This document shows, piece after piece, positions 1 through 64,000 of a stretch of DNA of 64,000 nt. The notes beneath the pieces are model-generated. The model was not told the DNA's origin. It made no database searches and was given only the letters and a program-made list of their open reading frames with translations. Position numbers and translations under genes: made by a program. Every line of letters starts with the position of its first letter. Positions within the stretch are counted from its first letter, which is position 1. Origin of the DNA: an uncultured Candidatus Rokubacteria bacterium (GTDB lineage Bacteria > Methylomirabilota > Methylomirabilia > Rokubacteriales > CSP1-6); assembly GCA_963743355.1 (NCBI GenBank), contig CAVUPM010000001.1:1510451-1574450 (forward strand). Direction: 5' to 3'.

Positions 1-283
1 GGTGGTGACGCCCGAGGAGTACATGGGCGCGATCGTCGGCGACCTCAACAGCCGCCGCGGCCGCATCGTCTCGATGGAGGCCCGCGGCACCTCCCAGGTG
101 ATCCGCGCCAACGTCCCGCTGGCGACCATGTTCGGCTACGCGACCGAGATGCGGTCGATGACCCAAGGGCGGGCGACGTACACGATGCAATTCGCCCGCT
201 ACGAGGAGGTCCCGACGGCGATCTCCGAAGAAATCATGGCCAAGGTCGCGGGCAAGCCCGTCGCCCGCGCCGGAACCCGCTGA
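1..283 (+). CDS. fusA: elongation factor G, C-terminal fragment (5' end outside window)
   Basis: ORF 2..283 carries the conserved EF-G domain V motif ([24 protein letters not shown]). It lies immediately upstream of tuf, as in the str operon. Confidence 0.9.
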
Positions 284-313
284 GAACAGAGCGTAGTCGG
301 AGGAAGGTAGACG

Positions 314-1507
<1,194 letters not shown>

Positions 1508-1510
1508 GTC

Positions 1511-1831
1511 ATGGTGACTCTAACCACCGACCAGAAGATTCGCATCCGGCTCAAGGCGTACGATCATCACCTCCTGGATCGGTCGGTCAAGGAGATCGTG
1601 GAGACCGTTCGTCGCACCGGGGCCCGCGTGGCCGGGCCCGTGCTGCTGCCGACGGTCATCAACCGGTGGACGGTGCTCCGCTCGCCGCACGTCGACAAGA
1701 CCTCGCGCGAGCAGTTCGAGATGCGCACGCACAAGCGCCTGCTGGACATCGTCGACCCCACGCCCCAGACCGTCGACTCGCTCATGAAGCTCGATCTGCC
1801 GGCCGGCGTAGACGTCGAAATCAAACTCTGA
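1511..1831 (+). CDS. rpsJ: 30S ribosomal protein S10
   Basis: 106 aa. [14 protein letters not shown] and [12 protein letters not shown] are conserved S10 sequence. First gene of the S10 operon order. Confidence 0.95.
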
Positions 1832-1863
1832 GCCTTCGCAGCGCATTGAGGATCGTGTAACCC

Positions 1864-2541
1864 ATGGCACGCAAAGAAGGACTGATCGGCCGCAAGGTCG
1901 GCATGACGCAGGTGTTCGGGGACGACGGCAATCACCTCCCCGTGACGGTCGTCCAGGCCGGGCCCTGCACCGTCGTCGGCATCCGGACCAGGGAGAGCCA
2001 CGGCTACGACGCGCTCCAGCTCGGCTTCGAGGCCGGCCGCAAGAAGATGTCCAAGCCGGCGGCGGGCGTCTTCCAGAAGCTGAACCTGGAGCCGATGCGG
2101 ATCGTCCGGGAGATCCGGCTCGAGAAGCCCGAGATGCTCCAGGGCTATGAGGTCGGCAAGGCCGTGACCGCCGACCTCTTCGCGGCCGGCGAGTTCGTCG
2201 ACGTCATCGGCGTCACCAAGGGCAAAGGCTTCCAGGGCGGCGTGAAGCGCTTTGGCTGGTCCGGCGGCGACTCGACGCACGGATCGATGTTCCACCGGGC
2301 CCCCGGCTCGATCGGCGCTTCGTCGGATCCCTCGCGGGTGTGGCCCGGCCACCGCCTGCCGGGGCGCATGGGCGGCGTGCAACGCACCGTGCTCAACGTG
2401 TCCGTCGTCCGGGTGATGCCGGAGCAGAATCTCGTGCTACTGCGCGGCGCGGTGCCGGGTGCCAACGGGTCGCTGGTCATGCTCCGCAAGTCGATCAAGA
2501 CCACGAAGCAACAGCAGCAGAAAGCGGCGGACAAGAAATAA
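1864..2541 (+). CDS. rplC: 50S ribosomal protein L3
   Basis: 225 aa. [14 protein letters not shown]-terminus typical of L3. Confidence 0.95.
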
Positions 2542-3167
2542 TGCCGACGGTACAGGTCCTGGACGGCAAGGGGAAGCAGGCCGGCACGCTCGAGCTGCGG
2601 CCCGACGTGTTCGGCGTCGAGATCAAGGGCCCGCTGCTGCACCAGGCGGTCGTCCGCGAGCTCGCCGACCGCCGTGTCGGCACCCACGACACCAAGGGGC
2701 GCAGCGAGGTCTCGGGCGGCGGCCGGAAGCCGTGGAAGCAGAAGGGCACCGGCCGCGCCCGGCAGGGCAGCATCCGCGCCACCCAGTGGAAGGGCGGCGG
2801 CAAGCCGTTCGGCCCCACGCCGCGCAGCTACGACAAGGCGATGCCGCGGCAGATGCGGCGCGAGGCACTGCGAGAAGCCGTGGCGTCGACCATCGCGGGA
2901 GAGACGCTACGGGTCGTGGAGAGCGTGAGTGCCGACGGCAAGACCAAGACGCTGGTCACCGGCCTCGGCCAGCTCGGGCTGCGGCCGGTCTCCACGCTCG
3001 TCGTCGTGGCGACGCTGGGCGACACGCTGCTCCGGGCCGCCCGCAACGTACCGTGGCTGACGGTCGAGACACCGGACCACGTATCCGTGTACCAGGTGCT
3101 GCACGCGCGGCAAGTTGTGTTCGAGCGCGCGGCCCTCACGTTGCTGGAGGAGGCGCTCGGGTCATGA
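2541..3167 (+). CDS. rplD: 50S ribosomal protein L4
   Basis: Internal ATG at 2541 overlaps the rplC stop. [20 protein letters not shown]4 signature. Confidence 0.93.
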
Positions 3168-3454
3168 GGGATGCACGGCACGTGCTGATCCGCCCGTTGA
3201 TGACGGAGAAATCGATGCAGCAGAAGGAGACGCTGAACACGGTGGCCTTCCGCGTCCGGCCCGACGCCAACAAGGTCGAGATCCGGGCCGCGGTCGAGAG
3301 CGTGTTCAACGTGAAGGTGACGGCCGTCCGGACCGCGTCCTACGAGGGCAAGCTGAAGCGGATGGGCCGCTTCCAGGGCCGGCGCTCGGACTGGAAGAAG
3401 GCGATCGTGACGCTGGCGCCCGGCCACAAGATCGACCTCGTCGAGGGGGCCTGA
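3164..3454 (+). CDS. rplW: 50S ribosomal protein L23
   Basis: ATG at 3164 overlaps the rplD stop (ATGA). [10 protein letters not shown]...FRV L23 motif. Confidence 0.92.
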
Positions 3455-3459
3455 GCGCC

Positions 3460-4284
3460 ATGGGTATCCGCACCGTCAAGCCGACGTCGCCGTCGCGGCG
3501 CTATCTCACGTACGTCACGTACGAGGAGATCACCAAGACCGAGCCCGAGAAGAGCCTGCTCGCCCCCAAGCGGCGGACGAACGGCCGCAACGGGCACGGC
3601 CGTATCACGGTCCGCCACCGGGGCGGCGGGGCCAAGCGGATGCTGCGGCAGGTGGACTTCCGCCGCGACAAGCTGGGTATCCCCGCCCGGGTGGCCGCCA
3701 TCGAGTACGACCCGAACCGGTCGGCCCACCTGGCGCTGCTGCACTATCGCGACGGCGAGAAGCGGTACATCATCGCGACCCACGGCCTGAAGGTCGGCGA
3801 CACCCTGATGTCGGGGCCGCAGGCCGACATCGTGCCGGGGAACGCCCTGCCGATCCGGAACATCCCGGTCGGCACGCTCGTGCACAACGTCGAGCTGCAG
3901 CCGGGCCGCGGCGCCCAGCTGTGCCGCAGCGCGGGTACCCAGGCCCAGTTGCTGGCCAAGGAGGGCGACCGGGCGACGCTGCGGCTGCCGTCGGGCGAGG
4001 TGCGACTGGTCGGCCTGGAGTGCATGGCCACGATCGGCCAGGTCGGCAACCTGGACCACGAGAACGTCTCCATCGGCAAGGCGGGGCGGGTGCGCTGGCG
4101 GGGGTTCCGCCCGACCGTGCGCGGCACCGTGATGAATCCGGTGGATCACCCGATGGGCGGTGGCGAGGGCAAGGGCAAGGGTAACCACCCGATGACGCCG
4201 TGGGGCAAGCCGACCAAGGGTTACAAGACGCGGCGCGGTGCGAGGCCGAGCGACGCCTTCATCGTCACGCGCCGGAAGAAATAG
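3460..4284 (+). CDS. rplB: 50S ribosomal protein L2
   Basis: 274 aa. RHRGGGAKR and [19 protein letters not shown]2 signatures. Confidence 0.95.
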
Positions 4285-4293
4285 GAGCTCGGG

Positions 4294-4587
4294 ATGGGAC
4301 GCTCGCTCAAGAAGGGTCCGTACATCGACGAGAAGCTCTACGAGCGCGTCGAGGAGTTGAACCGCACGCGCCAGAAGAGGGTCCTGAAGACCTGGTCACG
4401 GCGCACCACGATCCCGCCGGAGTTCGTGGGCCACACGCTGGCCGTGCACAACGGCAAGAAGTTCATTCCGGTCTACGTGACCGAAAACATGGTCGGCCAC
4501 AAGCTCGGGGAGTTCGCGCTCACCCGGACGTTCAAGGCACACGGTCAGGCCGAGAAGGCCTCCGCCACGCCGACTGGGAAGTCGTAG
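4294..4587 (+). CDS. rpsS: 30S ribosomal protein S19
   Basis: 97 aa. [11 protein letters not shown] and [23 protein letters not shown]. Confidence 0.95.
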
Positions 4588-4593
4588 GCCGGT

Positions 4594-5112
4594 ATGATCA
4601 CGAGCGCTCGGGCGCGGTTCGTCCGCGTGTCGGCCCGCAAGGCGCGGCTGGTCCTCGACCAGATCCGCGGTAAGTCGGTGGGCGACGCGCTGGCGACGCT
4701 CACGTTCACGCCGCGGGCGGCCGCCCGCCTGATCGAGAAGGTGCTCCGCTCGGCGGTGGCCAACGCGGAGCACAATCACCAGGTGCGCAACCTGGACGAC
4801 CTGCGGGTCGTGCAGGCGGTGGCCGACGGCGGCCCCTCGCTCAAGCGCGTGCAGCCGCGCGCCATGGGCCGCGCGTTCTTCATCAAGCACCGCATGAGCC
4901 ACCTGACGATCGCGGTGAGCGACGAGGTGCACAGCACCCGGGGCGTCCTCACGCGCCCGCGGCACATGCGGATCCGCCGGCTCCCGGCCAACGTCCCGGC
5001 GGCCGCGACGGCGCCGGTGGCCGCGGCGCCCGCGGCCAGGGCGCGGCCGGGCCGGACGTCGTCGGGCGCGTCGCGGGGCAAGGGCCGAACGAAGCCAAAG
5101 GGGAAGAAATAG
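4594..5112 (+). CDS. rplV: 50S ribosomal protein L22, with ~60-aa Ala/Pro/Lys-rich C-terminal extension
   Basis: 172 aa. The N-terminal 110 aa are canonical L22 ([21 protein letters not shown]). The tail is low-complexity and basic. Confidence 0.9.
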
Positions 5113-5115
5113 GCG

Positions 5116-5760
5116 ATGGGCCAGAAGACACATCCGATCGGCTTCCGCCTCGGCTCCACGCGGACGTGGTCGTCGCGCTGGTTCGCGACGAAGAACTACG
5201 CCGACCTGCTGCACGAGGACGTCAAGATCCGCCGGCACATCAAGGACCAGCTCTACCACGCGGGCATCGCGAAGATCGACATCGAGCGCTCGGCCAACCG
5301 GGCGCGTATCACGATCTTCACGGCGCGGCCGGGCATCATCATCGGCCGCAAGGGCTCCGAGGTGGAGAAGCTCAAGAACGAGCTGCAGATGCGGACGGGC
5401 AAGGAGATCTACCTCAACATCGAGGAGGTCATCCACCCCGAGCTCGACGCCCAGCTCGTCTCCGAGAACGTCGCCCTGCAGCTGCAGAAGCGGGTGGCGT
5501 TCCGGCGAGCCATGAAGAAGGCCGTGACCTCCGCGCTCCGGCTCGGCGCCGACGGCATCCGGATCGCCTGCGCGGGCCGGCTGGGCGGCGGCGAGATCGC
5601 GCGCCGCGAGTGGTATCGGGACGGCCGGGTGCCGCTCCACACGATCCGGGCCGACATCGACTATGGCCTCGCGACCGCCCACACGACTTACGGGACCATC
5701 GGCGTGAAGGTCTGGATCTTCAAGGGCGAGGTGCTTCCTGCCGCGCCGGCCGAGGCCTGA
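5116..5760 (+). CDS. rpsC: 30S ribosomal protein S3
   Basis: 214 aa. [12 protein letters not shown] and the KH domain. Confidence 0.95.
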
Positions 5761-5771
5761 GAGACGACGTC

Positions 5772-6188
5772 ATGCTGATGCCCAAGCGCGTCAAGTACCG
5801 CAAGGCCCAGCGCGGGAACATGCGCGGCAAGGCCCAGCGGGGCTCGTCGCTCGCCTTCGGCGAGTACGGCCTCAAGGCGCTGGAGCCGGGCTGGGTCACC
5901 AACCGCCAGATCGAGGCGGCCCGGGTGGCGCTCACCCGCAGCCTCAAGCGCGGCGGCAAGGTCTGGATCCGCGTGTTCCCCGACAAGCCGGTCACCAAGA
6001 AGCCGGCCGAGACGCGGATGGGCAAGGGCAAGGGCAACCCGGAGGAGTGGGTGGCCGTCGTCAAGCCGGGCCGCATCCTCTACGAGATGGAGGGCGTGAC
6101 CGTCGACGTCGCCAAGGAGGCGTTCCGGGTTGCGGGCAACAAGATGGGCATCGCGACCAGGTTCATCACGCGGACACGGACCCTATGA
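5772..6188 (+). CDS. rplP: 50S ribosomal protein L16
   Basis: In-frame ATG at 5772 ([11 protein letters not shown]). L16 signature [10 protein letters not shown]. Confidence 0.93.
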
Positions 6189-6532
6189 AGGCGGCCAGGT
6201 GGCGCGACCTCTCGGACGACGAGGTGACGCAGAAGGTGCGTGAGCTGTCCGAGGAGGTCTTCAATCTCCGGTTCCAGCTGACGATGGGCGTGGCCAAGAA
6301 CCCGTCGCGGATCGGCGAGGTCCGCCGCGACCTGGCCCGGGCCTACACGATCATCCGCGAGCGCGGCGGCACCCCGGCGGCGGTGGCGGCGGCCGTGGCG
6401 CCGGCGCCCGCTCCGGTGGCGGCGCCGGCCAAGGCGGCGGCGAGGAAGCCACGCGCCAAGGTGGCGGCCAAGGCCAAGAAGCCGGCCGCGGCGAAGTCGA
6501 CCAAGAAGACGAAGAAGAAAGCGAAGGGATAG
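6185..6532 (+). CDS. rpmC: 50S ribosomal protein L29, with ~50-aa Ala/Lys-rich C-terminal tail
   Basis: ATG at 6185 overlaps the rplP stop. The N-terminal ~65 aa are canonical L29 ([13 protein letters not shown]). The C-terminus is [19 protein letters not shown]-like, resembling a histone H1 tail. Confidence 0.88.
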
Positions 6533-6536
6533 GCTC

Positions 6537-6791
6537 GTGGGCGAGCGGAAGACGCGAGAGGGCGTCGTGGTGAGCGACGCCATGCAGAAGACGCGGGTGG
6601 TGCGGATCGAGCGGGTCTACCGCCACCCCCGCTACCAGCGGGTGATCCGGATGTCCAAGAAGCTGAAAGCGCACGACGAGGAGAACGCCAGCCACGTCGG
6701 CGACCGGGTCCTGATCGAGGAGACACGGCCGCTGTCGAAGGAAAAGCGCTGGCGCATCCGCCAGGTGCTGACCCGCGTGGCCCGGGCATGA
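6537..6791 (+). CDS. rpsQ: 30S ribosomal protein S17
   Basis: 84 aa, GTG start. [41 protein letters not shown]17 pattern. Confidence 0.92.
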
Positions 6792-7156
6792 TCCAGCCGC
6801 GCTCCATGCTCGACGTCGCCGACAACTCGGGTGCCAAGAAGGTCCAGTGCATCCGGGTCATGGGTGGCGCCAACAAGCGCTACGCCTCCCTCGGCGACAC
6901 CGTCATCGTGGCGGTCAAGGAGGCGTCGCCCGACGGCACCGTGAAGAAGGGTGAGGTGGCGCGGGCGGTCGTGGTGCGGACGGTCAAGGAAGTCCGGCGC
7001 CGCGACGGCTCCTACATCCGCTTCGACCGTAACGCCGTCGTCCTGATCAAGCCCGACGAGAATCCGGTCGGCACCCGCATCTTCGGGCCGGTCGCTCGCG
7101 AGCTGCGGGAGCGGCAATTCACCAAGATCATCTCGCTGGCACCCGAGGTCCTCTGA
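6788..7156 (+). CDS. rplN: 50S ribosomal protein L14
   Basis: 122 aa. [24 protein letters not shown] is canonical. Confidence 0.96.
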
Positions 7157-7157
7157 T

Positions 7158-7484
7158 ATGCAGGCGATTCACGTTCGACGGGGCGATACGGTCGGCGTCA
7201 TCGCGGGCCGCGAGCGCGGCAAGCGCGGCAAGGTGCTGCACGTGCTGACCGACAAGGGACGGGTCGTGGTCGAGCACGTCAACATGATCAAGAAGCACCA
7301 GCGGCCGACCCAGAAGCTGCGACAGGGCGGCATCATCGAGCGCGAGGGCCCGCTGGCGCTCTCCAACGTGCTGCCGATCTGCGGCCGCTGCGACAAGCCG
7401 GCCCGGACCGGCATCAAGGTGCTCGGCGACGGCCGCAAGGTCCGCACCTGCAAGCGGTGCGGCGAGCCGATAGACAAGGGTTAG
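7158..7484 (+). CDS. rplX: 50S ribosomal protein L24
   Basis: 108 aa. [22 protein letters not shown] domain. Confidence 0.93.
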
Positions 7485-7488
7485 AGAC

Positions 7489-8176
7489 ATGGCCAAGCCA
7501 GGCGGAAGTCCCGCACCGAAGGCGCCGGCCGGCAAGGGGCCGGCGCGGCCGCAACAGCAGCCCCGCCGGGGTGACAAGGGCGCCCCCGAGGCGCCCACGG
7601 TGAAGACGCGGCCCAAGGGCACCGGCGAGGTGCCGCCGCGGCTGAAGGAGCACTTCGCTCGCACGGTGACGGGGGCGCTCATGAAGGAGCGCGGCTACGA
7701 CAACGTGTGGCAGGTGCCCGCGGCTCGAGAAGGTCGTGCTCAACATGGGCGTCGGCGAGGGCCGCGACAACGCCAAGATCCTCGACTTCGCGACCGCCGA
7801 TCTCCAGCTGATCACCGGCCAGAAGCCGATCGTCACCCGCGCCAAGAAGTCGATCGCCAACTTCAAGCTGCGCGAGGGCGTGCCGATCGGGGCCAAGGTG
7901 ACGCTGCGGGGTGCCAGGATGTACGAGTTCCTCGACCGGCTCATGAACATCGCCCTGCCCCGGGTGCGCGACTTCAAGGGCGTGCCGCCCAAGGGCTTCG
8001 ACGGCCGGGGTAACTACGCGCTGGGGCTGCGGGAGCAGCTGATCTTCCCCGAGATCGTCTACGACAAGATCGACAAGGTGCGCGGGATGGACATCAACAT
8101 CGTGACGACGGCGCGGACGGACGAGGAAGCCAAGGCACTCCTCGCGCAGCTCGGCATGCCGTTCAGGGAGTCCTAG
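7489..8176 (+). CDS. rplE: 50S ribosomal protein L5. A 1-nt frameshift near 7720 disrupts the reading frame, and there is a ~48-aa basic Pro-rich N-terminal extension or alternative GTG start near 7600.
   Basis: ORF 7489..8013 holds the L5 N-terminus ([28 protein letters not shown]), then loses frame. ORF 7736..8176 holds the rest ([10 protein letters not shown]...DINIVTTA). The sequence ...GTGCCCGCGGCTCGAGAAG has one extra base relative to [12 protein letters not shown]. Confidence 0.85.
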
Positions 8177-8179
8177 ATC

Positions 8180-8365
8180 ATGGCCAAGACTGCGCTGATC
8201 ATGAAATCGCTGGCGACCCCGAAGTTCTCGACCCGGGCCTACAGTCGCTGCCGGCTGTGCGGGCGACCCCGCGGCTATCTCCGGAAGTTCCGGATGTGCC
8301 GTCTGTGCTTCCGTGAGCTCGCCCTCAAGGGCGAGGTGCCGGGCATCGTGAAGGCGAGCTGGTAA
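8180..8365 (+). CDS. rpsN: 30S ribosomal protein S14, type Z (zinc-binding, 61 aa)
   Basis: [10 protein letters not shown]...CRLCFRE zinc-ribbon S14. Confidence 0.92.
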
Positions 8366-8760
8366 TGCGCAGCGATCCGATCGCCGATCTGCTCACCCGC
8401 ATCCGCAACGCCAGCAACGCCGAGCACGAGAAGGTCGACATTCCGTCCTCCCGGCTGAAGGTGCGCATCGCCGAGCTGCTGAAGGACGAGGGGTTCATCA
8501 AGAACTTCCGCGTGCTCGAGGACGGCCGGCAGGGCATGCTGCGCGTGTATCTGAAATATGGCACCAGCAACGAGAAGATGATCTCGGGGCTCGTGCGCAT
8601 ATCCACGCCGGGCCGCCGCGTCTACGTGACCCACGACAAGATCCCGTCGATCCTGGCCGGCATGGGCGTGGCGCTGCTGTCGACCTCGCGCGGCGTGTTC
8701 ACGGACCGCGAGGCCCGCAAACAGAAGGTCGGCGGCGAAGTCCTCGCCTACGTGTGGTAG
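8365..8760 (+). CDS. rpsH: 30S ribosomal protein S8
   Basis: 131 aa. [14 protein letters not shown] is canonical. Confidence 0.95.
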
Positions 8761-8770
8761 GAGCTTCCAT

Positions 8771-9314
8771 ATGTCTCGCATCGGCAAGAAACCGATTCCG
8801 ATCCCCCCGGGCGTCAAGGTCCAGCTCGACGGCCTGACCGTCCGCGCCGAGGGCCCCAAGGGCAAGCTGAGCCAGCTGGTGCCCGCCGGGCTGACGCCCA
8901 GGGTCGCCGACGGCACCCTCGTCATCGAGCGCAGCGGCGAGGACCGCCGCGCGCGCGCGCTGCACGGCCTGGCCCGCGCGCTGGTGGCCAACATGGTGAC
9001 CGGCGTCAAGGACGGCTTCGAGCGCAAGCTGGAGATCGTCGGCATCGGCTACCGGGCCCAGATGCAGGGCAAGAGCATCCAGCTGGCCCTCGGCTACTCG
9101 CACCCGGTGCTGTTCCCGCTGCCCGACGGCGTGACGGCCGAGATCGACAGGCAGACGGCCATCACCTTGCGAGGTCGCCGACAAGGCGGTGCTCGGCGAG
9201 ACCGCCGCCAAGCTGCGGTCGCTGCGGAAGCCCGACCCCTACAAGGGCAAGGGCATTCGCTACGCGGGCGAAACGGTGCGCCGCAAGGTCGGCAAGAAGG
9301 CGGGCGCGAAATGA
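8771..9314 (+). CDS. rplF: 50S ribosomal protein L6. A 1-nt frameshift near 9170 disrupts the reading frame.
   Basis: ORF 8771.. reads the L6 N-terminus ([11 protein letters not shown]). After ...AITL the alternate frame gives [34 protein letters not shown]...KAGAK*. The stop overlaps the rplR ATG at 9311. Confidence 0.85.
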
Positions 9315-9676
9315 TCATCAAGGACAAGCGGGGGCCGCGCGACAAGCGGCATCACCGCCTGCGGCGCTGGGTTCGAGGCACGGCGGCCCGGCCTCGTCTG
9401 GCGGTGTTCCGCAGCCTCAACCACATCTACGCCCAGATCGTCGACGACGAGACCGGACGCACACTGGTCGCCGCCGACAGTCGCAGCAAGGAGTTCCGGA
9501 GCGGCCAGCCACGAGGTGGCAACGTGGCCGCCGCCAAGGCGGTGGGCGAGCTGCTGGCCCAGCGGGCCAAGGCCGCGGGCCTCGAGCGCATCGTGTTCGA
9601 TCGCGGCGGGTACAAGTACCATGGGCGCGTCAAGGCGCTCGCGGATGGCGCGCGGGCCGGCGGCCTCGTGTTCTAG
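9311..9676 (+). CDS. rplR: 50S ribosomal protein L18
   Basis: 121 aa from the internal ATG ([19 protein letters not shown]...[16 protein letters not shown]). Confidence 0.92.
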
Positions 9677-9827
9677 CCGGGCCGATGAAAATGGCCCATC
9701 TGCGTCGTTCGATCGGAGGGGGCCTCGGCGGCCCCCTCCGACGCCTCCCCCCGGGAGGCGCGGGCAAAGCCCGCGCTCGAAATGGTGGGGCAGCGCTTGG
9801 CGACCGGGGCCATTTTCATCGGCCCTA
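9677..9827. repeat. Structured palindromic intergenic element. A 19-bp perfect outer inverted repeat (GGGCCGATGAAAATGGCCC / GGGCCATTTTCATCGGCCC) encloses three GC hairpins. The same 22-nt core, GCGCGGGCAAAGCCCGCGCTCG, also occurs at 28351-28372.
   Basis: Direct reading. Outer arms at 9679-9697 and 9807-9825. Inner hairpins are GGAGGGGGCC/GGCCCCCTCC (9715-9739), CGCCTCCC/GGGAGGCG (9742-9760) and GCGCGGGC/GCCCGCGC (9758-9776). It lies in a 232-nt rplR-rpsE spacer that is normally about 10-20 nt. Confidence 0.6.
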
Positions 9828-9908
9828 CGCGCGAGGCAACGGGACCGGGACGAGGCGCGAGGTGACGGGACTGATGGTTCGATGATGGACGGGAACAGGA
9901 GAAACTGA

Positions 9909-10446
9909 GTGGCGGAAGCGAAGATCGATCCCAGCGTGCTGGAATTGAATGATCGGGTCGTCTCCATCAACCGGGTGGCCAAGGTCGTGAAGGGCGGACG
10001 GCGGTTCTCGTTCACCGCGTTGGTCGTGGTGGGCGACGGCCGTGGTCACGTCGGTGTCGGGCTTGGCAAGGCCCACGAGGTGCCGGAGGCGATCCGCAAG
10101 GCGGTCGAGCACGCGAAGAAGGACCTCATCTTCGTCCCGCTCAAGGACACGACGATCCCCTGCGAGATCACCGGTCACTTCGGTGCCGGCCGGGTCTTCC
10201 TCAAGCCGGCCGTGCAGGGCACGGGGGTCATCGCGGGCGGCGCGGTGCGTCCCGTGCTGGAGGCGGCCGGCGTGCAGGACATCCTGACCAAGACGCTGGG
10301 GTCGAACAATCCCGCACAACGTCCTCAAGGCCACCATCGACGCGCTCCGGCGGATCAAGCGACTGCAAGATCTGCACGCGGCGCGGCGGCGCGGCGGCGA
10401 CGGCAATCTGGCAGAGGAGACGGTCGGTGCCAAGCAAGAAGCTTAA
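9909..10446 (+). CDS. rpsE: 30S ribosomal protein S5. A 1-nt frameshift near 10312 disrupts the reading frame.
   Basis: GTG start with an [30 protein letters not shown]5 domain. After TKTLGSNNP the alternate frame continues [20 protein letters not shown]...VGAKQEA*. Confidence 0.85.
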
Positions 10447-10615
10447 GCTCACGCTGGTCAAGAGCATCATCGGTCTCAGCCCCAAGCAGGAGGGCACCGT
10501 CAAGGCCCTCGGCCTGCGGCGGATGTGGCAGCAGGTGAGCCACGACGACACCCCGATGATCCGCGGCATGATCGCCAAGGTGCCGCACGTCCTGCAGGTG
10601 ACCCATGAGGCTTGA
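10427..10615 (+). CDS. rpmD: 50S ribosomal protein L30
   Basis: 62 aa. [29 protein letters not shown]. Confidence 0.92.
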
Positions 10616-11074
10616 TGAGCTACGCCCGGCCCCGGGGGCCGTCGCCCGTCGCAAGCGCGTGGGCCGCGGGCCCGGCTCCGGCCACGGCAAGACGTCGACC
10701 AAGGGGAGCAAGGGTCAAAAGGCCCGCTCGGGTGGCGGCAAGACCAACGGATTCGAGGGCGGCCAGATGCCGCTCTACCGCCGCATCCCCAAGCGCGGCT
10801 TCACGCCGTTCGGCGGCAGGACCGGCTACGCCGTCGTGAACCTCAAGGCGCTGGAGGCGTTCGCGGCCGGCGGCGTGGTCGATCCCGACGGCCTCGCCAA
10901 GGCGGGCCTCATCAAGCGGTCGCAGCGCGCGCGCGTGAAGATCCTCGGTGACGGCGAGGTGCCGCACGCGCTGACCGTGCGCGTGCACGCGGTCAGCGAG
11001 TCGGCGCGGACGAAGATCGAGGGCCAGGGCGGCCGCGTCGAGGTATTGCCCGAGAAGGAGAAGGCGGCGGCTTC

Positions 11075-11078
<4 letters not shown>
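10605..11078 (+). CDS. rplO: 50S ribosomal protein L15
   Basis: 157 aa. [29 protein letters not shown]15 signature. Confidence 0.94.
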
Positions 11079-13056
<1,978 letters not shown>

Positions 13057-13060
<4 letters not shown>

Positions 13061-13819
13061 TCGAATTGAAGTCGGCGCGCGAGATCGGGCTCATGCGACG
13101 AGCCGGGCACATCCTGGCCGACGTCGTCGACCGCCTGCGCGTCGGGCGTGAAGGCCGGCATGTCCACGCTGGAGATCGACGAGGACGTCGAGAGCTTCAT
13201 CCAGTCCCAGGGCGCCCGGCCCGCGTTCAAGGGCTATCGGGGATTCCCGGCCACGGTCTGTATTTCGATCAACGAAGAGGTCGTGCACGGGATTCCCTCC
13301 GCCCAGCGTCGCGTGAGCGAGGGCGACATCGTCGGCCTGGACCTGGGGTGTATCGTGGATGGGTACTACGCTGACTGTGCGTTCACGCTCGCCGTCGGCG
13401 ACGTGCCGCCGCGGGTCCAGGAGTTGCTCGAGGTGACGCGCGAGAGCCTCGACCTGGGCATCGTCGAGTGCCGTCCGGGTCGCCGGTTGTCCGACGTCTC
13501 GCACGCCATCCAGTCGCACGTCGAGAGGCACGGCTTCTCGGTCGTCCGCGCCTTCGTCGGCCACGGCATCGGCCGGGCCCTGCACGAGGAGCCCCAGGTG
13601 CCGAACTTCGGCGACCCGGGTCGTGGGCCGCAGCTGCGGCCGGGCATGGTCCTGGCCATCGAGCCGATGGTGACGATGGGAAGCTGGGAGGTCAAGATCC
13701 TGGACGACGGCTGGACGGCGGTGACCAGGGACGGTAGCCTGGCCGCCCACTTCGAGCACACGATCGCGGTGACGGAGTCAGGGCCGGAAGTGCTGACCAG
13801 CAAGAGCGGCGGCTCGTAA
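13057..13819 (+). CDS. map: methionine aminopeptidase type I. A 1-nt frameshift near 13140 disrupts the reading frame.
   Basis: [24 protein letters not shown]-terminus, then ORF 13148..13819 holds the pita-bread catalytic core (GDIVGLDLG...[11 protein letters not shown]...FEHTIAVT). Confidence 0.87.
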
Positions 13820-13841
13820 GCCGGGCCGCCTGAGAGCGGGA

Positions 13842-14060
13842 ATGCCAAAAGAAGACGCGATCGAGGTCGAGGGCACCGTGGTGGAGCCGCTACCGAACGC
13901 GATGTTCCGCGTCGAGCTGGAGAGCGGCCACCGCGTCCTGGCGCACGTCAGCGGCAAGATGCGGATGAACTTCATCCGGATCCTGCCAGGCGACCGGGTG
14001 AAGGTGGAGCTGTCGCCCTACGACCTCACGCGTGGCCGGATCACGTACCGGTTCAAGTAG
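13842..14060 (+). CDS. infA: translation initiation factor IF-1
   Basis: 72 aa. [28 protein letters not shown]...RITYRFK. Confidence 0.95.
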
Positions 14061-14074
14061 GGAGCGAACGAGCG

Positions 14075-14188
14075 ATGAAGGTGAGACCGTCGATCAAGAC
14101 GCGGTGTGAGCACTGCAAGATCGTCAAGCGCCAGGGCGTGGTGCGGATCATCTGCAAGAACCCGCGACACAAGCAGCGGCAAGGGTAG
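14075..14188 (+). CDS. rpmJ: 50S ribosomal protein L36
   Basis: Translation by eye gives [37 protein letters not shown] (38 aa, zinc ribbon). Not in the supplied ORF track, being too short. Confidence 0.85.
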
Positions 14189-14202
14189 AGCGGAGACGAG
14201 CT

Positions 14203-14620
14203 ATGGCGAGAGTGGCGGGAGTCGATCTGCCGCGAGAGAAGCGCGGCGAAGTGGCGATTACGTACATCTACGGGATTGGGCGGGCGACCGCCAACCGGAT
14301 CCTGGCCAAGGCCAGTGTCGATCCGGGCAAGCGCGTGAAGGCCTGGAACGACGACGAGACCGCCCGTGTGCGGGAGATCATCGAGCGCGAGCTGAAGGTC
14401 GAGGGTGACCTGCGCCGCGACATCTCCATGAACGTCAAGCGGCTCATGGACATCGGCGGCGTATCGCGGCATCCGGCACCGCCGGGGATTGCCGGTCCGC
14501 GGCCAGCGCACCCACACCAACGCGCGGACGCGCAAGGGGCCGCGCAAGGGCGTGATGGTGAAGAAGAAGCCCACAGCGGCGGCACCCGCCCCGGCGGCCG
14601 CAGCGCCGAAGAAAGCATAG
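14203..14620 (+). CDS. rpsM: 30S ribosomal protein S13. A 1-nt insertion near 14455 disrupts the reading frame.
   Basis: [27 protein letters not shown]-terminus. After RLMDIGG the alternate frame reads [30 protein letters not shown]...KKA*. Confidence 0.87.
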
Positions 14621-14631
14621 GAGCCTGAGGC

Positions 14632-15039
14632 ATGGCAGAGCCGGCGAAGCCCGCTCCCCGGAAGAAGGGTGGCAAGAAGCGTGAGCGCCGTGAGGTGCGC
14701 ACCGGCGTGGCCCACGTGCAGGCCACGTTCAACAACACGATCGTGACGCTCACCGACAAGATGGGCAACGTGGTGTCGTGGTCGAGCGCGGGTAGCGCGG
14801 GGTTCAAGGGCTCGCGCAAGAGCACGCCGTTCGCCGCCCAGACGGCCGCCGAGATCGCCGCCCGCAAGGCGATGGAGTTCGGCCTCAAGCAGATCGAGGT
14901 CTTCGTGCGGGGGCCGGGCGCCGGCCGCGAGGCGGCCATCCGCTCGCTGCAGGCGGTCGGGCTCGAGATCACCGCGATCCGCGACGTCACCCCCATCCCC
15001 CACGACGGCTGCCGCCCGCCCAAGCGGCGGCGGGTGTAG
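14632..15039 (+). CDS. rpsK: 30S ribosomal protein S11
   Basis: 135 aa. [18 protein letters not shown]...[11 protein letters not shown]. Confidence 0.95.
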
Positions 15040-15051
15040 GGGAGGCCGACT

Positions 15052-15675
15052 ATGGCCCGATATCGTGACGCCAAGTGCCGGCTGTGCCGCCGCGAGGGCA
15101 TGAAGCTCTTTCTCAAGGGTGCCCGTTGCTTCACCGACAAGTGCGCGATCGAGCGGCGCAACTATCCGCCCGGCATGCACGGCCTGCAGCGCGGTAAGCT
15201 GACGCCGTACGGCGTGCAGCTGCGCGAGAAGCAGAAGGCCAAGCGGATCTACGGCGTGCTGGAGACCCAGTTCCGCAAGTACTTCCAGTGGGCCGAGAGC
15301 CAGAGGGGCGTCACGGGCGAGAACTTGCTCCGGCTGCTGGAGCTGCGTCTGGACAACGTCGTCTACCGCATGGGCTTCGCCGCCTCCCGGCGCGAGTCCC
15401 GGCAGATGGTCGCCCACGGCCACTTCCAGGTGAACGGACGCAAGGCCAGCGTGCCCTCGTTCCTGACCAAGGTCGGCGACGTGGTGGCGCTGCGGCCGAC
15501 CTCCAAGCTGGGCCCGCGCGCGGACGACAACGCCAACGCCGGCCGCGGCCAGATCCCGCAGTGGCTGGACGTCGATCTCAACGGCAAGAAGGCTGTCGTG
15601 CGGGGCCTGCCGCTCCGCGAGGACATCCAGATCCCCGTGTCCGAGCAACTGATCGTCGAGCTGTACAGCAAGTAA
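15052..15675 (+). CDS. rpsD: 30S ribosomal protein S4
   Basis: 207 aa. [22 protein letters not shown] zinc-finger N-terminus. Confidence 0.95.
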
Positions 15676-15690
15676 GGAGGCCGGGGAAGC

Positions 15691-16671
15691 ATGCCACGCA
15701 TTCCGTTCCAGAAGCCGAAGAAGGTCGAGTGGGAGATCCTCAGCGACCGCTACGGCCGGCTGGTGGCCGAGCCGTTCGAGAAGGGCTACGCGCTGACCGT
15801 CGGCAACTCGCTCCGGCGCACGCTGCTGTCCATCGTGCCGGGGGCGGCGGTGGCCTGGGTGAAGATCGAGGGCGTCAAGCCCAACGATACCAAGATCACC
15901 GGCGTCACCGAGGGCCTCACCGACGTGTTGCTGAACCTCAAGAAGCTCGCGATCCAGGTGCCGTCGGACGAGCCGCGGGTGCTGCGCGTCGAGGTGACGG
16001 GTCCCAAGGACGTCAAGGGCGAGGACGTGCCCGAGACGGGTGCCGAGATCCTGAATCCCGAGGCGCACCTGTTCACGCTGGAGGCGGGCGCCCGGCTGAC
16101 CCTGGAGCTCGGCGTGGGCGTGGGTCGTCGCTACCAGGCGGCCGACCAGCCGGGCGGCGGGACGCCGGCCGGCGCCATTGCGCTCGACGCCGCCTACTCG
16201 CCGATCACGCGGGTGGCCTACAACGTCGAGATGTCCCGGCTGGGTAAGATCACCGACTACGAGAAGCTGGTGCTCGAGGTGTGGACGAACGGGGCGATCA
16301 GCCCCGACGACGCGCTGACCCGCGCCTCCACGTACCTGCGCGATCACTTCTCGCCGCTGGCGCCGGCCGGTGGCGACGAGGACGAGGAGGCGGAGGCGGG
16401 TGCCGGCGAGGCCTACCTGCGCGACGCCCTCGGCAAGACGCTGGAGGAGCTGGCGCTCCCGGCCCGGGCCATCAACGCGCTCAAGAGCGCCGAGCTGCAC
16501 CTGGTCGCCGATCTCGTGCAGAAGACCGAGGCCGACCTGGGCGAGGTCAAGAACCTCGGCGACAAGTCGATCGACGAGATCAAGATCGCCCTGGCCGCCC
16601 TCGGTCTCTCCCTCGGCATGCGCATCGACCCCAACGTGCTGGGAGCGCTGGGGCGTGGCGTTGCGAAGTGA
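15691..16671 (+). CDS. rpoA: DNA-directed RNA polymerase subunit alpha
   Basis: 326 aa. GYALTVGNSLRRTLLS N-terminal domain and C-terminal ...LELPARAINALKSAELHLVADLV helix-hairpin-helix. Confidence 0.94.
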   Translation: MPRIPFQKPKKVEWEILSDRYGRLVAEPFEKGYALTVGNSLRRTLLSIVPGAAVAWVKIEGVKPNDTKITGVTEGLTDVLLNLKKLAIQVPSDEPRVLRVEVTGPKDVKGEDVPETGAEILNPEAHLFTLEAGARLTLELGVGVGRRYQAADQPGGGTPAGAIALDAAYSPITRVAYNVEMSRLGKITDYEKLVLEVWTNGAISPDDALTRASTYLRDHFSPLAPAGGDEDEEAEAGAGEAYLRDALGKTLEELALPARAINALKSAELHLVADLVQKTEADLGEVKNLGDKSIDEIKIALAALGLSLGMRIDPNVLGALGRGVAK

Positions 16672-16725
16672 GCCGCGAATCCTAAATCTGGTGAAGTAAG
16701 TCGCGAATCTGTGAAGTAAGTCGCG
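16665..16725 (+). repeat. Three tandem ~17-20-nt direct repeats (GAAGTGAGCCGCGAATC, GAAGTAAGTCGCGAATC, GAAGTAAGTCGCG) spanning the rpoA stop and the rpoA-rplQ spacer
   Basis: Direct reading. Copies 2 and 3 (16691-16705 and 16711-16725) are 15/15 identical. The region has locally low GC. Confidence 0.5.
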
Positions 16726-16761
16726 CACCACCCGTAAATCGACATCGAAGATGAGGATCCG

Positions 16762-17241
16762 ATGAGGCACCGCAAGGACGGTTACAAGCTCGGCCGGCTC
16801 ACCCAGCACCGCTGGGCGATGTTCCGCAATCTGCTGACCGGATTGTTCCGCCACGAGCGCATCGAGACCACCGAGGCCAAGGCCAAGGCGATGCGCGGTC
16901 TGGCCGACCACGTCATCACGCTGGCCAAGCGCGAGAATCTTCACGCCCGCCGGCAGGTGCTGACCCTGGTGCCGGACACCGAGGTCGTGGGCCGCATTTT
17001 CGACACGATCGCCGCCCGTTTCTCCGATCGCAACGGTGGCTACACGCGGATCATCAAGACCCGCGTCCGCCACGGCGACGCCGCCCCCATGGTGCTGCTC
17101 GAGCTGGTCGACCGCGCCGACACCCCCAAGGACGGCGACGGTAAGGGCGACAAGAAGAGGGCCCCGAAGGGCGAGAAGGGCCAGGCGGGAGCTGGCGGCA
17201 AGCGGAAGAAGCGCGAGAAGGCGGCGGCCGCCGCCGGCTAG
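16762..17241 (+). CDS. rplQ: 50S ribosomal protein L17, with Lys/Gly/Ala-rich C-terminal extension
   Basis: 159 aa. The N-terminal 115 aa are canonical L17 (HRKDGYKLGR...). The tail reads DGDGKGDKKRAPKGEKGQAGAGGKRKKREK. Confidence 0.93.
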   Translation: MRHRKDGYKLGRLTQHRWAMFRNLLTGLFRHERIETTEAKAKAMRGLADHVITLAKRENLHARRQVLTLVPDTEVVGRIFDTIAARFSDRNGGYTRIIKTRVRHGDAAPMVLLELVDRADTPKDGDGKGDKKRAPKGEKGQAGAGGKRKKREKAAAAAG

Positions 17242-17250
17242 CGCGCGGCG

Positions 17251-18459
17251 CTACGCGGGCTCGCGCTCGCGGTCGATGGCGGGGCTGGCGACCACCGTGG
17301 CGGTCGTGACGATCGTCGCCAGCGCCGCGAACACGGCCCACGGCACCGCGTAGGAGTCCGAGCGCACGAGGAGCAGGCCGAACACGGCCGGCCCCACCAG
17401 CAGCCCGACCACGATCGCCGCGAACGCGACCCCGCTCAGCAGACCGGCCGCCCGGTGCCCGCCCACCTCCGCGCTGACGATGAAGAAGATCCCGACCCAC
17501 CCGTAGGCGCCCACCCCGCTCGCGAAGGCCAGCACGCCCGCCAGCAGCGGCGTCGTGACGAACCACGCGGCGTAGGCCGCGAAGATGATCGCGCCGATGG
17601 CCCCGGTGAGCGCCAGCCACAGCGAGCGCCGTCCGGCGAGCCAGCGGTCGCTGGCGGCGCCGAGGGCCAGGCGCGACACGGCGCCCCCGGCCTGCGAGCA
17701 GGCCACCAGCAGCCCGGCGCCGATGGCGTCGAAGCCGAGCGCCTGGACGGCGTAGAGCGGCAGGTAGCTCAGCACGGCCGCCTGCACCATCCCGAGGGCG
17801 AGCCCGCTGGCGAAGAAGACGACCAGCGCCGGTCGCCCGAGCCACCACCAGCTGCTCGAGCCGGTCACTGCGTCGTCGTCGGGGCCGGGCGGCGGGGCGC
17901 CGCTCCCGAGCGGGGCGAGCGCGCGCCAGGTCAGCGCCACCGGCAGCGCCACCACAGCGCCGCAGGTGACGATGGCGGCGCGCCAGCCCAGGGCGGCGGC
18001 GATGGCTGGCAGGACCAGCGCGGCGACGAAGCCCCCCAGCGTGAGGCCCATCTGCTTGATACCCATCGCGATGCCGCGCTCGCGGGCCGGGAAGAGGTCG
18101 ATGATGGCCCGACCGAGCGCCGGATTGACGACGCTCCACCCGATGCCGGCCACGAACAGGGAGAAGAGGAACGTGTGAAAGCTCGAGGACCACGCCCCCC
18201 CGACGAGGCCGGCGGCGCCGAGCGCCAGGCCGCCCAGGAAGCTCTTCCGCACGCCGAGCCGGTCGGCCAGGCGCCCGCCCGGCAGGGAGAAGAAGAGGCC
18301 GCCGACGTAGATCGACGGGACGATGAACGCGACCTGCAGACGCGTCAGCGCGAAGCCGTCCACGAGGCTGGGCGACAGCGGCGAGATGCCGAGCATCCCG
18401 AAGGCGCCGGCGCCGTAGGACGTGGTGAGGACGGCGAGCAGGAACCAGCGCGCCGCCAC
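17251..18459 (-). CDS. MFS transporter
   Basis: 402 aa, about 12 predicted TM helices. GGRLADRLGVRK MFS motif A. Convergent with rplQ, 10 nt apart. Confidence 0.8.
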   Translation of the reverse strand: MAARWFLLAVLTTSYGAGAFGMLGISPLSPSLVDGFALTRLQVAFIVPSIYVGGLFFSLPGGRLADRLGVRKSFLGGLALGAAGLVGGAWSSSFHTFLFSLFVAGIGWSVVNPALGRAIIDLFPARERGIAMGIKQMGLTLGGFVAALVLPAIAAALGWRAAIVTCGAVVALPVALTWRALAPLGSGAPPPGPDDDAVTGSSSWWWLGRPALVVFFASGLALGMVQAAVLSYLPLYAVQALGFDAIGAGLLVACSQAGGAVSRLALGAASDRWLAGRRSLWLALTGAIGAIIFAAYAAWFVTTPLLAGVLAFASGVGAYGWVGIFFIVSAEVGGHRAAGLLSGVAFAAIVVGLLVGPAVFGLLLVRSDSYAVPWAVFAALATIVTTATVVASPAIDREREPA

Positions 18460-18797
18460 TAGGGGACGGGGACGATGACCCGCTCCTCCGCGGTGAACGT
18501 CTTGATCCGGCCGATGAAGAGCGCGCCGTCGGCGTGCAGGGCCTTCGCCTCGGCCGAGGCCAGGGCGCGGGCCATGCTCTCGCGATCGTCGTACCAGAGC
18601 TCGGCGATGCCGTCGACCTCGACGTCCAGCGCCGGGATGTCCGGACGCCGACGCTCCTCCACGATGTGGGACTGCACGTAGCGCCGCAGACCCGGCACCG
18701 CGTGGGCGAGCGGCGCGTGCACGTCGACCCAGTGCCTGACGAATTGCTCGTGCGTCATCCCGGCCTTGCGGGTCAGCAGCGAAATGCTCTTGATCAC
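18459..18797 (-). CDS. EthD-family protein (stress-responsive alpha+beta barrel)
   Basis: GTG start preceded by GGAGGG (VIKSISLLTRKAGMTHEQFVRHW...). The upstream part of the 151-aa ORF is Arg/Ser junk. Confidence 0.6.
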   Translation of the reverse strand: MIKSISLLTRKAGMTHEQFVRHWVDVHAPLAHAVPGLRRYVQSHIVEERRRPDIPALDVEVDGIAELWYDDRESMARALASAEAKALHADGALFIGRIKTFTAEERVIVPVP

Positions 18798-18917
18798 GAC
18801 CTGTGTCCCTCCAGGGATGGCTCGTCGGTCACGGGGCGATCGGGAACGTGCGGCGGACCGGGAGCCGGGGCCAGGGCGCGGCGACGTGGCCCCCGACTCC
18901 CGGCCCGCGCGCACCGG

Positions 18918-19592
18918 TTACGTGAGATTCTGGCGGAAGTGCGCGAGCGTGCGACGCCAGGCGTCGTCGGCCGCCGCCTTGTTGTAGACGTCGGGGCGCT
19001 CGTCGTTGAAGAATCCGTGGTCGACGTTCGGATAGACGTTGATCTCCGACTGCTTGCCGGCCTTCTTGATGGCGGCGTCGGTGTCCTTGGCCACCTGCGG
19101 CGTCACGAAGCCGTCCTTCTCGGCGAAGAGGCCGAGCACCGGCCCCGACAGCTTTGAATAGTCCGGCTTGACGTTGGGATGAATCCCGTAGAAGTTCACG
19201 ACCGCGCCCACGCTGGGATTCAGCGTCCCCGCGAACAATGCGAGCTGACCGCCCATGCAGAAACCGACCGCGCCGAGCTTGGCCGTGGTCGAGTGCTGGG
19301 CCAGGTACGTCGCCGCGCCGCGCAGGTCCTTCTCGGCCTGGCCGATGTTGAGCGCCATGAACAGCTTGCCGGCGCCGTCGGGCTCGCTGGCGGTCTGGCC
19401 GTGGTACATGTCGGGCGCCAGCGCCGAGAAGCCCTCGGCGGCGAGGCGGTCGCAGACGTTCTTGATGTGCTGCACGAGACCCCACCACTCCTGGATGACC
19501 AGGACGCCCGGGCCCTTGCCCGAGGCGGGCATGGCCAGGTAGCCCTTGGTCGAGGCACCGTTCGAGGGGAAATCGACCATCTTGCTGGGCAT
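18918..19592 (-). CDS. dienelactone hydrolase family protein
   Basis: 224 aa. GVLVIQEWWG, nucleophile motif GFCMGG, C-terminal VDHGF. Confidence 0.85.
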   Translation of the reverse strand: MPSKMVDFPSNGASTKGYLAMPASGKGPGVLVIQEWWGLVQHIKNVCDRLAAEGFSALAPDMYHGQTASEPDGAGKLFMALNIGQAEKDLRGAATYLAQHSTTAKLGAVGFCMGGQLALFAGTLNPSVGAVVNFYGIHPNVKPDYSKLSGPVLGLFAEKDGFVTPQVAKDTDAAIKKAGKQSEINVYPNVDHGFFNDERPDVYNKAAADDAWRRTLAHFRQNLT

Positions 19593-19620
19593 CGTCGTCC
19601 TCCTTCGCTGAAGGGTGCGG

Positions 19621-20880
19621 CTAGGCGGCGCCGGCGGTCGGGGCCGGCGCCGTCGGGGGAGCGATCTTCACGGCCTTCACCCGGCGGGCGTCGGCCTCGA
19701 GCACGGTGATTGTATAGCCGGGGATCTGGAATTCCTCGCCGGTCCGGGGGATCCGGTGCAGCGTCGCCAGCACGAGCCCGGCCACCGTCTCGTACTCCTG
19801 CTTGGGCAGGTTCCAGTCGAGCGCCTCGTTCAGCTCGTCGATGTGCGTCCGGGCCGCCACCCAGTAGCTGCCGTCGGGGAGCCGCTCGACGGAGGCCGGC
19901 GTGCGGTCGTGCTCGTCCTGGATCTCGCCGACGATCTGCTCGACGATGTCCTCCAGCGTCACGATCCCGGTGGCGCCGCCGTACTCGTCGACGACGACGG
20001 CGAGCTGGTTGCGGCCCTTCTGCATCTCGCGCAGCAGGTCGTCGATGCGCTTGGTCTCGGGGACGAAGGTCGGCTGGCGCATCAGCTCGGTCACGCCGCG
20101 CACCTGGCCTCCGCGCCGCAGCAGGTCCATGGCGGTGACGATGCCGACCACGTTGGTCTCGCGCTGGCTGTAGATCGGGATCCGCGAGAACCCGCGTTGC
20201 CGCACCGCCGCGATGGCCTCGGCGGCGGTGGCGGTGTCGGGCAGCATCACCACGTCGACCAGCGGGACCATCACCTCCCGCACGGTGGTGTCGCCGAGGT
20301 CGAAGATCTTGTCGATCATCTCGGCCTCCTGCGTGCTGACCGAGACCTCACCGGGCTCGAGCTGGAGCAGCGCCTTCAGCTCTTCCCGGGAGACGAACTG
20401 GCGCGTGTCCACGCGGGGGCCCCCGCAGGCGCGCAGGACGGCGGTGACCACGGCGTTGGCCAGGGCCACGAACGGCGTGAGGGCCATCGAGGCCCAGGTC
20501 AGCGGCCGGTAGACCTTCAGGATGAGGCTGGTCGCCCACTCACGCGCCACCGCCTTCGGGATGATCTCGCCGAAGACCAGCATGATCGGCGTCAGCGCGG
20601 CGGTGCTCACCACCCACGCCAGGCCGCCGAGGGTGGGCAGCAGCGCGAAGGTCAGCGCGGAGCCGGCCACGATGTGAGCGATGGTGACGCCCATCATCGC
20701 CGTCGAGAGCACGCGCTCCGGATGACGGAAGTCCTCGAGGTAGCGGGCGGCGGTCGTGCTCCCCTCGGCGGCGAGGTGACGCAGGCGCAGCCGGTTGGCC
20801 GCGATGAACGCCATCTCGGCGGCCGAGAAGAACATGGTGACCAGCAGGCAGAGCGCGGCCAGCCAGAGCAGTCCCGTCAC
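19621..20880 (-). CDS. CNNM/HlyC/CorC-family membrane protein (DUF21-CBS pair-CorC_HlyC)
   Basis: 419 aa with 4 N-terminal TM helices, CBS pair and CorC C-terminal domain. Confidence 0.85.
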   Translation of the reverse strand: MTGLLWLAALCLLVTMFFSAAEMAFIAANRLRLRHLAAEGSTTAARYLEDFRHPERVLSTAMMGVTIAHIVAGSALTFALLPTLGGLAWVVSTAALTPIMLVFGEIIPKAVAREWATSLILKVYRPLTWASMALTPFVALANAVVTAVLRACGGPRVDTRQFVSREELKALLQLEPGEVSVSTQEAEMIDKIFDLGDTTVREVMVPLVDVVMLPDTATAAEAIAAVRQRGFSRIPIYSQRETNVVGIVTAMDLLRRGGQVRGVTELMRQPTFVPETKRIDDLLREMQKGRNQLAVVVDEYGGATGIVTLEDIVEQIVGEIQDEHDRTPASVERLPDGSYWVAARTHIDELNEALDWNLPKQEYETVAGLVLATLHRIPRTGEEFQIPGYTITVLEADARRVKAVKIAPPTAPAPTAGAA

Positions 20881-22155
20881 GCTGCCGCCTCCGCGGACAC
20901 CGGCTTGCGCAGGGCGATGAGCACCTCGACCACGCGGGTGCGTTCGACCTTCTCGACGGTGACGACCAGCTCCGGCGTCTCCCGCCGCTCGCCCTTGCGC
21001 GGCACGCGTCCGAAGAGGTCGAGCACCCAGCCCCCGACCGTGTCGTAGGCCTCGTTGGAGAGGCTGAGCCCGGTGGCGGTGTTGAGGTCCTCGACCGGGA
21101 GCTTGCCCGAGACGCGGAACGTGGACTCGTCGAGTCGCTGGATCAGGCGCTCCGGCTCGTCGTACTCGTCGGCGATCTCCCCGACCAGCTCCTCCAGCAG
21201 GTCCTCCAGCGCCACCAGCCCGGCCGTGCCCCCGTACTCGTCGACCACGATGGCCATGTGGAGCTTCTTGGCCTGGAACTCCTGCAGCAGCGCGTCGGCG
21301 CGCTTGGACTCCGGCACGAAGTACGGCGGGTGCAGGTGCGCGCGCAGGTCGAAGTCGAGCGGCAGGCCGGTGGCGACGTAGGGCAGCAGGTCCTTGGTGT
21401 AGAGAATGCCGACGACGACGTCGAGCGAGCCCTCGTAGACCGGCACCCGCGAGTGGAGGTTCTCGCGCAGCGCGGGCAGGATCTTCTCCCGGGGCGTGTC
21501 GATGGGCAGGCAGAACATGTCGGTGCGCGGCACCATCACCGAACGCACCAGCGTGTCCTCCAGCTCGAAGACCTTGTGGATCATCTCGCGCTCCGCGCGC
21601 TCGACGACCCCCTCGCTGGCGCCGACGTCGACCAGCGTGCGCAGCTCCTCCTCGCTCAGCTCCGGCTGGCCGTGGCGGTCGCGGCCGACGAGCTGCACGG
21701 TCAGGCGGGTGAGGCTGGCCAACACGGCGCGTACCGGCGCCAGCGCCGCGCCCAGCCAGGCCACCGGCCGTCCCACCACCGCCAGGAAGCGCTCGGGATA
21801 CTTCACCGCCAGCGTCATCGGCAGCACTTCACCGAAGGTCGTGAGCATCACGATCATGCCGAGCATTTCCACCACGGGCCCGAGCGTCGGGCCCACGAGC
21901 TGGTGGGCGAGGTGCGCGGCCAGGCCGGCGCCGCCGATGTTGATCAGCGTGATGCCGACCAGCAGCGTGACCAGGAGATCGTGCGGGCGCTCGATCAGCA
22001 CGGGCGGGCCGCCGCTGCCGCCGCTGCGGTCGGTCATTCGAGCCAGGCGCGCGCGCCCCAGGGAGAAGTAGGCAGCCTCGGCGCCCGTCAGCAGCGCCGA
22101 GCAGACGACCAGCGCCACCAGGGCGAGGAGCTGCAGGACCACGCTGTCGATCACG
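20877..22155 (-). CDS. CNNM/HlyC/CorC-family membrane protein, second tandem paralog
   Basis: Same architecture as the upstream CNNM gene. The likely GTG start (VIDSVVLQLLAL) overlaps the thiL stop as GTGA. The upstream part of the 560-aa ORF is low-complexity. Confidence 0.8.
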
Positions 22156-23181
22156 CGCCCGCTCCGCTCGCCGCCGCCCGGGCGGCGAAGTGCTCGTACC
22201 CGCGGGCCACGGGCACCTCGCGGCCACCCGACGACCACCGCACGGCTGGGGCCGCGGTGACCTCGCCGATCGGCGTCAGCCGGGTGCCGCACGCCTCCGC
22301 CAGTCCCCCCTGCAGCCGCGCGAGCGCCCCCGGCTCGCAGGTGAGCAGCAGCTCGTAGTCCTCGCCGCCGCCCGTGGCCCAGGCCCTCGGATCGGCCCCC
22401 AGCGCGGCGGCGACCGCGCGCGTGGCCCCGTCGATCGGCAGCCGGTCGACGTCGACGCCGGCGCCCACGCCGCTCTCGCCGAGCAGGCGGGGCAGATCGA
22501 GCCCCAGCCCGTCGGAGAGATCCATCATCGCGGTCACGCCGCCGGCTGCCGCCAGCCACTCGCCCTCGCGCACCCGCGGCTGCGGCCGCAGGTGGGCGCC
22601 CGTGACCTCGGCGAGCTGGGCCGCGTCGACCCCGGCCGGCGCCGTCCCGCGCTCGAGCACCGCGAGCCCGGCGGCCGCGCGTCCCAGCGCGCCGGTGACG
22701 GCGATGGCGTCGCCCGCGCGGGCGGTCGAGCGCAACCGCGGCGCGATGGCCTCGCCGAGGAGGGTCACGTTGATCATCCAGCCGGCCGGCGAGGCCGAGG
22801 TGTCGCCGCCGACGATGGCGACGGCGTGCGCCCTCGCCAGGGCCAGCGCGCCCTCGTAGAACGCGGCGATCTCCTCGGCACCGGTGCCCTCGGGACAGGC
22901 CAGCGCGACCAGCGCCCAGCGCGGCCGCCCGCCCATCGCGGCGATGTCCGAGAGATTCACGGCCAGCGACTTCCAGCCGATGTCCGCGGGCTCGGCCCAG
23001 CGGCGCCGGAAGTGGACGTCCTCCAGGAGCAGGTCGGTCGTGGCCAACAGCGAGACCCCGGGCTGGGTTTCGAGCACCGCGCAGTCGTCACCGATGCCGA
23101 CCCGAACGCCGGCGCCGCCCGCGGACGCCGTCAGCGCGCGGATCGTGCGGACGAGCGCCTCTTCACCGCCTCGGTCGCCGC

Positions 23182-23195
<14 letters not shown>
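22151..23195 (-). CDS. thiL: thiamine-monophosphate kinase
   Basis: 348 aa from MSGDRGGEEALV. IGDDCAV AIR-synthase-related fold. Confidence 0.85.
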
Positions 23196-23765
<570 letters not shown>

Positions 23766-23769
<4 letters not shown>

Positions 23770-25223
23770 GACCGACCCGAGGTCGCGGCCATCCGAAGCG
23801 CCAGGACGAGGCCGCGGGCTTTGGAGCACGTCTCCAGCCACTCCGTCTTCGGATCCGAGTCCGCCACGATGCCGGCACCGACCTGGATCGACGCCCGGTG
23901 TCCGTGACACACGATCGTGCGGATCGTGATGCAGGAGTCGAGATTGCCGGAGTACGAGACGTAGCCGACGGCGCCGGCGTAGGGGCCACGCTGGGTCGGC
24001 TCGATCTCGTCGATGATCTCCATGGCGCGGATCTTCGGCGCGCCCGACACCGTGCCGGCGGGGAAGCACGCGCGCAGCACGTCGAAGGCGTCGCAGCCCC
24101 GCTTCAGCGTGCCGACCACGTGGCTGACCAGGTGCATGACGTGCGAGTACCGCTCCGTTTCCATGAACTCGGTGACCCTGACCGAGCCCAGCTCGGAGAT
24201 CCGCCCCACGTCGTTGCGGCCGAGATCGACCAGCATCACGTGCTCGGCGCGTTCCTTGGGGTCGGTCTTCATCATCTGCTCGATCGCCTGGTCCTGCGCC
24301 TCGGTGGCGCCGCGCGGGTGAGTGCCGGCGATCGGCCGCTCCTCCACCCGGTCGCCCTCGACCCGCACCAGGACCTCGGGCGAGGAGCCGACGATCGTCG
24401 TGGGGCCCAGGCGCAGGTAGAAGAGGTACGGCGAGGGGTTGATCGTGCGCAGCGCCCGGTAGACCGTGAACGGGTCCGTCTCCAGCGGGTAGTCGAGGCG
24501 GCGCGCCAGCACGACCTGGTAGGCGTCGCCGGCCGCGATGTACTCCTTGGCGCGCCGGACGGCGTCGCTGAACGCCGGCTCGTCCAGCGTGGAGGTGAAT
24601 CCGTCCTCGCCCAGGGCGAGCAGAGGCCCCGGAGCGGGCAGGGTGAGCGCGGTAGCCGAGCGGGCCGGCCGCGCAAGCTTCGCCAGCGTCATGCCGATGC
24701 GTACCGCTGCTTGATCGTAGGCGCGGTCGAGTGCTGCCGGATCGCGCTGGTCGACGTTGGCGTTGGCGATCACCAGCAGGCGGTGGCGCAGGTTGTCGAA
24801 CACCAGCAAGGTGTCGCTGAACATGAAGACGGCGTCCGGCAAGCCCAGGTCGTCCCGGGTCCGTCGTGGCAGCCGCTCCATGTGCCGGACCATGTCGTAG
24901 GCGAGATAGCCGACGGCTCCGCCCTGGAAGCGAGGCAGCCCGGGGACCGCGACCGGGCGAAAGTCAGCGAGCAGTCGGCGCAGCGCCTCCAGGGGATCGC
25001 CGTCGGGCAACCGTTCGGGCCGTCCGGCGCCGCGTCTGAGGGTGATCCGACCGTCCTTGGCGGTCAGGACCATGCGGGGGTCCGTCCCCAGGAAGGAGTA
25101 CCGCGCCCATACCTCGCCGCCTTCGACCGACTCGAGCAGGAAAGAATACGGACCCGGCCGCAGCCGCAAGTAGGCGGACAGCGGGGTATCCAGGTCCGCC
25201 GCAAGCTCGGCGAACACAGGCAC
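23766..25223 (-). CDS. trpE: anthranilate synthase component I
   Basis: 485 aa. Chorismate-binding domain (GAVGYVSYSGNLDSCITIRT, LVDLGRNDVGR). Confidence 0.92.
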
Positions 25224-25325
25224 GAGATTCCCCTGACCCGCGAGGTCGCGAAACTCCTCTCGGGTGGGGGAGAGGGATGGGATTCCTATGCCGGCGGAAC
25301 TGATGCGAAGCTCAGCGACGACGCG

Positions 25326-25658
25326 CTACACGGCCAGCGCGTCCAGCTTCTCCTTCAGCTTGGCCTTGGGTACGGCGCCGATCACCTGATCGACCACCTT
25401 CCCGGCCTTGAGAAACAGGATCGTCGGGATCGAACGGATACCGTAGCGGCCGGCCAGTGCGTGGTTCTCGTCGACGTTGACCTTGGCCAGGGTTACGCGG
25501 CCCGCCGACTCACGCGCGAGGTCCTCGAGAACGGGTGCGATGGCCCGGCAGGGGCCGCACCACTCGGCCCAGAAATCCACCATGAGCACTCCCTGATGGC
25601 CAGTCAGGGTCTCGTCGAAATTCGCTTCCGTCAGGTGGACCGTCCCCGAGTCACTCAT
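25326..25658 (-). CDS. trxA: thioredoxin
   Basis: 110 aa. WAEWCGPCR active site. Confidence 0.95.
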
Positions 25659-25794
25659 TCAGCGCTCCCCTAAAGTAAAAAGTCAACGTCAACGCTAACA
25701 TGGCGGGCGGGCCGGCGCAACTTCCCGGACCGGCCCGGGCCTCATGGTTACCCTGCCAGCTTGGCACCCCGTCATGCTAGAGTCGATTCTACTC

Positions 25795-27156
25795 ATGGAA
25801 GCCGCCAAAATCCTGGTCGTCGACGACGAGAAGTCGATCCTACTCCTGCTCAAGGAGGCCCTCACCCAGTGGGGGTACGAGGTCACCTGCGCCGCCTCCG
25901 CGGTCGAGGCCCTGGACCTGCTCAAGAACGGCCTCTTCGACGCCCTCATCAGCGACGTCCGGATGCCGGACATGAGCGGCCTGGATCTCTTGCGGGAGGT
26001 CCGCAAGCAGGACGAGTCGATCGAGGTCGTCATGATGACGGGGTACCCGACCATCGCCTCGGCCGTCCAGGCGCTCAAGGAGGGGGCCTACGACTACCTC
26101 TCCAAGCCCCTGATCCTGGACGAGCTGCGCCACCTCATGGCACGGATGATGGAGCGGCGCTTCCTCCGGGGCGAGGTTCACACGCTGAGGGCCCGGCTCG
26201 GTGAAGAGCTGGCCGTCAGTGACTTGGTGGGCTCCTCGGGGCCGATGCAGAGCGTCAAGGACGTCATCGCCAAGGTGGCCGTGACCGACTCGCCGGTGCT
26301 CATCGAGGGCGAGAGCGGCACGGGCAAGGAGCTGGTGGCGGCGGCCATCCACCGCCTGTCGTCCCGGGCCAAGCGCGCGTTCATCCCCGTGAACTGCAGC
26401 GCGATTCCCCAGGACCTGCTCGAGTCCGAGTTCTTCGGCCACGTCCGGGGCGCGTTCTCGGGCGCCGTGGCGGACGCGCTGGGCCTGTTCCGCGGTGCCG
26501 ATGAGGGCACGATCTTTCTGGACGAGATCGCCGAGCTGTCGCCGGCTCTGCAGGTGAAGCTCCTCCGGGTCCTCCAGGAAATGCAGGTCCGTCCCGTCGG
26601 CTCGACGAAGGCTTTCCCCGTCGACGTCCGCGTCATCGCCGCGACCAACCGCGACCTGGAGCGGGCGATGACCGACGGGAGCTTCCGGCAGGACCTCTTC
26701 TATCGGCTCAACGTCGTGCGCATCACGCTGCCGCCGCTGCGCGAGCGGCGTGACGACATCTCGGCGCTCGTGACCCACTTTCTGCGCCGTTTCAACCGCC
26801 GCTTCCACCGCGAGGTGCGCGGGGTGGCCCCGGAGGCCCTGGCGGCCCTCACCGCCTATAGCTTCCCCGGCAACGTCCGCGAGCTCGAGAACCTGATCGA
26901 GCGGGCCTACGCGATGGGCGCGCGCGAGCAGATCTTGCTGGGCGACCTGCCCACGCTGGGGCGGGCCCCCATTATCGCGCCAACCGCCACTGCGACCCAG
27001 GGGAGCCAGGCGGTGCCCACGCTGGCCGACGTCGAGCGCGAGCTGATCCTCAAGGCGCTGGCCGTCTTCAAGGACGACAAGGAGGCGGCTGCGCGGGCCC
27101 TGGGCATCTCGAGGCGGACGATCTATCGCCGTCTCAAGGAGTACGGAGTCCTCTAG
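25795..27156 (+). CDS. sigma54-dependent Fis-family response regulator (NtrC-like: receiver + AAA+ + HTH)
   Basis: Start at the in-frame ATG (MEAAKILVVDDEKS). Receiver Asp (ISDVRMPDMSG), Walker A GESGTGKE, GAFSGA sigma54-contact motif and C-terminal HTH. No histidine kinase is adjacent. Confidence 0.9.
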   Translation: MEAAKILVVDDEKSILLLLKEALTQWGYEVTCAASAVEALDLLKNGLFDALISDVRMPDMSGLDLLREVRKQDESIEVVMMTGYPTIASAVQALKEGAYDYLSKPLILDELRHLMARMMERRFLRGEVHTLRARLGEELAVSDLVGSSGPMQSVKDVIAKVAVTDSPVLIEGESGTGKELVAAAIHRLSSRAKRAFIPVNCSAIPQDLLESEFFGHVRGAFSGAVADALGLFRGADEGTIFLDEIAELSPALQVKLLRVLQEMQVRPVGSTKAFPVDVRVIAATNRDLERAMTDGSFRQDLFYRLNVVRITLPPLRERRDDISALVTHFLRRFNRRFHREVRGVAPEALAALTAYSFPGNVRELENLIERAYAMGAREQILLGDLPTLGRAPIIAPTATATQGSQAVPTLADVERELILKALAVFKDDKEAAARALGISRRTIYRRLKEYGVL

Positions 27157-27227
27157 TCACGGTCGCGCAATTCCTGCGGGGGATGGACCGCGCTCGCGCT
27201 CCACAACTGCCGTAGGCCGTCAGCCCT

Positions 27228-27246
27228 CCGTGCCGTTGCGGCACGG
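27228..27246 (+). promoter_or_regulatory. 19-bp perfect palindrome CCGTGCCG-TTG-CGGCACGG, candidate enhancer-binding-protein site
   Basis: Direct reading. Lies about 52 nt upstream of the predicted -24 element. Confidence 0.3.
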
Positions 27247-27297
27247 AATCCCGATCGTCATCGAGTAAAAACCACGTATTTACTGGTGTTTACCGCT

Positions 27298-27313
27298 TGG
27301 CACGGGCGACGCA
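27298..27313 (+). promoter_or_regulatory. candidate sigma54 (-24/-12) promoter TGGCACG-N4-ACGCA
   Basis: Exact TGGCACG at -24. The GC at -12 has canonical spacing (consensus TGGCACG-N4-TTGCW). Immediately downstream of a sigma54 activator gene and preceded by an AT-rich patch (GTATTTACTGGTGTTTAC). Confidence 0.5.
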
Positions 27314-27326
27314 ATCACCGCCGCCC

Positions 27327-28268
27327 ATGCTTGATACTGAGATCCCTCAGACGCAGCTGAGCTCGAAGCTGGAAGTGGCGATCGGCGTGAGTGTTGACCC
27401 TAACCCGGACGCGGCGATCGCGGAAGCGGCCGGTCTCGCCGGCCGTCGGCTCGGCAGCGCCAATCCCGACTTCGCGCTGGTGGTGACGGCGGGTTCGGTG
27501 GCGCGCGATGCCGTGGGCACGCTGCGCGAGGTTCTCGGACAGATTTCCGTGGCGGGAGGTGCCGCCACTGCGCTTCTCACGGATCACGGCCTCTCGAAGG
27601 AAGGCGCGCTCGTCGTCTGCGTGGCCAACGCGGACGGCGCCGCCAGCGGGGTGGCCGCCACTGCCGGTCGCAATCTGTGCGAGGCCGGACAGGCGGCGGC
27701 GCGTCTCGTGTTGGCGGGCTGGCCCTTCCGCGCTCGATATCCGCGCGGGCTGGCGTTCGCCTTCGCGCGTCCGGACGGCGGTGACGCCGCCCAGACGTTC
27801 CTCGCCGCCTGGCGGGACTTCATGGGGCCTAAGATGCGGACCGTCTGCACGGTGCTTGGCGGCGCCGCAGCGTACGGGCGCGGGGCTCCGCAGCCCCTGG
27901 CCAGCGTCGCGTGCGTCGAGGCGCCCTACGCCTCCGGTATCGGCTACACCGATGCGTCACCGACCGACGGCGTGACCCCGACCCGGGAGACGCTGGTCCA
28001 CGGCGCCGCCGACGCCATGCTCACCGCGGTGAAGCGCCTCGAGGGGCGCCCGGCGCGGCTGGTGCTGGTGATGGAGAGCGCCGCGCGCCATCGCATGCTG
28101 GGCACGGCGGTGGCCGAGGAGTGGGCGGCGATGCGCGGTGTGCTCGAGGATCGCACCCCGTGCGTTGGTTGGATCGGCGAGCACGTGGCCGCCTACGGCC
28201 GCGGCGTGCAGCCGACCGGCGCCCCGGGCGCGCTGGTGGTCGTGACACTCGGAGACGCACCGCGCTGA
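27327..28268 (+). CDS. hypothetical protein, Ala/Gly-rich, about 314 aa. Possibly a FIST-like sensor (speculative). Predicted sigma54-dependent.
   Basis: ORF 27297..28268. The start was moved to the ATG at 27327 because the predicted promoter overlaps the first 10 codons. A GTG near 27372 is an alternative start. No recognisable catalytic motifs. Confidence 0.5.
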   Translation: MLDTEIPQTQLSSKLEVAIGVSVDPNPDAAIAEAAGLAGRRLGSANPDFALVVTAGSVARDAVGTLREVLGQISVAGGAATALLTDHGLSKEGALVVCVANADGAASGVAATAGRNLCEAGQAAARLVLAGWPFRARYPRGLAFAFARPDGGDAAQTFLAAWRDFMGPKMRTVCTVLGGAAAYGRGAPQPLASVACVEAPYASGIGYTDASPTDGVTPTRETLVHGAADAMLTAVKRLEGRPARLVLVMESAARHRMLGTAVAEEWAAMRGVLEDRTPCVGWIGEHVAAYGRGVQPTGAPGALVVVTLGDAPR

Positions 28269-28272
28269 GCTC

Positions 28273-28294
28273 GAGGGGGGCATCGCCCCCCTTC
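28273..28294. terminator. GC hairpin GGGGGGC-ATC-GCCCCCC between convergent genes (bidirectional terminator candidate, no U-tract)
   Basis: Direct reading. Followed by further short palindromes (CGACG-GT-CGTCG, GCGCGCC-TGGC-GGCGCGC) and the REP-like core at 28351-28372. Confidence 0.45.
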
Positions 28295-28350
28295 GACGGT
28301 CGTCGCGCGCCTGGCGGCGCGCTCCTCCCTGCTCCCCCCAGATTCGGATT

Positions 28351-28372
28351 GCGCGGGCAAAGCCCGCGCTCG
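28351..28372. repeat. Second copy of the palindromic core GCGCGGGCAAAGCCCGCGCTCG (identical to 9758-9779)
   Basis: Exact 22/22 match. Also preceded by a CTCCCCCC run, as in copy 1. Confidence 0.6.
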
Positions 28373-28448
28373 GAGCGCGCGACTCCCCGAGAGGTTGTGC
28401 CTGCCCTGCGGTGAACGATCAGTCGTGGCCGTGAGCTTCCAGGTCGGA

Positions 28449-30056
28449 TCAGCGGGTGACGTAGCCCGCCAGGAGGTCGCGGGCGATCAGCTCCGGGTCG
28501 CGGTCGGTGGGGGGGCCGTAGCCGCCGCCGCCGGGGAGGTGGATCTCGACCAGGGAGTCGGGGGAGATCACCTGTTCGGCTTTGGGGTTGGGGGGTTGGA
28601 CGCCGTCGATCAGGACCTCGCCCTTGGCTCCGGCGTGACCGCCGCGGAAGCCGGCGGCCGGCTCGACGGTGCGATCGCACAGGACCGAGCAGACGAACGA
28701 CTCGCGCGTGTGCATACGGAACGCGATCGTCTGGCCGAGCCCGCCCCGGTATTTCCCGGCGCCGCCCGAGTCGTCGCGGAGCGCCTTGCGTTCCACCAGC
28801 ATCGGCGAGAGGTTCTCGATCACCTCGACCGGCGTGCCGAGCACACCCGAGGGGAAGGCCGTGGCGGACAGCCCGTCCTTCACGGCGCGCGCGCCGGTTC
28901 CGCCCGACGAGAAGAAAATGTGCGTGAACGGCCGGCCCTCGGCGTCCTTGCCGGAAACCTGCACGCCCCAGATGTTGGCGGAGCCCTCGGCCATGACGCG
29001 CTCGGGCAGCGCCTGGCCGAGCGCGCCGGCGATGACGTGCGGCAGGAAGTGGCCGATGACGTGGCGCGCGGCCACCGGCGCCGGGCGCGTCACGTTGAGG
29101 ATCGACCCCTCCGGCGCGCTGATGCGGATCGGCCGGAACGCGCCCTCGTTGTTGGGCACGTCGGGGCTGATGATCACCTTCACGCCGTACGTCGTGTACG
29201 CCTCGGTGTAGTTCATCACCACGTTGACGCCGCGGCGGCTGGCCGGCGAGGAGCCGGCGTAGTCGATCAGGAGATCGTCGCCCTGCACCTGGCAGCGCAC
29301 CCGGATCGTGATCGGCTCGCCGAAGCCGTCGGAGGTGATCGCGTGCTCGTACACGCCGGGGCGGAGCGCGCGGATCGCCTCCCGCATGGCGCGCTCGGTG
29401 CGGCCGATGATCTCGTCGGCCAGCGGCTCCAGGTGCTCCAGGCCGAACTCGTCCATGAACTCGAGCAGCCGCTCGCCGCCCACGGCGCCACCGGCGATCT
29501 GGGCGTGGAAGTCGCCGAGCACCATCTCGGGCAGCCGCGTATTCTCCCGGATCATCGCCACCAGCGTCTCGTTGGGGCGCCCCGCCTCGTAGAGCTTGAG
29601 GATCGGGATCTGCAGCCCTTCCTCGTACACCTCGCGCGCCTCGGCCGACAGCACGTGGCCGCCGATGTCGGCGGTGTGGCAGGTGGAGGCGAAGAACGCC
29701 ACGCAGCGGTCGCTCCGGAAGATCGGCGAGCAGATGGTGACGTCGTTGAGATGGCCGGAGGTCTTCCAGGGATCGTTGGTGATCAGCACGTCGCCCGGGG
29801 CCAGGCGCTCGGGCGGGTAGACCGCCAGGAAGTGCTTCATCGCCAGCGCCATCGAGTTGATGTGACCGGGCGTGCCGGTCACGGCCTGGGCCACCATGTA
29901 GCCGCGGCTGTCGAAGACGCCGGCCGACAGGTCTCCGGCCTCGCGCACGATCGAGGTGAACGACGTGCGCTGCAGCGCCGCTGCCTGCTCGTTGACGACG
30001 CCGATCAGGCGGTTCCAGCAGATCTCGAGCGTGACCGGATCGAGGATCGTGCTCAT
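28449..30056 (-). CDS. hyuB: hydantoinase B / 5-oxoprolinase subunit (HyuB family)
   Basis: 535 aa from MSTILDPVTLEICWNRL. Hydantoinase_B family conservation. ATG overlaps the hyuA stop (ATGA). The upstream 205 codons of the ORF are Arg-rich junk. Confidence 0.88.
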   Translation of the reverse strand: MSTILDPVTLEICWNRLIGVVNEQAAALQRTSFTSIVREAGDLSAGVFDSRGYMVAQAVTGTPGHINSMALAMKHFLAVYPPERLAPGDVLITNDPWKTSGHLNDVTICSPIFRSDRCVAFFASTCHTADIGGHVLSAEAREVYEEGLQIPILKLYEAGRPNETLVAMIRENTRLPEMVLGDFHAQIAGGAVGGERLLEFMDEFGLEHLEPLADEIIGRTERAMREAIRALRPGVYEHAITSDGFGEPITIRVRCQVQGDDLLIDYAGSSPASRRGVNVVMNYTEAYTTYGVKVIISPDVPNNEGAFRPIRISAPEGSILNVTRPAPVAARHVIGHFLPHVIAGALGQALPERVMAEGSANIWGVQVSGKDAEGRPFTHIFFSSGGTGARAVKDGLSATAFPSGVLGTPVEVIENLSPMLVERKALRDDSGGAGKYRGGLGQTIAFRMHTRESFVCSVLCDRTVEPAAGFRGGHAGAKGEVLIDGVQPPNPKAEQVISPDSLVEIHLPGGGGYGPPTDRDPELIARDLLAGYVTR

Positions 30057-32134
30057 GGCATCGTCACCACGATCGTCAGGCCGTCGTCGACGCGGCCGCG
30101 GGCGCCGGGGCCGATGACGGCGGTCGACTCGCGCTCCTCGACGATCGCGGGCCCGTCGAACGTGACGCCGGGCCCGAGCGCGTAGCGGTCGTAGACCGGC
30201 GTCTCCACCCAGCCCGAGGCCTCGGCGAACCACGCGCGACGTCTCGTCTTCAGCGCGGCGCCGGACGATCGCCCGGCGCCACCGGCGCCGCCGAACGCGA
30301 GCGGCGGTGGCGGTCCCGACACTGTTACCCGCCAGTTGAGCGCCTCGATGGGAACGCCCTGCGGCAGGCGATGGTAGAGCGCGCGGTAGGCCTCCTCGAA
30401 CGACGCGGTGATCGCCGGCAGGCTGGCCGGTGACAGCAGTCGGGCCGGGATCGGCGCCTCGACCTCGTGGCCCTGGCCGACGTAGCGCATCTCGGCGATG
30501 CGCGACACCCGCGCCGCGTCGGGCGCGACGCCGGCCCGGATCAGCAGCGCGCGGCCCTCGTTCTCCATCTCGGCGAAGAGCCGATTGAGCACGTCCCAGT
30601 CGGCGTGGTCCAGGCGCGCGCGGCCCGTCCGCACGAAGTCGAACGCCAACGGGGCAGCCAGCAGCCCCCACGCCGACATCGCGCCGGCGCCGAAGGGCAG
30701 GAGGATCCGCGGCACCCTCAGGATTCGCGCGACCTGCCAGCAGTGCACGGGGCCGGCGCCGCCGAACGCAAAGAGCGGATAGGCGCGCAGGTCGCGGCCA
30801 CGTTCGATCCCGTGGATCCGCGCCGCGGCCGCCATGCTCTCGTTGACCACGCGGTGGATGCCCCAGGCCGCCGCCGTCGGATCGAGACGCAATGGGCCCG
30901 CGACGTGCTCGCTCACCGCGTGCTCGGCCGCACCGCGGTCCAGGCGCATGCGGCCGCCGAGAAAGAACTCGGCGTCGAGGTAGCCGAGCAGCAGGTCGGC
31001 GTCGGTCACGGTCGGCTGGCGGCCGCCCAGATTGTAGCAGGCGGGGCCGGGGTCGGCGCCCGCGCTGTCGGGCCCGACCTTGAGCAGGCCCATGCGGTCC
31101 ACCCGCGCGATGGAGCCGCCGCCGGCGCCGATCTCGATCATTTCGATGACGGGCACGCGGATGGGCAGCCCCGAGCCCTTCTTGAACCGGTCGGCGCGCG
31201 CGACCTCGAACTCACGGGCCACGAGCGGCGCCCCACCGTCGATCACGCACGCCTTCGCGGTCGTGCCGCCCATGTCGAACGACAGCATGCGTGAGTCCCC
31301 GCGCTCGCGCGCGGCCTGGGCCGCGGCCAGCGCGCCGGCGGCCGGGCCCGACTCCACCAGGCGGATCGGCAGCCGGCGCGCCAGCGGCGGCAGCGCGATG
31401 CCGCCGGAGGACTGCATGACGTAGAGCTGGCCGGGCACGCCGAGACCGCCCAGCCGCCGCTCGAGATCCTCGATGTAGCGGGCCATCAGCGGCACCACGT
31501 ACACGTTGGCGGTGGTCGTCGACGTGCGTTCGTACTCGCGGATCTCCGGCACGACGTCGGAGGAGCAGGAGACGGCCAGGTGTGGCGCCGCCTCGCGCAC
31601 CAGCTCGGCCAGCCGGCGCTCGTGGGCGGGATTCAGGTAGGCGTGCAGCAGGCAGATGGCCAGCGCCTCGACGCCGGCGTCGACGAGCTCGCCGATCACC
31701 CGCCGGGCCGCCACCTCGTCGAGCGGACGCAGCACCGAGCCGTCGGGTAACAGCCGCTCCGGCACCTCCCGCCGCAAGTGACGCGGCACCAGCGGGGCCG
31801 GGGGGTCGATCAGCAGATCGTACATGTCGTAGCGACCCTCGCGCTGGATCTCGAGCACGTCGCGGAACCCCGCGGTGGTCAGCAGGGCGGTGCGCGCGCC
31901 CTTGCGCTCGATGAGCGCGTTCGTGGCCAGCGTCGTGCCGTGCACGACGGCGCGGACGCGGGCGGGGTCGACGCCGGCCTCGTCGAGGAGCGACTGCACG
32001 CCCTGCTCGACGCCGAGGGCGGGGTCCTTGGCCGTGGTGAGGACCTTGCCGACGCGGAGCGCGCCGGTACCCTCGTCGATCACGACGAGATCGGTGAACG
32101 TGCCACCGATGTCCACACCGACGCGCGCCGACAT
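30053..32134 (-). CDS. hyuA: hydantoinase A / N-methylhydantoinase A (ATP-hydrolysing)
   Basis: 693 aa. VGVDIGGTFTD N-terminal ASKHA motif and Hydantoinase_A domain. Confidence 0.9.
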   Translation of the reverse strand: MSARVGVDIGGTFTDLVVIDEGTGALRVGKVLTTAKDPALGVEQGVQSLLDEAGVDPARVRAVVHGTTLATNALIERKGARTALLTTAGFRDVLEIQREGRYDMYDLLIDPPAPLVPRHLRREVPERLLPDGSVLRPLDEVAARRVIGELVDAGVEALAICLLHAYLNPAHERRLAELVREAAPHLAVSCSSDVVPEIREYERTSTTTANVYVVPLMARYIEDLERRLGGLGVPGQLYVMQSSGGIALPPLARRLPIRLVESGPAAGALAAAQAARERGDSRMLSFDMGGTTAKACVIDGGAPLVAREFEVARADRFKKGSGLPIRVPVIEMIEIGAGGGSIARVDRMGLLKVGPDSAGADPGPACYNLGGRQPTVTDADLLLGYLDAEFFLGGRMRLDRGAAEHAVSEHVAGPLRLDPTAAAWGIHRVVNESMAAAARIHGIERGRDLRAYPLFAFGGAGPVHCWQVARILRVPRILLPFGAGAMSAWGLLAAPLAFDFVRTGRARLDHADWDVLNRLFAEMENEGRALLIRAGVAPDAARVSRIAEMRYVGQGHEVEAPIPARLLSPASLPAITASFEEAYRALYHRLPQGVPIEALNWRVTVSGPPPPLAFGGAGGAGRSSGAALKTRRRAWFAEASGWVETPVYDRYALGPGVTFDGPAIVEERESTAVIGPGARGRVDDGLTIVVTMP

Positions 32135-32169
32135 GGCGGAGAGTCTACACCGTCAGGACGGGTCGGGCG

Positions 32170-32829
32170 TCAGCGCGTCGCGGCGCGCGGCTGGTGACTG
32201 CTCGACAGCGCCGCCGCCACGCCGAGGCCGATGTACATCACGCCGGAGATCCAGCGCTCGCTGGCCAGGAAGCGCGGGCGGGCCCGTAGCCACTGCGCGA
32301 CCGTCCCCGCCGTGAGCGCGTAGCCTCCGTCGGTGACCAACCCGAGCGCGACGAAGAGCATCCCGAGCATCAGGACCTGGGTGCCGGCGTGGCCGCACGA
32401 CACGTCGACGAACTGTGGGAGGAAGGCCAGGAAGAAGAGAGCAGTCTTGGGGTTGAGCACGTTGACCACCACCCCGTCGAGGAATGCGCGGCGCAGCCGG
32501 GGCGGGTGGGCCGTGGCCGCCGCCGACGTGGCCGGGCGCTCGAGGAGCCGGCGGATGCCCAGGTAGACGAGATAGCCGGCGCCCAGGAGCTTGACCGCGC
32601 TGAACGCCGTGGTGGATGCCGCCAGCACGGCCGAGAGCCCGGCGGCCGCGGCGGCGACGTGCACGAGCGTGCCCACGTGCACGCCCAGCATCGAGACGAG
32701 CCCGGCCCGCCGCCCCTGGTCGATGGTGCGCGCCACGATGTAGAGGACCGCCGGACCCGGCGTGAGCAGCAGCAGCAGGGCCGCCAGAAGGAAGATGCCC
32801 AGACTGGCCGCATCGGGAAGGGGGATCAT
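32170..32829 (-). CDS. LysE/RhtB-family amino-acid exporter
   Basis: 219 aa, 6 TM helices. LTPGPAVLYIV N-terminal LysE motif. Confidence 0.8.
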   Translation of the reverse strand: MIPLPDAASLGIFLLAALLLLLTPGPAVLYIVARTIDQGRRAGLVSMLGVHVGTLVHVAAAAAGLSAVLAASTTAFSAVKLLGAGYLVYLGIRRLLERPATSAAATAHPPRLRRAFLDGVVVNVLNPKTALFFLAFLPQFVDVSCGHAGTQVLMLGMLFVALGLVTDGGYALTAGTVAQWLRARPRFLASERWISGVMYIGLGVAAALSSSHQPRAATR

Positions 32830-32839
32830 CGGCGCCTCG

Positions 32840-33835
32840 TCAGCGTCGGGCCACGATCACGTTCTGCGGACAGCGGCGGGGATCGTCGATGTAGTCGAGG
32901 ATGGTGAAGTACTTCGTCCAGTGTCGAAGGACGTACGCCTGCGGAATGCACGTTTCCCCCCATCCCACCATGCCCGGAAGCGGCTCGTAGCAGTACTCCC
33001 CGTCGTCGTAGGCGGAGAGCCAGCGGCGCGTGTCACCGAACATGCCGGCGATCGCCTCCGGGTAGGGAGACAACGGCCGGCGAACTCGGTCGAGCGCGGA
33101 CTGTTCGATGAAGTCGCGTGGACGGGTGGTGGCCATGAGCAATCCACCGGGCCGCAGGATTCGCTGAATCTCCTCGAGCCAGCGGACGTGCATGTCTTCG
33201 GAAAAGTGCGAGAACACCGAGAAGCTGTAGACGAGATCGAACGTCTCGGCGGGAAACGTCGTGGGCCCGGAGGAGGTGACCACCTCGAACCGACTCCAGC
33301 GATCGTGGCGCCGGCAGAGCTCGATCGCCTCCGGGCTCGCGTCGATGCCCCACAGCCGGTTCGCGTCGATGTCCCTCAAGAAGAACCGGATGATGCGCCC
33401 CCATCCACAGCCGAAGTCGAGGACGGCGCGACACGCCGGCACCGCGCGGCCGTGGTCAGCGGCGAGGGTCCGGAACAGCCGGTAGGCGCCAAACGCATGC
33501 CAGAGCGTGAGCTCGCCCGCGGCCCCCGTGAAGCGCATCTGGGTGGCGTCGTCGGGGAACCCGGGCAGGGTGTCCTCGAGCCGCCTCCGGTTGAAATAGC
33601 TCTCTCGGATAGCCCAGTACCAAAACTCGTCGTCGACGCCGGCAAACAGCCGATCAGGTGCCGCGTCCGGCCGCGGCATCCGATCACGAAGCCGCGCCAG
33701 CTGCCTCGAATGTGTTCCGTGTCGAAGCCACAGGCGGAGGGCGTCGATCCGACACCGCAGGCGAGCATGGAGGATCCAGGCGACCCGTCGCGCCAGGGTC
33801 CTGCTCATGAGGGCCCGGATCGTTCTCAGGATCAC
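32840..33835 (-). CDS. class I SAM-dependent methyltransferase
   Basis: 331 aa. VLDFGCGWGR motif I, then LRPGGLL. Confidence 0.75.
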   Translation of the reverse strand: MILRTIRALMSRTLARRVAWILHARLRCRIDALRLWLRHGTHSRQLARLRDRMPRPDAAPDRLFAGVDDEFWYWAIRESYFNRRRLEDTLPGFPDDATQMRFTGAAGELTLWHAFGAYRLFRTLAADHGRAVPACRAVLDFGCGWGRIIRFFLRDIDANRLWGIDASPEAIELCRRHDRWSRFEVVTSSGPTTFPAETFDLVYSFSVFSHFSEDMHVRWLEEIQRILRPGGLLMATTRPRDFIEQSALDRVRRPLSPYPEAIAGMFGDTRRWLSAYDDGEYCYEPLPGMVGWGETCIPQAYVLRHWTKYFTILDYIDDPRRCPQNVIVARR

Positions 33836-33886
33836 CCTGGCGATAGGCGATTATGACTCCGCCCGTGCCGGCTTCATGCCAGAAAT

Positions 33887-36418
33887 GTGGTGATCAGGCC
33901 CGGGGGTGGTTTTGCTTTGAGCGCGCTGACGGGACGCTTAGAATCGTTGGCGGACGACCTCCCGGTGAGTGACACCGCCCAGCCGTCTCCTGCGTGGTTG
34001 CGCTGGCTGGCCCCGGCGATTCCGGTTTCGGTAGCGTTCGCCCTGGCGCTCACGCGGATCGAGGACCCCGACGCCTTCACCCATCTGGCCCTCGGCCGCG
34101 AGCTCGTCCACCAGCGTGCATTTCCCGCGCACGAACCCTTCTCGTTCGCCGCCCCTGGCGCCTCCTACTACAACCCGGAATGGCTGTTCGACGTCGTGCT
34201 CTGGCTCGCCTATTTCGCGGCTGGCACGGCGGGCGTCATCCTCCTCAAGGCCGCCATCGTCGCGCTGGCCGTGTGGATCCTGTGGCTCGACTCGCGCGCG
34301 GGGGGCGAGCGCGCCGCCGCCGCCCCGACCGGCCTCCTCATCCGTGCCGCGATCCTCACGGTGGTCGTGGTGATGATCCGGCATCGCTTCGTGGAGCGGC
34401 CTGACCTCGCGCTGATGGTGTTCCTGGGGTTCACGATCTACGCGCTGAACGCCTACCTGGAAATGGGCCGGCGCTGGATCTTCGTGCTGCCCCTCGTCCA
34501 GGTGGTGTGGGTGAACATGCATCCCAGCGTCGTGGTTGGCCTCGTGCCGTTCGCGGCTGTGCTCGGTGGCGGTGTCACGCTGCGCGTGGGTACCGCGCTC
34601 GTGCGACGGTGGTGGGCCCCGACGCAGGCGGTGATTCCATCGTGGCGCCAGCTCGGCGTCGTCACCGCCGTCCTCGCCGGCGTGCTCATCGCGTCCGTCC
34701 TCAACCCCTACCGGTTTGACCCGCTCACGTTGCCGTTCAAGCTGGCCGACCAGCCGTGGTTTCGCCAGGAGGTCATGGAGCTGCAGCCGCCGCAGCCGAC
34801 GACGTGGCCGGGGCCGTTCGTCATGACCGCGCTCCTGCTCCTGGGCCTGGTGGGCACCATCCGACGCCTGCCGCTGATCCCCGGGCTGACGGCGCTGCCG
34901 TTCGTCCGCCTGGGGCTCTCGGCGGTCCGGTTCGTCTTCCTTCTCGAGATCGTCGCCGCGCCGATCCTGGCGCGCACCCTGACGGGCATCACGGCGGGCG
35001 TCCGCGGCCCGCTCGTCCGGCGACTCGTGCTGGGCGGGGCGGCCGCCGCCGCGGGCGTCGCCGTGATCGCAGTCGGCGTGACCGGGGCCGGCATCGGGCC
35101 GCTGGCCGACGCCCGAAAGGCCCCGGGGTTCGGGGTCAACGAGCGCTGGGTTCCCGAGGGCGCTCTGCGCTACCTGGACGCGCGCGGTGTCGAGGGCCGC
35201 CTGTTCAACGCGTTCCACTTTGGCGGCTACATCGAGTGGCGGGACTTCCCGCGACGGGTGCCGATCATCGACGGCCGCGGCTTCGCCGCGCCGAGCCTCA
35301 TCGAGGAGATCCACTTCGCGCGCGCCTACCCCCAGCACCTCGCGCGGCTGCAGGCGCGCTTCGGCCTCGAGGCGGCCGTGATGGACTACCCGACCTACTC
35401 GGGGGACGCGATCGAGGACGTCCTCGGCCCCGACGCCGACCCCGCGCTGGCGTCGCCCGACTGGGCGCTGGTCTACTGGGACGACGTCGCGCTCGTCTAC
35501 CTGCGCCGCCGGGGTCCGCATGCTGCCGTGATCGACCGGGACGAGTACCGGCACGTCAAACCGGCCAGCGGCGCGGCCGGCATCGCCCGGCTGCTGGGCG
35601 ATCCCACGCGCGCGGAGGCGGTGCGCGCGGAGCTGAGTCGCAACGTCGCCGAGACACGCTCCTCGCTGGGCCTGCTGCTGCTGGGCCAGGCCACCGCCGA
35701 TCCCGACCAGGCCATCGCGACCCTGGCGCGCGTGCAGAACCCGGCGCGGCGCTTCGAGGCCGACCAGGCCACCGCGTTCGCCTACTGGCGCCGGAAGGAT
35801 CTTGCGCGGGCCACCGAGTATTACGACCGCGCGCTGGCGCGCCAGCCCGCCGCTTCGATTCTCTATCACGCCGGTCGAGTGCGCGCCGAGGCCGGGGACG
35901 ACCGCGGCGCCGTGGGCTATCTCACGCGCGCCCAGCGTCTCGAGCCCGGCCTGGCGTCGGTGTACCCGGCGCTGATCGCCGCGCACCGTCGGCTCGGCGA
36001 CGAAGGCTCGGCGGTTGCACTGGGTCCGGCGTTTCTCCGGGCCGCCACGCGGGCCCGGGTGGAGCAGCACGAGCGCGCCGCCCGCCGGCTGCTCGCCGAG
36101 AATCGGACCGGCGAGGCCGGTGAAGAGCTGGCCGCGGCGCTGAAGCTCGATCCGCGCAACGTCACGGCGCTCACGACGTTGGGCGTCGTGCGGATGGTCG
36201 AGGGGCGCTTCGACGAGGCCGCTGCCGCCGAGGAGGCCGCGCTGGCGATCGATCCCCGCCACGCTCGCGCCTACTGGGGGCTCGCTCAGATCGCCCGCGC
36301 CCGTGGCGACGAGCCGGCCGTTCGCCGCCACCTGGAGGCCTTCGCGAAGCTCCTCCCCCGCAGCTACGATGCCTGGCAGGTGCGGGAGACGCTCGCCCGC
36401 CGCGCCCCCGGGGGGTGA
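33887..36418 (+). CDS. large integral-membrane protein with C-terminal TPR repeats. Possible GT-C-type (ArnT/PMT-like) glycosyltransferase (inference).
   Basis: 843 aa. About 12 TM helices in the first 430 aa, then a soluble domain with about 6 TPR-like repeats (ALKLDPRNVTALTTLG, AIDPRHARAYWGLA). The start codon is uncertain. Confidence 0.55.
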   Translation: MVIRPGGGFALSALTGRLESLADDLPVSDTAQPSPAWLRWLAPAIPVSVAFALALTRIEDPDAFTHLALGRELVHQRAFPAHEPFSFAAPGASYYNPEWLFDVVLWLAYFAAGTAGVILLKAAIVALAVWILWLDSRAGGERAAAAPTGLLIRAAILTVVVVMIRHRFVERPDLALMVFLGFTIYALNAYLEMGRRWIFVLPLVQVVWVNMHPSVVVGLVPFAAVLGGGVTLRVGTALVRRWWAPTQAVIPSWRQLGVVTAVLAGVLIASVLNPYRFDPLTLPFKLADQPWFRQEVMELQPPQPTTWPGPFVMTALLLLGLVGTIRRLPLIPGLTALPFVRLGLSAVRFVFLLEIVAAPILARTLTGITAGVRGPLVRRLVLGGAAAAAGVAVIAVGVTGAGIGPLADARKAPGFGVNERWVPEGALRYLDARGVEGRLFNAFHFGGYIEWRDFPRRVPIIDGRGFAAPSLIEEIHFARAYPQHLARLQARFGLEAAVMDYPTYSGDAIEDVLGPDADPALASPDWALVYWDDVALVYLRRRGPHAAVIDRDEYRHVKPASGAAGIARLLGDPTRAEAVRAELSRNVAETRSSLGLLLLGQATADPDQAIATLARVQNPARRFEADQATAFAYWRRKDLARATEYYDRALARQPAASILYHAGRVRAEAGDDRGAVGYLTRAQRLEPGLASVYPALIAAHRRLGDEGSAVALGPAFLRAATRARVEQHERAARRLLAENRTGEAGEELAAALKLDPRNVTALTTLGVVRMVEGRFDEAAAAEEAALAIDPRHARAYWGLAQIARARGDEPAVRRHLEAFAKLLPRSYDAWQVRETLARRAPGG

Positions 36419-36428
36419 CGGACGCCGG

Positions 36429-36785
36429 TCAGGGCCGGCGCTCCTCCAGCTGCGTGGAGAGCAAGGCCAGCTCCTGAGCGAGGTTCTTCACCTGGACGGT
36501 GAGGCGCGAGATGATCACCGAGTAGTGCACGGCGATCGCGAACAGGAACAGCACGGCGCAGACCAGCAGCGTGTTGAGCGGGGTGACGGCGCCGACGATG
36601 TGGGTGATGGCGACCAGCAGCCGGTACCAGACCGCGAGCAGGACCATGACCCCGGCCGTGAGCAGCCACAGCCAGGAGTACTCCTCGCGCAATCGCCGGC
36701 GCCGGACCAGCTCGAGGACGAAGAGGAAGGCCAGAACCGAGGTCACCAGCGCGAACAGGGTCTGATGCAGGGTCAGCTCCAGCAT
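36429..36785 (-). CDS. DUF2304-family small membrane protein
   Basis: 118 aa, 3-4 TM helices and a C-terminal coiled coil. This family is typically paired with polyprenol-phosphate GT2 genes. Confidence 0.65.
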   Translation of the reverse strand: MLELTLHQTLFALVTSVLAFLFVLELVRRRRLREEYSWLWLLTAGVMVLLAVWYRLLVAITHIVGAVTPLNTLLVCAVLFLFAIAVHYSVIISRLTVQVKNLAQELALLSTQLEERRP

Positions 36786-36786
36786 G

Positions 36787-38253
36787 TCAGGCTCCCTTGC
36801 GGGCGGCGGGTTCGCGCCTCAGCGGCGCCAGCGCCACCGACAGCAGCATCTTGAACACGTAGTAGATCGGGCGCAGGCCCGCGTGCATCGAGCGGCCGCC
36901 GGCCCGCGGGTACATCCGCACGGGCACCTCGCGCAGCCGGAAGCCCGCCCGCCGCAGCGTGATGAGCACGTCGGCGTCGGCGTAGTCGGTCGGGTACCAC
37001 TCGGTGGCGACGAAGCGCACGACGTCGCCGCCAAACGCCCGGAAGCCCGAGGTGACGTCGGAGAACCGTACGCCCGTCAGCAGCCAGGCCAGCCAGCGGA
37101 AGAGGCCCATGCCGGCGCGGCGGAGCACGCCCGGGCGGTACGCCCCACCCCCCAGGAAGCGCGAGCCGATCGCCACGTCAGCCTCGCCGCGCTGGATCAC
37201 GGCCAGCAGCGCGGGGATGTCGGCCGGCTCATGCTGGCCGTCGGCGTCGAGGTGCACGACGCAGTCGTATCCCTCGCGGACGGCCAGCTTGTAGCCGGTC
37301 TGGGCGGCGACACCGGCGCCGAGGTTGAAGGGCAGGCGGACGACGCGGGCGCCGGCGGCGCGAGCGACATCCGCGGTGTCGTCGTCGGAGCCGTCGTCGA
37401 CGACCAGCATCGTGGCGTCGGGGACGGCCGCCCGCACCCCAGCCAGCACGCGGCCGACGCGCGCGGCCTCGTTGAAGGCGGGCACGAGGACGAGTGGCTT
37501 CATCGACCCGCCGTCCACGGCCGCCGTGTGCCGGGCGACCATCTCGCGCCACGGCACCGCGTGCGCATTCACGTGGGCGCCCGCCTCGGGCCCGGTGTTG
37601 GCCAGCAGGTCGAGCGCGGTGACGTAGGGCTCGAAAACGCCGTGCTGCTGCGGGTAGGGGGACAGATCGTAGTCCATGTACTCGACCGCGATCCCCGCCG
37701 ACTCGAACGCCTCGTGATCGAGATAGGCGAGCCCGCCGTGCCCGGTCAGGTAGCGGGTGGCGCCGAGGGCCTGGCAGACGGCCAGCACGCGCGCCGTGCC
37801 GGCGCCGCCGATGCCGAGCGCGGACGAGCGGAGCGTTTCCCGTCGGATGCCGATCAGCTCGGCCATCAGGCGGGTGGTGGCGATGGTCAGCTCGGCCAGC
37901 CGCGCCCAGATGCCGCCGGCCAGCATGGCCAGCACCGGCTCGACGCTGGCCGCGAACGGCGCCGGCCGCAGCGTGTGGCGGATGACCGCGCCGTGACGCG
38001 TCCGCCAGCGGCCGTCCTCGGCGATGTCCACCTCGTCGATGCGCTGGCCGAAGCGCCCGCTCTTGCGGACCGGCACGGTCAGCCAGGATCGCCCCTGGGC
38101 CGTCTTGAGCTGCACGCGCGCGAAGAAGCTGCGGCTCGTGTTCGAGGTGAACTGCACGTCGTCGTAGAAGACGAAGACGTCGGCTGCCTTCATGAGCGCG
38201 AAGTGGCCCCGCCACGGCAGGTAGCAGGGCTGGTTGATGGCGACGGCGGTCAC
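36787..38253 (-). CDS. WbqC-like domain fused in-frame to a GT2 polyprenol-phosphate glycosyltransferase (DPM1/ArnC-like). May be two coupled genes with an internal start near 37503.
   Basis: A 488-aa ORF with no intervening stop. Residues 1-250 are WbqC-family (INQPCYLPWRGHF). Residues 251-488 are GT2 (MKPLVLVPAFNE...VVDDGSDD...DADGQHEP). Confidence 0.7.
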   Translation of the reverse strand: MTAVAINQPCYLPWRGHFALMKAADVFVFYDDVQFTSNTSRSFFARVQLKTAQGRSWLTVPVRKSGRFGQRIDEVDIAEDGRWRTRHGAVIRHTLRPAPFAASVEPVLAMLAGGIWARLAELTIATTRLMAELIGIRRETLRSSALGIGGAGTARVLAVCQALGATRYLTGHGGLAYLDHEAFESAGIAVEYMDYDLSPYPQQHGVFEPYVTALDLLANTGPEAGAHVNAHAVPWREMVARHTAAVDGGSMKPLVLVPAFNEAARVGRVLAGVRAAVPDATMLVVDDGSDDDTADVARAAGARVVRLPFNLGAGVAAQTGYKLAVREGYDCVVHLDADGQHEPADIPALLAVIQRGEADVAIGSRFLGGGAYRPGVLRRAGMGLFRWLAWLLTGVRFSDVTSGFRAFGGDVVRFVATEWYPTDYADADVLITLRRAGFRLREVPVRMYPRAGGRSMHAGLRPIYYVFKMLLSVALAPLRREPAARKGA

Positions 38254-38788
38254 GCCAGGAAGACCGCCATGATCAGCACGTCCACGAAGTCCTGCCCGCG
38301 GGGTAGCTGGCGTCGCAGCACGCCCTCCGTCTCGAAACCGGCCCGCTGGTAGAGCGCGATGGCGCGCGGGTTGTCGCCGGCTACCTCCAGCAGCACCTTG
38401 CGCAGTCGCAACGCCGCCGCCCGGCGCAGCACCAGGCGCAGCGTCTCGTGCGCGATGCCCTGCCCCCAGCAGTCCTTCTCGCCGATCACCACGCCGAAGT
38501 AGGCGGTGCCACCTCGGCGGTCGATGCGCGTGAGGTTCGTCAGGCCCACCAGACGCCTCGACGCCTGCAGCTCGACGGCAAACGTGAGACGGCTGGGATC
38601 GCTCCCCACGGACACCGCGCGCAGCCAGCGCTGAGCCTCCCGGGTCCGGAACGGCGCGTCGCCCCAGAGCGCGCCGCGGCGCAGCTCCTCGTCGTGCCGC
38701 CAGGCGATCACGCGGGGCAGGTCGGTGCGGCGGAAGGGCCGCAGCCGCACCTGCTCGCCGGCGGCGGCGCGCCCATGCGGCACGCTCA
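38250..38788 (-). CDS. GNAT-family N-acetyltransferase
   Basis: About 179 aa from a GTG that overlaps the upstream stop (GTGA). VRLRPFRRTDLPRV...QRAGF acetyl-CoA-binding motif. Confidence 0.7.
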
Positions 38789-39974
38789 CGGCAGGAAGAA
38801 CCGGAGCCCGGGACGCTCGAGCAGTCCGGCCTGGGCGAGGATGTCGCGAGCGCGCCCGCGGTTCAGGCCGACGAGGATGTCGGTGACGGCCGGGGGAATC
38901 TGCCGCGGATGCACGATGGGCCGGCCCAGGTGCGTCTTGCCGGCCTTGAACGGGTTCTGATCGAGGAAGCAGCTGATGGCCGATCGCGCCGGCGCCGACC
39001 TGCAGCGCGAGGTAGCTGCCGAACACGCCGGCCCCGTAGACCGCCAGCGCCCCCTTGCCGTCGGGGCGCTCGTCCAGGAACGTGCCGAGCCGCGTGCCAC
39101 ACTCGACCCAGCGCGCGACCTCCGCGCGGATCGTGCCGGCATAGACGGCCGCCGTGTCGCCACCGCGCCGGGCCGGGCGCCCGGCGAAGCCGGGCTCGGG
39201 GACGGCCATCAGCGTGATCTGGCCGAGCTGATGGTGCTCGGAGGCGACGATCGGCCGCAGCCCGCAACGCTGCAGCAGCGTGCTGAGGCTCGGGGCCGAG
39301 AAGTGCGAGAGGTGGTCGGCCAGGAACGCGTCGATCGTGTTGGTGACGACGTTGGGGACGGTGAGGTACAGGAACCCGGTCGGCGCCAGCAGCGATGCGA
39401 GCCGGCCCAGCGTCACCGCGGGATCGATCAGGTGCTCGGCGACGAAGAACATCGTCACGAGGTCGAAGGGCCCGGCCGGCGTGGCCGGCCGCTCGAGTGG
39501 CGTCACCCGGAACCCGCCGGGGCCGGTGAGCGGCTCCACGAAGGCCCGGTAGCGTTCGGAGACGTCGCAACCAAACAGCTCCCAGCCCGGGTGCTGGCGC
39601 TGGAAGCGCGCCAGGAACGCGCCCTTGCCGCAGCCGAAGTCGAGCACGCGCCCCTTGGATGGCAGGTTCGCGAGCCGGCCGAGGTTGTCGAGCTGGATCT
39701 GCGAGCGGTAGATCGGCCGCCCGTCGGCGTCCAGGTCGTAGAGATCGTCGGCGTCCGCGCACTCGAGCAGCGAGTCGTACTCCCGATCGTAGTAGTCCGC
39801 GACGTCGGCCAGCCCGCCCTCGTCGCTCATGACGTGGGCGCAGCCCGGGCAGAGATAGATCTTGAGCCGCCCCCGCCGGAGCTTCGACTCGGAGGTCAGG
39901 GTCTCGTCGAGCGCCGAGGCGTGCAGCAGCTCGGGCTGGGGACGCGCGCAGGCGCGGCAGACGACCAGCATCGC
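38786..39974 (-). CDS. NDP-sugar C-methyltransferase (TcaB9-like: Zn ribbon + SAM MTase + C-terminal domain), copy 1. A frameshift near 39060 disrupts the reading frame.
   Basis: N-terminus MLVVCRACARPQ...CPGCAHV, motif I VLDFGCGKG. The C-terminus continues in the alternate frame (ORF 38786..39163: FLDQNPFKAGKTHLGRPIVHP). Confidence 0.7.
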
Positions 39975-39976
39975 GC

Positions 39977-40874
39977 TCAGTCGTCGGACGATCCGGCGAC
40001 CAGCTCCGGATGGTACCGGCGAAAGTCCACGCCCTCGTTCATGCCGCCCGCCCAGTCGTGACGGATCGCCGTCGGGTTGAGGAAGTCGAAGTAGCGGGCC
40101 TGCAACGTCCAGCGCGTGGCGGCGCTGTGGTTGGGTTGCGAGCGGTGCAGCAGGAACGTGTGGAACACGAGCGCGTCGCCGGCGGCGGCGGGCACCGACA
40201 CGGTCGGGTGGCGGGCGAGCAGCCCATCCAGCCCGTCGATCTCCAGCGCCTCGTTGGCGTTGCGGCGGGCGTTCAGCGCATCGCGCACGCGCACCGGTAG
40301 CGCGCCCAGGCGGTGAGAGCCCGGCGCCATGAGCAGGCAGCCGTTCCGCTCGCTGACGTCCACCAGCGGCAGCCACAACGTGACGGCGTTGTCGCTGGTG
40401 AGGTTGTACGGGTACTCCTGGTGCCACGGGGACAGGTACGTGTCCTCGTCGGGATGGTCCATGCGCACCCCGGTGCCACCCGGGTAGATGCCGGGCAGCC
40501 GGGTGCTCATGAGCTGGCGCATCACCGCCCACACGCGCGGCGCCGTGATGAGCCCGTACACGCTCGGCAGCTTACGCACGGCCTGGTAGATCCGGCCCAC
40601 GCGCTCGCGGTCGGCGCTGAGGAGCAGATCCAGCCCGCGATCGAACCGCGTCGAGCGCGGAGCCAGCCGGGTCGAGGCCACGCTCGCGCAGCACCAGGCC
40701 GAGGATCGTGGCGACCTCGTCCCGGAAGCGCGCCAGGAGGTCGGGAGCGGCAAAGCCGCGCAGCAGCAGGCAGCCGTGGGTTGCGTACGCGGTCAGCGCG
40801 GCGTCGGGTAGCGGCCGCTCGGCATCCCAGTCGGCGGTCACCGTGAAACGGCCGATCGCGGCGCCGGCGTCCAT
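39977..40874 (-). CDS. phytanoyl-CoA dioxygenase (PhyH) family Fe/2OG oxygenase. A frameshift near 40650 disrupts the reading frame.
   Basis: N-terminus (MDAGAAIGRFT...YATHGCLLLRGF) in one frame. The C-terminus (ORF 39977..40753: WHQEYPY...HTFLLHRSQPN) in another. Confidence 0.65.
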
Positions 40875-40879
40875 CAGGC

Positions 40880-41980
40880 GGCACCCAGATGCTCGCGGAT
40901 CGCGCCGGCGACCCGCTCGACGGTGGCGTCGCGGCATGTGCGTGTGCAGCGGCAGCGTCATGATCTCGCGCGTCACGCGCTCGGTCACGCTCAGGTCGCC
41001 GCGCCGGCACGTCTTGAAGTACGTGAAGTCCTGGGCCGGCAGGAAGTGGATGCCGGTCGCGATGCCGCGCCCGCGCAGGTGCTCGATGAGCCGCTCGCGC
41101 CGCGCGGCCGGCACGCGCACGGTGTAGATGAACGGCGAGACGTCCTCGAAGTCGGTCGCCGGGCAGCGCACGCCGGCGATGCCGGCCAGCCGGCGGTTGT
41201 AGAGCCGGCACGCCTGCCGGCGGCTGGCGATGAACTCGTCCACGCGCGTGAGCTGCGAGAGCCCGACGGCTGCGTTGATGTTGGTCAGGTGATACCGGAA
41301 GCCCTGGGAGACGACGTCGTACTCCCACGCGCGGCTGTTCTTGTACCGCGCGAGTGTCTCGCGGTCGATGCCGAGGAAGCGCCAGTGGCGCAGCCGCTCC
41401 AGCGCGGCGGCGTCGCCCACCACCACGGCGCCGCCGTCGATCGAGGTGATCACCTTGACCGGGTCGAAGCTGAAGCACGTCACGTCGCCGAAGCTGCCGA
41501 TCGGCCCGGCCGTCGACGCGCGTGCCGAAGGCGTGGGTGGCGTCCTCCACGATGCGCAGGCGATGGTGCTCGGCCAGCGCGAATAGCTCCTTGACGCGGC
41601 CGGCGACGCCGCCGAAGTGCAGCGGCACGATCGCCTTCGTGCGCGGGCCGATCAGGGCGGCGGCCTTGTCGGGATCGAGCCCCAGCGTCGACGTCGTCCA
41701 CGTCGCACAGCACCGGCGCGGCGCCGGTCGCGACGATCGCCTGGTGGTCGGCGACGAAGTTGAAGGCGGACGTGATCACCTCGTCGCCGGGGCCGACCCC
41801 GGCGGCCAGCAGGCCGAGGTGGAGCGCGGAGGTGCCGGTGTTGGTGGCCAGCACGAAGCGGCCGTCGAGGCCGAGGAACCGCGCGATGCCTTCCTCGAAA
41901 GCCTGGGTGACCGCGCCCATCCCCAGCCAGCCGGCGTGCAGGGCGTCGACGACGGCCTTGATCGTGTCGACGCCGATCAC
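40880..41980 (-). CDS. DegT/DnrJ/EryC1-family PLP-dependent sugar aminotransferase. At least 2 frameshifts disrupt the reading frame.
   Basis: N-terminus in ORF 41480..41980 (TNTGTSALHLGLLAAGVGPGDEVITSAFNFVA). The middle is in ORF 40522..41628 (RIVEDATHAFG). The C-terminus is in ORF 40572..41483 (FSFDPVKVITSIDGGAVV). Confidence 0.7.
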
Positions 41981-42017
41981 GGGCTGGAAGACCGGGATCG
42001 CGGGCTGACCGTGTCAG

Positions 42018-42755
42018 TCACCGGTGCACCGGAGGTAGCCGTCGGGCGCGCACGTGAGCAGCAGCTTGCCGGCGATGCGCGCGTCGATCTCGAAGCGATC
42101 GGTGGTCTTCAGGAACTGCCACACCGCAGTCTTGGGGTTGTTGCCCTTGCCCCAGCGCCGGCCGGCGAAGAGCTCGTCCGGCAGGTCCTCGATGAGCGTG
42201 TCGAAGACGATCGAGGTAGCTGCCGCGGGTGACCAGCGGCGCGTAGAGCTCCAGCTCGCGCAGCACGTGGGCGTGGGTGTGATCGGAGTCGAGCGTCACG
42301 AGCACGCGCCGGTGGCCCCGCGCCAGCTGCGCGCACCGCGGCGACCACGCTCGGCGTCGGTCGAGGAGCCCTCGATCAGCCGGATCCGCTTGGCGAGCGG
42401 GTGGGCCTCGATCTCACGCCGGTTGTGGGCGCGGATGTCGACATCCACGCCGACGACGAGGCCGTCGCCGCCGAGCAGCTCGAGCAGCGAGGCCGAGTGG
42501 ATCAGCGAGCCGCCGTGGGCGATGCCGGTCTCCACGACGAGGTCGGGCCGCACCTGCCAGACGATCTCCTGCACGGCGAGCAGGTCTTGCGGGAGCTGGA
42601 TGACCGGCCGCCCGAGCCAGGCTGAAGTTGTACGTGTACCTGTGGCGCGTGATCTCCGCCAGCCAGGCGCGGGACAGCGCCTGGATGCCGCCGTCAGCCA
42701 TGAGCCGGTCGACGTTGGTCTTCACCTCGGCGGAGAACCGCTCGATCTCGTCCAT
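42018..42755 (-). CDS. CmcI (cephalosporin hydroxylase)-family methyltransferase, possibly a sugar O-methyltransferase. At least 2 frameshifts disrupt the reading frame.
   Basis: Pieces in three ORFs: YTYNFS (42414..42755), QEIVWQVRPDLVVETGIAHGGSLIHSASLLELLG (42296..42574) and LVTLDSDHTHAHVLRELELYAPLVTRGSY (42018..42305). Confidence 0.65.
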
Positions 42756-42780
42756 GTCTTCGGCGGCTAGGACCGCCTTT

Positions 42781-44003
42781 TCACGTTACCGCGGCGGGCC
42801 GTGGAATCCGCCAACCATTTTTACCAACGTTTCCCATCGCTTCGAGGTAGCAGTTGGGCTCAGCCCGGGGCCGTGGCGGCGTAGACCTCGAGCAGCTCGG
42901 GACCTGGGCCGCCCAGTCGTACCGCTCCCGAACGAGCGCCCGGGCGGTGGCGCCCAGCGCGGCACAGGCCCGGGCGTCGGCGTGCAGGGCCCGGATGGCC
43001 GCGACCATCTCCCGGGCGGTGTCGACCAGCCGCAGGTGGTGCCCGTCCTCGACGTCGAGTCCCTCGGCGGCCTTGGCAGTACACACGACGGGAAGGCCGG
43101 CGGCGAAGTACTCCAGAAGCTTCAGCCGAGTCCCGCTGCCGTGGCTGATCGGCGCGATGGCAACCCGGGTCGAGGCCAGGAGGTCCGCCGTCGAGGCGAC
43201 GCGGCCCAGGAAGCGCACGTTGGGCGGAATCCGGCGCGGTCGATACGGAGCGTCTCCCACGATGTGGAACTGCAGGTCCCGCAGCGCCGGCGCGAGGTCG
43301 CGGCAGATCGCCTCGACCGCGAAGTAGTTCGGCGGATAGCGCGTGGTGCCCACGAACACGACGGGGCCGCCCCCGGCGAGCGCCGCGGCCGGGCGTGGCA
43401 CGAAGCGACGGACCTCGACGCAGTTCGGCACCACGCTCGATTTCGCGGCGATGCCCGGCAGAGGCGTCTCGGCCCGCTCGCGATCCAGCGCCGAACAGAA
43501 CAGGACGTGCGCGGCCGCGCCTGCCCAGCAGGCGATCTCCATCCGGGCCTGGCGCCGGCGGGTCACGCGGTAGTAGACGCGGTCGCGCAACGAGGCCTGC
43601 GGAAACGCGGTCATGTCCTGGTAGACGTTGTGCGCGTTGAGCACGAACGGTCCCAGGCCCGCGCGGCGGGCCGCCTCGAAGAGCAGCGGGGACTCCAGCT
43701 GAATCAGCGTGCGCTCGCGGTCGAGCCGGGCCGGGAAGCGGAATCCCAGCGTGGGCGCCAGGAGCATCGCGGCGAGGTGCCGGGCGCGGCGAAGCCCGTC
43801 GGCCGGCCGGGCGATGTGTACGACCGCGAGACCGGCCGGGGGCTGGAGCGGAGCCGGGGACGTCGAGAAGCGCAGACGGTGACGGCGCCCAGGTGCGGCC
43901 GCACCGAGGACGCCATACCGAAGGTGCGCGCCGCCGTGCCGTTGGCCGGCGGGATCACGGTGTCGGGTGCGAGACAGACGAGCTCACGTTCGGCAAGCGT
44001 CAT
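42781..44003 (-). CDS. glycosyltransferase family 4 (GT-B). A frameshift disrupts the reading frame.
   Basis: C-terminal domain in ORF 42781..43767 (ISHGSGTRLKLLEYFAAGLPVV). The N-terminus appears in ORF 43704..44525 from MTLAERELVCL. Confidence 0.65.
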
Positions 44004-44914
44004 CACCGGGTGGCCGACCCTCGCCCGGCCCGACCGGCTCGGAGCGCCAGGCGTTCGAGCCCGCGGCCGAGGCGATGCGCGAGGTGACCGTAGCGTGGAT
44101 AGCGGTACTGGCAATACATCACGTGATGGACGACGTTCAGGCGCAGCAAGCGGTAGAGCACCGCCGGCGAGCGCGGGGTTCGCGCGTCGGACAACAGCGC
44201 GCGTGTGAACGGGGCGAGCGGCAGCAGCCGGGGGAGGGCGGTCGGGAGCGTCGTGTCGAGCAGCGCGTGTACTTCGTCGCGATGATTCGCCTCGCGCACG
44301 AGCCCCACCCCCTCGAGCTGCCGTGGGTGCCGGCCATGAGCGACCGCGCGGAAATGACCCAGTCGAACGCGTGGTACCCGAACGGCGGCATCGTCGCCTG
44401 TAGGATTGGGCGCCGGTGCAGACCGTACAGGCGGGAGTTGTCCATCGGGTCGTCGAGAAAGCGGCAGAGATTGTCGGCCGGGGTGCCGAGCAACGCGAAC
44501 GTCCCGCCCGCCGCCCGCCGCACACCGTCGGCCTCCAGAAAATCGACGCGCGGTACGCAGCAGACGACCTCAGGGCGGGCGTCGAGCACGTCGACGCAGG
44601 CCGCCAGCAGCGAGGGCAGAGCGTAGTCGTCGCCGGACAGCCACATGAAGTACTCCGCCCGGGCCGCCTGGAGCACGACGCGGAAGTTGTCGTAGGCCGA
44701 GGTCGTTCGTGGCTGCCGGATCAGACGGATGCGCGAATCCACGGACGCGTAGCGCCGGCAGATCTCCCCGGTGCCGTCGGTCGACGCGTTGTCGGAGACG
44801 ACGAGCTCGAAGTCCGTGAGCGTCTGGCCGAGCACCGATTCGATCGCGCGGGCGACGGTGCGCTCCAGGTTGAAGACGGGCAGGCCGATCGAGACCCGCG
44901 GCACGGCGCTCACG
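44003..44914 (-). CDS. glycosyltransferase family 2. A frameshift near 44200-44300 disrupts the reading frame.
   Basis: GTG start overlapping the Wzx stop. PRVSIGLPVFNLERTVARAIESVLGQTLTDFELVVSDNASTDGT GT2 signature. Confidence 0.65.
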
Positions 44915-46406
44915 CCAGTCTCGCCCGTGCCGCCGCCAGCAGGCGTCGGCGCACCGTCGCCGTCGCCGCCCCGGCGGCCAGCGTCGTCAGCAGCGCGGTG
45001 GCCCCCATCCAGGCGATCCGGGCGGCCGATGATAGCACCTCCGGCATCACCACCCGAGCCGTTGCCGTCAGGACGGCGACGGCCAGCATGGCCGCCCCCA
45101 CGTGGCCATACCAGCGCGCCAGCTCGCCGGTGAGCACGCGCCGGTGCATCCGCGTCATGAGGACGAGCAGGATGCTGAGGTTGAGGCCGATCCAGCCGAG
45201 CGCGGCGCCCACGCCGCCTCCGGCGAGCGCCAGCGCCACGGTCACGGGCACCATGACGACGACGGAGACGGCGTTGATCCGCGCGGCGAGCGCCGACCAT
45301 CCGAACGCGAGCTGGACGACGTGGGGCACCTGGATCAGCGCGTTCAGCACGGTGCCGACCGCCCGCAGCCCGAGCACGGGCGCGGCATGATGGACGAGCT
45401 CCGGAGCCCCCGTCCACAGGTCGAGGATCTGGTCGGGGAAGAAGACGAGCAGCCCGGCCAGCGGTAGCACGAGGACAGCGACGAGCTGGGAGAAGAAGTG
45501 ATACTCCTCGGCGATGTCCTTGCCGCCCGCGCGGTGGGCGAGCTGGCTGAATCGAGGATACACCGCGGTGGTGACGGGCTGCACGAGCTGCCCCAGCGCC
45601 GCCGCCACGCCGACCGCAACCGTGTAGTACCCGAACTGGGCGAGGGGCAGGATCGCGCTCAGGATCACCTGGTCCAACGACATGAGCGCCAAGCCGAACA
45701 CCATCGTCGCGCCGACGCCGCCCGCGAACTTGAGCGCCGGCCGGATCGTCTGGAATCGGATGCGGCCGCCGCGGGCGGCGGCCGGCAAGGACCGGCTGAG
45801 CGCCACGCTCGCCACCGCCGCCTCGAGGAAGAGGACGAGGAGCTGGGCGACGAGAAAGACCGTGATGCTGCGTTCCACAAGTAGCAGCGCGGCGACGCTG
45901 ACGAGCGCGCGGGTCGCGATCCCTCCGACCTGGATGAGGTTGGCCAGACGCTGTCGTTGCAGACCGTTGAGCCCGGCCAGCGAGAAGCCGCGCGCGACCA
46001 GCGCCGGCAGGGCGGCGCCCATGAGCGCCAGGGCGCCACGCACCTCCGCCACCGAGAGCGTCGAGAACGTGAGCCAGCGGGTGGCGATGGCCGGCGCCAC
46101 TACGGCGAACAGTCCGCCGGCGACGAGGCCTAGTCCCCAGCACGTGGCGCGGAGCGTCGCGGCCACGTCGGCGAAGCGCGCCGCCTCCGAGGGTGTGACG
46201 CGCGCGGCCTCCCGGTTCAGCGTGGCGCTGAGGCCGAGGTCGAGTGCGAGCCCCAGGACCATCACCGTCGTGAAGAGCCCGACCAGCCCGTAGGTCTCGG
46301 CCCCGAGGAGACGGAGATAGACCGGCACCACGGCGAGGAACACCGCCGTACCGAGACCGGAGCCGACGACGTTGGCGAGGATGTTGCGCGAGACGGTCGT
46401 CACGCC
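44910..46406 (-). CDS. Wzx-like polysaccharide-unit flippase (MOP superfamily)
   Basis: About 498 aa from GTG (VTTVSRNILANVVGSG). About 12-14 TM helices. The upstream portion of the 697-aa ORF is junk. Confidence 0.7.
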   Translation of the reverse strand, partial: GVTTVSRNILANVVGSGLGTAVFLAVVPVYLRLLGAETYGLVGLFTTVMVLGLALDLGLSATLNREAARVTPSEAARFADVAATLRATCWGLGLVAGGLFAVVAPAIATRWLTFSTLSVAEVRGALALMGAALPALVARGFSLAGLNGLQRQRLANLIQVGGIATRALVSVAALLLVERSITVFLVAQLLVLFLEAAVASVALSRSLPAAARGGRIRFQTIRPALKFAGGVGATMVFGLALMSLDQVILSAILPLAQFGYYTVAVGVAAALGQLVQPVTTAVYPRFSQLAHRAGGKDIAEEYHFFSQLVAVLVLPLAGLLVFFPDQILDLWTGAPELVHHAAPVLGLRAVGTVLNALIQVPHVVQLAFGWSALAARINAVSVVVMVPVTVALALAGGGVGAALGWIGLNLSILLVLMTRMHRRVLTGELARWYGHVGAAMLAVAVLTATARVVMPEVLSSAARIAWMGATALLTTLAAGAATATVRRRLLAAARARLA

Positions 46407-47068
46407 GGCTTGCGTCCGAGCACGACCGCGGCATCGTCGATGGCGTGGGCGTCGTCGTCGATGTACTCGATCTTCGCGTCGAAGCCCGCCGTGCGCAGCC
46501 GGTCGAGGATGTCCCGGCCGTACGTGCGAAACGCGAGCACCTTCCGCGTCCTCGCAGCCGGTCGTCGTGGTACTCGGGCTCGACCAGGTGAACGATGGCA
46601 CCGTCGTGCAGGCGGGCCCGTTCGAGCGTGGCGGTGGCGTCTCCGGAGCGGTACCGTGAAGACCAGGAAGCCCCCGGGGCGCAGGACGCGGTGAATTTCG
46701 GCGAAGGCGCGGCGATCGTCGGGGACGTGCTCGAAGACCTCCGTGCTGGTGACGAGGTCGAACGTGGCGTCGCCGTAGGTGAGGCCCTGAACGTCCTGGC
46801 ACTGGACGCCGTCGCGGAACCGCCCCGCCTCCATGCCGTCGAACAGCTCGGACACGGTGACGCGGGAGAAGGTCCGCCGCAGGTGGTGGCAGAGCGCCCC
46901 GCGCGAGGACAGCTCGTAGACGTGCGTACCCCGACCGAGCCGGAGCCGCTGCAGGACGCGGCCGACGGCGCGGTGGCGGAACGTCGACAGGCATCGCACG
47001 CACCGCCGTCCCGCCGGACCCGGGTGAAGGCGGAGGATGGGGAAGCCACAGAGATTACAGGTCGGCAC
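46400..47068 (-). CDS. Zn-ribbon class I SAM-dependent methyltransferase. Two compensating frameshifts at about 46540-46640 scramble roughly 35 internal residues.
   Basis: CNLCGF...CVRC N-terminus, FEHVPDD motif, C-terminus VLAFRTYGRDILDRL. The mid-section is better read in the alternate frame (LHDGAIVHLVEPEYHDD). Confidence 0.6.
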   Translation of the reverse strand: MPTCNLCGFPILRLHPGPAGRRCVRCLSTFRHRAVGRVLQRLRLGRGTHVYELSSRGALCHHLRRTFSRVTVSELFDGMEAGRFRDGVQCQDVQGLTYGDATFDLVTSTEVFEHVPDDRRAFAEIHRVLRPGGFLVFTVPLRRRHRHARTGPPARRCHRSPGRARVPRRPAARTRKVLAFRTYGRDILDRLRTAGFDAKIEYIDDDAHAIDDAAVVLGRKPA

Positions 47069-48332
47069 GCGGCATCCGGGCGGCGTCGATGATTCGCGGC
47101 GTCGGCACCGGCACGATGAAGGCCCCGCCCTTGCGCAGATAGTCGGCCTGCTGGGCGACGATCTCGTCGGCCAGGTTCCAGGGCAGCAGCAGCGTGAAGT
47201 CCGGCATCTCGCGCGCGAGATCCTCGGGCGGCCGGATCGGCACCCGCACGCCCGGGATCAGGCGGCCCTGCTTGTGCGGGCTGCGGTCCACGGTGAACTC
47301 GAGCAGGTCGGTCCCGATGCCGCACGCGTTGAGCAGCACGGTGGCCTTGGCCGGCGCTCCGTAGGCGGCCAGCCGCCGGCCCTCGCCGCGAAGCTTCCGA
47401 AGCATTTGCAGGAGATCGTGGCACAGCGTGGCAACCTCGCGGTTGAAGCTGCGGTAGCGCGCGGCACTGGTCAGGCCGGCGGCCGCCTCGTCGCGGCGCA
47501 GCCGCTCCACGGCGGACGCGACGGGGCGGGCGCCGGCGTGCTGGACGAAGATGCGCAGCGATTCGCCGTGCACCGGCTGGAGATCCACGTCGAAGATCTC
47601 GAGGCGCGCCCGCGCCGCCAGTCCGGCCACGGCCGCCAGCGAGTAGTAGAAGACGTGCTCGTGGTAGATCGTGTCGAACGCGGTCCGCTCGAGCGTGTCG
47701 CCGAGGTACGGGAACTCGAAGACGGCGGCGCCGTCCAGCGTCAGGCAGGCCGCGACGGCGTCGAAGAATCCGTTGATGGCCGGCACGTGGGCGAGCACGT
47801 TGTTACCGACGATCACCTCCGCCCGGCCGAAGCTGCCGACGATCTCCTCCACGGCCTCGGGGCCGAAGAAGCGGGTCAGCGTGGGAATGCCACGCGCCGT
47901 GGCCACGGCCGCCACGTTGCGGGCGGGCTCCACGCCGAGCACCGGCACACCGCGGGCCTGGAAGAACTGCAGCAGGTACCCGTCGTTGCTGGCGATCTCC
48001 AGCACGCGCCGCGTGGACGAGAGCGCGAAGCGCTCGATCAGCGTGTCGGCCATGGCCCGCGCGTGGGCGAGGGAGTGATCGGAGAAGGACGTGAAGTAGA
48101 GGTACTCGCCGAACAGGGCCTCGGGCGGCGCGGTCTCGGTCAGCTGGACGAGGTGGCAGCCGGCGCAGTAGGCGACGGCGAGCGGGAAGCGCGGCTCCGG
48201 CCGCGCGGTGTCCTCGGGCCGCACGAGCGCATTGGCCAGCGGCTGCGCGCCGAGATCGAGGAACGGGTCGGCGAGGGCGGCGGCGCAGCCGAGGCAGGCG
48301 CGCCCGCTCACGACTCCTGCGCGGCCTGCCAT
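47055..48332 (-). CDS. NDP-sugar C-methyltransferase (TcaB9-like), copy 2, intact
   Basis: About 425 aa. Zn ribbon (CLGC...CAGC), SAM motif (VLEIASNDGY) and a C-terminal Methyltransf_14-like domain. The start is ATG 48332, or a GTG near 48311 overlapping the rfbG stop. Confidence 0.8.
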   Translation of the reverse strand: MAGRAGVVSGRACLGCAAALADPFLDLGAQPLANALVRPEDTARPEPRFPLAVAYCAGCHLVQLTETAPPEALFGEYLYFTSFSDHSLAHARAMADTLIERFALSSTRRVLEIASNDGYLLQFFQARGVPVLGVEPARNVAAVATARGIPTLTRFFGPEAVEEIVGSFGRAEVIVGNNVLAHVPAINGFFDAVAACLTLDGAAVFEFPYLGDTLERTAFDTIYHEHVFYYSLAAVAGLAARARLEIFDVDLQPVHGESLRIFVQHAGARPVASAVERLRRDEAAAGLTSAARYRSFNREVATLCHDLLQMLRKLRGEGRRLAAYGAPAKATVLLNACGIGTDLLEFTVDRSPHKQGRLIPGVRVPIRPPEDLAREMPDFTLLLPWNLADEIVAQQADYLRKGGAFIVPVPTPRIIDAARMPRADL

Positions 48333-49390
48333 CGCCGCTGGTAGCGCCGGACCTGCTCCACGCTGAGGTCGTACATGGCCCGCTCGGAGGCCGCCCCGGC
48401 AGCGGCGCGATACCAGCCAACGGTGAGCTCCACCGCTTCCTTGATCGTGAGCCCCGGCTGCCAGCCCAGGCGCGTGCGCGCCCTGCTCCAGTCCAGGCGC
48501 AGGAGGCCGGCCTCGGGCGGCGCGTCGCCCTCCGGCTTCGACTCCCAGCGCGCGCCGTCCCACTGGCCGACGATCAGATCGGCGAGCGTGGCCACGGAGA
48601 CGGCGTCGGCGGCGTGCGGGCCGAAGTTCCAGGCGCCCGCGAACGCCGCGCTGCCCGCCAGGCGCTCGGCAAGGCGCAGGTAGCCGCCGAGCGGCTCCAG
48701 GACGTGCTCCCAGGGACGGATCGCCGCCGCGTTCCGCACGCGGATCGGCTCGCCCCGCCCGAGCGCGCGCATCGCGTCCGGCACCAGCCGGTCGGGCGCC
48801 CAGTCGCCGCCGCCGATGACGTTGCCGGCGCGCACGGTCGCCACCCGCGGTCCGGCGGCCGCGAAGAACGAGCGACGGTAGGCGGCGGTGATCAGCTCGG
48901 CGGCGGCCTTGCTGGCGCTGTACGGATCGTGGCCCCCGAGCGGATCGTCCTCGCGGTAGCCCTCGAGGCGTTCGACGTTCTCGTAGCACTTGTCGCTGGT
49001 GACCACGACGACGGCCTCGACGGAGGGGGTGTGGCGGACCGCCTCCAGCAGTGTCGCCGTGCCCAGCACGTTGACCGAGATCGTCTCCAGCGGCGCCTTG
49101 TAGGACAGGCGCACGATCGGCTGGGCGGCCAGGTGGAACACGACGCGCGGCTGCGCCGCCGCCAGGGCCGCCTGCAGGGCGGCGGCGTCGCGCACGTCGG
49201 CGAAGCGCGTGGTCAGGCGCTCGGCGAGGCCGCAGCGGGCGTAGTACGACGGCGTGGTGGGCGGGGTCAGGCCGTAGCCGGTGACGCGGGCGCCGAGATC
49301 CAGCAGCCACGTCGCCAGCCACCCGCCCTTGAAGCCGGTGTGCCCGGTGACGAAGACGGACCGGTCACGCCAGAACTCACGCGCGACCAT
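48308..49390 (-). CDS. rfbG: CDP-glucose 4,6-dehydratase
   Basis: 360 aa. VFVTGHTGFKGGWL Rossmann motif and YSASKAA catalytic motif. Short-chain dehydrogenase extended family. Confidence 0.88.
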   Translation of the reverse strand: MVAREFWRDRSVFVTGHTGFKGGWLATWLLDLGARVTGYGLTPPTTPSYYARCGLAERLTTRFADVRDAAALQAALAAAQPRVVFHLAAQPIVRLSYKAPLETISVNVLGTATLLEAVRHTPSVEAVVVVTSDKCYENVERLEGYREDDPLGGHDPYSASKAAAELITAAYRRSFFAAAGPRVATVRAGNVIGGGDWAPDRLVPDAMRALGRGEPIRVRNAAAIRPWEHVLEPLGGYLRLAERLAGSAAFAGAWNFGPHAADAVSVATLADLIVGQWDGARWESKPEGDAPPEAGLLRLDWSRARTRLGWQPGLTIKEAVELTVGWYRAAAGAASERAMYDLSVEQVRRYQRRWQAAQES

Positions 49391-49393
49391 CGG

Positions 49394-50167
49394 TCACCGC
49401 CACACGGCCCAGGCGGCCTTGTCCTGCCGCCACATCTCGTTCAGGAGGTCCATCTCGCGGGGTGTGTCCATGCACTGCCAGAAGCCGTGGTGCTGATAGA
49501 CGGCGAGCTGCTTCATGCCGGTGAGCTTCATCAAGAGCGACTGCTCCAGGTTCTCCTCGTCACCAGAGATGAGATCGAGCACCCCGCGTTCGAACACGAA
49601 GAAGCCGCCGTTGATCCAGCCCCCGTGGACCTGCGGTTTCTCCTGAAACACCTGGACCATGTTGTTGTCGATCACGACCTCGCCGAAGCGCGAGGAGGGA
49701 CGCACGGCGGTGAGGGTGGCCAGCTTGCCGTGATGGCGATGGAAGGCCACCAGCTGGTCGAGATCGACGTCGGCGACGCCGTCGCCGTACGTCACCATGA
49801 ATTGCGGGCCGTCGAGATAGCGCGCGACCCGGCCGAGCCGGCCCGCCGTGAGCGTCGCCTCGCCGGTCTCGGCCAGCGTCACCCGCCAGCCCGCCTCGCC
49901 GTGCGGCGTGTGCACCTGGATCTCGGGCGAGCCGAGCGTGACGGTCACGTCGCGGTGGCGGACCTCGTAGTTCAGGAAGTAGTCGCGGATGACGTCGCCC
50001 CGGTAGCCCAGGCAGATCACGAAGTCGCGGTGGCCGTAGTGGGCGTAGGTCTTCATGATGTGCCAGAGGATGGGACGGGCGCCGATCGCCACCATGGGCT
50101 TGGGACGGAACTCCGTCTCCTCCCGCAGCCGAGTGCCCAGCCCTCCGGCGAGAAGCACGACTTTCAT
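49394..50167 (-). CDS. rfbF: glucose-1-phosphate cytidylyltransferase
   Basis: 257 aa. MKVVLLAGGLGTRLREETEFRPKPMV is canonical. Confidence 0.92.
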   Translation of the reverse strand: MKVVLLAGGLGTRLREETEFRPKPMVAIGARPILWHIMKTYAHYGHRDFVICLGYRGDVIRDYFLNYEVRHRDVTVTLGSPEIQVHTPHGEAGWRVTLAETGEATLTAGRLGRVARYLDGPQFMVTYGDGVADVDLDQLVAFHRHHGKLATLTAVRPSSRFGEVVIDNNMVQVFQEKPQVHGGWINGGFFVFERGVLDLISGDEENLEQSLLMKLTGMKQLAVYQHHGFWQCMDTPREMDLLNEMWRQDKAAWAVWR

Positions 50168-50211
50168 GAGGGGTCCTTCGACTATAGTAAGTGTGGCGCG
50201 CGATCTGTCGG

Positions 50212-51384
50212 ATGAACATTCTCTGGGTCAGCCCGTTCCTGCCGAAGCCCGACGCGCCGCATGCGGGCGGTCGGGCGCTCGCCCAGTGGGTTCAGTGGAC
50301 CGCCGAGCGCCATCGTGTCACCCTCCTGTGCCGGATCGAGCCGGCCGAGCGTGCCGACGCCGAGGCGTGGCGGCCGCGCCTGGCCAGCCTGCACCTGCAG
50401 GAGTTCGAGCGGCCGACCGGCGCGCTGGCCACGGGCCGCATCGCCACCTCGTACCTGCGCCTGGGGCGCGCGGCCAACCGGCTGCTCGGGGCCGGGGGCT
50501 TCGACCTCCTCCACGTCGAATATCTGGAGACCGGCCTCGGGATCGACGCGACCCTGCCGGTGCCGAAGCTGGCGGTGGCGATCGACGAGCTGGCCCGGCC
50601 CGCGCGCCATCGCCTGCGCTTGGCCCGCGACCCCGGCGCCCGCCTTGGCGCCTGGCTGTACCTGCAGGCCATCGGTCGCGTGCAGCGGCGCGTCTGCCGC
50701 AAGTTCGATCGCATCCTGACGCTGTCGGAGCACGACCGCCGCACGCTGCTGGCAACCGATCCGCGCCTGTCGGTGGGCGTGCTGCCGTTCCCGATGGGCA
50801 TTGACCCCGCGCGGGCTGCGGTCGCCACGCGGGACGACGCCGGCCTGCTCTTCGTCGGGGCCATGCATCGCGACGCGAATGTAGACGCCGTCCGCCACTT
50901 CTGCCGGGAGATCCTGCCGAGGATCCGCGTCGACACGCCCGCAGTGACGTTCACGATTGCCGGCGGCGAGCCGCCATCCGAGGTGCAGCGGCTGGAGGCC
51001 GAGAAGGCCGTGCGGGTCACCGGCTTCGTCGCTGCGCTGGAGCCGTACTACGGCCGAGCGACCGTGTTCGTGGCGCCGTTGCGGATCGCGGGCGGCATCG
51101 CCGGCAAGACGCTCGACGCCCTCGCGGCCGGCTGTGCGGTCGTGACGACGACGATCGGCAACGACGGTCTCGGCGCCACGCCCGGCGTGCACCTGCTGGT
51201 AGCCGACACGCCCACGGACTTCGCGGCGGCGGTGGTGCGGCTGCTCCACGACCCCGGGCGGCGGCGCCGGATGGGCGACGCCGCCCGGCAGTTTGCCGCC
51301 GAGCGCTTCGGTCCTGCCGTGAGTGCGGCCGCCCTCGAGCGCGAGCACGCCGCGGTGGCCGGAGCACCCGCTCCGCGCCAGTGA
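50212..51384 (+). CDS. glycosyltransferase family 4 (GT-B)
   Basis: Start at MNILWVSPFLP. C-terminal EPPSE...VAPLRIAGGIAGKTLDALAAGCAVV GT1 motif. Divergent from rfbF. Confidence 0.8.
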   Translation: MNILWVSPFLPKPDAPHAGGRALAQWVQWTAERHRVTLLCRIEPAERADAEAWRPRLASLHLQEFERPTGALATGRIATSYLRLGRAANRLLGAGGFDLLHVEYLETGLGIDATLPVPKLAVAIDELARPARHRLRLARDPGARLGAWLYLQAIGRVQRRVCRKFDRILTLSEHDRRTLLATDPRLSVGVLPFPMGIDPARAAVATRDDAGLLFVGAMHRDANVDAVRHFCREILPRIRVDTPAVTFTIAGGEPPSEVQRLEAEKAVRVTGFVAALEPYYGRATVFVAPLRIAGGIAGKTLDALAAGCAVVTTTIGNDGLGATPGVHLLVADTPTDFAAAVVRLLHDPGRRRRMGDAARQFAAERFGPAVSAAALEREHAAVAGAPAPRQ

Positions 51385-51442
51385 ACGAATGGCAGGGCCG
51401 AGGAGCACCCCGGCTTGGCCGGGGCGTGACGAGCGGTGGGGT

Positions 51443-51466
51443 GTGGGGGCCATCGCGGCCCCCCAC
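51443..51466. terminator. GC hairpin GTGGGGGCC-ATCGC-GGCCCCCCAC between the convergent GT4 and GT2 genes
   Basis: Direct reading. Abuts the GT2 stop codon. Confidence 0.45.
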
Positions 51467-52528
51467 CTACCAAAAAACCAGGCGCCTGACCACGCTCCAG
51501 TAGGTCGCGAACGCCGGATCGAGCACCCAGCGCACGGCCGCGGACGCGACCGGCCCGAACGCGAACCGGGAGGAGAGGAACGGCGCGAGTTCACAATCGC
51601 GCCGCCGCCGCAGCGCCTGCACCGCGCGGCGCTTGGCGGCGAGGTAGCGCCACGACGCGGGGCGCATGAAGAAGCCGTACACGGCCAGTCGCTCGAGGAG
51701 CCATCCGTTGCGGGCGGCGTAGAGCATGCCCACCGGCTCGAACGCCAGCAGGGCGGGCGCCAGCACCGCCAGCGTCGCCGCCCGATAGTGCGTGAGCACG
51801 TTGATCAGGCGGTTGCGCTCGACGTAGTGCCACTTCCGCTTCCACGCCAGACGCGCGAAGTCGTAGTCGTGGTGCACGACGGCGTCCGGCGCCAGCAGCG
51901 CGTCCCAGCCGGCCAGGCGCAGGCGCCAGCCGAGATCGGAGTCCTCGTGGTACATGAACAGCGCCGGGTCGAACGTCCCGACCTCGCGCAGGGCGCGGGC
52001 CCGGTAGAGCACGCCGGCGCCGCTCGCGTAGGCGATCGGCCGGACGTCGAGCGGGCGGTCGGGCTCGCCGTCGCCGCCCACGAATCCCACGCCGAGGTAG
52101 TGCAGCTCGTTGCCGCGCGAGTGGATGACGACACGGCCGTCGGGCTCGCGTCGCAGGAGCTTGGGCTGCACGGCGCCGGCGGTGGGATGGGCCTCCGCGA
52201 CGTCCACCAGCGCGCGCAGAACGTCGGGCCCGAGGTGCGTGTCCTGGGTGACGATCACCACGTAGTCCGCACCGGCGGCCAGCGCTTCGTTCATGCCGAG
52301 CGCGTTGCCGCCCGCGTAGCCGGTATTGTCCCCCGGCACCAGCACCTGCACGCCGGGCGCCTGCTCACCGAACCAGCGGGCCGCGGCCCGGTCCGGCCCG
52401 TTCTCGACGACGATCAACCGCCAGCGCTCGGGCGGATAGCGCTGGGCGCGCAGGCTCGCCCACAGCCGCTCGAGGTGGGTGGTGCCGTAGAAGGTGACGA
52501 GGACGACGGCGACCGCGGGCGCGGTCAC
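51467..52528 (-). CDS. glycosyltransferase family 2
   Basis: 353 aa. VVLVTFYGTTHLERLWASL...VVENGPD and internal DSD/ED motifs. Confidence 0.8.
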   Translation of the reverse strand: MTAPAVAVVLVTFYGTTHLERLWASLRAQRYPPERWRLIVVENGPDRAAARWFGEQAPGVQVLVPGDNTGYAGGNALGMNEALAAGADYVVIVTQDTHLGPDVLRALVDVAEAHPTAGAVQPKLLRREPDGRVVIHSRGNELHYLGVGFVGGDGEPDRPLDVRPIAYASGAGVLYRARALREVGTFDPALFMYHEDSDLGWRLRLAGWDALLAPDAVVHHDYDFARLAWKRKWHYVERNRLINVLTHYRAATLAVLAPALLAFEPVGMLYAARNGWLLERLAVYGFFMRPASWRYLAAKRRAVQALRRRRDCELAPFLSSRFAFGPVASAAVRWVLDPAFATYWSVVRRLVFW

Positions 52529-52538
52529 GCCGGGCGGC

Positions 52539-53048
52539 TCACGGCGTGGCGGCGGCGCCCAGCTCGGCGGCTTCCAGCTCGCTCACGATCCTGACGCCAT
52601 CGCCGGCGCGCAGGCGACCCTCGGCCAGCACGCGCGCGTACACGCGGCTCCAGCCGGGATGACGCTTCTGCGAGACACGACCGAACTCGCGGCCGGCGAA
52701 TATCGGCGCGATCTTGAAGCAGGGGCTCGTGTACCGCGTCACCTGCAGCAGCACGCGCTCGCCGAGGAGCAGGTAGGCCTCCGGCACCACCTGCGCCCAG
52801 TCGACGCCCTCGGTGGTGATGTTCTCGCCGATCGCGCCGGGCGTGATCGCGTGGCCCTCGGCCGCCAGGGCCCGGATCGCCTCCACCGAGAACAGGCACA
52901 CGGCGCGCTCGGGGCCCCCGTGGTGCTCCTCGTCGCGATGGGCGTCGTCCTCGAGGCCGAGCCGGGTCACGCGCGCCTCCGCGACCGCGCGCTTGGGGAC
53001 GCCGCCGGTGGAGACGCTCAGCTGAACGATCCGGCCGGTGGTGGCCAT
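52539..53048 (-). CDS. MOSC domain-containing protein
   Basis: About 170 aa from MATTGRIVQLSVSTGG. GENITTEG MOSC motif. Confidence 0.7.
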   Translation of the reverse strand: MATTGRIVQLSVSTGGVPKRAVAEARVTRLGLEDDAHRDEEHHGGPERAVCLFSVEAIRALAAEGHAITPGAIGENITTEGVDWAQVVPEAYLLLGERVLLQVTRYTSPCFKIAPIFAGREFGRVSQKRHPGWSRVYARVLAEGRLRAGDGVRIVSELEAAELGAAATP

Positions 53049-53050
53049 GC

Positions 53051-53515
53051 TCAGGCGCCCTCGCGGCGGATCATGCGCTGGATCGTCGCCTCCAGCACGA
53101 TCTCGTCGCGCTGGTTCAGCACGCGGTGCTTGTAGGTGACGATGCCGCGATCGGTCTTCTTCGTCTCGCGCTTGTCGGCCACCTCGACCTCGACCCGGAT
53201 CGTATCGCCCTCCAGCACCGGAGCCACGATGCGCAGCTCGCCGCCGAGCCAGGCCATGCCGGTGCCGTGGATGAGCCCCGTCTGCATGACGAGGCCCTCG
53301 CTCAGCGAGAACGTCAGCGCCCCCGGGGCGGCCCGACGGCCGAAGACCGACTCCCGCTTGACGTACTCCATGTCCAGGAACAGCGGCTCGGTGAAGCCGC
53401 ACTGGTTGACGAAGTTCACGATGTCGGTCTCCGACACCGTCCGGGCCAGCGTGCGATAGACGTCGCCGACCCCGTGCTTCTCGAAGGTGACTCCGTGGGT
53501 GTGCATTCGTGCCAT
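53051..53515 (-). CDS. MaoC-like (R)-specific enoyl-CoA hydratase / hotdog-fold dehydratase
   Basis: 154 aa. FVNQCGFTEPLF...MAWLGGELRIVAPV. Confidence 0.8.
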   Translation of the reverse strand: MARMHTHGVTFEKHGVGDVYRTLARTVSETDIVNFVNQCGFTEPLFLDMEYVKRESVFGRRAAPGALTFSLSEGLVMQTGLIHGTGMAWLGGELRIVAPVLEGDTIRVEVEVADKRETKKTDRGIVTYKHRVLNQRDEIVLEATIQRMIRREGA

Positions 53516-53522
53516 TCCTCTC

Positions 53523-53555
53523 TTGATAGGGGGGAGCGATCGCCGCTCCCCCCTA
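53523..53555. terminator. 12-bp-stem GC hairpin TAGGGGGGAGCG-ATCG-CGCTCCCCCCTA downstream of livF
   Basis: Direct reading. Confidence 0.4.
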
Positions 53556-53610
53556 GGCCCCCCAGCGGGGACCCGCGAGGTTGTTCCGGTCCCGTTCGAC
53601 CCCGACGTTG

Positions 53611-55086
<1,476 letters not shown>

Positions 55087-55090
<4 letters not shown>

Positions 55091-56319
55091 GGCTTCACGC
55101 CCGCCACCGCCACCTGCTCTTTCTGCGCCTGGGCCAGCTCCCGCTGCCGCCGGCGGGCCGGGAAGATGCCCTGCGGCCGGAAGATCATCATGAGGACGAG
55201 GATGATGCCGAAGACCATCCGCTCGTACTTGGCCGGCTCGAGCTGGGTCGGGAGATTGGCCAGGCTGTAGCCCAGCACGGTGACGCCGGCGTTCTTCAGT
55301 TCGTTGAGCCACAGGGAGAAGCCCTTGAGCACCTGGAGATTCAGCACGGTGACGACGGTGGCGCCGACCACCGCGCCCGGGATCGAGCCCATCCCGCCCA
55401 GGATGACCATGGCGAGGACGCCGATCGATTCGAGGAACGTGAACGACTCCGGATTGATGAAGATCTGCTTGGCCGAGAACACCACGCCCATGACGCCGGC
55501 GAACGACGCGCCGCAGGCGAAGGCCAGGAGCTTGGCCCGCACCAGTGGCACTCCCATCGCCTGGGCCGCCACCTCGTCCTCCCGGATCGCCTCCCACGCC
55601 CGCCCGATGTGCGAGTCCTCCAGTCGCCGGTTGACGATGATCACGACCACGACGATCAGCAATACCAGGAAGTAGAACGCCTCGGAGTAGGGGATGCCGA
55701 ACGGCAGCGGGGGGCGGCCGATCGGCGTGATGCCCTTGGGGCCGTTCGTGAGGTTGATAGGCTTGTCGAGGTTGTTGGCCAGCACCCGGATCACCTCGCC
55801 GAAGCCGAGCGTGACGATGGCGAGGTAGTCACCGCGCAGGCGCAGTACCGGCAGCCCGAGCAGCACCCCGGTGAGCGCAGCCACCCCCAGGCCGACGAAC
55901 AGGAACACGTAGAACCAGCCCGGCGCCAGCGGGAAGCCGCCGCCGAAGATCAGGTTGGCGTGGGGCGAGCCGACGATCGCCCACGAGTACGCGCCGACGG
56001 CGAAGAACGCCACGTAGCCGAGGTCGAGCAAGCCCGCCAGGCCCACGACGATGTTCAGCCCGAGCGCCAGCGCCGCGAAGATTCCGACCTGGGTGGCGAC
56101 CTCCAGGTAGTACCCGTTGAAGTAGCCGATCAGCGGCATGAGGACGACCAGCGCCAGGCCGAGGAGACTCCAGCGCAGCCAGCCGGGGATGCGGGGGGCG
56201 GCGTACACGAACAGCATCGAGCCCTGGAAGGCGAGGAAGACGAGGATGGACCGCGGGAAGACGGCGACCAGGGCGACCGACAGGGCGACCGCCGCCACCC
56301 CGGCCACCGCGTGGATCAT
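55087..56319 (-). CDS. livM: branched-chain amino-acid ABC transporter permease LivM
   Basis: About 410 aa from MIHAVAGVAAV. ATG overlaps the livH stop (ATGA). Confidence 0.85.
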
Positions 56320-57287
56320 GCGCGGCCCCGCACGACCTCGCCCAGCAGGCCCTTGGGGCGGAAGATCAGGATCAGGATGAGGACCGAGAAGGCAAAGATG
56401 TCCTTGTACTCGGCGCCGAACGCCCCGCCCGTGAGCAGCGACATGTAGGACGCCGCGAAGGCCTCCAGCAGGCCGAGGACGAGCCCGCCCAGCATCGCGC
56501 CCGGGATATTGCCGATGCCGCCCAGCACCGCCGCCGTGAACGCCTTCAACCCCGGGATGAAGCCCGTGTAGGGATTGATGAGGCTGTACTGGATGCCGAA
56601 CAACACGCCGGCGGCGCCGCCCATGGCCCCGCCGATGAGGAACGTGAGGGAGATGATCCGGTTGACGTTGATGCCCATGAGGCTGGCCGCCGCCTGGTCC
56701 TCGGCCACCGCGCGGATGGCGGTGCCGATCTTCGTGCGGTTCACCAGCGCGTGCAGGCCCCACAGCATCGCCAGCGCGGCCACGATGACCACCAGTGACC
56801 GCACCGAGACGTCCATCGTGCTGGTCAGCTCGAAGCGGTGGTTCATCACGTCCATGGTGGGATAGACCAGGTTGAACGCGTTGCGCCAGATGGACTCGAA
56901 CAGCCGGATGGCGTCTTGAAGAAAGAACGACACGCCGATGGCCGAGATCAGGGGGATCAAGCGCGGCGCGCTCCGGAGCGGCCGGTAGGCGACCCGCTCG
57001 ACGGTGACGGCCAGCAGGCCGCTGGCCAGCATGCCCGCCAGGATCACGAGGATCAGCACGAGGACCCACGGCAGCCGGGCCAGCCAGCCGGCCGACTGCA
57101 GGGACAACAAGATCTCGACGCCGACGAACGCGCCGAAGATGAAGATCTCGGAGTGCGCGAAGTTGATGAACTCCAGCACCCCGTACACCATCGTGTAGCC
57201 CAGCGCGATCAGCGCATACATGAACCCCAGCAGTAGCCCGTCGAGCACGACCTGGGGGAAGATGGCGATGAGGAGTTCGTAGTCCAT
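56316..57287 (-). CDS. livH: branched-chain amino-acid ABC transporter permease LivH
   Basis: 323 aa. MDYELLIAIFPQVVLDGLLLGFMYALIALGYTMVYG is canonical. Confidence 0.9.
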   Translation of the reverse strand: MDYELLIAIFPQVVLDGLLLGFMYALIALGYTMVYGVLEFINFAHSEIFIFGAFVGVEILLSLQSAGWLARLPWVLVLILVILAGMLASGLLAVTVERVAYRPLRSAPRLIPLISAIGVSFFLQDAIRLFESIWRNAFNLVYPTMDVMNHRFELTSTMDVSVRSLVVIVAALAMLWGLHALVNRTKIGTAIRAVAEDQAAASLMGINVNRIISLTFLIGGAMGGAAGVLFGIQYSLINPYTGFIPGLKAFTAAVLGGIGNIPGAMLGGLVLGLLEAFAASYMSLLTGGAFGAEYKDIFAFSVLILILIFRPKGLLGEVVRGRA

Positions 57288-57296
57288 CGGAGGCTT

Positions 57297-57372
57297 GTGA
57301 GCGAGGTGGGGGGCACGGTCCGCCGCGACCTTGCCGCGGGGAGCGCCAGACCCTGCCCCCCACCTCGCTCAC
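57297..57372. promoter_or_regulatory. 19-bp perfect inverted repeat (GTGAGCGAGGTGGGGGGCA / TGCCCCCCACCTCGCTCAC) with a 38-nt loop, between livK and livH
   Basis: Direct reading. Candidate intra-operon attenuator or mRNA-stabilising stem-loop. Confidence 0.4.
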
Positions 57373-57388
57373 GCCCGGCGAGCGAGTG

Positions 57389-58588
57389 CTACTTCTTCGC
57401 GGCCGGGGCCGCGATCGTGAGCTGCTTGACGATCTTGTTGTCGCCCCACTTCTCGGGGTTCTCGCTGGCGACCTGGAGCACGAAGTAGAGCGCCTTCTGC
57501 CGGTCACCCTTGCCGTCGAACTCGATCTCGCCGGTGATGCCCTTGTGCTTCACCTTGCGGACCGCGACCGAGACGTCCTCCCGGCTCGGGACCTTGCCAC
57601 CCTTGGCGGCGGCCTCGATGGCCTTCAGTGCGATCGCCGTGGCGTCGTAGGCCTCGGCCGCGTACGGCTCGGGGTTCTTGCTGAACTTCTTCTTGAAGTT
57701 GTCCACGAACCCCTTGGCGCCGGCCAGCGCCGAGGCGGGGCCCGCCGCCGAGGTGTAGTACATGCCCACGACGGCCTTGCCGGCGATCTTGGTCAGGTCG
57801 GAAGAGTCCATGCCGTCGGGGCCCATGAACTTGGCCTTGATGCCCTTCTCGCTGGCCTGCTTGAAGAAGGGCGCGCCCTGGTCGTAGATGCCACCGAAGT
57901 AGATGAGGCTGGGATTCTTGGCCTTGATCGGCGTCAGGATCGCGTCGAAGTTCGACTTCTCCTCGGTGCCGTCGAAGCCGGCCACGGTGAGGCCCTTCTT
58001 CTTGGCGTCGTCGCGGAAGAACTCGGCCACGCCCTGCCCGTAGGTGGTCTTGTCGTGGACGATGTAGACGCTCTTGGCCTTCACGGTGCCGGCGGCGAAC
58101 TCCGAGCCCACCACGCCCTGCACGTCGTCACGGCCGCACACGCGGTTGATGTTCGGGTAGCCGCGGTCGGTGACAGTCGGGTTGGTGTTGGCCGGGGAGA
58201 TCATCGCGAGGTTGACTTCCTTGTAGACCTCCGACGACGGGATCGCGACGCCCGAGTTCAGGTGACCGATGACCGCCAGGATGTCCTTGTCCGCGATGAT
58301 GTTCTTGGAGTTGGCCACACCGACGTCGGGCTTGGCCTGGTCGTCGAACGGCACCAGCTCCACCTTGAAGCCGGCCTTCTCCAGATTGCCCTTGAACTTG
58401 TCGATGGCGAGCTGGGCGCCGAGCTTGATGCCCTCGCCGAGTGCCGCCTGGCCACCCGAGAGCGGGCTCTGGGTGGCGATCTTGATGGTGCCCTTGCCCT
58501 GGGCCTGAAGCGGGGAGGCCCCCGGCAGCAGGGCGACGGCCAGCGCCAGGCAGAGGACCAGGACGCCGCGGAGGTACTTCGAGTTCAT
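57389..58588 (-). CDS. livK: branched-chain amino-acid ABC transporter substrate-binding protein
   Basis: 399 aa with a signal peptide. Peripla_BP_6 fold (GTIKIATQSPLSGG...). Confidence 0.88.
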   Translation of the reverse strand: MNSKYLRGVLVLCLALAVALLPGASPLQAQGKGTIKIATQSPLSGGQAALGEGIKLGAQLAIDKFKGNLEKAGFKVELVPFDDQAKPDVGVANSKNIIADKDILAVIGHLNSGVAIPSSEVYKEVNLAMISPANTNPTVTDRGYPNINRVCGRDDVQGVVGSEFAAGTVKAKSVYIVHDKTTYGQGVAEFFRDDAKKKGLTVAGFDGTEEKSNFDAILTPIKAKNPSLIYFGGIYDQGAPFFKQASEKGIKAKFMGPDGMDSSDLTKIAGKAVVGMYYTSAAGPASALAGAKGFVDNFKKKFSKNPEPYAAEAYDATAIALKAIEAAAKGGKVPSREDVSVAVRKVKHKGITGEIEFDGKGDRQKALYFVLQVASENPEKWGDNKIVKQLTIAAPAAKK

Positions 58589-58613
58589 GGGAGCCTCCTT
58601 GAAAGTTGTCGAA

Positions 58614-59284
58614 TCAGGAATTTACGCGTCGCCAATTTATAGCGGCTGCCGGGGGGGCGGTCAAGCCCCGCGCCGCCTGGATCAGCGCGACGAAGCGCTC
58701 GGCCGCCGCCCGGGGGTCGTCGGCGGCGCCGACCGCCGAGATGACGGCGACGCCGTCGGCGCCGGCGCGGACGACCTCCTGCACGTTGTCGTGCGTGATC
58801 CCGCCGATGCCTATCAACGGAACACGGATCTCGCCGCGGAGTTTCCTTACCAGGTCGGGTCCCACCAGTTCGAAATCGGCCTTGCTCCGCGTGGCGAACA
58901 TCGAGCCCACCGCGATATAGTCAGCGCCGTCGGCCTGGGCCGCCCGCGCCTGGGCTACGCTGTGGGTGGAGATCCCGAGGATCATGCCGGGGCGCAGCAG
59001 CGGCCGGGCCACGCGGGCCGGCAGGTCGTCCTGCCCCAGGTGCACGCCGTCGGCACCGACCGCCAGGGCCAGGTCCACTCGGTCGTTGACGATGAAGGTC
59101 ACGCCGTCCGCGGCGCAGCGCGCCCGCAGGCGCTCGGCCAGCGGCAGCAGCCGGCCGGAAGGCCACTCCTTGTCGCGCAGCTGCACCATCCGGCAGCCGC
59201 CGGCCACGGCGGCGGCGAGCAGGTTGCCGAGGTCCCGGCCCCGGGCGGCGCCCCGGTCGAGGATCACGTAGAGCGACGGGTCCA

Positions 59285-59285
<1 letters not shown>
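58614..59285 (-). CDS. thiE: thiamine-phosphate synthase
   Basis: About 223 aa from MDPSLYVILDRG. GADGVHLGQDD and VPLIGIGGIT motifs. Start overlaps the accC stop. Confidence 0.85.
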
Positions 59286-60628
<1,343 letters not shown>

Positions 60629-60640
60629 GCCGGCGTCCGA

Positions 60641-61912
60641 CTACCCGCCCAGCACCCGGCGCCACTGGTGCTCGAGCTCGGCCAGTGACAGCCCGTACAC
60701 CGCCGGCACCGCGGCCGCGATCGGCTCGCCGCGGGCCAGGCGCGTCATGAGCTGTCGCGCGGCAGGCATGCCGCCGCGATCGAGCAGGTCCTGGACCACC
60801 CACAGCGCCACGTCGTAACCGGCCCGGGCGCGGCCCGGGTCGGCGTCGCCCAGCAGTGCCTCGACGCCGGTCAGCGTGGGCCGCCCTGGCACCCGCAGCA
60901 TCGGATCGGGCATGGCCCCCTCGAGGGCCTGGGCGAGGCCCTCGTGCAGCCAGCGCGGCGCCCGCCCGCGCGCGAGGTCGTGGATGGCGGCGTGCGCGTA
61001 CTCGTGCACGAGGATCCGCTCCAGCTCGCGGCGCGGCGGCAGCGCCCCGCCCGCCGGCAAGCGGATCTTGCCGTCGAAGAGACCAGTGACCCAGGCGTGC
61101 ACGCGCGCCACCTCCTGGAACTGGGCGGCGTCGTACAGGATGACCGTCACGCGCTCGCGCGGTGCTGCGCCGAGCTGCGCGATCACGCGCTCGCGGGCGG
61201 CGGTGAGCCCGGCCAGGAGCGCGCGCCGGGAGTCGGCGTCGACGGCCGCGCGCCACTTCACGACGAAGTGCGGCGTGACCTCGCGCTGGAAGCCGGCCTC
61301 GGCCCGGGCCTCGCGCTCCACCTTGTCCAGCAGGCGCCGCGCGGCCTCATTGGCGGGCTCTGTGCCGAGCGCCGCGCGCAGGTGCTCGAGGGCGCGGCCG
61401 GCGTCGTCGCGGCGATCATAGAGATGGGCGAGCAGTACGCGCACCTCAGCGTCGGCCTCGGTGCGTGCCGCCGCCTCCAGGGGCGCCAGCGCCTCCTCAG
61501 TCCGGCCCGCGTGCACCGCGGCCAGGCCGAGTCCGCGCAGCAGGGCGGGCGCGTCGGGGCTCTGGTGCAGCCCCTGGCGGAAGAGCAGCATCGCCTCCTC
61601 GGGGCGGCCCTCGCGCAGCGTGCTCCATCCCCAGCCCTCGAAGCATCGCGCGACGTCCTCGCGGCGGGCCGTGCTGGCCGGATCGCTCTCCCAGGCCCGG
61701 CTGAACCGCTCGCACGCGTGCGGGAACTGCCCGGCCGCGTAGAGACGGATCGCCTCGTGGGTGAGCGCCGTCAGCCGCGCGGCGGGCGTCACGGGCAGTC
61801 GCGGCACGTCCACCGGGAGGGGCGGGCGCGCACTCCACCAGCCGCCCACCGCCACCGCGACGAGGACGGCGGCCGGGGCCACGAGAGCGGACAGGCCGCG
61901 ACGCCGGATCAT
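60641..61912 (-). CDS. TPR-repeat protein with C-terminal peptidase-MA-like HExxH domain (HEYAHAAIHD ... HEGLA)
   Basis: About 423 aa from MIRRRGLSALVAPAAVLVAV, a signal or TM segment. The N-terminal half is TPR. The C-terminal half has a zincin-like motif. Confidence 0.6.
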   Translation of the reverse strand: MIRRRGLSALVAPAAVLVAVAVGGWWSARPPLPVDVPRLPVTPAARLTALTHEAIRLYAAGQFPHACERFSRAWESDPASTARREDVARCFEGWGWSTLREGRPEEAMLLFRQGLHQSPDAPALLRGLGLAAVHAGRTEEALAPLEAAARTEADAEVRVLLAHLYDRRDDAGRALEHLRAALGTEPANEAARRLLDKVEREARAEAGFQREVTPHFVVKWRAAVDADSRRALLAGLTAARERVIAQLGAAPRERVTVILYDAAQFQEVARVHAWVTGLFDGKIRLPAGGALPPRRELERILVHEYAHAAIHDLARGRAPRWLHEGLAQALEGAMPDPMLRVPGRPTLTGVEALLGDADPGRARAGYDVALWVVQDLLDRGGMPAARQLMTRLARGEPIAAAVPAVYGLSLAELEHQWRRVLGG

Positions 61913-61922
61913 GCGGCGAGCT

Positions 61923-62419
<497 letters not shown>

Positions 62420-62420
<1 letters not shown>

Positions 62421-62989
62421 CAGCCCGCCACCGCGACGCGCCCGAGGTAGTCGCCCGTCCGCGTGTCGACCTTCACGACGTCGCCCTCGTTGAGGAACAG
62501 CGGCACCTGGACGACGACGCCGGTCTCGAGCGTGGCCGGCTTGGTGCCGCCCTGGGCGGTATCGCCGCGCACGCCCGGATCGGTGCGGCTGATCGCCAGC
62601 TCGACGAAGTTCGGCACCTCGACGCCGGTCGGTGAGCCGTCGATGTACAGCACGTCGACCTCGACGTTCTCCTTGAGGTAGTCGCGGGCGTCGCCGACCT
62701 CCTCGGCCGACATCGACACCTGCTCGTAGGTCTCGGTGTCCATGAAGTTGTAGCGGTCGTCCTTGTACAGGAACTGCATGTGCTTCTCGTCGTACTCGAC
62801 CAGCTCCACCTTCTCGCCGGAGCGGAACGTGTTGTCGATCACCTTGCCCTGCCGCATGTGCTTGAGCTTGGTGCGCACGAACGCGCCGCCCTTGCCCGGC
62901 TTGACGTGCTGGAAATCGACGATGGCGTACGGTTGCCCGTCGAACACGATGCGCAGCCCCTTCTTGAACTCCGCGGTCGACACCTGCAT
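62420..62989 (-). CDS. efp: elongation factor P
   Basis: About 189 aa from [43 protein letters not shown]. The ORF extends upstream with junk. Confidence 0.9.
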
Positions 62990-62996
62990 GAGCTCT

Positions 62997-63680
62997 TCAC
63001 CCTCTCCGTCGTGAGCGGGCGCGCAGGGCGGCCTCCAGCCGCTCGCGGGCCTCGGCGTTGTCGGGCGACCGCCGGACGATGCGCGTGAGGACGAGCGCGG
63101 CCTCGTCGGCCAAGCCCTGCTCCAGGCACACCGTGCCGAAGGAGAGCGTGGCGAACGTGTCGTCACTCAACACCCGCGCCAGACCGGCGGCGTCCCCGGG
63201 GATGGCCGCGCCGGCGCGCAGCAGCGAGAGCAGCGCGTTCGACTCGCGATCGCCCGGATCCAGACCGACGGCCTTCTCGAGGTGGGCCACGGCGGCGTCG
63301 ATGCGGCCCGCGCGGCGGTGCACCTCGGCGGCCAGACGATGACATTGTACGTCCTTCGGGCTCGTCTGCAGAATCGCGTCGACCTCGGCCAGTGCCGGCT
63401 CGAGCTGCCCCTCGGCGAGCAGCGTCTTGGCCAGGATGAGCCGCGCGGTCGTGTAGTGCGGCCACCGGCGCAGCCCGTCACGGCAGAGCACGACGGCGTC
63501 GGCGGTACGGCCCGCCTTGCGGTAGAGATCGGCGAGCTGTGCGAAGGCCAGCGACTCGGGATCGCGCGCCAGCCGCTCCTCGTGGCGACGGATCGCCTCC
63601 GCCAGCACACGGTCGTCGGTCACGCCGTCTCCAGTCGCCACATGGCCCGGACTATACGGAGCCGTCGTTTTCGTTGTCAA
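62997..63680 (-). CDS. TPR-repeat protein
   Basis: 227 aa with several TPR-like helices (FAQLADLYRKAGRTADAVVLCRDGLRRWPHY). The start is uncertain. Confidence 0.5.
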   Translation of the reverse strand: MTTKTTAPYSPGHVATGDGVTDDRVLAEAIRRHEERLARDPESLAFAQLADLYRKAGRTADAVVLCRDGLRRWPHYTTARLILAKTLLAEGQLEPALAEVDAILQTSPKDVQCHRLAAEVHRRAGRIDAAVAHLEKAVGLDPGDRESNALLSLLRAGAAIPGDAAGLARVLSDDTFATLSFGTVCLEQGLADEAALVLTRIVRRSPDNAEARERLEAALRARSRRRG

Positions 63681-63730
63681 CGCCGCTCGACGTGCCTGGC
63701 GTCCGCTCGTCGGCGCACCGCCTCGACGCC

Positions 63731-64000
63731 TCAGGCGACGAGTTCGTCGAGCGCCGCCCGGACGTCGGCCGGCCGGACGTCGTAGACCACGCGGAAGTCG
63801 CCCAGGCGTGGCGACAGCACGAAGGGAACCCGGCCATCGCGAGCCTTCTTGTCGCGCGTGATCGCGGCCAGGACGGCCTCGGCGTCCACGGACGCGGCGC
63901 GGACGGGGAGCCCGACGGCCGCGAGGAGGGCCTCTTGCCGTGAGGCAGTTGCCGCATCGGTGAGGCCGAGGCGGCAGGCCAGCCTCGCCTCCGCGACGAT
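63731..64000 (-). CDS. aroB: 3-dehydroquinate synthase, C-terminal fragment (5' end outside window)
   Basis: The minus-strand translation ends ...TRDKKARDGRVPFVLSPRLGDFRVVYDVRPADVRAALDELVA*, the typical AroB C-terminus. Confidence 0.6.
   Translation of the reverse strand: MVAEARLACRLGLTDAATASRQEALLAAVGLPVRAASVDAEAVLAAITRDKKARDGRVPFVLSPRLGDFRVVYDVRPADVRAALDELVA

Follow-up and report, generated by a model that had tools for sequence, protein, structure and literature searches.

Few gene arrays in bacteria are as compact or as conserved as the ribosomal-protein operons. In enterobacteria, the BIMEs and the ERIC/IRU elements combine several palindromic motifs into mosaics that lie in intercistronic space and are transcribed within operons, and their size variants arise through internal insertions and deletions at fixed internal sites. 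MITEs such as the Correia elements of Neisseria are ~100–150 bp long, non-coding and co-transcribed, with terminal inverted repeats and with stems that RNase III can target. The spacers of REPINs vary yet still form hairpins, and singlets are left by symmetric excision (PMC3337134); for the MIRUs, the proposed benefit of coupling via an internal ORF is that it keeps the cost of insertion low (PMC12548453). The literature yielded nothing specific on palindromic repeats in Rokubacteria or on REPs in ribosomal-protein operons.

The window (the whole 64-kb stretch of DNA analysed here) comes from a soil Rokubacteria-type bacterium and has a hairpin-forming insert of 147 nt within a ribosomal-protein operon. 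The gene for ribosomal protein L18, rplR, occupies 9311–9676 on the forward strand (recognised by its translation, a Pfam Ribosomal_L18p match at E 4e-42 and homologues up to 95% identical) and ends with a TAG at 9674–9676, and rpsE, for ribosomal protein S5, begins with a GTG at 9909 and extends to 10446 on the same strand (Pfam S5 N- and C-terminal domains, and alignment of relatives). The spacer is thus 232 nt, as the first-pass annotation gave it, and the insert, which had been placed at the rplR stop, starts 2 nt past the TAG. It is framed by the two arms of what we call module A: a left arm (GGGCCGATGAAAATGGCCC, 9679–9697, forward strand) and a right arm (GGGCCATTTTCATCGGCCC, 9807–9825) that is its exact reverse complement, with 109 nt between them. 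The perfect 19-bp outer repeat described earlier is therefore present, with 19 of 19 positions complementary. Full complementarity is found in the window only; relatives have a G for C that gives a G.G mismatch at pair 9, and their terminal inverted repeat is paired at 17–18 of 19 positions. Sites matching the arm 19-mer with three or fewer mismatches number just two in the 64 kb, where chance would give 0.03. In a genome of ~70% GC the arms stand out as AT-rich patches (GATGAAAAT and ATTTTCATC), and each arm by itself, in inverted orientation to the other, is a weak hairpin of the form GGGCC-N9-GGCCC, which is lost in locus L178.

Between the arms are three segments, all read on the forward strand. 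A 5′ loop segment (ATCTGCGTCGTT, 9698–9709) is kept also in alignments with relatives of the 121/122-nt class, and a 3′ loop segment (GGCAGCGCTTGGCGACCG, 9789–9806) aligns as homologous to GGCGGCGCCTAGCATCT in all other size classes. Nested within the loop is module C (9713–9782), a three-hairpin unit that blastn and nhmmer show to be a dispersed repeat. It consists of H1 (9713–9741; 12 bp, 9713–9724 with 9730–9741), H2 (9742–9760; 8 bp, 9742–9749 with 9753–9760), H3 (9758–9776; 8 bp, 9758–9765 with 9769–9776) and a TCGAA tail (9777–9781). These are the three inner GC hairpins that had been noted before, with the refinement that the last two overlap by 3 nt and so cannot both form fully at once. 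To the right of the element is the downstream spacer, module D (9826–9908, forward strand), which is homologous to the 52-nt spacer of element-free relatives and is the older part of the spacer. A 26-nt tandem duplication (9820–9845 and 9846–9871) contributes to it, and it carries an SD-like GAGGTGA (9859–9865), the rpsE Shine-Dalgarno sequence AGGAG (9897–9901) and a mini-uORF (ATG ATG GAC GGG AAC AGG AGA AAC TGA, 9882–9908).

The relatives compared are Candidatus Rokuibacteriota/Methylomirabilota, with loci labelled L080, L134 and so on, and their junction spacers are of 11, 52, 76, 91, 114, 169, 173, 183, 203, 215, 225 and 232 nt. An L18–S5 junction of a few nucleotides, which the first-pass annotation took to be normal, holds in related lineages with 11 nt (GGAGAGACTGA). 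The closest L18 relatives (94–95% amino acid identity) have a 52-nt spacer free of the element, and several whole sub-lineages have 11-nt or 52-nt spacers that also are without it; the 147-nt element is an insertion relative to close relatives, as had been proposed. One example at short range is L174, which has the element when the loci L168–177 otherwise have 11 nt, even though the L18 proteins are identical and the rplF plus rplR DNA is 93–94% identical. The same arm is at the same position in L080, L134, L139, L141, L144/145, L149–167 and L196, with variants in L174, L157 and L178, and in every element-bearing lineage the orientation is constant and the start is 2 nt past the L18 stop. Even a 76-nt stub form retains CCGAUGAA, and the small hairpin of the stub survives a G-C to U-A change.

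The contents of the module A loop differ among these forms. It is empty in a 58-nt form, holds module B in a 121/122-nt form, and holds module C in the window. L196 has the complete framework of the window and shares its flanks, including the 26-nt duplication, but module B replaces module C, and the exact combination of A with C is seen in the window only. We conclude that this is a nest of at least two independent modules and not a single element. The A+B elements are identical at 117–121 of 122 positions (96–99%), while the L18 DNA of their hosts is 79–87% identical (60–73% at third codon positions). The spacer immediately past the right arm is unalignable among the A+B hosts, so that the boundaries are sharp at the arms, and 31–38 of the 38 arm positions are conserved where flanking non-coding DNA cannot be aligned. 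Moreover, the arm alleles conflict with the host gene tree. The hosts of L149 and L157 are 99% identical and have different arm alleles (TGGC and CAGG, respectively), and the CAGG allele is common to L157 and L178, the host of the latter being 85% identical; L158 and L178, with hosts 93% identical, have the short and the long form, respectively. We note that purifying selection, if strong, could in principle explain the very high identity of the element instead of transfer.

Module A and module C have different distributions. Neither the rest of the 64-kb window nor 396 kb of related DNA nor a metagenome scan contains a further copy of the module A arms, and the six loci with two-arm matches in the metagenome scan are all at rplR–rpsE. 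In a 17-mer scan of a genome collection, the matches listed are chance single-arm matches in unrelated taxa with the sole real one being L080, which is also at rplR–rpsE. Module C, in contrast, matches L185 1208–1280, L149 12909–12983, L150 8262–8336 and a second site in the window at 28271–28375 (E 1e-11 to 1e-20). The second window copy, found on the forward strand by blastn and nhmmer, has an extra hairpin inserted; it begins 2 nt past the stop of an ORF at 27297–28268 (forward strand) and is ~75 nt beyond the 3′ end of a hydantoinase B gene (28449–30671, reverse strand). In L149 and L150 the module is between rpmJ and rpsM, with a spacer of 94 nt compared with 9–13 nt in other lineages, and in L185 it is at rplR–rpsE with the arms absent. 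Away from rplR too, module C sits directly past stop codons. An nhmmer --max search of the 396 kb of related DNA found no module C beyond these five copies, at three loci overall. Two other G6/C6 hairpins, at 53527 and 57297 in the window, are not of the same family by nhmmer. Comparison of filled and empty sites showed neither a target-site duplication nor a constant target motif for module A or C; on its left module A is flanked by TA(A/G)/TGA plus NC, on its right by T(A/C/G)(C/G). The proposal of a REP- or MITE-type insertion is thus sustained in its REP part, as module C is dispersed to other intergenic sites, and not in its MITE part: arms with no other copies, and sites with no target-site duplication, depart from the usual hallmarks of a MITE.

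The predicted RNA of 9670–9835 has a minimum free energy of -109.4 kcal/mol, compared with -79.4 +/- 4.5 for shuffles (z -6.7, with 0 of 200 shuffles matching it), and the 147-nt element by itself gives z -8.2. A stable fold had been expected, and with z about -7 to -8 and no shuffle in 200 as good, it is borne out; the RNA is predicted to be a long rod that branches at its tip, which does not agree with the cloverleaf-like RNA suggested earlier. All forms of the element fold as a single rod (z -5 to -8, for loops of 20, 83–84 and 109 nt), and in the centroid structure of the element in context the rpsE Shine-Dalgarno sequence is unpaired. There are three compensatory pairs in the outer 19-bp stem and two in H3 of module C, and pairing is also kept through a TA-to-CG change in L144/145, in the hairpin of module B, and through TT/AA-to-GG/CC changes in L178. 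However, the opposite strand of the 9670–9835 region folds as well (z -7.2), and since both strands fold equally well, the fold does not point to the sense RNA. Template-switch correction in DNA palindromes can yield compensatory changes without selection on RNA.

Several of these features could be read as those of a dedicated cis-acting RNA of the spc operon, with module A as the functional part and the variable interior as a passenger. Such an RNA might serve in processing as an RNase III-type stem, might set the ratio of L18 to S5-L30-L15-SecY as a stability or decay barrier, or might bind a ribosomal protein. The constancy of site and orientation, the conservation of the arms beside unalignable DNA, the three compensatory pairs that keep the 19-bp stem, the survival of CCGAUGAA with its own hairpin in the stub, and arms that are single-copy, as a locus-specific function would predict, all fit this reading. 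We nonetheless consider it rather unlikely. The element is absent from the closest relatives of the window and from several 11-nt and 52-nt sub-lineages, and is therefore dispensable and probably not a conserved regulator; unpaired loop segments are conserved as much as the stem, which fits a recent common origin better than structural constraint; and the discordance of arm alleles with the host tree and the equal folding of the opposite strand also speak against it. Searches with Rfam gave nothing at the gathering threshold across the window (around the element there are matches at the chance-level E values of 2.5 and 5.2) and nothing in five relatives, so the check for a known RNA family came back empty. 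An autoregulatory or processing RNA, as raised by the first-pass annotation, is unlikely to be an essential, conserved one, given that many close relatives do without the element and that its interior is exchanged among them, although RNA-level roles, for example in processing or stability, are conceivable. A resemblance of the arm core to 5S rRNA, loop E or a k-turn was considered and set aside, the stem having a single G.G mismatch, no bulge and no match to the 5S model. The element could alternatively be a transcription signal: rplR would be followed by an intrinsic terminator or attenuator, or the AT-rich arm cores would supply rpsE-rpmD-rplO-secY with an internal promoter. Strong GC hairpins directly after a stop codon, AT-rich arms in a ~70% GC genome, and a second module C copy in a terminator-like position between convergent genes are what this would predict, but there is no T-run after any hairpin and no sigma-70-like promoter on either strand. 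A scan of 9000–10600 on both strands, covering sigma-70-type promoters and U-tract terminators, found none, the downstream genes are essential and within the same operon, and relatives function with an 11-nt junction, all of which makes a transcription signal very improbable.

A further alternative places the function in a translated short ORF that begins at ATGAAAATGG in the left arm and encodes a leader or bridging peptide; either the peptide or the act of translating it would matter, and the palindrome would be secondary. An ATG at 9685–9687 within the left arm, 8 nt past the L18 stop, is conserved, and in the window it opens a candidate bridging ORF of 66 codons (9685–9885, forward strand) that spans the whole element and whose TGA (9883–9885) and the ATGATG of the mini-uORF overlap. 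This frame is uncertain in the window: compared with relatives the window has single-base insertions in rplF, rpsE (near 10311, where 1 nt breaks the frame) and secY, and with assembly indel errors at roughly 1 per kb the reading frames within the element are unreliable. In L141, L144/145, L080/L149 and L196 the ORF is in frame to a stop abutting or overlapping the rpsE GTG, despite downstream spacers of 45–91 nt that are partly unrelated. Among the 14 unique spacers that measure 52 nt or more, 9 have an ORF relay of this kind (against 3–26% of dinucleotide shuffles), as do 7 of the 8 that measure 169 nt or more (against 3–9% of long-spacer shuffles), and no reverse complement has one, although the lineages are not independent and the statistical support is therefore only suggestive. 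Four of the five substitutions in the 121-nt class are synonymous in that frame, but two of these are both sides of one compensatory pair, and the changes added by L174 and L157 are mostly non-synonymous. The relay is missing from the short form (the L139 class), which encodes a 14-codon peptide in another frame, from L178, where frame-shifting indels reduce the ORF to 35 codons, and from L185, and the window version reads the right arm in a different frame. With frames that differ among the short, 121-nt, L178 and window forms and no Pfam match, a conserved arm-encoded protein was rejected; JGI and NCBI gene calls at the loci of relatives show no gene in the spacer, and we regard a functional peptide as quite improbable. 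The same indels in rplF, rpsE and secY, together with an exact A+C combination known from the window only, could suggest a palindromic chimera in an error-prone assembly. We give almost no credence to such an artefact, as many independent assemblies from JGI, ENA and NCBI have the arms and framework at the same position, module C recurs independently, and L196 reproduces the flanks of the window with the 26-nt duplication.

The reading that we lean toward is that the element is a nested mosaic of small, non-coding and exchangeable palindromic modules at a hypervariable 'landing pad' after the rplR stop, this landing pad being known from one clade of Candidatus Rokuibacteriota/Methylomirabilota. 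Close relatives differ in which modules they have gained, lost or swapped, a pattern that resembles REP/MITE-type repeat DNA and not a conserved regulatory RNA, and the mosaic is best read as an undescribed REPIN/BIME/MITE-like type. The modules would have spread or been exchanged as DNA, perhaps through a putative trans-acting enzyme that acts on hairpins, as in REPIN/RAYT or IS200/IS605-type elements, or perhaps by short-tract recombination between co-occurring strains. Insertion into an essential polycistron may be tolerated because the transcript would fold the modules into a self-contained rod that leaves the Shine-Dalgarno sequence of rpsE free. The ATG near the L18 stop may also open a short-ORF relay ending at a TGA abutting the rpsE GTG, such that ribosomes could melt the hairpin and stay coupled, a strategy proposed for mycobacterial MIRUs. 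Counting against the mosaic are its single-locus arms, unlike those of REPINs or MITEs, the lack of a target-site duplication, and the presence of module C at three loci only among the DNA examined. A narrower possibility, which we hold to be doubtful, is that module A is a single-site 'safe-harbour' palindromic element that homes to the first bases past the rplR stop, is exchanged among Rokubacteria lineages, offers a docking loop to modules B and C, and brings its own start codon for an ORF relay that couples rpsE to rplR; if so, it would have a built-in device for avoiding cost and be distinct from the multi-copy REPINs and MITEs.

Under the mosaic reading, a single junction in this uncultured soil phylum is a hot spot for palindromic modules, which enter it, nest in one another, replace one another and disappear between strains with almost identical flanking genes. 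The insert seems to be kept harmless by its own folding and possibly by ribosomes that translate through it. No new regulatory system is revealed. If confirmed, the junction would offer a natural series from 11 to 232 nt for relating intercistronic structure to translational coupling and ribosomal-protein stoichiometry, and its variants provide a strain-level marker for these soil populations.

The described systems each share some of these properties. Autoregulatory mRNA structures of ribosomal proteins, such as the S8 site in the Escherichia coli spc operon and the Rfam leaders, are likewise structured RNAs in ribosomal-protein operons, but the element matches no Rfam family, and to our knowledge the rplR–rpsE position is not a known regulatory site. 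Correia-type MITEs are similar in size, in having terminal inverted repeats (19 bp here), in being non-coding, in co-transcription with the adjoining genes and in stems of a kind open to RNase III; they differ in that no target is duplicated here and the arms are without other copies in the DNA examined, and we know of no parent IS with ends matching module A. The resemblance to BIMEs and ERIC/IRU is in the palindromic mosaic, the intercistronic site, transcription within an operon and the size variants, but there is no sequence relationship, the host is of a different phylum, and here the loop of module A contains module C, with the composite lying in an essential ribosomal-protein operon. 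MIRUs are paralleled by the ORF relay that, in most of the long variants, leads from the stop of L18 to the start of rpsE, although this relay is absent from some variants and statistically suggestive only; MIRUs are also direct tandem repeats with units of 46–101 bp, whereas this element is palindromic and the 26-nt tandem repeat beside it has two copies only. With the RAYT-mobilised REP/REPIN sequences of Pseudomonas and Enterobacteria, the differences are that REPINs number tens to hundreds per genome and the arms here are at one locus only, that the arm's own hairpin is not retained in L178, and that REPINs are reported to be vertically inherited whereas this element diverges less between distant hosts than do their genes. 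The likenesses are a long hairpin built of a pair of short, imperfect palindromes with inverted orientation, a spacer between them that varies in sequence and length and always folds, extragenic positions often just past stop codons, and shorter 'singlet' remnants consistent with symmetric excision (here the L179 stub). If our reading is confirmed, biology of the REP/REPIN/MIRU type would reach the Rokubacteria.

The rplR–rpsE spacer in the window is 232 nt long, from the rplR stop codon TAG (9674-9676) to the rpsE start codon GTG (9909), and the first-pass annotation was accurate both on this length and in describing an inverted repeat with three GC-rich hairpins at 9677-9827. The outer repeat, here called module A, is a perfect 19 bp pairing of 9679-9697 (GGGCCGATGAAAATGGCCC) with 9807-9825 (GGGCCATTTTCATCGGCCC), and the three inner hairpins have stems of 12 bp (9713-9741), 8 bp (9742-9760) and 8 bp (9758-9776). 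The 19-mer arm has no further match in the window at three or fewer mismatches, with 0.03 expected by chance. A proposed folding check, run on the RNA of 9670-9835, gave a minimum free energy of -109.4 kcal/mol, where dinucleotide shuffles gave -79.4 ± 4.5 (z = -6.7). The fold of the complementary strand is just as good (z = -7.2). The prediction is of a long rod, branched at its tip, and not of the cloverleaf that had been suggested. The feature is genuine, and robust statistically. A perfect stem is peculiar to the window; in all relatives, pair 9 is a G.G mismatch. Relative to several of them the window also has single-base insertions in rplF (~9175), rpsE (~10311) and secY (~11978 and ~12009) that break or shift the frames of these essential genes, such that the ORF list shows rplF as fused to rplR and the rpsE C-terminus as shifted. 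The most likely cause is indel error in the assembly, at about one per kb, rather than decay to pseudogenes, and reading frames in the window therefore need to be treated with care.

We took the rplR–rpsE junction from about 60 related contigs (L-numbers; P-numbers are their L18 protein groups) and catalogued the spacer in each. The L18 homologues, up to 95% identical, originate from soil metagenomes; those that are named belong to Candidatus Rokuibacteriota, and one genome match is a Candidatus Methylomirabilota MAG. A compact junction is widespread, with an 11-nt spacer consisting only of GGAGAGACTGA in L001-006 (P0004), L168-173 and L175-177 (P0030) and L186-195 (P0064), and the long spacers are expansions that belong to particular lineages, each built directly behind the L18 stop. 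The nearest L18 relatives of the window (L007-011; 94-95%) have a 52-nt spacer with only the older segment, module D. The other forms are spacers of 76 nt (L179-184; a single small hairpin), 91 nt (L185; module C, the three-hairpin unit, without arms), 114 nt (L139 class; arms and a 20-nt loop), 169-225 nt (L144/145, L141, L196, L080/L149 and L134; arms and module B), 183 nt (L178; variant arms and a module B variant) and the 232 nt of the window (arms and module C). The stub in L179-L184 (GGGTCCGATGAATGGGACCAGGCC) sits exactly where the 147-nt element lies in the window, and retains the motif CCGATGAA and, through a compensatory change from G-C to T-A, its own 5-bp hairpin. The stub is either what excision of the centre left behind or an ancestral single hairpin. 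We note that the older downstream spacer of the window contains a 26-nt tandem duplication (9820-9845 and 9846-9871, 77% identical) that is also in L196 and absent from L179 and L007, and it thus marks a lineage and does not belong to the palindromic element.

Module A starts 2 nt past the L18 stop in every lineage that has it. In alignments A3 and A4 of the element variants its loop ends are constant, with 5′ ATC(TGCGTCGTT) and 3′ GGCGGCGCCTAGCATCT, the latter having diverged to GGCAGCGCTTGGCGACCG in the window. Between these ends there are three alternatives: nothing (the 58-nt form), module B (the 121/122-nt form), which is an imperfect hairpin of about 54-63 nt with the tip GGCGTATG-CGG-CATACGCC, or module C, as in the window. 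The closest framework relative of the window is L196 (L18 92.6% identical), which shares the TAG-CC linker, both arms, the loop ends, the 26-nt duplication and a mini-uORF, and has module B exactly where the window has module C. Judged from this comparison of sequences, the interior has been swapped in the window's lineage.

Module C is composed of hairpin H1 (TCGGAGGGGGCC-loop-GGCCCCCTCCGA), a C-rich linker, hairpin H3 (GCG(CG/GC)GGC-AAA-GCC(CG/GC)CGC) and a TCGAA tail, and nhmmer finds further copies with E-values of 1e-11 to 1e-20, all oriented as the upstream gene. One is at window 28271-28375, 2 nt past the stop of a forward ORF without a Pfam match (27297-28268) that converges with a reverse-strand hydantoinase B gene (28449-30671) whose 3′ end is ~75 nt away; this copy has an additional hairpin inserted (GCGCGCC-TGG-CGGCGCGC) and includes an identical 19-mer, GCGCGGGCAAAGCCCGCGC. 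In L149 (12909-12983) and L150 (8262-8336) there are copies in the rpmJ–rpsM spacer, beginning 2 nt past the L36 stop, and this junction is 94 nt long, whereas the window, L158/159 and L186-194 have 9-13 nt there; it is a second ribosomal-operon junction at which module C is present or absent. In L185 the module lies at rplR–rpsE directly behind the L18 stop, without arms. Other strong intergenic hairpins with G6/C6 cores lie between same-strand genes at window 53527-53555 and 57297-57372, one with a perfect stem of 12 bp (TAGGGGGGAGCG/CGCTCCCCCCTA) and the other with arms of 30 nt at 90% complementarity. Neither was detected as module C by nhmmer, and this genome may have a general class of GC-rich intercistronic hairpins to which they belong.

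The arms have a different distribution. All six two-arm loci from an exact 19-mer scan of a metagenome collection are at rplR–rpsE, as is the one real match among those listed from a genome collection, and no other site came out of a search of 396 kb of related DNA with four mismatches allowed. The metagenome collection is a subset, since protein-based look-ups gave many more JGI contigs with the 19-mer (e.g. L149-L167), and absence of arms from it is weaker evidence than it appears. The idea of a REP-type insertion fits the three-hairpin core, dispersed over three loci, better than the arms, found at one locus only.

The explanation we favour, with moderate confidence, is a nested mosaic of exchangeable palindromic modules, similar to REP, REPIN and BIME elements. 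The arms plus module B are identical at 117-121 of 122 nt across hosts whose L18 DNA is 79-87% identical (third-codon identity 60-73%), and just outside the arms identity collapses, with the 2-nt linker and stop codon varying and the downstream spacer unalignable. L149 and L157 have L18 genes that are 99% identical and different arm alleles (AAAATGGCCC and AAAACAGGCC), the latter also occurring in L178, with a host gene identity of only 85%. Hosts that are 93% identical carry the short form with canonical arms in L158 and the long form with variant arms in L178. L174 has the element, whereas the others in L168-177, with an identical L18 protein and 93-94% identical rplF and rplR DNA, have the 11-nt junction. 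Unpaired loop segments are conserved to the same degree as the stems, and the interior can be lost or replaced. Recent exchange of a discrete DNA unit therefore accounts better than purifying selection over the long term for how alike the elements of distant hosts are. Exchange could proceed by transposition with a trans-acting enzyme, or by short-tract recombination between co-occurring strains.

That the arms instead have an RNA function specific to this locus seems unlikely. The stems are maintained across the variants. Every form of the element folds as one rod (z = -5 to -8), and the arms of L178 differ from the canonical ones by three double, compensatory substitutions, the 19 pairs being 95.6% paired overall. 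There are similarly two CG-to-GC compensatory pairs in H3, a T-A to C-G change in the module B tip of L144/145, and GGGC/GCCC in place of GTTCC/GGAAC in L178 module B. However, template switching can correct DNA palindromes, as in quasipalindrome mutagenesis, and the compensatory changes are therefore no proof of selection on RNA. Under the mosaic explanation, the element is an undescribed and polymorphic nested palindromic insertion in an uncultured phylum, apparently exchanged between strains, and is probably carried as a tolerated passenger, not as a regulator; it is unusual that an essential junction, normally of 11 nt, is a hot spot for nested palindromes.

Tolerance within the operon may come from the element folding on itself and leaving the rpsE Shine-Dalgarno sequence (AGGAG, 9897-9901) free, as it is unpaired in the centroid structure of the element in context. 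A relay of short ORFs is also present in nearly all expanded spacers. Every spacer with the older 52-nt segment has a conserved mini-uORF, M(M)xxxRR(N/D), of 7-9 codons, at 9882-9908 in the window and at the same position in L007-L011, L139, L178, L179, L080, L134 and L196; its length differs only by multiples of three, its TGA stop abuts the rpsE GTG, and the rpsE Shine-Dalgarno lies within it. An even shorter ORF runs into its start (TGATG / ATGA) where the spacer is of the 52-nt form. The left-arm ATG, 8 nt past the L18 stop, begins an ORF that is in frame to this same terminal stop in L141, L144/145, L080/L149 and L196, although their downstream segments vary in length (45-91 nt) and partly in origin; in the window (9685-9885) its TGA overlaps the ATGATG of the mini-uORF. 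The relay is unbroken (ORF gaps of 12 nt or less) in nine of 14 unique spacers of at least 52 nt and seven of eight of at least 169 nt, compared with 3-9% of dinucleotide-preserving shuffles of the long spacers and no reverse complements. Support is roughly at the 0.01 level, and is suggestive given that the lineages are related. The short form, L178 and L185 lack the relay, which is thus not indispensable. The relay idea is testable; a new kind of system is not demonstrated.

A conserved protein from the left-arm ORF was rejected, as frame and length differ among variants (14 codons in the short form, 35 in L178, and other frames and lengths in the 121-nt class and the window); the ORF has no Pfam match, and JGI and NCBI gene calls for the relatives' loci list no spacer gene. 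A scan of the element region found neither a sigma-70-like promoter nor a hairpin-plus-T-run terminator. The suggested Rfam search returned no family at the gathering threshold in the whole window, and none below threshold in the region and five relatives.

BIMEs and ERIC variants are mosaic palindromic elements, and MITEs have terminal repeats; the nesting of modules resembles the former and the 19-bp terminal repeats the latter. REPINs consist of two short palindromes in inverted orientation with a variable spacer that still folds, and have stub forms consistent with symmetric excision (PMC3337134), a description that the anatomy of module A fits, stub forms included. In two tested defining features of REP/REPIN and MITE elements there are differences, in that the arms are at a single locus and no target-site duplication was found at the element, and we therefore file it as REP/REPIN/BIME-like and not as a family member. 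Module C, at three loci and with two copies in 64 kb, seems the better fit to a REP-like dispersed palindrome. While not a demonstrated member of any family, the element would by analogy work like REP/REPIN/BIME-type palindromic DNA, with a coupling through its ORF relay that resembles that of MIRUs.

Follow-up and report, generated by a model that had tools for sequence, protein, structure and literature searches.

A candidate sigma-54-dependent unit of Rokubacteria linking an orphan enhancer-binding response regulator to a truncated FIST-fold protein

A conserved locus was found in a 64-kb stretch of DNA (the window; 70.5% G+C) from an uncultured soil bacterium of the Rokubacteria/Methylomirabilota. 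It is best read as a sigma-54 unit in which an orphan enhancer-binding protein (EBP) would activate a single gene for a FIST-like product with feedback on the phosphorelay of the activator. Taken as a whole, this model is considered rather probable. The uncultured Rokubacteria/Methylomirabilota abound in soil. Their gene regulation has hardly been studied, and a literature text search found no paper on sigma-54 in Rokubacteria. The locus offers a fully specified cis-architecture (activator, 13-bp palindrome, two sites, bend region, promoter and single target), for the testing of which a heterologous host could serve. In addition, within the poorly understood sensor fold FIST, the target gene defines a subfamily that is narrow and unannotated.

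Architecture of the locus

The features of the locus are the following (positions in the window).

25754-25766, no strand: 13-bp palindrome TGCCAGCTTGGCA (TGYCR-N3-YGRCA), 29 nt 5' of the activator ATG
25775-25783, + strand: extended -10-like element TGCTAGAGT, 11 nt 5' of the activator start codon, which has no Shine-Dalgarno sequence
25795-27156, + strand: orphan NtrC/AtoC-class sigma-54 enhancer-binding response regulator, 453 aa (Pfam, intact motifs)
27207-27223, no strand: distal repeat, site A, CTGCCG-TAGGC-CGTCAG, centred at about -109 from the predicted start
27227-27247, no strand: proximal repeat, site B, core GTGCC-N5-GGCAC at 27230-27244, centred at about -87
27248-27297, no strand: AT-rich tract between site B and the promoter
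27298-27313, + strand: predicted sigma-54 (-24/-12) promoter TGGCACG-GGCG-ACGCA (conservation, weight matrix)
27323-27327, + strand: predicted transcription start (C of the GC plus 12 = 27324)
27327-28268, + strand: shortened FIST-fold protein, 313 aa, the sole conserved target of the promoter (hhalign, Foldseek)
28272-28295, no strand: hairpin rich in GC, lying between the FIST-like gene and the convergent hydantoinase B gene

The window was compared with 24 close orthologous loci (L001-L024; 25 with the window) and with a deeper clade (L025-L033), each related genome being viewed through flanks of approximately 13 kb around the locus. The EBP and FIST-like genes, which lie 170 nt apart on the same strand in the window, adjoin on the same strand in 24/24 loci L001-L024, and the pair is the sole invariant unit over 33 loci. 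The co-occurrence of regulator and target in relatives, a check proposed in the sequence-only reading, proved universal, and the pair is syntenic in all relatives. Note that the upstream trpE-trx-EBP block is as syntenic as the EBP-target pair and that every compared locus comes from a single phylum-level lineage, so gene order by itself proves little. The downstream neighbours vary among three different contexts. Hydantoinase A and B genes are convergent downstream of the target in about half of the loci and are missing in the other half. In L017, an extra gene sits between the EBP gene and the upstream sites, and the sites remain with the target gene.

All features claimed in the sequence-only reading are present in the sequence. 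The compact regulatory module that it described was confirmed, but its list of parts was incomplete and lacked a second upstream repeat, a probable autoregulatory site and a promoter-ATG spacing implying a leaderless mRNA.

In the promoter motif, TGGCACGGGCGACGCA, GG occupies 27299-27300 and GC occupies 27311-27312. This is the canonical GG-N10-GC spacing, in agreement with the -24 box and correct -12 spacing described earlier at 27298-27313. The motif matches the consensus TGGCAC-N5-TTGCW at 10/12 positions; its -12 box is ACGCA, not TTGCA, and reads CTGCA or GTGCA in more distant loci. Judged only by the generic consensus, it has the same score as four other sites of the window, TGGCACG-N6-GC was seen once in the window versus 2.0 expected, and palindrome patterns occur within it at expected rates. 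Since the window motifs are at chance frequency, their significance comes from conservation across orthologous loci. The -24/-12 element was found before the orthologous gene in 24/24 close loci and in eight loci of the deeper clade, where TGGCATCCTCCCTGCA is retained. TGGCAY-N5-nYGCA is kept across loci with variable spacer and flanks. TTGGCA and GCA are invariant, and the boxes carry 1.86 and 1.75 bits per position versus 0.73 in the spacer and 0.57 in the flanks. In the matrix check suggested earlier, a weight matrix built without the window ranked position 27298 first of 127,962 (25.5 bits; next 13.3). The promoter scan, run as a further check, detected no competing sigma-70-type promoter and hence none of the target's own. 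We infer from the conserved motif that transcription of the target is sigma-54-dependent; read-through transcription from the EBP gene into the target may also occur.

Across the loci, site A follows the pattern sTGCCGAAnnnyGTCAs and lies at -89 to -91 relative to the -24 box; its GTCA is invariant in a 16-locus alignment. Its spacer is 5 nt long versus 3 nt in the other sites, so it may be bound differently or by another protein. Site B forms the palindrome TCCGTGCCG-TTG-CGGCACGGA. The 19-bp palindrome noted earlier (27228-27246) is therefore real, but slightly longer (27227-27247). All loci (25/25) carry it, and its spacing from the promoter is fixed (-65 to -70 relative to the -24 box), whereas the EBP stop lies 28 to 1,124 nt away; its half-sites vary as GTGYC/GRCAC. 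Site B was also considered as a terminator and rejected, since it tracks the promoter and not the EBP stop, a hairpin would contain a C-A mismatch in its stem in 8 loci, and there is no U-tract. We regard this palindrome as a putative protein-binding site. Sites A and B are 22 bp apart and therefore on the same side of the helix. The proximal site is approximately 61 bp from the -24 box here; in the deeper clade it lies two helical turns farther away (81-82 bp), and the promoter of L025 is preceded by two TGYCR-N3-YGRCA 13-mers.

The 47 nt before the promoter motif contain 57% A+T (38-68% in 33 loci; genome approximately 30%), which agrees with the AT-rich patch reported in the sequence-only reading. 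The tract resembles the E. coli IHF consensus only weakly and inconsistently; it is a possible bend or IHF-type site.

The predicted start lies 0-4 nt before the ATG here, and a 5'UTR of 3-5 nt is predicted in 25/25 loci. The distance from promoter motif to ATG is 13-15 nt and the start codon is always ATG (25/25 loci for both), there is no Shine-Dalgarno sequence (dG +0.4 kcal/mol here), and in-frame stops are present 12 nt upstream of the ATG in L001, L007 and L017. On the basis of this spacing, the invariant ATG, the weak Shine-Dalgarno pairing and the upstream stops, the target mRNA is predicted to be leaderless or near-leaderless, its start site being placed by sequence. A limited literature text search found no description of a sigma-54-dependent leaderless transcript, and if the predicted start holds, the locus would be a conserved example of one. 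As noted earlier, the target gene ends at a GC hairpin (28272-28295). On the + strand, the 49-nt hairpin fold has a dG of -31.1 kcal/mol (z -3.3), and on the - strand the value is -26.7; the hairpin has no U-tract, for which reason it was missed by the terminator scan. This hairpin is a probable terminator.

Pfam analysis of the activator revealed Response_reg (E 3.7e-29), Sigma54_activat (E 1.5e-67), AAA_lid_14 and HTH_8 (E 7e-13) domains; the C-terminal HTH is of the Fis type. The receiver motifs VVDDE (residue 8), SDVRMP (D54), MMTGY and LSKP are intact, with acidic pocket, phospho-Asp, Thr and Lys present, as are GESGTGKE and IFLDE (Walker A and B), ESEFFGH and GNVREL in the AAA+ domain. 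The loop is GAFSGA (residues 219-224), also in 24 relatives, and GAFTGA or GSFTGA in others. The description of an NtrC-like regulator with receiver, AAA+ (GAFSGA) and HTH domains was thus upheld. Activator identity is 82-93% across L001-L024, and the recognition helix is identical across clades. The best NCBIfam matches were AtoC (score 464.6, cut-off 714), NtrC (420.2, 558.6) and ZraR (405.7, 760), with PrsR at 367 (502.6); all are under the equivalog cut-offs, and by these equivalogs the activator fits no named orthologous group (AtoC, NtrC, ZraR, GlrR, PrsR, LuxO). No histidine kinase was found in the 64-kb window by Pfam scans of neighbours and large ORFs or by an H-box pattern scan, nor any kinase within approximately 6 kb in 33 related loci. 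The regulator therefore stands without a neighbouring kinase, as had been claimed, and lacks the adjacent cognate kinase of classical two-component systems.

Almost every locus that includes the region 5' of the EBP gene has the TGYCR-N3-YGRCA palindrome there; elsewhere in approximately 290 kb of loci, the pattern is almost confined to the upstream site of the target gene. The copy at 25754-25766 is probably a third, putatively autoregulatory binding site, and its position before the activator's own gene suggests autoregulation. TGCTAGAGT is kept exactly or with one mismatch in 23 loci and is a candidate promoter of the activator gene. The Shine-Dalgarno duplex energy of the activator is -2.4 kcal/mol versus -6.5 to -9.5 for trx, tuf and rpsC.

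This organization resembles that of NtrC-glnAp2, and the activator has the REC-AAA+-HTH architecture of NtrC, AtoC and ZraR. The shared traits include two adjacent dyad-symmetric sites some 80-110 bp upstream that face one side of the helix, a GG-N10-GC promoter separated from them by a bendable region, and probable autoregulation through a site at the activator's own sigma-70-type promoter. Unlike the ntrB-ntrC, atoS-atoC and zraS-zraR pairs, the locus has no adjacent kinase gene. The half-site TGYCR and the NCBIfam scores below every equivalog cut-off separate it from the NtrC, AtoC and ZraR systems, and, unlike in these systems, the promoter abuts the start codon, with no predicted leader and no Shine-Dalgarno sequence.

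The FIST-fold target product and its relatives

The sequence-only reading could place no motif in the target product. This view had to be revised, since profile-profile and fold comparisons assign it to the FIST fold, below Pfam thresholds. The 313-aa protein scored 19.6 bits against FIST_C (PF10442; cut-off 28.5) and 14.5 against FIST_N (PF08495; cut-off 23.2), and 18/20 and 9/20 family members, respectively, match these models at E <= 0.1. Alignment of the family with 17 canonical FIST_N+FIST_C proteins using hhalign gave a probability of 99.5% (E 1.2e-22, 289 columns), at an identity to canonical FIST proteins of 19-23%. The family profile pulls FIST proteins of approximately 390-400 aa out of 1.84 billion representatives. 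A total of 404 homologues were found, nearly all of 311-316 aa; the subfamily lacks any Pfam or NCBIfam assignment and comprises 146 representatives among the 1.84 billion clusters.

A search of PDB sequences with the 313-aa protein gave no match at E <= 1. Modeling using AF2 led to a model with pLDDT 72.8 and pTM 0.79, in which the middle (second repeat) is of low confidence (pLDDT 48-62). The top Foldseek match of the model was the FIST domain of FBXO22 (E 3e-9, TM 0.6), followed by cyanuric acid, barbiturate and orotate hydrolases (E ~1e-4, TM 0.45-0.50) and a chorismatase. The same structural neighbours are listed in the published account of the FIST fold. Like the FBXO22 FIST domain (PDB 8ua6, 8ua3, 8s7e), the modeled protein has three beta-alpha repeats with pseudo-threefold symmetry. 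FBXO22 differs in being a eukaryotic F-box substrate receptor, identity is 8-9%, and the second repeat of the bacterial protein is reduced.

The product is shorter than the full-length FIST architecture (approximately 320 domain positions, approximately 390 aa when stand-alone). About 100 central residues are absent; they correspond to the final part of FIST_N and to the initial ~60 positions of FIST_C. This segment holds the RHGW, Y, PxG and R positions that are invariant in the 17 canonical proteins. Across the family, Arg, Ser and Lys are invariant at many positions (e.g., in GWPFRARYPRG, WRDFMGPKMRT and KRLEGRP), and no His is invariant, H225 being nearly so. Judged by these profiles and the model, the product is clearly a divergent, truncated, cytoplasmic FIST-fold protein with three repeats.

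In loci L025-L033, the gene order is activator, sigma-54 promoter, receiver, small peptide and a 378-aa FIST protein, the last three forming one operon. The nearest canonical relatives of the product lie between a hybrid kinase and a CheA-like kinase: in L034, a GAF hybrid kinase gene is followed by the FIST gene and then by CheA-like and CheB genes. Flanking kinases were found only in the distant relatives L034, L035 and L037. These arrangements suggest a series of forms: a FIST gene linked to kinases, then an operon of receiver, peptide and FIST genes, and lastly a truncated gene that stands alone.

Histidine kinases are the docking partners of NosP-type FIST proteins; NosP itself is a stand-alone FIST-FIST_C accessory sensor of approximately 390-400 aa that is co-cistronic with a kinase, as in P. 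aeruginosa NosP-NahK, Burkholderia NosP-NosK-NosR and V. cholerae NosP-VpsS-LuxU-LuxO (PMC12570481, PMC8846402, PMC6769237). The product described here likewise stands alone, is cytoplasmic and belongs to the FIST superfamily; its setting is also a two-component one, and a sigma-54 EBP is involved, as at the end of the Vibrio pathway. In contrast to NosP, it comprises 313 aa, lacks the central segment including RHGW and has no adjacent kinase; its place relative to the EBP would be that of a target, not of a demonstrated input.

Proposed mechanism and alternative explanations

According to the proposed model, a kinase encoded elsewhere would phosphorylate Asp54 of the activator, which would then bind the inverted repeats centred at about -109 and -87; the assignment of the activator as the protein binding these repeats is itself inferred. 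The bendable AT-rich tract would bring the bound activator to RNA polymerase-sigma-54 on 27298-27313, and the promoter would be opened via ATP hydrolysis and the GAFSGA loop. Transcription would start at approximately 27324 and give a monocistronic mRNA ending at the hairpin 28272-28295, while the 25754-25766 palindrome next to the extended -10 promoter would probably mediate autoregulation. By analogy with the docking of NosP on kinases, and from the position of the canonical relatives between kinases, the FIST-like product most likely serves as an accessory in signalling, with feedback on the phosphorelay of its activator.

A more specific version of this circuit can be put forward only tentatively. 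In it, the sigma-54 promoter would be coupled to a leaderless mRNA throughout this uncultured clade, and the encoded FIST protein, having lost the central segment together with its partners (receiver and peptide), would act directly on the orphan activator or on its kinase. If such direct action is true, the locus would be a minimal two-gene autoregulatory circuit and would reveal a new functional class of FIST proteins.

The FIST-like protein might instead be a direct anti-activator or co-regulator of the EBP in a two-gene negative-feedback loop, which appears unlikely, although several observations fit it. The EBP-FIST pair is the only unit kept throughout the 33 loci, no kinase is encoded nearby, and the loss of the central segment fits a lost ligand or kinase interface with the scaffold retained. 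FIST domains can also recognise proteins, as FBXO22 binds BACH1 via its third FIST repeat (published). On the other hand, REC-containing EBPs are normally controlled by phosphorylation, and the stand-alone receiver in the deeper operons points to phosphorelay partners and not to the AAA+ domain. The closest parallels are FleQ-FleN and PspF-PspA, likewise compact pairs of a sigma-54 activator and one target, by analogy with which the target product could feed back. FleN belongs to the MinD-type ATPases and PspA to the ESCRT-III-like proteins; unlike both, the target product here is FIST-related.

It is still less likely that the protein is a physiological output, with a ligand-binding or enzymatic function of a YjgF-derived three-repeat fold, as in cyanuric acid hydrolases and chorismatases, and no part in signalling. 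The Foldseek matches to cyanuric acid, barbiturate and orotate hydrolases and a chorismatase, the many invariant Arg, Ser and Lys residues and the convergent genes for hydantoinases, which are cyclic-amide hydrolases, are in line with such a function. However, the hydantoinase neighbours are missing in half of the loci, the sequence homology is to FIST signalling proteins (hhalign 99.5%) and not to enzymes (no PDB sequence match at E <= 1), and the closest relatives are located in receiver, kinase and chemotaxis-type operons.

That the protein is a NosP orthologue, i.e. a haem-based nitric oxide sensor controlling a kinase, is very improbable. Its stand-alone FIST nature and the V. cholerae NosP-VpsS route to LuxU-LuxO, a sigma-54 EBP, would agree with this assignment. 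Nevertheless, no adjacent kinase was found in the window or in the 33 loci, the missing residues hold the only His (in RHGW) that is invariant in the 17 canonical FIST proteins, the family has no invariant His of its own, and identity to canonical FIST proteins is low (19-23%).

Finally, it is hardly credible that the -24/-12 match and the palindrome are a chance occurrence or a terminator and that the gene is co-transcribed with the regulator from a sigma-70-type promoter: the motifs are at chance frequency in the window, the palindrome folds well as RNA (dG -16.6 kcal/mol, z -3.3) and the two genes are closely spaced on one strand, but both promoter boxes are kept against diverged flanks in 24 loci and the deeper clade, the putative stem lacks a U-tract and is mismatched in eight loci, and the palindrome follows the promoter rather than the regulator stop, staying with the target gene in L017.

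Activator, target gene and their pairing in related genomes

The region contains a gene for a sigma-54 enhancer-binding response regulator (the activator) followed by a putative target gene, with the following elements.

25754–25766: palindrome TGYCA-N3-TGRCA before the activator gene, in a region conserved in about 23 loci
25775–25783: extended -10-like element TGCTAGAGT, 11 nt before the activator start, with no SD
25795–27156 (+): activator ORF, 453 aa
27207–27223: site A, distal imperfect repeat sTGCCGAAnnnyGTCAs
27227–27247: site B, proximal palindrome TCCGTGCCG-TTG-CGGCACGGA
27298–27313: -24/-12 element TGGCACGGGCGACGCA
27327–28268 (+): target ORF, 313 aa

The regulator had been described as NtrC-like in a sequence-only reading of this DNA, and Pfam analysis agreed with this, revealing Response_reg, Sigma54_activat, AAA_lid_14 and HTH_8 domains. 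Asp54 is retained along with the acidic pocket and the Thr and Lys positions, as are Walker A, Walker B, the sensor II motif and the GAFSGA loop (residues 219–224). Judged by its sequence, the activator has all the structural features of the NtrC-type class. Comparison with NCBIfam did not place it in a named orthologous group, and identity with the PEP-CTERM regulator PrsR was rejected (367 bits against a cut-off of 502.6). The same reading had noted that no histidine kinase lies beside the regulator gene; in fact, none was found in the whole 64-kb window by Pfam scans of neighbouring genes and large ORFs or by an H-box pattern scan.

A search for homologues of the target protein detected 404 proteins, nearly all of 311–316 aa, and those with a named source originated from Methylomirabilota. 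The genome scan yielded 25 loci, every one in a Rokubacteria/Methylomirabilota MAG, and the evidence base is this one lineage. Synteny of the pair, which had been proposed as a check, was found in 25/25 loci: the activator gene lies directly upstream on the same strand, with a gene inserted between in the locus L017. Gene order alone is weak evidence, because the upstream block CNNM-thiL-trpE-trx is conserved equally. The L017 insertion (755–1858, minus strand; an ORF of 367 aa that matches no Pfam family) lies between the activator stop codon and the upstream sites and can be considered a natural experiment, indicating that these sites belong to the target gene. Identity across loci is 82–93% for the activator and 57–89% for the target proteins.

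The sigma-54 promoter, upstream sites and predicted transcript ends

The proposed -24/-12 match at 27298 does have GG and GC in the canonical GG-N10-GC register. Statistics from the window alone do not support it: TGGCACG-N6-GC is present once where 2.0 copies would be expected, and the generic consensus score of 10/12 is shared with four other positions. In each of the 24 close loci, the intergenic sequence that best fits the consensus is TGGCAY-N5-nYGCA, and the promoter spacers vary freely (GGGCGA, GGAGGA, GACCTC, TCGCGC, CCCCGG). When 16 representative loci were aligned with MAFFT (mean column identity 60%), the columns without variation were TTGGCA, GCA, the ATG and portions of two upstream repeats. 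The two boxes carry 1.86 and 1.75 bits of information per position, the spacer 0.73 and the flanks 0.57. Two objections had been anticipated, namely a match below the genomic background and a sigma70-type promoter of the target gene. A weight matrix made from the other loci, with the window left out, scored the 27298 site at 25.5 bits (rank 1/127,962; next 13.3), and no sigma70-type promoter was detected by the promoter scan. On this comparative evidence, we consider the -24/-12 promoter to be real. The deeper clade (L025–L033) has an invariant TGGCATCCTCCCTGCA promoter, with a target protein that is 38% identical.

Other candidates were rejected. The -24/-12-like sequence at 33866–33881 (−) has no conserved counterpart before the orthologous gene in the close locus L003, and that at 59011–58996 (−) lies within a thiE-like ORF. 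TGGCAC at 25762–25767, before the regulator gene, was rejected as a second sigma-54 promoter on account of its GG-N11-GC spacing; the sequence also forms the right-hand arm of the conserved TGYCA-N3-TGRCA palindrome, which argues against that reading as well.

The 19-bp perfect palindrome reported upstream is present, but its length is 21 bp (site B). Palindrome patterns occur at expected rates within the window alone. Across loci, the site B core GTGYC-N5-GRCAC is located 65–70 nt before the -24 box in 25/25 cases; site A is at -89 to -91, and the centres of the two sites are 22 bp apart, i.e., about two helical turns. Site B was rejected as a terminator of the activator gene: the gap between it and that gene's stop codon varies among loci from 28 to 1,124 nt, it accompanies the target gene in L017, where a gene separates the activator, no U-tract follows it, and eight loci combine GTGCC with GACAC, giving a C-A mismatch in the would-be stem. 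Seven other loci have both arms changed symmetrically to GTGTC/GACAC.

The pattern TGYCR-N3-YGRCA is found before the activator gene in nearly every locus as well as at the target, and is essentially absent outside both regions across ~290 kb. Two such 13-mers precede the promoter in L025, and the HTH recognition helix SRRTIYRRLKEYG is the same in window-type and L025-type clades. From these sequence data we infer that the activator binds all sites of this type and autoregulates. The proximal site lies ~61 bp from the -24 box in window-type loci versus 81–82 bp in L025-type loci, a difference of two helical turns. The AT-rich patch noted earlier was borne out (57% A+T in the 47 nt before the -24 box; window 70.5% G+C), and its composition is kept at 38–68% A+T in 33 loci. 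An IHF site in this tract was rejected, as matches to the E. coli consensus WATCAANNNNTTR were weak and inconsistent in position; only AT-richness is conserved. The cis-architecture would work like that of NtrC-type enhancers, but the activator differs from NtrC-type systems in having no adjacent kinase and in falling outside the named orthologous groups.

The target start codon is ATG in all 25 loci, 13–15 nt past the promoter motif, and the canonical transcription start (C of GC plus 12) would fall 3–5 nt before it. Anti-SD pairing is weak, at +0.4 kcal/mol for the target versus -6.5 to -9.5 kcal/mol for trx, tuf, rpsJ and rpsC. An in-frame stop 12 nt upstream of the ATG in L001, L007 and L017 excludes a longer ORF, and N-terminal length differences among orthologues are whole codons, in frame with the ATG. 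The first gene downstream of the promoter in L025-type loci has a 22–25-nt leader with GGAGA. Based on the promoter-to-ATG spacing, the target mRNA is predicted to be leaderless. Such spacing as a predictor of sigma-54-dependent leaderless mRNA is new; limited text searches of the literature found no papers dealing with leaderless transcripts driven by sigma-54, or with sigma-54 in Rokubacteria. The GC hairpin described after the gene was found 4 nt past the ORF (49-nt fold, dG -31.1 kcal/mol, z -3.3); it has no U-tract and was not called by the terminator scan.

The trx-activator divergent intergenic region (25659–25794) is strongly conserved in about 23 loci, and the activator start codon differs among loci (ATG, GTG or TTG). 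The activator mRNA may also be near-leaderless, since TGCTAGAGT lies 11 nt before the start and no SD is present; in contrast, the L025 activator gene has an SD-containing leader. A conserved block, AAAAGTCAACGnCnACGCTAACAT, adjoins trx at 25684–25708 and reads TGTTAGCGT on the minus strand, similar to TGCTAGAGT. This block may be the trx promoter (consensus TGnTAGnGT, leader of ~35 nt containing an SD). It was also flagged by the terminator scan as a hairpin and T-run on the minus strand.

The FIST-type product and its relatives

The product had been regarded as having no placeable motif, a view that gave way to FIST-superfamily homology and fold. Its Pfam scores are below threshold (FIST_C 19.6 bits, FIST_N 14.5 bits) and it falls short of the full-length FIST architecture; NCBIfam gave no match, nor did a PDB sequence-profile search at E ≤ 1. 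FIST_C was matched by 18/20 family members. The family profile retrieved only 146 proteins from 1.84 billion representatives, and the distant ones are 390–400 aa long with strong FIST_N and FIST_C domains. Alignment of the family with 17 such proteins using hhalign gave 99.5% probability (E 1.2e-22, 289 columns). The AlphaFold 2 model (pLDDT 72.8, pTM 0.79; low confidence in the middle repeat) matched the FIST domain of FBXO22 best (E 3e-9, TM 0.6), followed by cyanuric acid hydrolases and a chorismatase, the same neighbours as those reported for the three-repeat FIST fold in the FBXO22 structure paper. Profile homology and the predicted fold together place the product firmly in the FIST superfamily.

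Compared with canonical FIST proteins (n = 17), about 100 central residues are absent, and with them the RHGW, Y, PxG and R positions, all invariant in this sample. Clade-specific invariant motifs include GWPFRARYPRG, WRDFMGPKMRT and KRLEGRP. C174 is invariant in the family and C98 and C279 nearly so, the latter two being kept also in a 378-aa FIST clade; the Arg-rich GWPFRARYPRG (residues 131–141) sits in a low-confidence loop of the model. The three cysteines and residues 131–141 are candidates for a redox, metal or anion-binding site.

The deeper clade has the same activator and upstream sites, followed by a sigma-54 promoter driving an SD-led operon.

L025 5394–7128 (equivalent in L026–L033): deeper-clade operon locus
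Gene 1: stand-alone receiver, 130 aa (Pfam E 8e-12)
Gene 2: conserved ~48-aa peptide, MKRDL...FLIQGLIGIVLAALWMTLGLQ, one predicted transmembrane helix
Gene 3: 378-aa FIST protein

L039 carries a receiver and, after it, a truncated FIST of 311 aa. The closest relatives that are bona fide FIST proteins, of 389 aa, are found in L034 (91–8151), L035 and L037, flanked by a 4xGAF hybrid histidine kinase on one side and by a CheA-like kinase (Hpt, dimerisation, HATPase, CheW, REC) and then CheB on the other; this locus is a chemosensory-type signalling cluster. Taken together, these contexts suggest a lineage series from a kinase-associated FIST through an activator-controlled receiver-FIST operon to the minimal window form.

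In L040 (200–470), TGGCACCTGCCGTGCA lies 134 nt upstream of the SD-led start of a 314-aa homologue with no Pfam match. A long inverted repeat, TGGCACGCGG-N10-CCGCGTGCCA, lies ahead of this element, and the contig is too short for an upstream activator gene to be seen.

Possible function and genome neighbourhood

The intact activator, the conserved promoter, sites, AT tract and gene pairing, and the FIST homology and fold were the observed base for the proposed mechanism. Asp54 would be phosphorylated by a remotely encoded kinase, the activator would assemble on sites A and B, and the sigma-54 holoenzyme would be remodelled across the bent AT tract. Transcription would start at ~27324 and give a leaderless monocistronic mRNA ending at the hairpin. 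The placing of a truncated FIST as the only conserved sigma-54 target of an orphan activator is new, as is the truncated, unannotated FIST subfamily itself.

NosP proteins, which are stand-alone FIST proteins with an accessory sensor role, bind histidine kinases and modulate them; the V. cholerae NosP feeds LuxU-LuxO, LuxO being a sigma-54 enhancer-binding protein. By analogy with this precedent, the product most likely modulates the phosphorelay controlling its own activator. As rival explanations, it could act on the activator by direct binding, in a loop of the FleN or PspA kind, or be a metabolite-binding or enzymatic output. That it is a true NosP is unlikely given its central deletion and the lack of a nearby kinase, linkage to which is a NosP criterion.

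Downstream of the target gene, three alternative arrangements were found.

Arrangement 1: convergent hydantoinase B and A genes (as in the window)
Arrangement 2: convergent MOSC, MaoC and Liv-type ABC transporter block
Arrangement 3: co-directional TPR membrane protein, then glycosyltransferases

In the window, hydantoinase/oxoprolinase B and A genes (28449–32134, convergent to the target gene) are followed by a large polysaccharide-type cluster (33887–52528) with a TPR membrane protein, WbqC-GT2 and several glycosyl-, methyl- and acetyl-transferases, and by a MaoC-like and Liv-type ABC transporter block (53051–58588). This last block is immediately downstream of the FIST-like gene in L002, L008, L015–L019, L021, L022 and L025; therefore, ~25 kb (hydantoinase and polysaccharide genes) seems to be the result of an insertion or rearrangement in the window genome. 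In L012–L014, L020 and L024, the gene for the TPR membrane protein comes next after the FIST-like gene, co-directional and ~70 nt away, and co-transcription of the two is possible. Rfam and tRNA scans of the window revealed no Rfam family at gathering score and no tRNA genes. The window starts with a ribosomal protein cluster (1–17241), running from tuf-rpsJ through rpoA and rplQ.

Follow-up and report, generated by a model that had tools for sequence, protein, structure and literature searches.

A modular hairpin repeat family, very probably REP/BIME-like, dispersed in the intergenic DNA of Rokubacteria/Methylomirabilota

We consider it likely that the two identical 22-mers in the window (the whole 64-kb stretch of DNA that was analysed) are both the second hairpin, H2, of a larger composite element, and that this composite belongs to a non-coding, modular, dispersed repeat family of Rokubacteria/Methylomirabilota. 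That there is a dispersed repeat family of the REP/BIME-like kind is very probable. The family is previously undescribed; the published literature, searched by sequence and by Rokubacteria with REP-type repeats, yielded no description of it. Rfam 15 gave no match in the window at the gathering threshold, and only junk (E>2) in E-value mode; at the elements in seven related loci there was likewise no Rfam match at the gathering threshold.

The 22-mer GCGCGGGCAAAGCCCGCGCTCG has two exact matches in the window, at 9758-9779 and 28351-28372, both on the plus strand, and no third match was found there when up to three mismatches were allowed. Dinucleotide shuffles gave a mean of 0.03 matches, and none of 100 shuffles gave two or more. 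The preliminary description had noted this identity, together with a C-run and a G-run/C-run hairpin ahead of each copy and, around copy 2, a convergent intergenic region with four palindromes. These observations are all borne out. The sequence CTCCCCCC lies upstream of both 22-mers (9745-9752 for copy 1 and 28332-28339 for copy 2), and both G-run/C-run hairpins, which constitute the first hairpin module, H1, are real. In copy 1 the arms TCGGAGGGGGCC/GGCCCCCTCCGA (9713-9741) form 12 bp and are 100% complementary; in copy 2 the arms AGGGGGGC/GCCCCCCT occupy 28274-28292. The intergenic region of copy 2 spans 28269-28448, and four palindromes are found within 28271-28383, the fourth of which (CGCGCTC-G-GAGCGCG, 28365-28379) overlaps the 3' arm of H2 and is not conserved in the orthologous copy-2 loci examined. 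Copy 1 is predicted to fold into three hairpins (-54 kcal/mol, z=-4.7) and can be aligned with 41 copies from MAGs. The features of the window are collected in the table.

Table. Elements, modules and possible relatives of the repeat family in the window
Feature	Positions	Strand	Details
Copy 1, complete two-hairpin element (type B)	9713..9781	+	CM R1 77.7 bits, E=7e-16
Copy 1, H1	9713-9741	+	
Copy 1, C-run	9744-9752	+	
Copy 1, H2	9758-9776	+	
Copy 1, tail	9777-9781	+	TCGAA
Outer hairpin element X around copy 1	9679..9825	+	arms 19/19 complementary
Copy 2, H1	28271..28296	+	TCGAGGGGGGC-ATC-GCCCCCCTTCGA; -19.5 kcal/mol; partial CM match
Copy 2, optional middle hairpin ("variant C" insert, H1 to C-run)	28305..28322	+	GCGCGCC-TGGC-GGCGCGC; -15.5 kcal/mol
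Copy 2, C-run	28331..28339	+	GCTCCCCCC (family consensus CCTCCCCCC)
Copy 2, H2 with tail	28351..28374	+	GCGCGGGC-AAA-GCCCGCGC, tail TCGGA; holds the 22-mer; 8-bp stem, -16.2 kcal/mol
Possible relative	51395..51477	-	GGTGGGGGGCC-GCGAT-GGCCCCCAC, then CCCCGGC-CAA-GCCGGGG; CM E=0.013; convergent intergenic region
Possible relative of H1 and C-run	53529..53566	+	GGGGGGAGCG-ATCG-CGCTCCCCCC, TAGG, CCCCCC; CM E=0.1

The composite is about 75 nt long and its modules follow one order, namely H1, the run CCTCCCCCC, a spacer of 6-12 nt, H2 (a 19-mer) and TCGRA. H1 has the consensus TCGGAGGGGGGC-loop-GCCCCCCTTCCGA; in the window copies its length is 26-29 nt and its stem has 11-12 bp (-19.5 to -27.7 kcal/mol). 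The C-run frequently pairs weakly with a GGAGG just downstream. H2 follows the 19-nt pattern GCG-NN-GGC / loop RRA / GCC-NN-CGC, with an 8-bp stem, and the TCGRA tail after it is kept in 46-48 of 48 copies. Besides this tail, the unpaired flanks consist of (G/A)TT on the 5' side of H2 and (Y)CC beside H1. An extra hairpin can be present, either between H1 and the C-run (copy 2 and three unrelated loci, L075, L083 and L091, as well as all orthologues of the copy-2 intergenic region) or between the C-run and H2 (L049, L051 and L120). Solo modules are also seen, as H1 with the C-run alone or as H2 alone.

Among species-representative genomes, the exact 19-nt hairpin occurs at no fewer than 120 loci. 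Rokubacteria/Methylomirabilota account for about 65 of these, in more than 30 MAGs among the matches listed, and most of them carry the same ~75-nt composite; again among the matches listed, the exact 19-mer is found on up to eight contigs per MAG. We aligned 42 copies over H1, the C-run and H2. The preliminary description had suggested a covariance model and a tally of locations, and both were made. The model (CM R1) scores the window copies at 77.7 and 43 bits (E=7e-16 and 5e-8), and in the locus flanks it located 10-12 further copies that lack the exact 19-mer. The tallied copies are extragenic and lie between co-directional or convergent genes, with one of 54 in a divergent spacer. The flanks are unique: all-against-all blastn yielded essentially one orthologous pair only. 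The proposal that this is a dispersed REP/BIME-like family and not a coincidence is thus supported by dozens of unrelated loci, covariation, the intergenic classes, and gain and loss of copies. The outcome that had been named as contrary to it, a 22-mer present at two sites only with flanks at background, fails in both parts; the composite recurs across MAGs.

The density in the sampled DNA is about one copy per 30-40 kb; any figure in the hundreds for a whole genome is extrapolated from relatives and from the two (up to four) copies in 64 kb. Similarity among copies is slightly higher within a genome than between genomes (0.78 vs 0.72, permutation p=0.0008). Matches to the 19-mer in Sphingomonadales were rejected as family members; they belong to a different element, in which the hairpin is followed by GTCGGACGGGTTCGG. 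The other matches outside Rokubacteria, including those in Patescibacteria and cyanobacteria, were also set aside, having no flanking pattern in common.

Both stems are maintained through compensatory changes. In the outer stem of H1, UA has become CG in four copies and CG has become UA or GC in two; in the inner stem, GC has become CG or UA in 12 copies. For H2, 99.3% of alignment cells are paired, and two stem positions change on both sides, in 4/19 and 8/19 copies. The H2 covariation score was reached by none of 500 shuffles, and slid controls collapse. The outer and inner base pairs of the H2 stem are invariant and covariation is confined to the middle two, an invariance that is overstated in the main alignment through the gathering of H2 copies by the exact 19-mer. 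The stems of the family are almost wholly Watson-Crick, and neither the difference MFE(+) minus MFE(-), compared between sense and antisense copies, nor the G-U counts of H2 gave a signal of strand-specific RNA selection.

Copies have been gained and lost at orthologous sites among close relatives. Copy 1 lies between rplR (L18) and rpsE (S5), within the spc ribosomal-protein operon, and across 76 close relatives the rplR-rpsE spacer varies from 9 to 207 nt. It is empty (9-26 nt) in 35 of the 76; in the closest relatives, whose S5 is 99% identical, it is 52 nt long and has neither the element nor X. Two relatives (L146 and L160) have the two-hairpin element in this spacer, beginning 0-1 nt past the stop codon, and others have X alone, X with a different inner hairpin, or another tandem hairpin repeat. 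Comparison of the empty and filled sites made no target-site duplication evident.

Element X, which surrounds copy 1, is an imperfect palindrome of 60-150 nt, with terminal inverted repeats of 19-26 nt and size variants arising from internal insertions. Around copy 1 its arms, GGGCCGATGAAAATGGCCC (9679-9697) and GGGCCATTTTCATCGGCCC (9807-9825), are a perfect 19-nt inverted repeat, and the entire structure of X with the nested copy is predicted at -107.7 kcal/mol (z=-7.4). Three unrelated loci (L040, L074 and L078) likewise carry X with a two-hairpin element nested in it. Between L18 and S5, the 19-bp outer stem would be a plausible target for RNase III.

Copies can also endure for a long time in a spacer whose other parts diverge past alignment. 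The intergenic region of copy 2 separates a gene for a 313-aa protein, on the plus strand and with no function assigned, from hydantoinase B on the minus strand; the homologues of the 313-aa protein are named Methylomirabilota, which puts the lineage of the window itself in this clade. H1 of copy 2 begins 3 nt past the stop codon (28266-28268). All orthologous loci, at 80-96% protein identity, have H1, the middle hairpin and the C-run, and the H2 block is confined to a subset. H1 directly follows the stop codon in every one of these orthologues, with compensatory changes, and the remaining spacer is unalignable.

With respect to transcription, the 54 copies comprise 27 sense, 20 antisense, six convergent and one divergent, so that divergent spacers are depleted of copies (1/54 vs 13.6% of all gene pairs, p=0.0035). 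The copies are tightly placed, with a stop codon on one side and the ribosome-binding site of the next gene on the other. REP elements are defined in part by an extragenic location, mostly between co-directional and convergent genes (PMC3733652). An intrinsic (Rho-independent) terminator was rejected as an explanation: there is no U-tract, H2 is followed by TCGRA, and copy 1 lies within the spc operon. No terminator-like site was found on either strand at the copy-1 or copy-2 locus, and a promoter scan at the elements' loci found no sites. The elements are presumably co-transcribed with the flanking genes, and such highly stable stem-loops might then act on the mRNA as barriers to 3' exonucleases or as processing or pause sites. 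We put forward these mRNA-level consequences only tentatively. The element itself would be non-autonomous, spread by a trans-acting host or transposase function that reads the invariant parts of the hairpins.

One candidate for such a function is a RAYT. Under this hypothesis the copies would be REP/REPIN elements in the strict sense, and a single-copy RAYT (an HUH Y1 transposase), reading H2 or H1 as single-stranded DNA hairpins, would cut and copy them. We regard this as unlikely, despite several features in its favour. H2 is REP-sized, with an 8-bp GC stem and conserved unpaired (G/A)TT and TCGRA flanks, and its invariant outer and inner pairs around two covarying ones fit a hairpin that is recognised by a protein. 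In addition, the intergenic distribution is REP-like (PMC3733652), the slight homogeneity within genomes is in keeping with the idea, and so is long vertical persistence, as outlined for REPINs (bioRxiv 10.1101/2022.05.22.493013). However, a phmmer search with E. coli RayT of about 7,500 ORFs (~1 Mb from ~40 genomes) gave no match, a weak test in that roughly one flanking case would be expected. A scan of the sampled ORFs for the HUH...Y..NP motif gave one weak candidate, which is not adjacent to copies; the ORFs between inverted copies (L003 and L097) are, by Pfam, housekeeping genes with no transposase, and blastn of the flanks revealed no recurrent neighbouring gene or larger mobile element.

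The form of the elements also argues against a RAYT. Both H1 and H2 lack the GTAG tag, and inverted doublets are rare: copies are mostly single, and among about 60 there is one inverted pair within 200 nt (L095) and one tandem pair (L018). The family therefore does not show the two inverted REPs that make up a REPIN as a mobile unit. It is a REP in the broad sense of size and stem-loop structure (H2 19 nt, H1 26-29 nt) and of extragenic placement, though not of tag, and it has the modularity of the BIME or BOX type, with distinct modules in fixed order and optional modules. As for MITE features, terminal inverted repeats are lacking in the two-hairpin unit and present, at 19-26 nt, in X, without a clear target-site duplication. 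Of the hairpins, only the optional middle one of copy 2 has CGTC immediately in front of it, and membership of the CGTC-tagged REPs was rejected because this hairpin breaks their stem, loop and tail rules (PMC3733652). In the CGTC families the stem measures 8-9 bp and has A/T at its first two positions, the loop is 4-5 nt long and the tail is CCA (Di Nocera et al. 2013; PMC3733652), unlike the pure GC stems and other tails of the present family; the CGTC families have no dedicated known transposase and an intergenic bias as here.

It could also be argued that the elements are immobile host RNA structures, i.e., protective hairpins of 3' UTRs and intercistronic regions or factor-independent terminators, selected at each site and alike because the host's RNA machinery requires such a sequence. 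The stems are very stable and copies adjoin stop codons. In addition, all the relatives examined at the copy-2 site have H1, the middle hairpin and the C-run immediately past the stop codon that ends the 313-aa gene, with compensatory changes, while the remainder of the spacer cannot be aligned. Nevertheless, we consider this explanation quite improbable. The copies are found in both orientations relative to transcription (27 vs 20), they have no U-tract or terminator-like site, and one lies within the essential spc operon, where termination would harm. Moreover, about half of the close relatives thrive with an empty rplR-rpsE spacer of 9-26 nt. Finally, because the ~75-nt sequences at unrelated loci are near-identical, their resemblance is not attainable by convergence.

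A more speculative idea, to which we assign a low probability, is that the composite is more than a selfish REP, namely an ancient clade-wide element in which the invariant H2 bases and the mirror symmetry of H1 and the C-run are read by a dedicated host or domesticated protein, or form an intramolecular triplex. If true, Rokubacteria would have a repeat-and-protein system of a new sort that works without a RAYT and shapes mRNA processing in operons. Hints in favour are nesting that looks targeted (H2 beside C-runs, the two-hairpin unit within the loop of X) and the insertion hotspot in the spc operon.

It seems very improbable that the functional core is, specifically, an intramolecular triple helix of the pyrimidine motif, built from H1 and the C-run in either RNA or single-stranded DNA. 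The C-run 5'-CCTCCCCCC exactly mirrors the Watson-Crick arm, so that it matches the purine arm 5'-GGAGGGGGG in parallel Hoogsteen fashion; this symmetry is kept in at least 50 copies, and the 4-5 nt linker has a suitable geometry. The run lengths are also associated, G6 going with C6 in 25 of 37 copies and G5 with C5 in 9 of 13, but this is confounded by the descent of the two subfamilies, A and B, and the lengths of homopolymers are noisy. Furthermore, GGCGG variants either keep CCTCC (L082 and L022) or become CCACC (L210 and L217), neither of which is triplex-compatible; the C-run frequently pairs instead with a GGAGG or a G-run lying downstream, and C+*G-C triplets require acidic conditions.

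Short GC hairpins are common and the same 19-mer does occur in unrelated taxa in other contexts (Sphingomonadales, Patescibacteria and cyanobacteria), yet chance identity between GC-rich palindromes, in a genome of 70% GC, has a practically negligible probability, being refuted by the shuffles, by the composite alignment, in which H1, the C-run and TCGRA are common to dozens of loci, and by the E-values of the covariance model.

The preferred reading, a dispersed modular repeat family, invites comparison with known systems. Like the REP/BIME elements of E. coli and other Proteobacteria, these are short, numerous, GC-rich palindromes of intergenic DNA; their neighbours are co-directional or convergent genes and seldom divergent ones, and they are found within operons in either orientation and, for this family by inference, co-transcribed. 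They resemble BIMEs in being a mosaic of hairpin modules and linker motifs whose palindromy is held by compensatory changes. Unlike REPs, they have a different sequence, no GTAG tag and a C9 run; unlike BIMEs, in which inverted REPs alternate, H1 differs from H2 and the two have a fixed order and the same orientation. Whereas REP/BIME elements are species-specific, this family is conserved over many species of a phylum-level clade, and its host is an uncultured non-proteobacterial lineage in which a RAYT link was not seen in the sampled DNA. With the REPIN-RAYT systems of Pseudomonas and Enterobacteria it shares non-autonomous short repeats, vertical persistence, presence and absence at orthologous sites, and sequence populations within genomes. 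However, REPINs consist of two inverted REPs in one long hairpin with a flanking single-copy RAYT, and here we see mostly singletons with two different hairpins.

As a fixed-order composite of multiple hairpins, the unit is laid out more like BOX or BIME elements than like a simple REP or REPIN. Streptococcus pneumoniae has BOX elements (boxA-boxB-boxC) that, like the present family, are modular and intergenic, with a fixed module order and optional or variable middle modules; they are non-coding, co-transcribed and of stable secondary structure, and they are AT-richer and longer than the present family. Their middle modules are tandem repeats, whereas ours is an optional, different hairpin, and sequence and host are unrelated. 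Element X is more comparable to ERIC/IRU and Correia (nemis) elements, which are MITE-like repeats forming long hairpins. Similarities to ERIC and Correia include terminal inverted repeats, size variants from internal insertions, location in transcribed spacers and a predicted long dsRNA stem; X differs from them in its unrelated sequence, in that no TA-type target duplication was seen and in that its loop nests another repeat family.

Knowledge of the Rokubacteria/Methylomirabilota, a clade with large genomes that abounds in soil and groundwater, comes almost solely from MAGs. For this clade, the covariance-modelled family provides a lineage marker, and it extends REP/BIME-type elements beyond the phyla in which they have been catalogued, with a sequence conservation over many species that is unusual for such elements. 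It explains oversized spacers and assembly breaks, and hints at a post-transcriptional layer even in a ribosomal-protein operon. The empty and filled rplR-rpsE sites offer a natural experiment on the insertion of an element and its cost or benefit to the host. It is important to emphasize that the family is no new kind of system, and that no long-standing question is altered by it.

The window contains two further hairpin regions that may be diverged relatives, although on their sequences and model scores their membership of the family is uncertain. The one at 51395..51477 is among just four G5+..C5+ hairpins in the window, and the one at 53529..53566 lies between two co-directional minus-strand genes.

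The 22-mer GCGCGGGCAAAGCCCGCGCTCG has two exact copies in the window, and no further match was found there at up to three mismatches. Dinucleotide-preserving shuffles averaged 0.03 matches, and none reached two. Both copies are preceded by the run CTCCCCCC and a G-run/C-run hairpin, and the second lies in a convergent spacer, in agreement with the preliminary description. Its further proposal, that the sites represent a dispersed REP/BIME-like family and not a coincidence, is borne out by loci that share the composite organization and have unrelated flanks. At least 120 loci with the 19-nt hairpin of the 22-mer come from a scan for the exact 19-mer in 185,579 species-representative genomes, with hits oriented on the hairpin. 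Among the matches listed, about 65 belong to MAGs of Candidatus Rokubacteria, Rokuibacteriota or Methylomirabilota, or to other bins with the same signature, and they are spread over more than 30 assemblies with up to at least 8 contigs each. In these roughly 65 listed loci, TCGAA or TCGGA follows the hairpin; the C-run lies upstream in 58 of them. Two observations place the window in this clade: the closest homologues of its 313-aa protein are named Methylomirabilota, and the metagenome collection is rich in relatives of its S5 protein at 93-99% identity.

Positions of features in the window, with predicted folding energies where calculated
Feature	Position	Strand	Description
22-mer, copy 1	9758-9779	+	exact match
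22-mer, copy 2	28351-28372	+	exact match
Spacer of copy 1			232 nt, rplR (L18) to rpsE (S5), spc ribosomal-protein operon
Copy 1 core	9713-9781		69 nt; MFE -54 kcal/mol, z-score -4.7
Inverted repeat around copy 1 (element X)	9679-9697 / 9807-9825		perfect, 19-nt
Copy 1 whole, X-enclosed			MFE -107.7 kcal/mol, z-score -7.4
Spacer of copy 2	28269-28448		convergent, between 313-aa gene (function unassigned) and hydantoinase B
rplF (L6)	8771-9676		seemingly frameshifted at about 9160-9175
Sigma-54-dependent response regulator gene	25744-27156		immediately 5' of the motif and 313-aa gene
Sigma-54-type promoter-like motif	27298-27313		TGGCAC-N5-ACGCA, just 5' of 313-aa gene (ATG at 27327)
Diverged G-run/C-run hairpin element	51395-51477	-	intergenic spacer
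Diverged G-run/C-run hairpin element	53529-53566	+	intergenic spacer

An alignment of full units (n = 42 copies) has the consensus (Y)CC-TCGGAGGGGGGC-TYC-GCCCCCCTTCCGA-NN-CCTCCCCCC-(4-12 nt)-GCGCGGGCAAAGCCCGCGC-TCGRA, where the 4-12 nt mostly end in GGTT or GATT. We call the G-run/C-run hairpin H1 and the 19-nt hairpin H2; the C-run lies between them. Position-specific counts place the conserved borders about 2-4 nt 5' of TCGG and, at the other end, at TCGRA. H1 exists in two versions, A and B; subtype B, with H1 of the form GGAGGGGGCC-TCGAC-GGCCCCCTCC, includes window copy 1. In variant C (window copy 2 and the loci L075, L083 and L091), H1 and the C-run are separated by an additional hairpin (GTCGCRCGCC..GGCGYGC), and a third variant has a long hairpin inserted between the C-run and H2 (L049, L051 and L120). 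Modules also occur alone, as H1 and C-run without H2 or as H2 by itself. The same MAGs hold both subtypes, and copies are slightly more similar within than between genomes (0.78 vs 0.72, p=0.0008). A covariance model of this alignment, as proposed in the preliminary description, gives the window copies 77.7 bits (E=7e-16) and 43 bits (E=5e-8), and in the 8-kb flanks of the loci it finds 10-12 extra copies that lack the exact 19-mer. The 64 kb contain only four G5+..C5+ hairpins, namely the two canonical copies and the two diverged elements, which may be older or sister subfamilies.

Both hairpins show compensatory changes. In H1, RNAalifold detects them in the outer and inner stem (42 copies): 4 copies replace UA by CG, 2 replace CG by UA or GC, and 12 replace GC by CG or UA. 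H2 was analyzed in a covariance-model alignment of 19 rows that represent 11 loci and the window; about half of these copies were found without the exact 19-mer, and the others carry it and contribute invariant rows only. Its stem is GCG-NN-GGC / GCC-NN-CGC, e.g., GCGCCGGC-GRA-GCCGGCGC, GCGAGGGC-GAA-GCCCTCGC, GCGGCGGC-AAA-GCCGCCGC and GCGACGGC-AAA-GCCGTCGC. Paired cells amount to 99.3%, the two middle positions change on both sides in 4/19 and 8/19 copies, and the covariation score is reached by 0/500 shuffles, while slid controls all collapse. The three outermost and three innermost base pairs do not vary, a pattern which suggests that H2 is recognized by both sequence and shape. Minimum free energies are -19.5 to -27.7 kcal/mol for H1 and -16.2 kcal/mol for H2. 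Neither element locus has a U-tract, a terminator-like site or a promoter-like site.

Since the C-run exactly mirrors the Watson-Crick arm of H1, we considered the possibility that the two fold as an intramolecular triplex. The lengths of the G-run and C-run are indeed associated; however, this association tracks the A/B subtypes, variant copies show no triplex-compatible covariation, and the C-run frequently pairs instead with a GGAGG or G-run after it. We consider a triplex very improbable.

The repeat family is dispersed, modular, structure-constrained and non-coding, occurs in transcribed spacers only, and shows insertion/deletion polymorphism. Flanks of separate copies are unrelated except at one pair of orthologous loci in two species (L022 and L100), where a type-B element lies between tandem paralogous genes. 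The divergence of this element is similar to that of its flanks (about 85-89%), and the pair is an example of a vertically inherited copy. Gene strand beside 61 copies was called from the codon-position GC signature, i.e., from composition rather than annotation. By this measure, 27 copies lie between co-directional genes in sense orientation, 20 between such genes in antisense orientation, 6 in convergent spacers and 1 in a divergent spacer. Divergent pairs account for 13.6% of the gene pairs at the same loci, so the shortage of copies in divergent spacers is significant (binomial p=0.0035); there is no bias between sense and antisense (p=0.38). Coding sequence usually begins 0-90 nt away on either side, and H1 typically starts a few nucleotides past a stop codon or a reversed start codon. 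Published REPs have the same intergenic distribution (PMC3733652). At six antisense loci (L002, L044, L068, L090, L095 and L121), only 3-4 nt separate the downstream start codon from the H1 base (…CCGAGG(G)T-ATG), so the Shine-Dalgarno sequence would lie inside the hairpin, or GGGGGGAGG in the complement of the C-run would provide it from across the hairpin. Judging from this arrangement, H1 could possibly affect translation in antisense contexts.

At the copy-2 site, the order of sigma-54 activator, 313-aa gene and convergent hyuB is kept in relatives at 80-96% protein identity. H1 lies right behind the stop codon of the 313-aa gene in all relatives examined, with compensated changes such as GGAGG/CCTTCC to GGCGG/CCGTCC, and the middle hairpin and C-run are kept in all but L216. 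The window, L203, L204-209 and L210-212 have the H2 block, which is missing from L217, L214/215 and L216. The rest of the spacer is unalignable. The modules are thus long-lived and constrained, and H2 behaves as a unit gained or lost on its own. Synteny of the response regulator/313-aa gene pair with convergent hyuB/hyuA extends across all relatives examined.

At the copy-1 site, the distance from the L18 stop to the S5 start was measured in 76 of 80 metagenome loci that encode S5 proteins closely related to that of the window. Spacer lengths run from 9 to 207 nt and are at most 26 nt in 35 of the 76, which is essentially the Shine-Dalgarno sequence alone. The closest relatives (L123, L126 and L128, with S5 98-99% identical) have spacers of 52-53 nt and no element. 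The two-hairpin element occurs by itself in L146 and L160, 0-1 nt past the stop codon, and as a degenerate copy in L144. The outer hairpin X, with arms GGGCCGATGAAAACGGCCCATCTGCGTCGTT ... GCATCTGGGCCGTTTTGATCGGCCC, varies in loop size: it is bare (62 nt) in L140, encloses another inner hairpin (Y) in L124, L170, L177, L167 and L156, and has the two-hairpin element nested within its loop in the window. X with the nested unit recurs at the unrelated loci L040, L074 and L078, where its arms differ in a compensating manner; X is a separate repeat family. No target duplication is obvious at X, and alignment of empty and filled sites sets it directly after the stop codon. Eight other loci, from further Rokubacteria relatives, carry a tandem repeat of yet another hairpin, (CGCGTGTTCGCAGG)GGAGTCGAGAGGGGGGCGGAGCCCCCTTCTCC, in one copy (L133, L150 and L163), two (L130, L154 and L159) or three (L152 and L157). 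The rplR-rpsE spacer is a hotspot for several repeat families. Upstream, the rplF reading frame encodes the L6 N-terminus, then nonsense, and continues into L18 without a stop codon; the canonical L6 C-terminus is encoded in the +1 frame. Probably the assembly is wrong by 1 nt in this essential gene, so homopolymer lengths elsewhere in the window call for caution.

The family would behave like REP/BIME or BOX elements, i.e., as non-autonomous units spread by a trans-acting activity that recognizes the hairpins. Searches for a mobilizing enzyme covered about 1 Mb, too little to be informative: E. coli RayT matched none of about 7,500 ORFs, a HUH..Y..NP motif scan gave one weak candidate that is not adjacent to an element, and ORFs between inverted copies encode a helicase and a carboxyltransferase. 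The elements are presumably co-transcribed with their neighbors, and their stem-loops may block 3' exonucleases or serve as sites of processing or pausing. RNase III could plausibly cut the 19-bp outer stem of copy 1, which would part the L18 and S5 mRNA segments. A comparison of sense and antisense copies gave no signal of RNA-strand-specific selection, since in either context the stems consist almost wholly of Watson-Crick pairs.

These sequences constitute a REP/BIME-like repeat family of Rokubacteria/Methylomirabilota. In palindromy and intergenic bias it agrees with REPs in the broad sense, and it shares its mosaic character with BIME and BOX. It lacks the GTAG/CGTC tag of REPs and the doublet arrangement of REPINs. 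Membership in the CGTC families of Di Nocera et al. (PMC3733652) was rejected, as their stems, loops and tails differ. No Rfam family matches the window elements or the related loci searched, and no paper in the literature searched contains these sequences or joins Rokubacteria to REP-type repeats. What deserves attention is the conservation over many species, the nested insertions and the hotspot in the spc operon. The 19-nt hairpin also occurs in Sphingomonadales/Polymorphobacter and some further Alphaproteobacteria, where a conserved GTCGGACGGGTTCGG(N)... hairpin comes next (L006, L011, L021, L026, L027, L029, L048, L054, L060, L062, L070, L107, L113 and L115). We rejected these loci as family members and regard them as a different element; L026 has an SRP RNA (RF00169) on the opposite strand at a distance of about 105 nt.

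Follow-up and report, generated by a model that had tools for sequence, protein, structure and literature searches.

A tightly packed Rokubacteria operon predicted to build and export a C-methyl-branched amino sugar from CDP-glucose

We analysed a 64,000-nucleotide stretch of DNA (the window) from an uncultured soil Rokubacteria/Methylomirabilota genome, which carries on its minus strand, from 50167 to 36429, a tightly packed glycan operon of 15 genes. Starting from CDP-glucose, the operon probably produces a single, heavily modified 6-deoxyhexose that is C-methyl-branched, aminated and acylated, and exports it to the cell surface. Pfam and NCBIfam searches placed every function named in a first-pass annotation on this strand and in the order given there; its count of 14 genes becomes 15, WbqC and GT2 being separate genes. 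The operon and its neighbours, in the direction of transcription of the operon, are as follows.

51467..52528, minus strand: GT2 glycosyltransferase that bounds the glycan locus on the right, syntenic in relatives (Glyco_tranf_2_3, 58.7 bits)
50191..51384, plus strand: divergent GT4 glycosyltransferase, 23 nt from the rfbF start (Glyco_trans_1_4, 94.5 bits)
49394..50167, minus strand: rfbF, glucose-1-phosphate cytidylyltransferase, 257 aa (TIGR02623 equivalog, full length, 351.9 bits against a cut-off of 300.25)
48308..49390, minus strand: rfbG, CDP-glucose 4,6-dehydratase, 360 aa (TIGR02622 equivalog, 449.1 bits against a cut-off of 278.45)
47055..48311, minus strand: CMT1, TcaB9/MtmC/KijD1-type sugar 3-C-methyltransferase, 418 aa (Methyltransf_13, 72; Methyltransf_23, 52; Methyltransf_14, 189 bits)
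46400..47068, minus strand: small SAM methyltransferase, 222 aa as read, whose N-terminus holds a CxxC...CxxC zinc ribbon (Methyltransf_11, 60.7 bits)
44910..46403, minus strand: Wzx-type MOP flippase, 497 aa (Polysacc_synt, 47.5 bits; Polysacc_synt_3; MatE)
44137..44913, minus strand: GT2 glycosyltransferase, C-terminus uncertain (Glycos_transf_2, 87.6 bits)
42781..44149, minus strand: GT4 glycosyltransferase, probable TTG start at 44149 (Glyco_trans_1_4, 69.3 bits; Glyco_transf_4 match from profile position 56)
42014..42755, minus strand: CmcI/rhamnosyl-O-methyltransferase-like methyltransferase, 245 aa with four inserted bases removed (RMNT_CmcI in two ORF pieces, 132 and 72 bits)
40874..41980, minus strand: DegT-family lysine-type sugar aminotransferase, predicted C-4, 367 aa with three inserted bases removed (DegT_DnrJ_EryC1 over three frames)
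39977..40874, minus strand: PhyH-family Fe(II)/2-oxoglutarate dioxygenase, 298 aa with one inserted base removed (PhyH, 83 bits)
38786..39971, minus strand: MT2, distant relative of sugar C-methyltransferases, 394 aa with one inserted base removed (Methyltransf_23, 81.7 bits)
38250..38789, minus strand: GNAT N-acetyltransferase, 179 aa, GTGA overlap on each side (Acetyltransf_3, 82.1 bits; weak PseH similarity)
37500..38253, minus strand: WbqC-family protein, predicted ligase acylating the sugar amine, 250 aa with one inserted base removed
36787..37503, minus strand: GT2 of the polyprenyl/dolichyl-phosphate sugar synthase type, 238 aa (NCBIfam scores below)
36429..36785, minus strand: DUF2304 small membrane protein, 118 aa, about three hydrophobic helices (PF10066, 83.3 bits)
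33887..36418, plus strand: membrane glycosyltransferase of the GT-C fold, convergent with the operon, 843 aa, with a periplasmic domain and TPR repeats at the C-terminus

All junctions are tight, but the description of nearly all of them as 4-nt overlaps was overstated: GTGA/ATGA overlaps occur at six of the 14 (rfbG/C-MT, where the CMT1 start codon is GTG; MT/wzx and wzx/GT2, at either end of the flippase gene; MT2/GNAT; GNAT/WbqC; WbqC/GT2). The others comprise one 14-nt overlap, one 1-nt overlap in which the DegT stop and the PhyH ATG share a base (TGATG), spacers of 1, 3, 5, 25 and about 33 nt, and the GT2/GT4 junction, of uncertain extent. The WbqC-GT2 fusion reported previously is an artefact of one extra base at about 37509, just upstream of an ordinary ATGA stop/start overlap, and relatives L003 and L005 carry two genes with the same overlap. 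MT2 and GNAT likewise read as one ORF (38250-40532) purely through a base inserted near 38988; the true end of MT2 is at 38786. The locus keeps the same gene order in other Rokubacteria MAGs, the divergent GT4 keeps its position in L001, L003, L004 and L005, and past the edge GT2 lie MOSC, MaoC and Liv-type ABC transporter genes.

The proposed entry through CDP-glucose was supported, with both RfbF and RfbG exceeding their curated NCBIfam equivalog cut-offs. RfbG carries TSDK at residues 131-134 and YSASK at 157; [ST]DK...Yx3K marks CDP-glucose dehydratases, and the dTDP type has [ST]DE (2022 review, PMC8987622). On the rmlA_long model rfbF scored only 42.6 bits. Because of these equivalog-level matches and the CDP-type SDK...YxxxK fingerprint, the cytidylyltransferase does not group with dTDP-specific RmlA-like enzymes. 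RfbF would thus supply CDP-glucose, and RfbG would convert it to CDP-4-keto-6-deoxy-D-glucose.

CMT1 aligned over residues 5-409 with the solved sugar 3-C-methyltransferases MtmC (4rv9, E 9e-94), KijD1 (5t64, E 1e-86) and TcaB9 (3ndi, E 4.5e-82), and its homologs are therefore sugar methyltransferases. This full-length homology, together with a position beside rfbF and rfbG that is conserved between phyla, argues strongly that CMT1 would methylate the 4-keto sugar at C-3. The first-pass annotation had two TcaB9-like C-methyltransferases, a description that holds for CMT1; MT2 has in common with it only the architecture, an N-terminal CxxC...CxxC (CRAC...CPGC in the corrected ORF) followed by a class-I methyltransferase domain. 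The C-terminal domain of MT2 was 28% identical to that of CMT1 (E 2e-5), and the L005 orthologue of MT2 scored 22.8 bits on Methyltransf_14, under the 23.5 cut-off, and matched MtmC with E 2e-6. MT2, the zinc-ribbon methyltransferase and the CmcI-like O-methyltransferase may together add up to three methyl groups, and PhyH one hydroxyl; among solved proteins, PhyH comes closest to PtlH and to SnoK and SnoN, which act on sugars.

The corrected DegT ORF is open and contains the catalytic-lysine motif FSFDPVK. Its top NCBIfam scores were for PseC, ArnB, LegC and WecE, and the L005 orthologue was closest to TlmJ, ArnB and perosamine synthase. All of the closest characterised relatives are C-4 aminotransferases, and DegT is accordingly predicted to aminate C-4. 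Assignment as an E1 dehydrase was rejected: on the RfbH model, where the cut-off is 423, DegT reached 145 bits, the aminotransferase lysine is kept, and E1 (3bb8) ranked far lower.

The resulting amine is probably the target of WbqC, adding an acyl or aminoacyl group, a step absent from the earlier reading. The WbqC fold is of the BshC/class-I tRNA-synthetase type, which suggests an amino-acid ligase for the sugar amine; its consensus is QPxYLPWxGxF, and no obvious HIGH motif was found in it. A DegT gene was present at eight of eight WbqC loci examined. In the set of 150 best representatives, the longest six WbqC-family proteins (>400 aa) comprised four fused to GNAT and two with WbqC matches only, and a GT2 fusion occurred in none of the six. 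From the fold, the constant presence of DegT and the natural GNAT-WbqC fusions, WbqC and GNAT would acylate the amine, most likely with an amino acid, and that amino acid would then be N-acetylated. The variant in L001 and L004 retains GNAT without DegT and WbqC, so the GNAT target may differ from the 4-amino group. To our knowledge, the ligase activity of BshC itself has never been reconstituted.

For export and transfer, Wzx, GT2 and GT4 would act on the sugar. The best NCBIfam matches of the second GT2 (36787..37503) were PpgS (106 bits), dolichyl-phosphate hexose transferase (89) and AglJ (81), each under its cut-off. Together with DUF2304 and the neighbouring GT-C enzyme, this PpgS-like GT2 indicates a lipid-phosphate delivery route, also missing from the first-pass annotation: GT2 and DUF2304 would place the sugar on polyprenyl phosphate, and the convergent GT-C/TPR enzyme may transfer it, outside the membrane, to an acceptor in the envelope. 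PpgS/Rv3632/Rv3779 provides a precedent for such delivery (PMC3485146). No initiating phosphoglycosyltransferase, Wzy or Wzz was found among the coding ORFs scanned between 17 and 58 kb.

Judged by gene content, the core gene set is widespread in several distant bacterial lineages. We collected 71 loci from many phyla with the CMT1 clade; an rfbF-like gene (at least 40% identity, within 6 kb) accompanied it in 60, an rfbG-like gene in 36, and the contiguous rfbF-rfbG-C-MT trio in 27. This recurrence (60/71) supports the link between the C-methyltransferase and CDP entry that had been proposed from the window, although as a genomic observation the link is not new: the trio is annotated on Sinorhizobium meliloti pSymB as SMb21416-18 (PMC4053727), and in Synechocystis the operon of rfbF (slr0983) includes slr1610, a putative methyltransferase (bioRxiv 10.1101/2025.03.27.645739). 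Loci L081 (Cupriavidus), L082, L083 and L084 combine WbqC, rfbF, rfbG, C-MT and DegT; rfbF passed TIGR02623 in all four and rfbG its cut-off in three. Among these four, PhyH is found in all but L083 and a CmcI-like gene in all but L082; L084 further carries a GNAT, and L083 a formyltransferase. In Ralstonia wenshanensis 56D2 a flagellar locus contains rfbF-rfbG-rfbC-DegT-PhyH-MT-GNAT-WbqC-GT2 (28-52% identity), with the order from DegT to GT2 as in the Rokubacteria operon.

The frameshifts mentioned in the earlier reading are present, as at least ten single-base insertions relative to relatives, in WbqC (37509), MT2 (38988), PhyH (40651), DegT (41691, 41504, 40932) and CmcI (42622, 42352, 42329, 42213; against L003 and L005), and as further frame changes near 43872, 44170-44330 and 46541-46645. 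Those at 43872-44330 are other than simple insertions: the L005 homologue of GT4 is split over two frames at about 43872, and the L003 homologue of GT2 carries on in another frame from about 44330. A compensated frame excursion, seen against L003 and L004, scrambles about 35 residues (~46645-46541) of the zinc-ribbon methyltransferase. These breaks could be read as real, the operon being a pseudogene cluster in which GT2, GT4, CmcI, DegT, PhyH, MT2 and WbqC have decayed and the decorated sugar is no longer made. The 37.5-44.3 kb stretch has at least 12 frame changes, whereas tblastn with relatives detected none across some 17 kb of flanking genes in synteny, and the broken stretch is a cassette that varies between related genomes. 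However, all ten cleanly mapped events are +1 insertions, nonsense mutations are absent, and deleting the ten bases restores perfect ORFs in all five genes. The frame pieces are as identical to the intact L003/L005 orthologues (62-93%, mostly 77-88%) as intact neighbours are, with GC3 >0.9 throughout, and secY, adk, rpsE (S5) and rplF/rplR (L6/L18) elsewhere in the window are broken as well, as is the methyltransferase at 46.5 kb. The 1.84 Mb source contig is typical of a long-read assembly, which the genome probably is. Decay is therefore quite improbable; because the essential secY and adk are also broken, the breaks in the operon are sequencing or assembly errors, and the operon is thus probably intact in the organism.

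Alternatively, two sugars may be involved, with rfbF and rfbG feeding a simpler CDP-sugar and the C-methyltransferase, aminotransferase and tailoring enzymes acting on a sugar that is made elsewhere in the genome and carried by dTDP, GDP or UDP. All solved CMT1 relatives use dTDP-sugars, the top-ranking relatives of DegT take UDP-, GDP- or dTDP-sugars, and sequence does not reveal which nucleotide CMT1, DegT or the later enzymes prefer. Yet the locus has no second nucleotidyltransferase or 4,6-dehydratase, the operon has no reductase, epimerase or E1/E3 to complete another CDP-sugar, the trio is contiguous in the 27 loci, and rfbF scored above its cut-off beside every WbqC/DegT module examined in detail, leaving this arrangement improbable. 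A possible but rather unlikely variant keeps the sugar chemistry unchanged and makes the GT-C/TPR protein an oligosaccharyltransferase that transfers a Wzx-flipped lipid-linked oligosaccharide containing the sugar to proteins. An invariant Y-W-D-D in its periplasmic domain recalls the WWDYG motif, TPR domains frequently bind protein substrates, Wzy, Wzz and WaaL are absent from the locus, and the Ralstonia and Cupriavidus modules lie in flagellar loci adjoining SunS-like or GT41-type glycosyltransferases. On the other hand, the model of the periplasmic domain has low confidence, GT-C enzymes with lipid-monophosphate donors (Pmt, ArnT, AftA/B) score almost equally, and the conserved trio of PpgS-like GT2, DUF2304 and GT-C suits monosaccharide decoration. 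A classical CDP-3,6-dideoxyhexose O-antigen locus (abequose, tyvelose or ascarylose-type) of the Salmonella/Yersinia kind would share the entry enzymes and a DegT family that includes E1/RfbH, but is highly improbable given the aminotransferase character of DegT described above.

The single decorated CDP-sugar remains our preferred product. We found no published description of the product of the core gene set, and know of no described CDP-activated route to a 4-amino-4,6-dideoxy-3-C-methylhexose, the predicted skeleton; sugars of this type, such as kansosamine and sibirosamine, have already been described. In a Pfam search the Rokubacteria operon lacked the E3 reductase, 4-reductase and epimerase, in contrast to the Salmonella and Yersinia dideoxyhexose loci, with which it has rfbF and rfbG in common.

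The window has a G + C content of about 71%. Third-position GC profiling combined with profile searches traced a minus-strand gene run without break from 50167 to 36429, recovering the entire gene order and all function assignments of the first-pass annotation. The genes are listed in the order in which they are read; lengths are those after correction of the frame breaks.

Genes of the operon (minus strand, 50167 down to 36429)
1, rfbF (glucose-1-phosphate cytidylyltransferase)
2, rfbG (CDP-glucose 4,6-dehydratase)
3, 47055-48311, TcaB9-type C-methyltransferase, CMT1
4, small zinc-ribbon SAM methyltransferase
5, Wzx
6, GT2
7, GT4
8, CmcI-like methyltransferase, 245 aa
9, DegT, 367 aa
10, PhyH dioxygenase, 298 aa
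11, 38786-39971, second large methyltransferase, MT2, 394 aa
12, GNAT
13, WbqC, 250 aa
14, small GT2
15, DUF2304

The operon comprises 15 genes and not the 14 first counted, with WbqC and the small GT2 being separate. The packing is tight, as originally described, but the 4-nt GTGA/ATGA overlaps said to occur at nearly all junctions were found at six only; the remaining junctions show one 14-nt overlap, one 1-nt overlap and spacers of 1 to ~33 nt, these classes leaving out the GT2/GT4 boundary with its frame changes at 43870-44330. The WbqC-GT2 fusion reported at first pass was an artefact: two close relatives have two genes with an ATGA overlap, and one extra base ~6 nt upstream of this overlap runs the WbqC frame into GT2 in the window. 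A natural fusion of the two was ruled out, none of the six long WbqC-family proteins scanned carrying a GT2. A natural MT2-GNAT fusion was also ruled out, because the shared ORF arises from an inserted base near 38988. Scanning the window for tRNAs and against Rfam (gathering threshold) gave no match. A search of 36.0-52.7 kb for promoters and terminators returned none of the former and three terminator-like sites against 3.4 expected, and is uninformative because the organism is GC-rich and non-model.

Alignment with relatives located single extra bases at 37509, 38988, 40651, 40932, 41504, 41691, 42213, 42329, 42352 and 42622, and deletion of these ten bases restored uninterrupted ORFs. Additional frame changes occur near 43872 and at 44170-44330, in GT4 and GT2, and in the small methyltransferase a compensated frame excursion leaves some 35 residues garbled. 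Frame breaks were also present in several essential genes elsewhere in the window, as follows.

Frame-broken essential genes
8630-13060, plus strand, ribosomal-protein/secY/adk operon
10952-12034 and 11995-12405, plus strand, ORFs in two frames over which secY is split
12602-13057, plus strand, ORF in which the N-terminal part of adk is missing
within 8630-13060, plus strand, S5 truncated, and L6 and L18 in one stop-to-stop ORF

The breaks were read as assembly errors and not as gene decay. The ten clean events are insertions without exception, and no nonsense mutation occurs; the frame pieces retain 62-93% identity to intact orthologues (most at 77-88%); and the source contig, at 1.84 Mb, has a size typical of long-read assembly. 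Pseudogenisation was mostly rejected because the frame-broken secY, adk, S5, L6 and L18 indicate general indel errors in the assembly. The in-frame TGA at 42296 was ruled out as a nonsense mutation, since it sits out of frame between two insertions. Compared with the syntenic flanks, 37.5-44.3 kb has a higher density of errors, and this stretch is exactly the part that varies between related genomes; the dense errors there could plausibly stem from read support that is low or mixed. The inserted bases at 38988, 41504 and 42213 (also 37509, 40651 and 41691) adjoin CGATCG or TCGA-containing sequence, and a systematic base-calling error at such sites, perhaps methylation-related, may be involved.

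The entry into the pathway is of the CDP type, as first proposed. RfbF is a TIGR02623 equivalog (351.9 bits, cut-off 300.25) scoring 42.6 bits with the rmlA model, and RfbG is a TIGR02622 equivalog (449.1 bits, cut-off 278.45) scoring far below the cut-off of the dTDP-glucose dehydratase model (96.9 versus 365 bits). RfbG carries TSDK...YSASK, corresponding to the [ST]DK...Yx3K fingerprint; CDP-glucose dehydratases have an Asp-Lys fingerprint, whereas the dTDP type has Asp-Glu (2022 review, PMC8987622).

CMT1 has all three family domains above the Pfam cut-offs (zinc-binding N-domain, class-I SAM domain and Methyltransf_14), and its residues 5-409 align with MtmC (4rv9), KijD1 (5t64) and TcaB9 (3ndi) with E values of 1e-82 to 1e-94. 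This homology, together with the position of rfbG directly upstream, is consistent with an NDP-4-keto-6-deoxyhexose as the substrate that CMT1 would C-methylate. The reading of the locus as a CDP-linked, C-methylated sugar operon is well supported by the entry-enzyme models, the fingerprint and the CMT1 homology. Among 71 loci from many phyla with a CMT1 relative and room upstream, an rfbF-like gene (at least 40% identity) was located within 6 kb of that relative at 60, an rfbG-like gene at 36, the contiguous trio rfbF-rfbG-C-methyltransferase at 27 and also a CmcI-like gene at 21. The pairing recurs outside the window, which strengthens the functional link. The trio is annotated as SMb21416-18 on S. 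meliloti pSymB (PMC4053727), and in Synechocystis rfbF shares an operon with the putative methyltransferase slr1610 (bioRxiv 10.1101/2025.03.27.645739). Our literature search found no paper characterising a C-methyltransferase on a CDP-sugar.

Two TcaB9-like C-methyltransferases had been described; CMT1 proved to be one over its full length, while MT2 is only a remote member that shares the family architecture and not the scores. MT2 has CxxC...CxxC and Methyltransf_23, scores 22.8 with Methyltransf_14 (cut-off 23.5), has no detectable Methyltransf_13, matches MtmC at E 2e-6, and aligns to CMT1 in the C-domain only (28% identity, E 2e-5). Among the nearest solved relatives of the PhyH dioxygenase are SnoK and SnoN, whose substrates are amino-sugar moieties.

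TlmJ, ArnB and perosamine synthase come closest to the DegT orthologue, whose best NCBIfam matches are PseC, ArnB, LegC and WecE, all of these being C-4 aminotransferases. The RfbH (E1) model gave 145 bits (cut-off 423), E1 structures ranked far below, and the catalytic lysine of FSFDPVK is kept in the corrected window DegT; this ruled out an E1-type dehydrase. On the same evidence a 3,6-dideoxy pathway is excluded, and DegT is predicted to aminate C-4. No E3-like reductase ORF was found among the locus profile-search hits. In a full-text literature search, neither a CDP-4-amino sugar nor CDP-viosamine came up in any paper.

WbqC matched PF08889 with 209 bits (cut-off 21.3), and its corrected ORF is standalone, as are nearly all its homologues (220-260 aa). 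The family comprises ~10,900 representative clusters at E ≤ 1e-10. Among the six longest WbqC-family proteins scanned, four are natural GNAT-WbqC or WbqC-GNAT fusions (P0285, P0334, P0351 and P0383), and two (P0241 and P0293) have WbqC matches only, more than one each, possibly as tandem copies. A DegT-family aminotransferase was present at all eight WbqC loci examined from other organisms. Five of the eight also carry rfbF and a 4,6-dehydratase, which exceeds the RfbG cut-off at the Cupriavidus locus (L081) and at two further distant loci (L082 and L084) and is annotated as rfbG in Ralstonia; four of these five have a TcaB9-type C-methyltransferase, the Ralstonia locus being the exception. 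The WbqC family is presumably named after the E. coli O121 / Shigella dysenteriae 7 cluster, whose O-unit contains Qui4N N-acylated by N-acetylglycine. In the E. coli O121 O-antigen, 4-amino-4,6-dideoxyglucose is acylated with N-acetylglycine (PMC3210612). The constant presence of DegT, the conserved gene order, the GNAT fusions and the O121 N-acetylglycyl group suggest that WbqC may put an amino acid on the 4-amino group and that GNAT would then acetylate that amino acid; as caveats, WbqC shows no HIGH-type motif and GNAT persists in a cassette variant without DegT. The function of WbqC is still called uncharacterised (PMC5532660), our literature search found it described only in this way, and Qui4NGlyAc gave no match.

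The closest CMT1 relatives (74-82% identity) belong to Candidatus Rokubacteria/Methylomirabilota MAGs, with which the window is collinear at ~34.0-58.7 kb, mostly at 70-89% DNA identity; synteny stops near 34067. Three of these genomes (L003, L005 and L007) have the same gene set. Two others (L001 and L004) keep rfbF, rfbG, CMT1, Wzx, GT2, GNAT, the small GT2 and DUF2304, but opposite window 38764-44065 three genes (14457-17310 in L001) replace GT4, DegT, PhyH, MT2 and WbqC. The alternative cassette encodes an SDR reductase-like protein, a distant TcaB9-like methyltransferase (Methyltransf_14, 30.4 bits) and a different CmcI-like protein. The swap, which would turn a 4-amino into a 4-hydroxy sugar, looks like strain-level switching. 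On the left, past the convergent GT-C/TPR gene, the flank holds unrelated genes: LysE, hydantoinase, sigma-54 activator, anthranilate synthase and the ribosomal protein operon. On the right, a divergent GT4 and a GT2 precede MOSC, MaoC and transporter genes.

Flanking features
32762-33856 (~1.1 kb), between the LysE-type and GT-C genes, long overlapping ORFs on both strands; the plus-strand ORF has no Pfam match, and no strong codon-position signal was seen
33887-36418, plus strand, convergent GT-C/TPR protein (843 aa), a GT-C-fold membrane glycosyltransferase with a periplasmic domain and C-terminal TPR repeats
50168-50190, just 23 nt between the rfbF ATG (50167, minus strand) and the start of the divergent GT4 (50191, plus strand), so that either both promoters must reach into coding sequence or the annotated starts are incorrect; no sigma-70-like site was found
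52581-58588, minus strand, MOSC-domain gene, MaoC-like dehydratase and five-gene Liv-type branched-chain amino-acid ABC transporter, apparently intact and syntenic with relatives

The same module was located in cultured bacteria. Ralstonia wenshanensis 56D2 (L085, p56D2, 1377015-1386235) has the DegT-PhyH-methyltransferase-GNAT-WbqC-GT2 order of the operon, with rfbF and rfbG; its biosynthetic genes are 28-52% identical to those of the operon, and its methyltransferase has 391 aa. It lies between fliE/fliF and fliT, fliS, fliD and flagellin. The Cupriavidus sp. 2TAF22 module also lies in a flagellar locus, with fliE/fliF on one side and other flagellar genes on the other, and has a C-methyltransferase and a CmcI-like gene. 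The adjoining genes encode a SunS-like glycosyltransferase in Ralstonia and a TPR-GT41 glycosyltransferase in Cupriavidus. Both cassettes carry an RmlC-like epimerase that is absent from the operon, their glycosyltransferases differ, and the Ralstonia cassette lacks the TcaB9-like C-methyltransferase. The flagellar neighbours suggest that these cassettes glycosylate flagellin, with a glycan that is undescribed in the cultured strains.

The last genes of the operon point to delivery through a lipid phosphate. The best hits of the small GT2 are PpgS, dolichyl-phosphate hexose transferase and AglJ (81-106 bits, all below equivalog cut-offs), all of which make lipid-monophosphate sugars. DUF2304 starts 1 nt after the small GT2. 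A small membrane partner beside the GT2 and a GT-C-fold transferase are both present, and small GT2, DUF2304 and GT-C are kept together in the relatives with the swapped cassette. In Azospirillum, WbqC adjoins a PgfS/ArnC-like GT2 and an ArnF-like protein. The operon also contains Wzx, a feature of Wzx/Wzy-dependent loci; the coding ORFs scanned at 17-58 kb held no Wzy, no Wzz and no initiating phosphoglycosyltransferase, and these could lie elsewhere in the genome. The GT-C may use a lipid monophosphate as the donor of one sugar, or may transfer a Wzx-flipped oligosaccharide onto protein. Residues 526-538 of the GT-C/TPR protein (33887-36418, plus strand) form an invariant block, WALVYWDDVALVY, in the periplasmic domain; this block is reminiscent of the WWDYG motif found in oligosaccharyltransferases, the best structural matches of the protein, and lies in a domain modelled at low confidence.

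The operon is predicted to make a CDP-4-acylamido-4,6-dideoxy-3-C-methylhexose that bears additional methyl and hydroxyl groups. The module to which the locus belongs is widespread, conserved and uncharacterised in biochemical terms, and is present here as an error-laden copy in an uncultured organism. A broader proposal, which is tentative and judged rather improbable, is that the module (rfbF, rfbG, DegT, PhyH, MT2-type methyltransferase, GNAT and WbqC, with or without TcaB9-type C-methyltransferase and CmcI-like O-methyltransferase) might make undescribed CDP-activated 4-(N-acetyl-aminoacyl)amino-4,6-dideoxyhexoses, here 3-C-methylated, with WbqC as a BshC-like ligase, and that the sugar might be placed on flagellin in Ralstonia and Cupriavidus and on a Rokubacteria envelope acceptor via a new TPR-bearing GT-C.

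The main value lies in two predictions, CDP-based amino/branched sugars and WbqC as a sugar-amine ligase. Beyond 3,6-dideoxyhexoses and a few related sugars, hardly any CDP-activated hexoses are known, and the operon and the shared module predict a whole CDP-sugar branch with C-methylation, C-4 amination and aminoacylation. A concrete function is suggested for the large WbqC family, hitherto without an assigned role; if true, PF08889 gets its first function, that of a BshC-like ligase acting on a sugar amine. Both predictions are testable in cultured R. wenshanensis 56D2 and Cupriavidus sp. 2TAF22. Rokubacteria are, as far as we know, an abundant soil phylum without cultured members; in related genomes a reductase cassette takes the place of the aminotransferase/dioxygenase/WbqC cassette, a swap that offers an initial view of surface-glycan variation in the phylum. 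The general logic, from nucleotide-sugar tailoring to export, is ordinary and touches no long-standing open question.

Among known systems, the Salmonella and Yersinia CDP-3,6-dideoxyhexose pathways have the first two enzymes (rfbF/ddhA and rfbG/ddhB) and CDP-4-keto-6-deoxy-D-glucose in common with the operon. The latter is without the E1 3-dehydrase, E3 reductase, 4-reductase and epimerase, and instead has, besides its SAM C-methyltransferase and three other methyltransferases, an aminotransferase of the C-4 type, a dioxygenase and an acylation pair; a comparison with these clusters, proposed at first pass, turned up no E1 or E3 features in the operon. CDP-glucose is among the starting nucleotide sugars of a 2022 review, which names CDP-tyvelose, CDP-abequose and CDP-paratose (PMC8987622). 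The dTDP-sugar 3-C-methyltransferases TcaB9, KijD1 and MtmC share with CMT1 the three-domain architecture and a full-length alignment, but belong to dTDP natural-product (antibiotic) clusters, whereas CMT1 belongs to an operon for a cell-envelope glycan, in which it accompanies CDP entry enzymes. TylC3 and EryBIII are further dTDP-sugar 3-C-methyltransferases of antibiotic pathways.

WbqC-containing O-antigen clusters combine a DegT-type aminotransferase, WbqC and an acetyltransferase, as does the operon, and the N-acetylglycyl group on the 4-amino-4,6-dideoxyhexose of O121 is the chemistry predicted here for WbqC and GNAT. To our knowledge, the O121 pathway is dTDP-based and has no C-methylation, dioxygenase or CmcI-like enzyme. 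WbqC has no detectable sequence similarity to the cysteine ligases BshC (bacillithiol) and MshC (mycothiol) or to class-I aminoacyl-tRNA synthetase cores; no HIGH or KMSKS motif was seen in it, and, with only ~250 residues, it has neither an anticodon domain nor extra domains. For delivery, M. tuberculosis PpgS (Rv3631), Rv3632 and Rv3779 comprise a polyprenyl-phosphate amino-sugar GT2, a small membrane partner and a GT-C that acts in sugar transfer outside the membrane (PMC3485146). The PpgS-like small GT2, DUF2304 and GT-C of the window parallel this system and ArnC/ArnE-F/ArnT. With 106 bits, where the PpgS cut-off is 370, the small GT2 is no equivalog, and the donor sugar differs; unlike the PpgS and Arn systems, the GT-C has TPR repeats, and it finds no match among the Pfam GT-C families.
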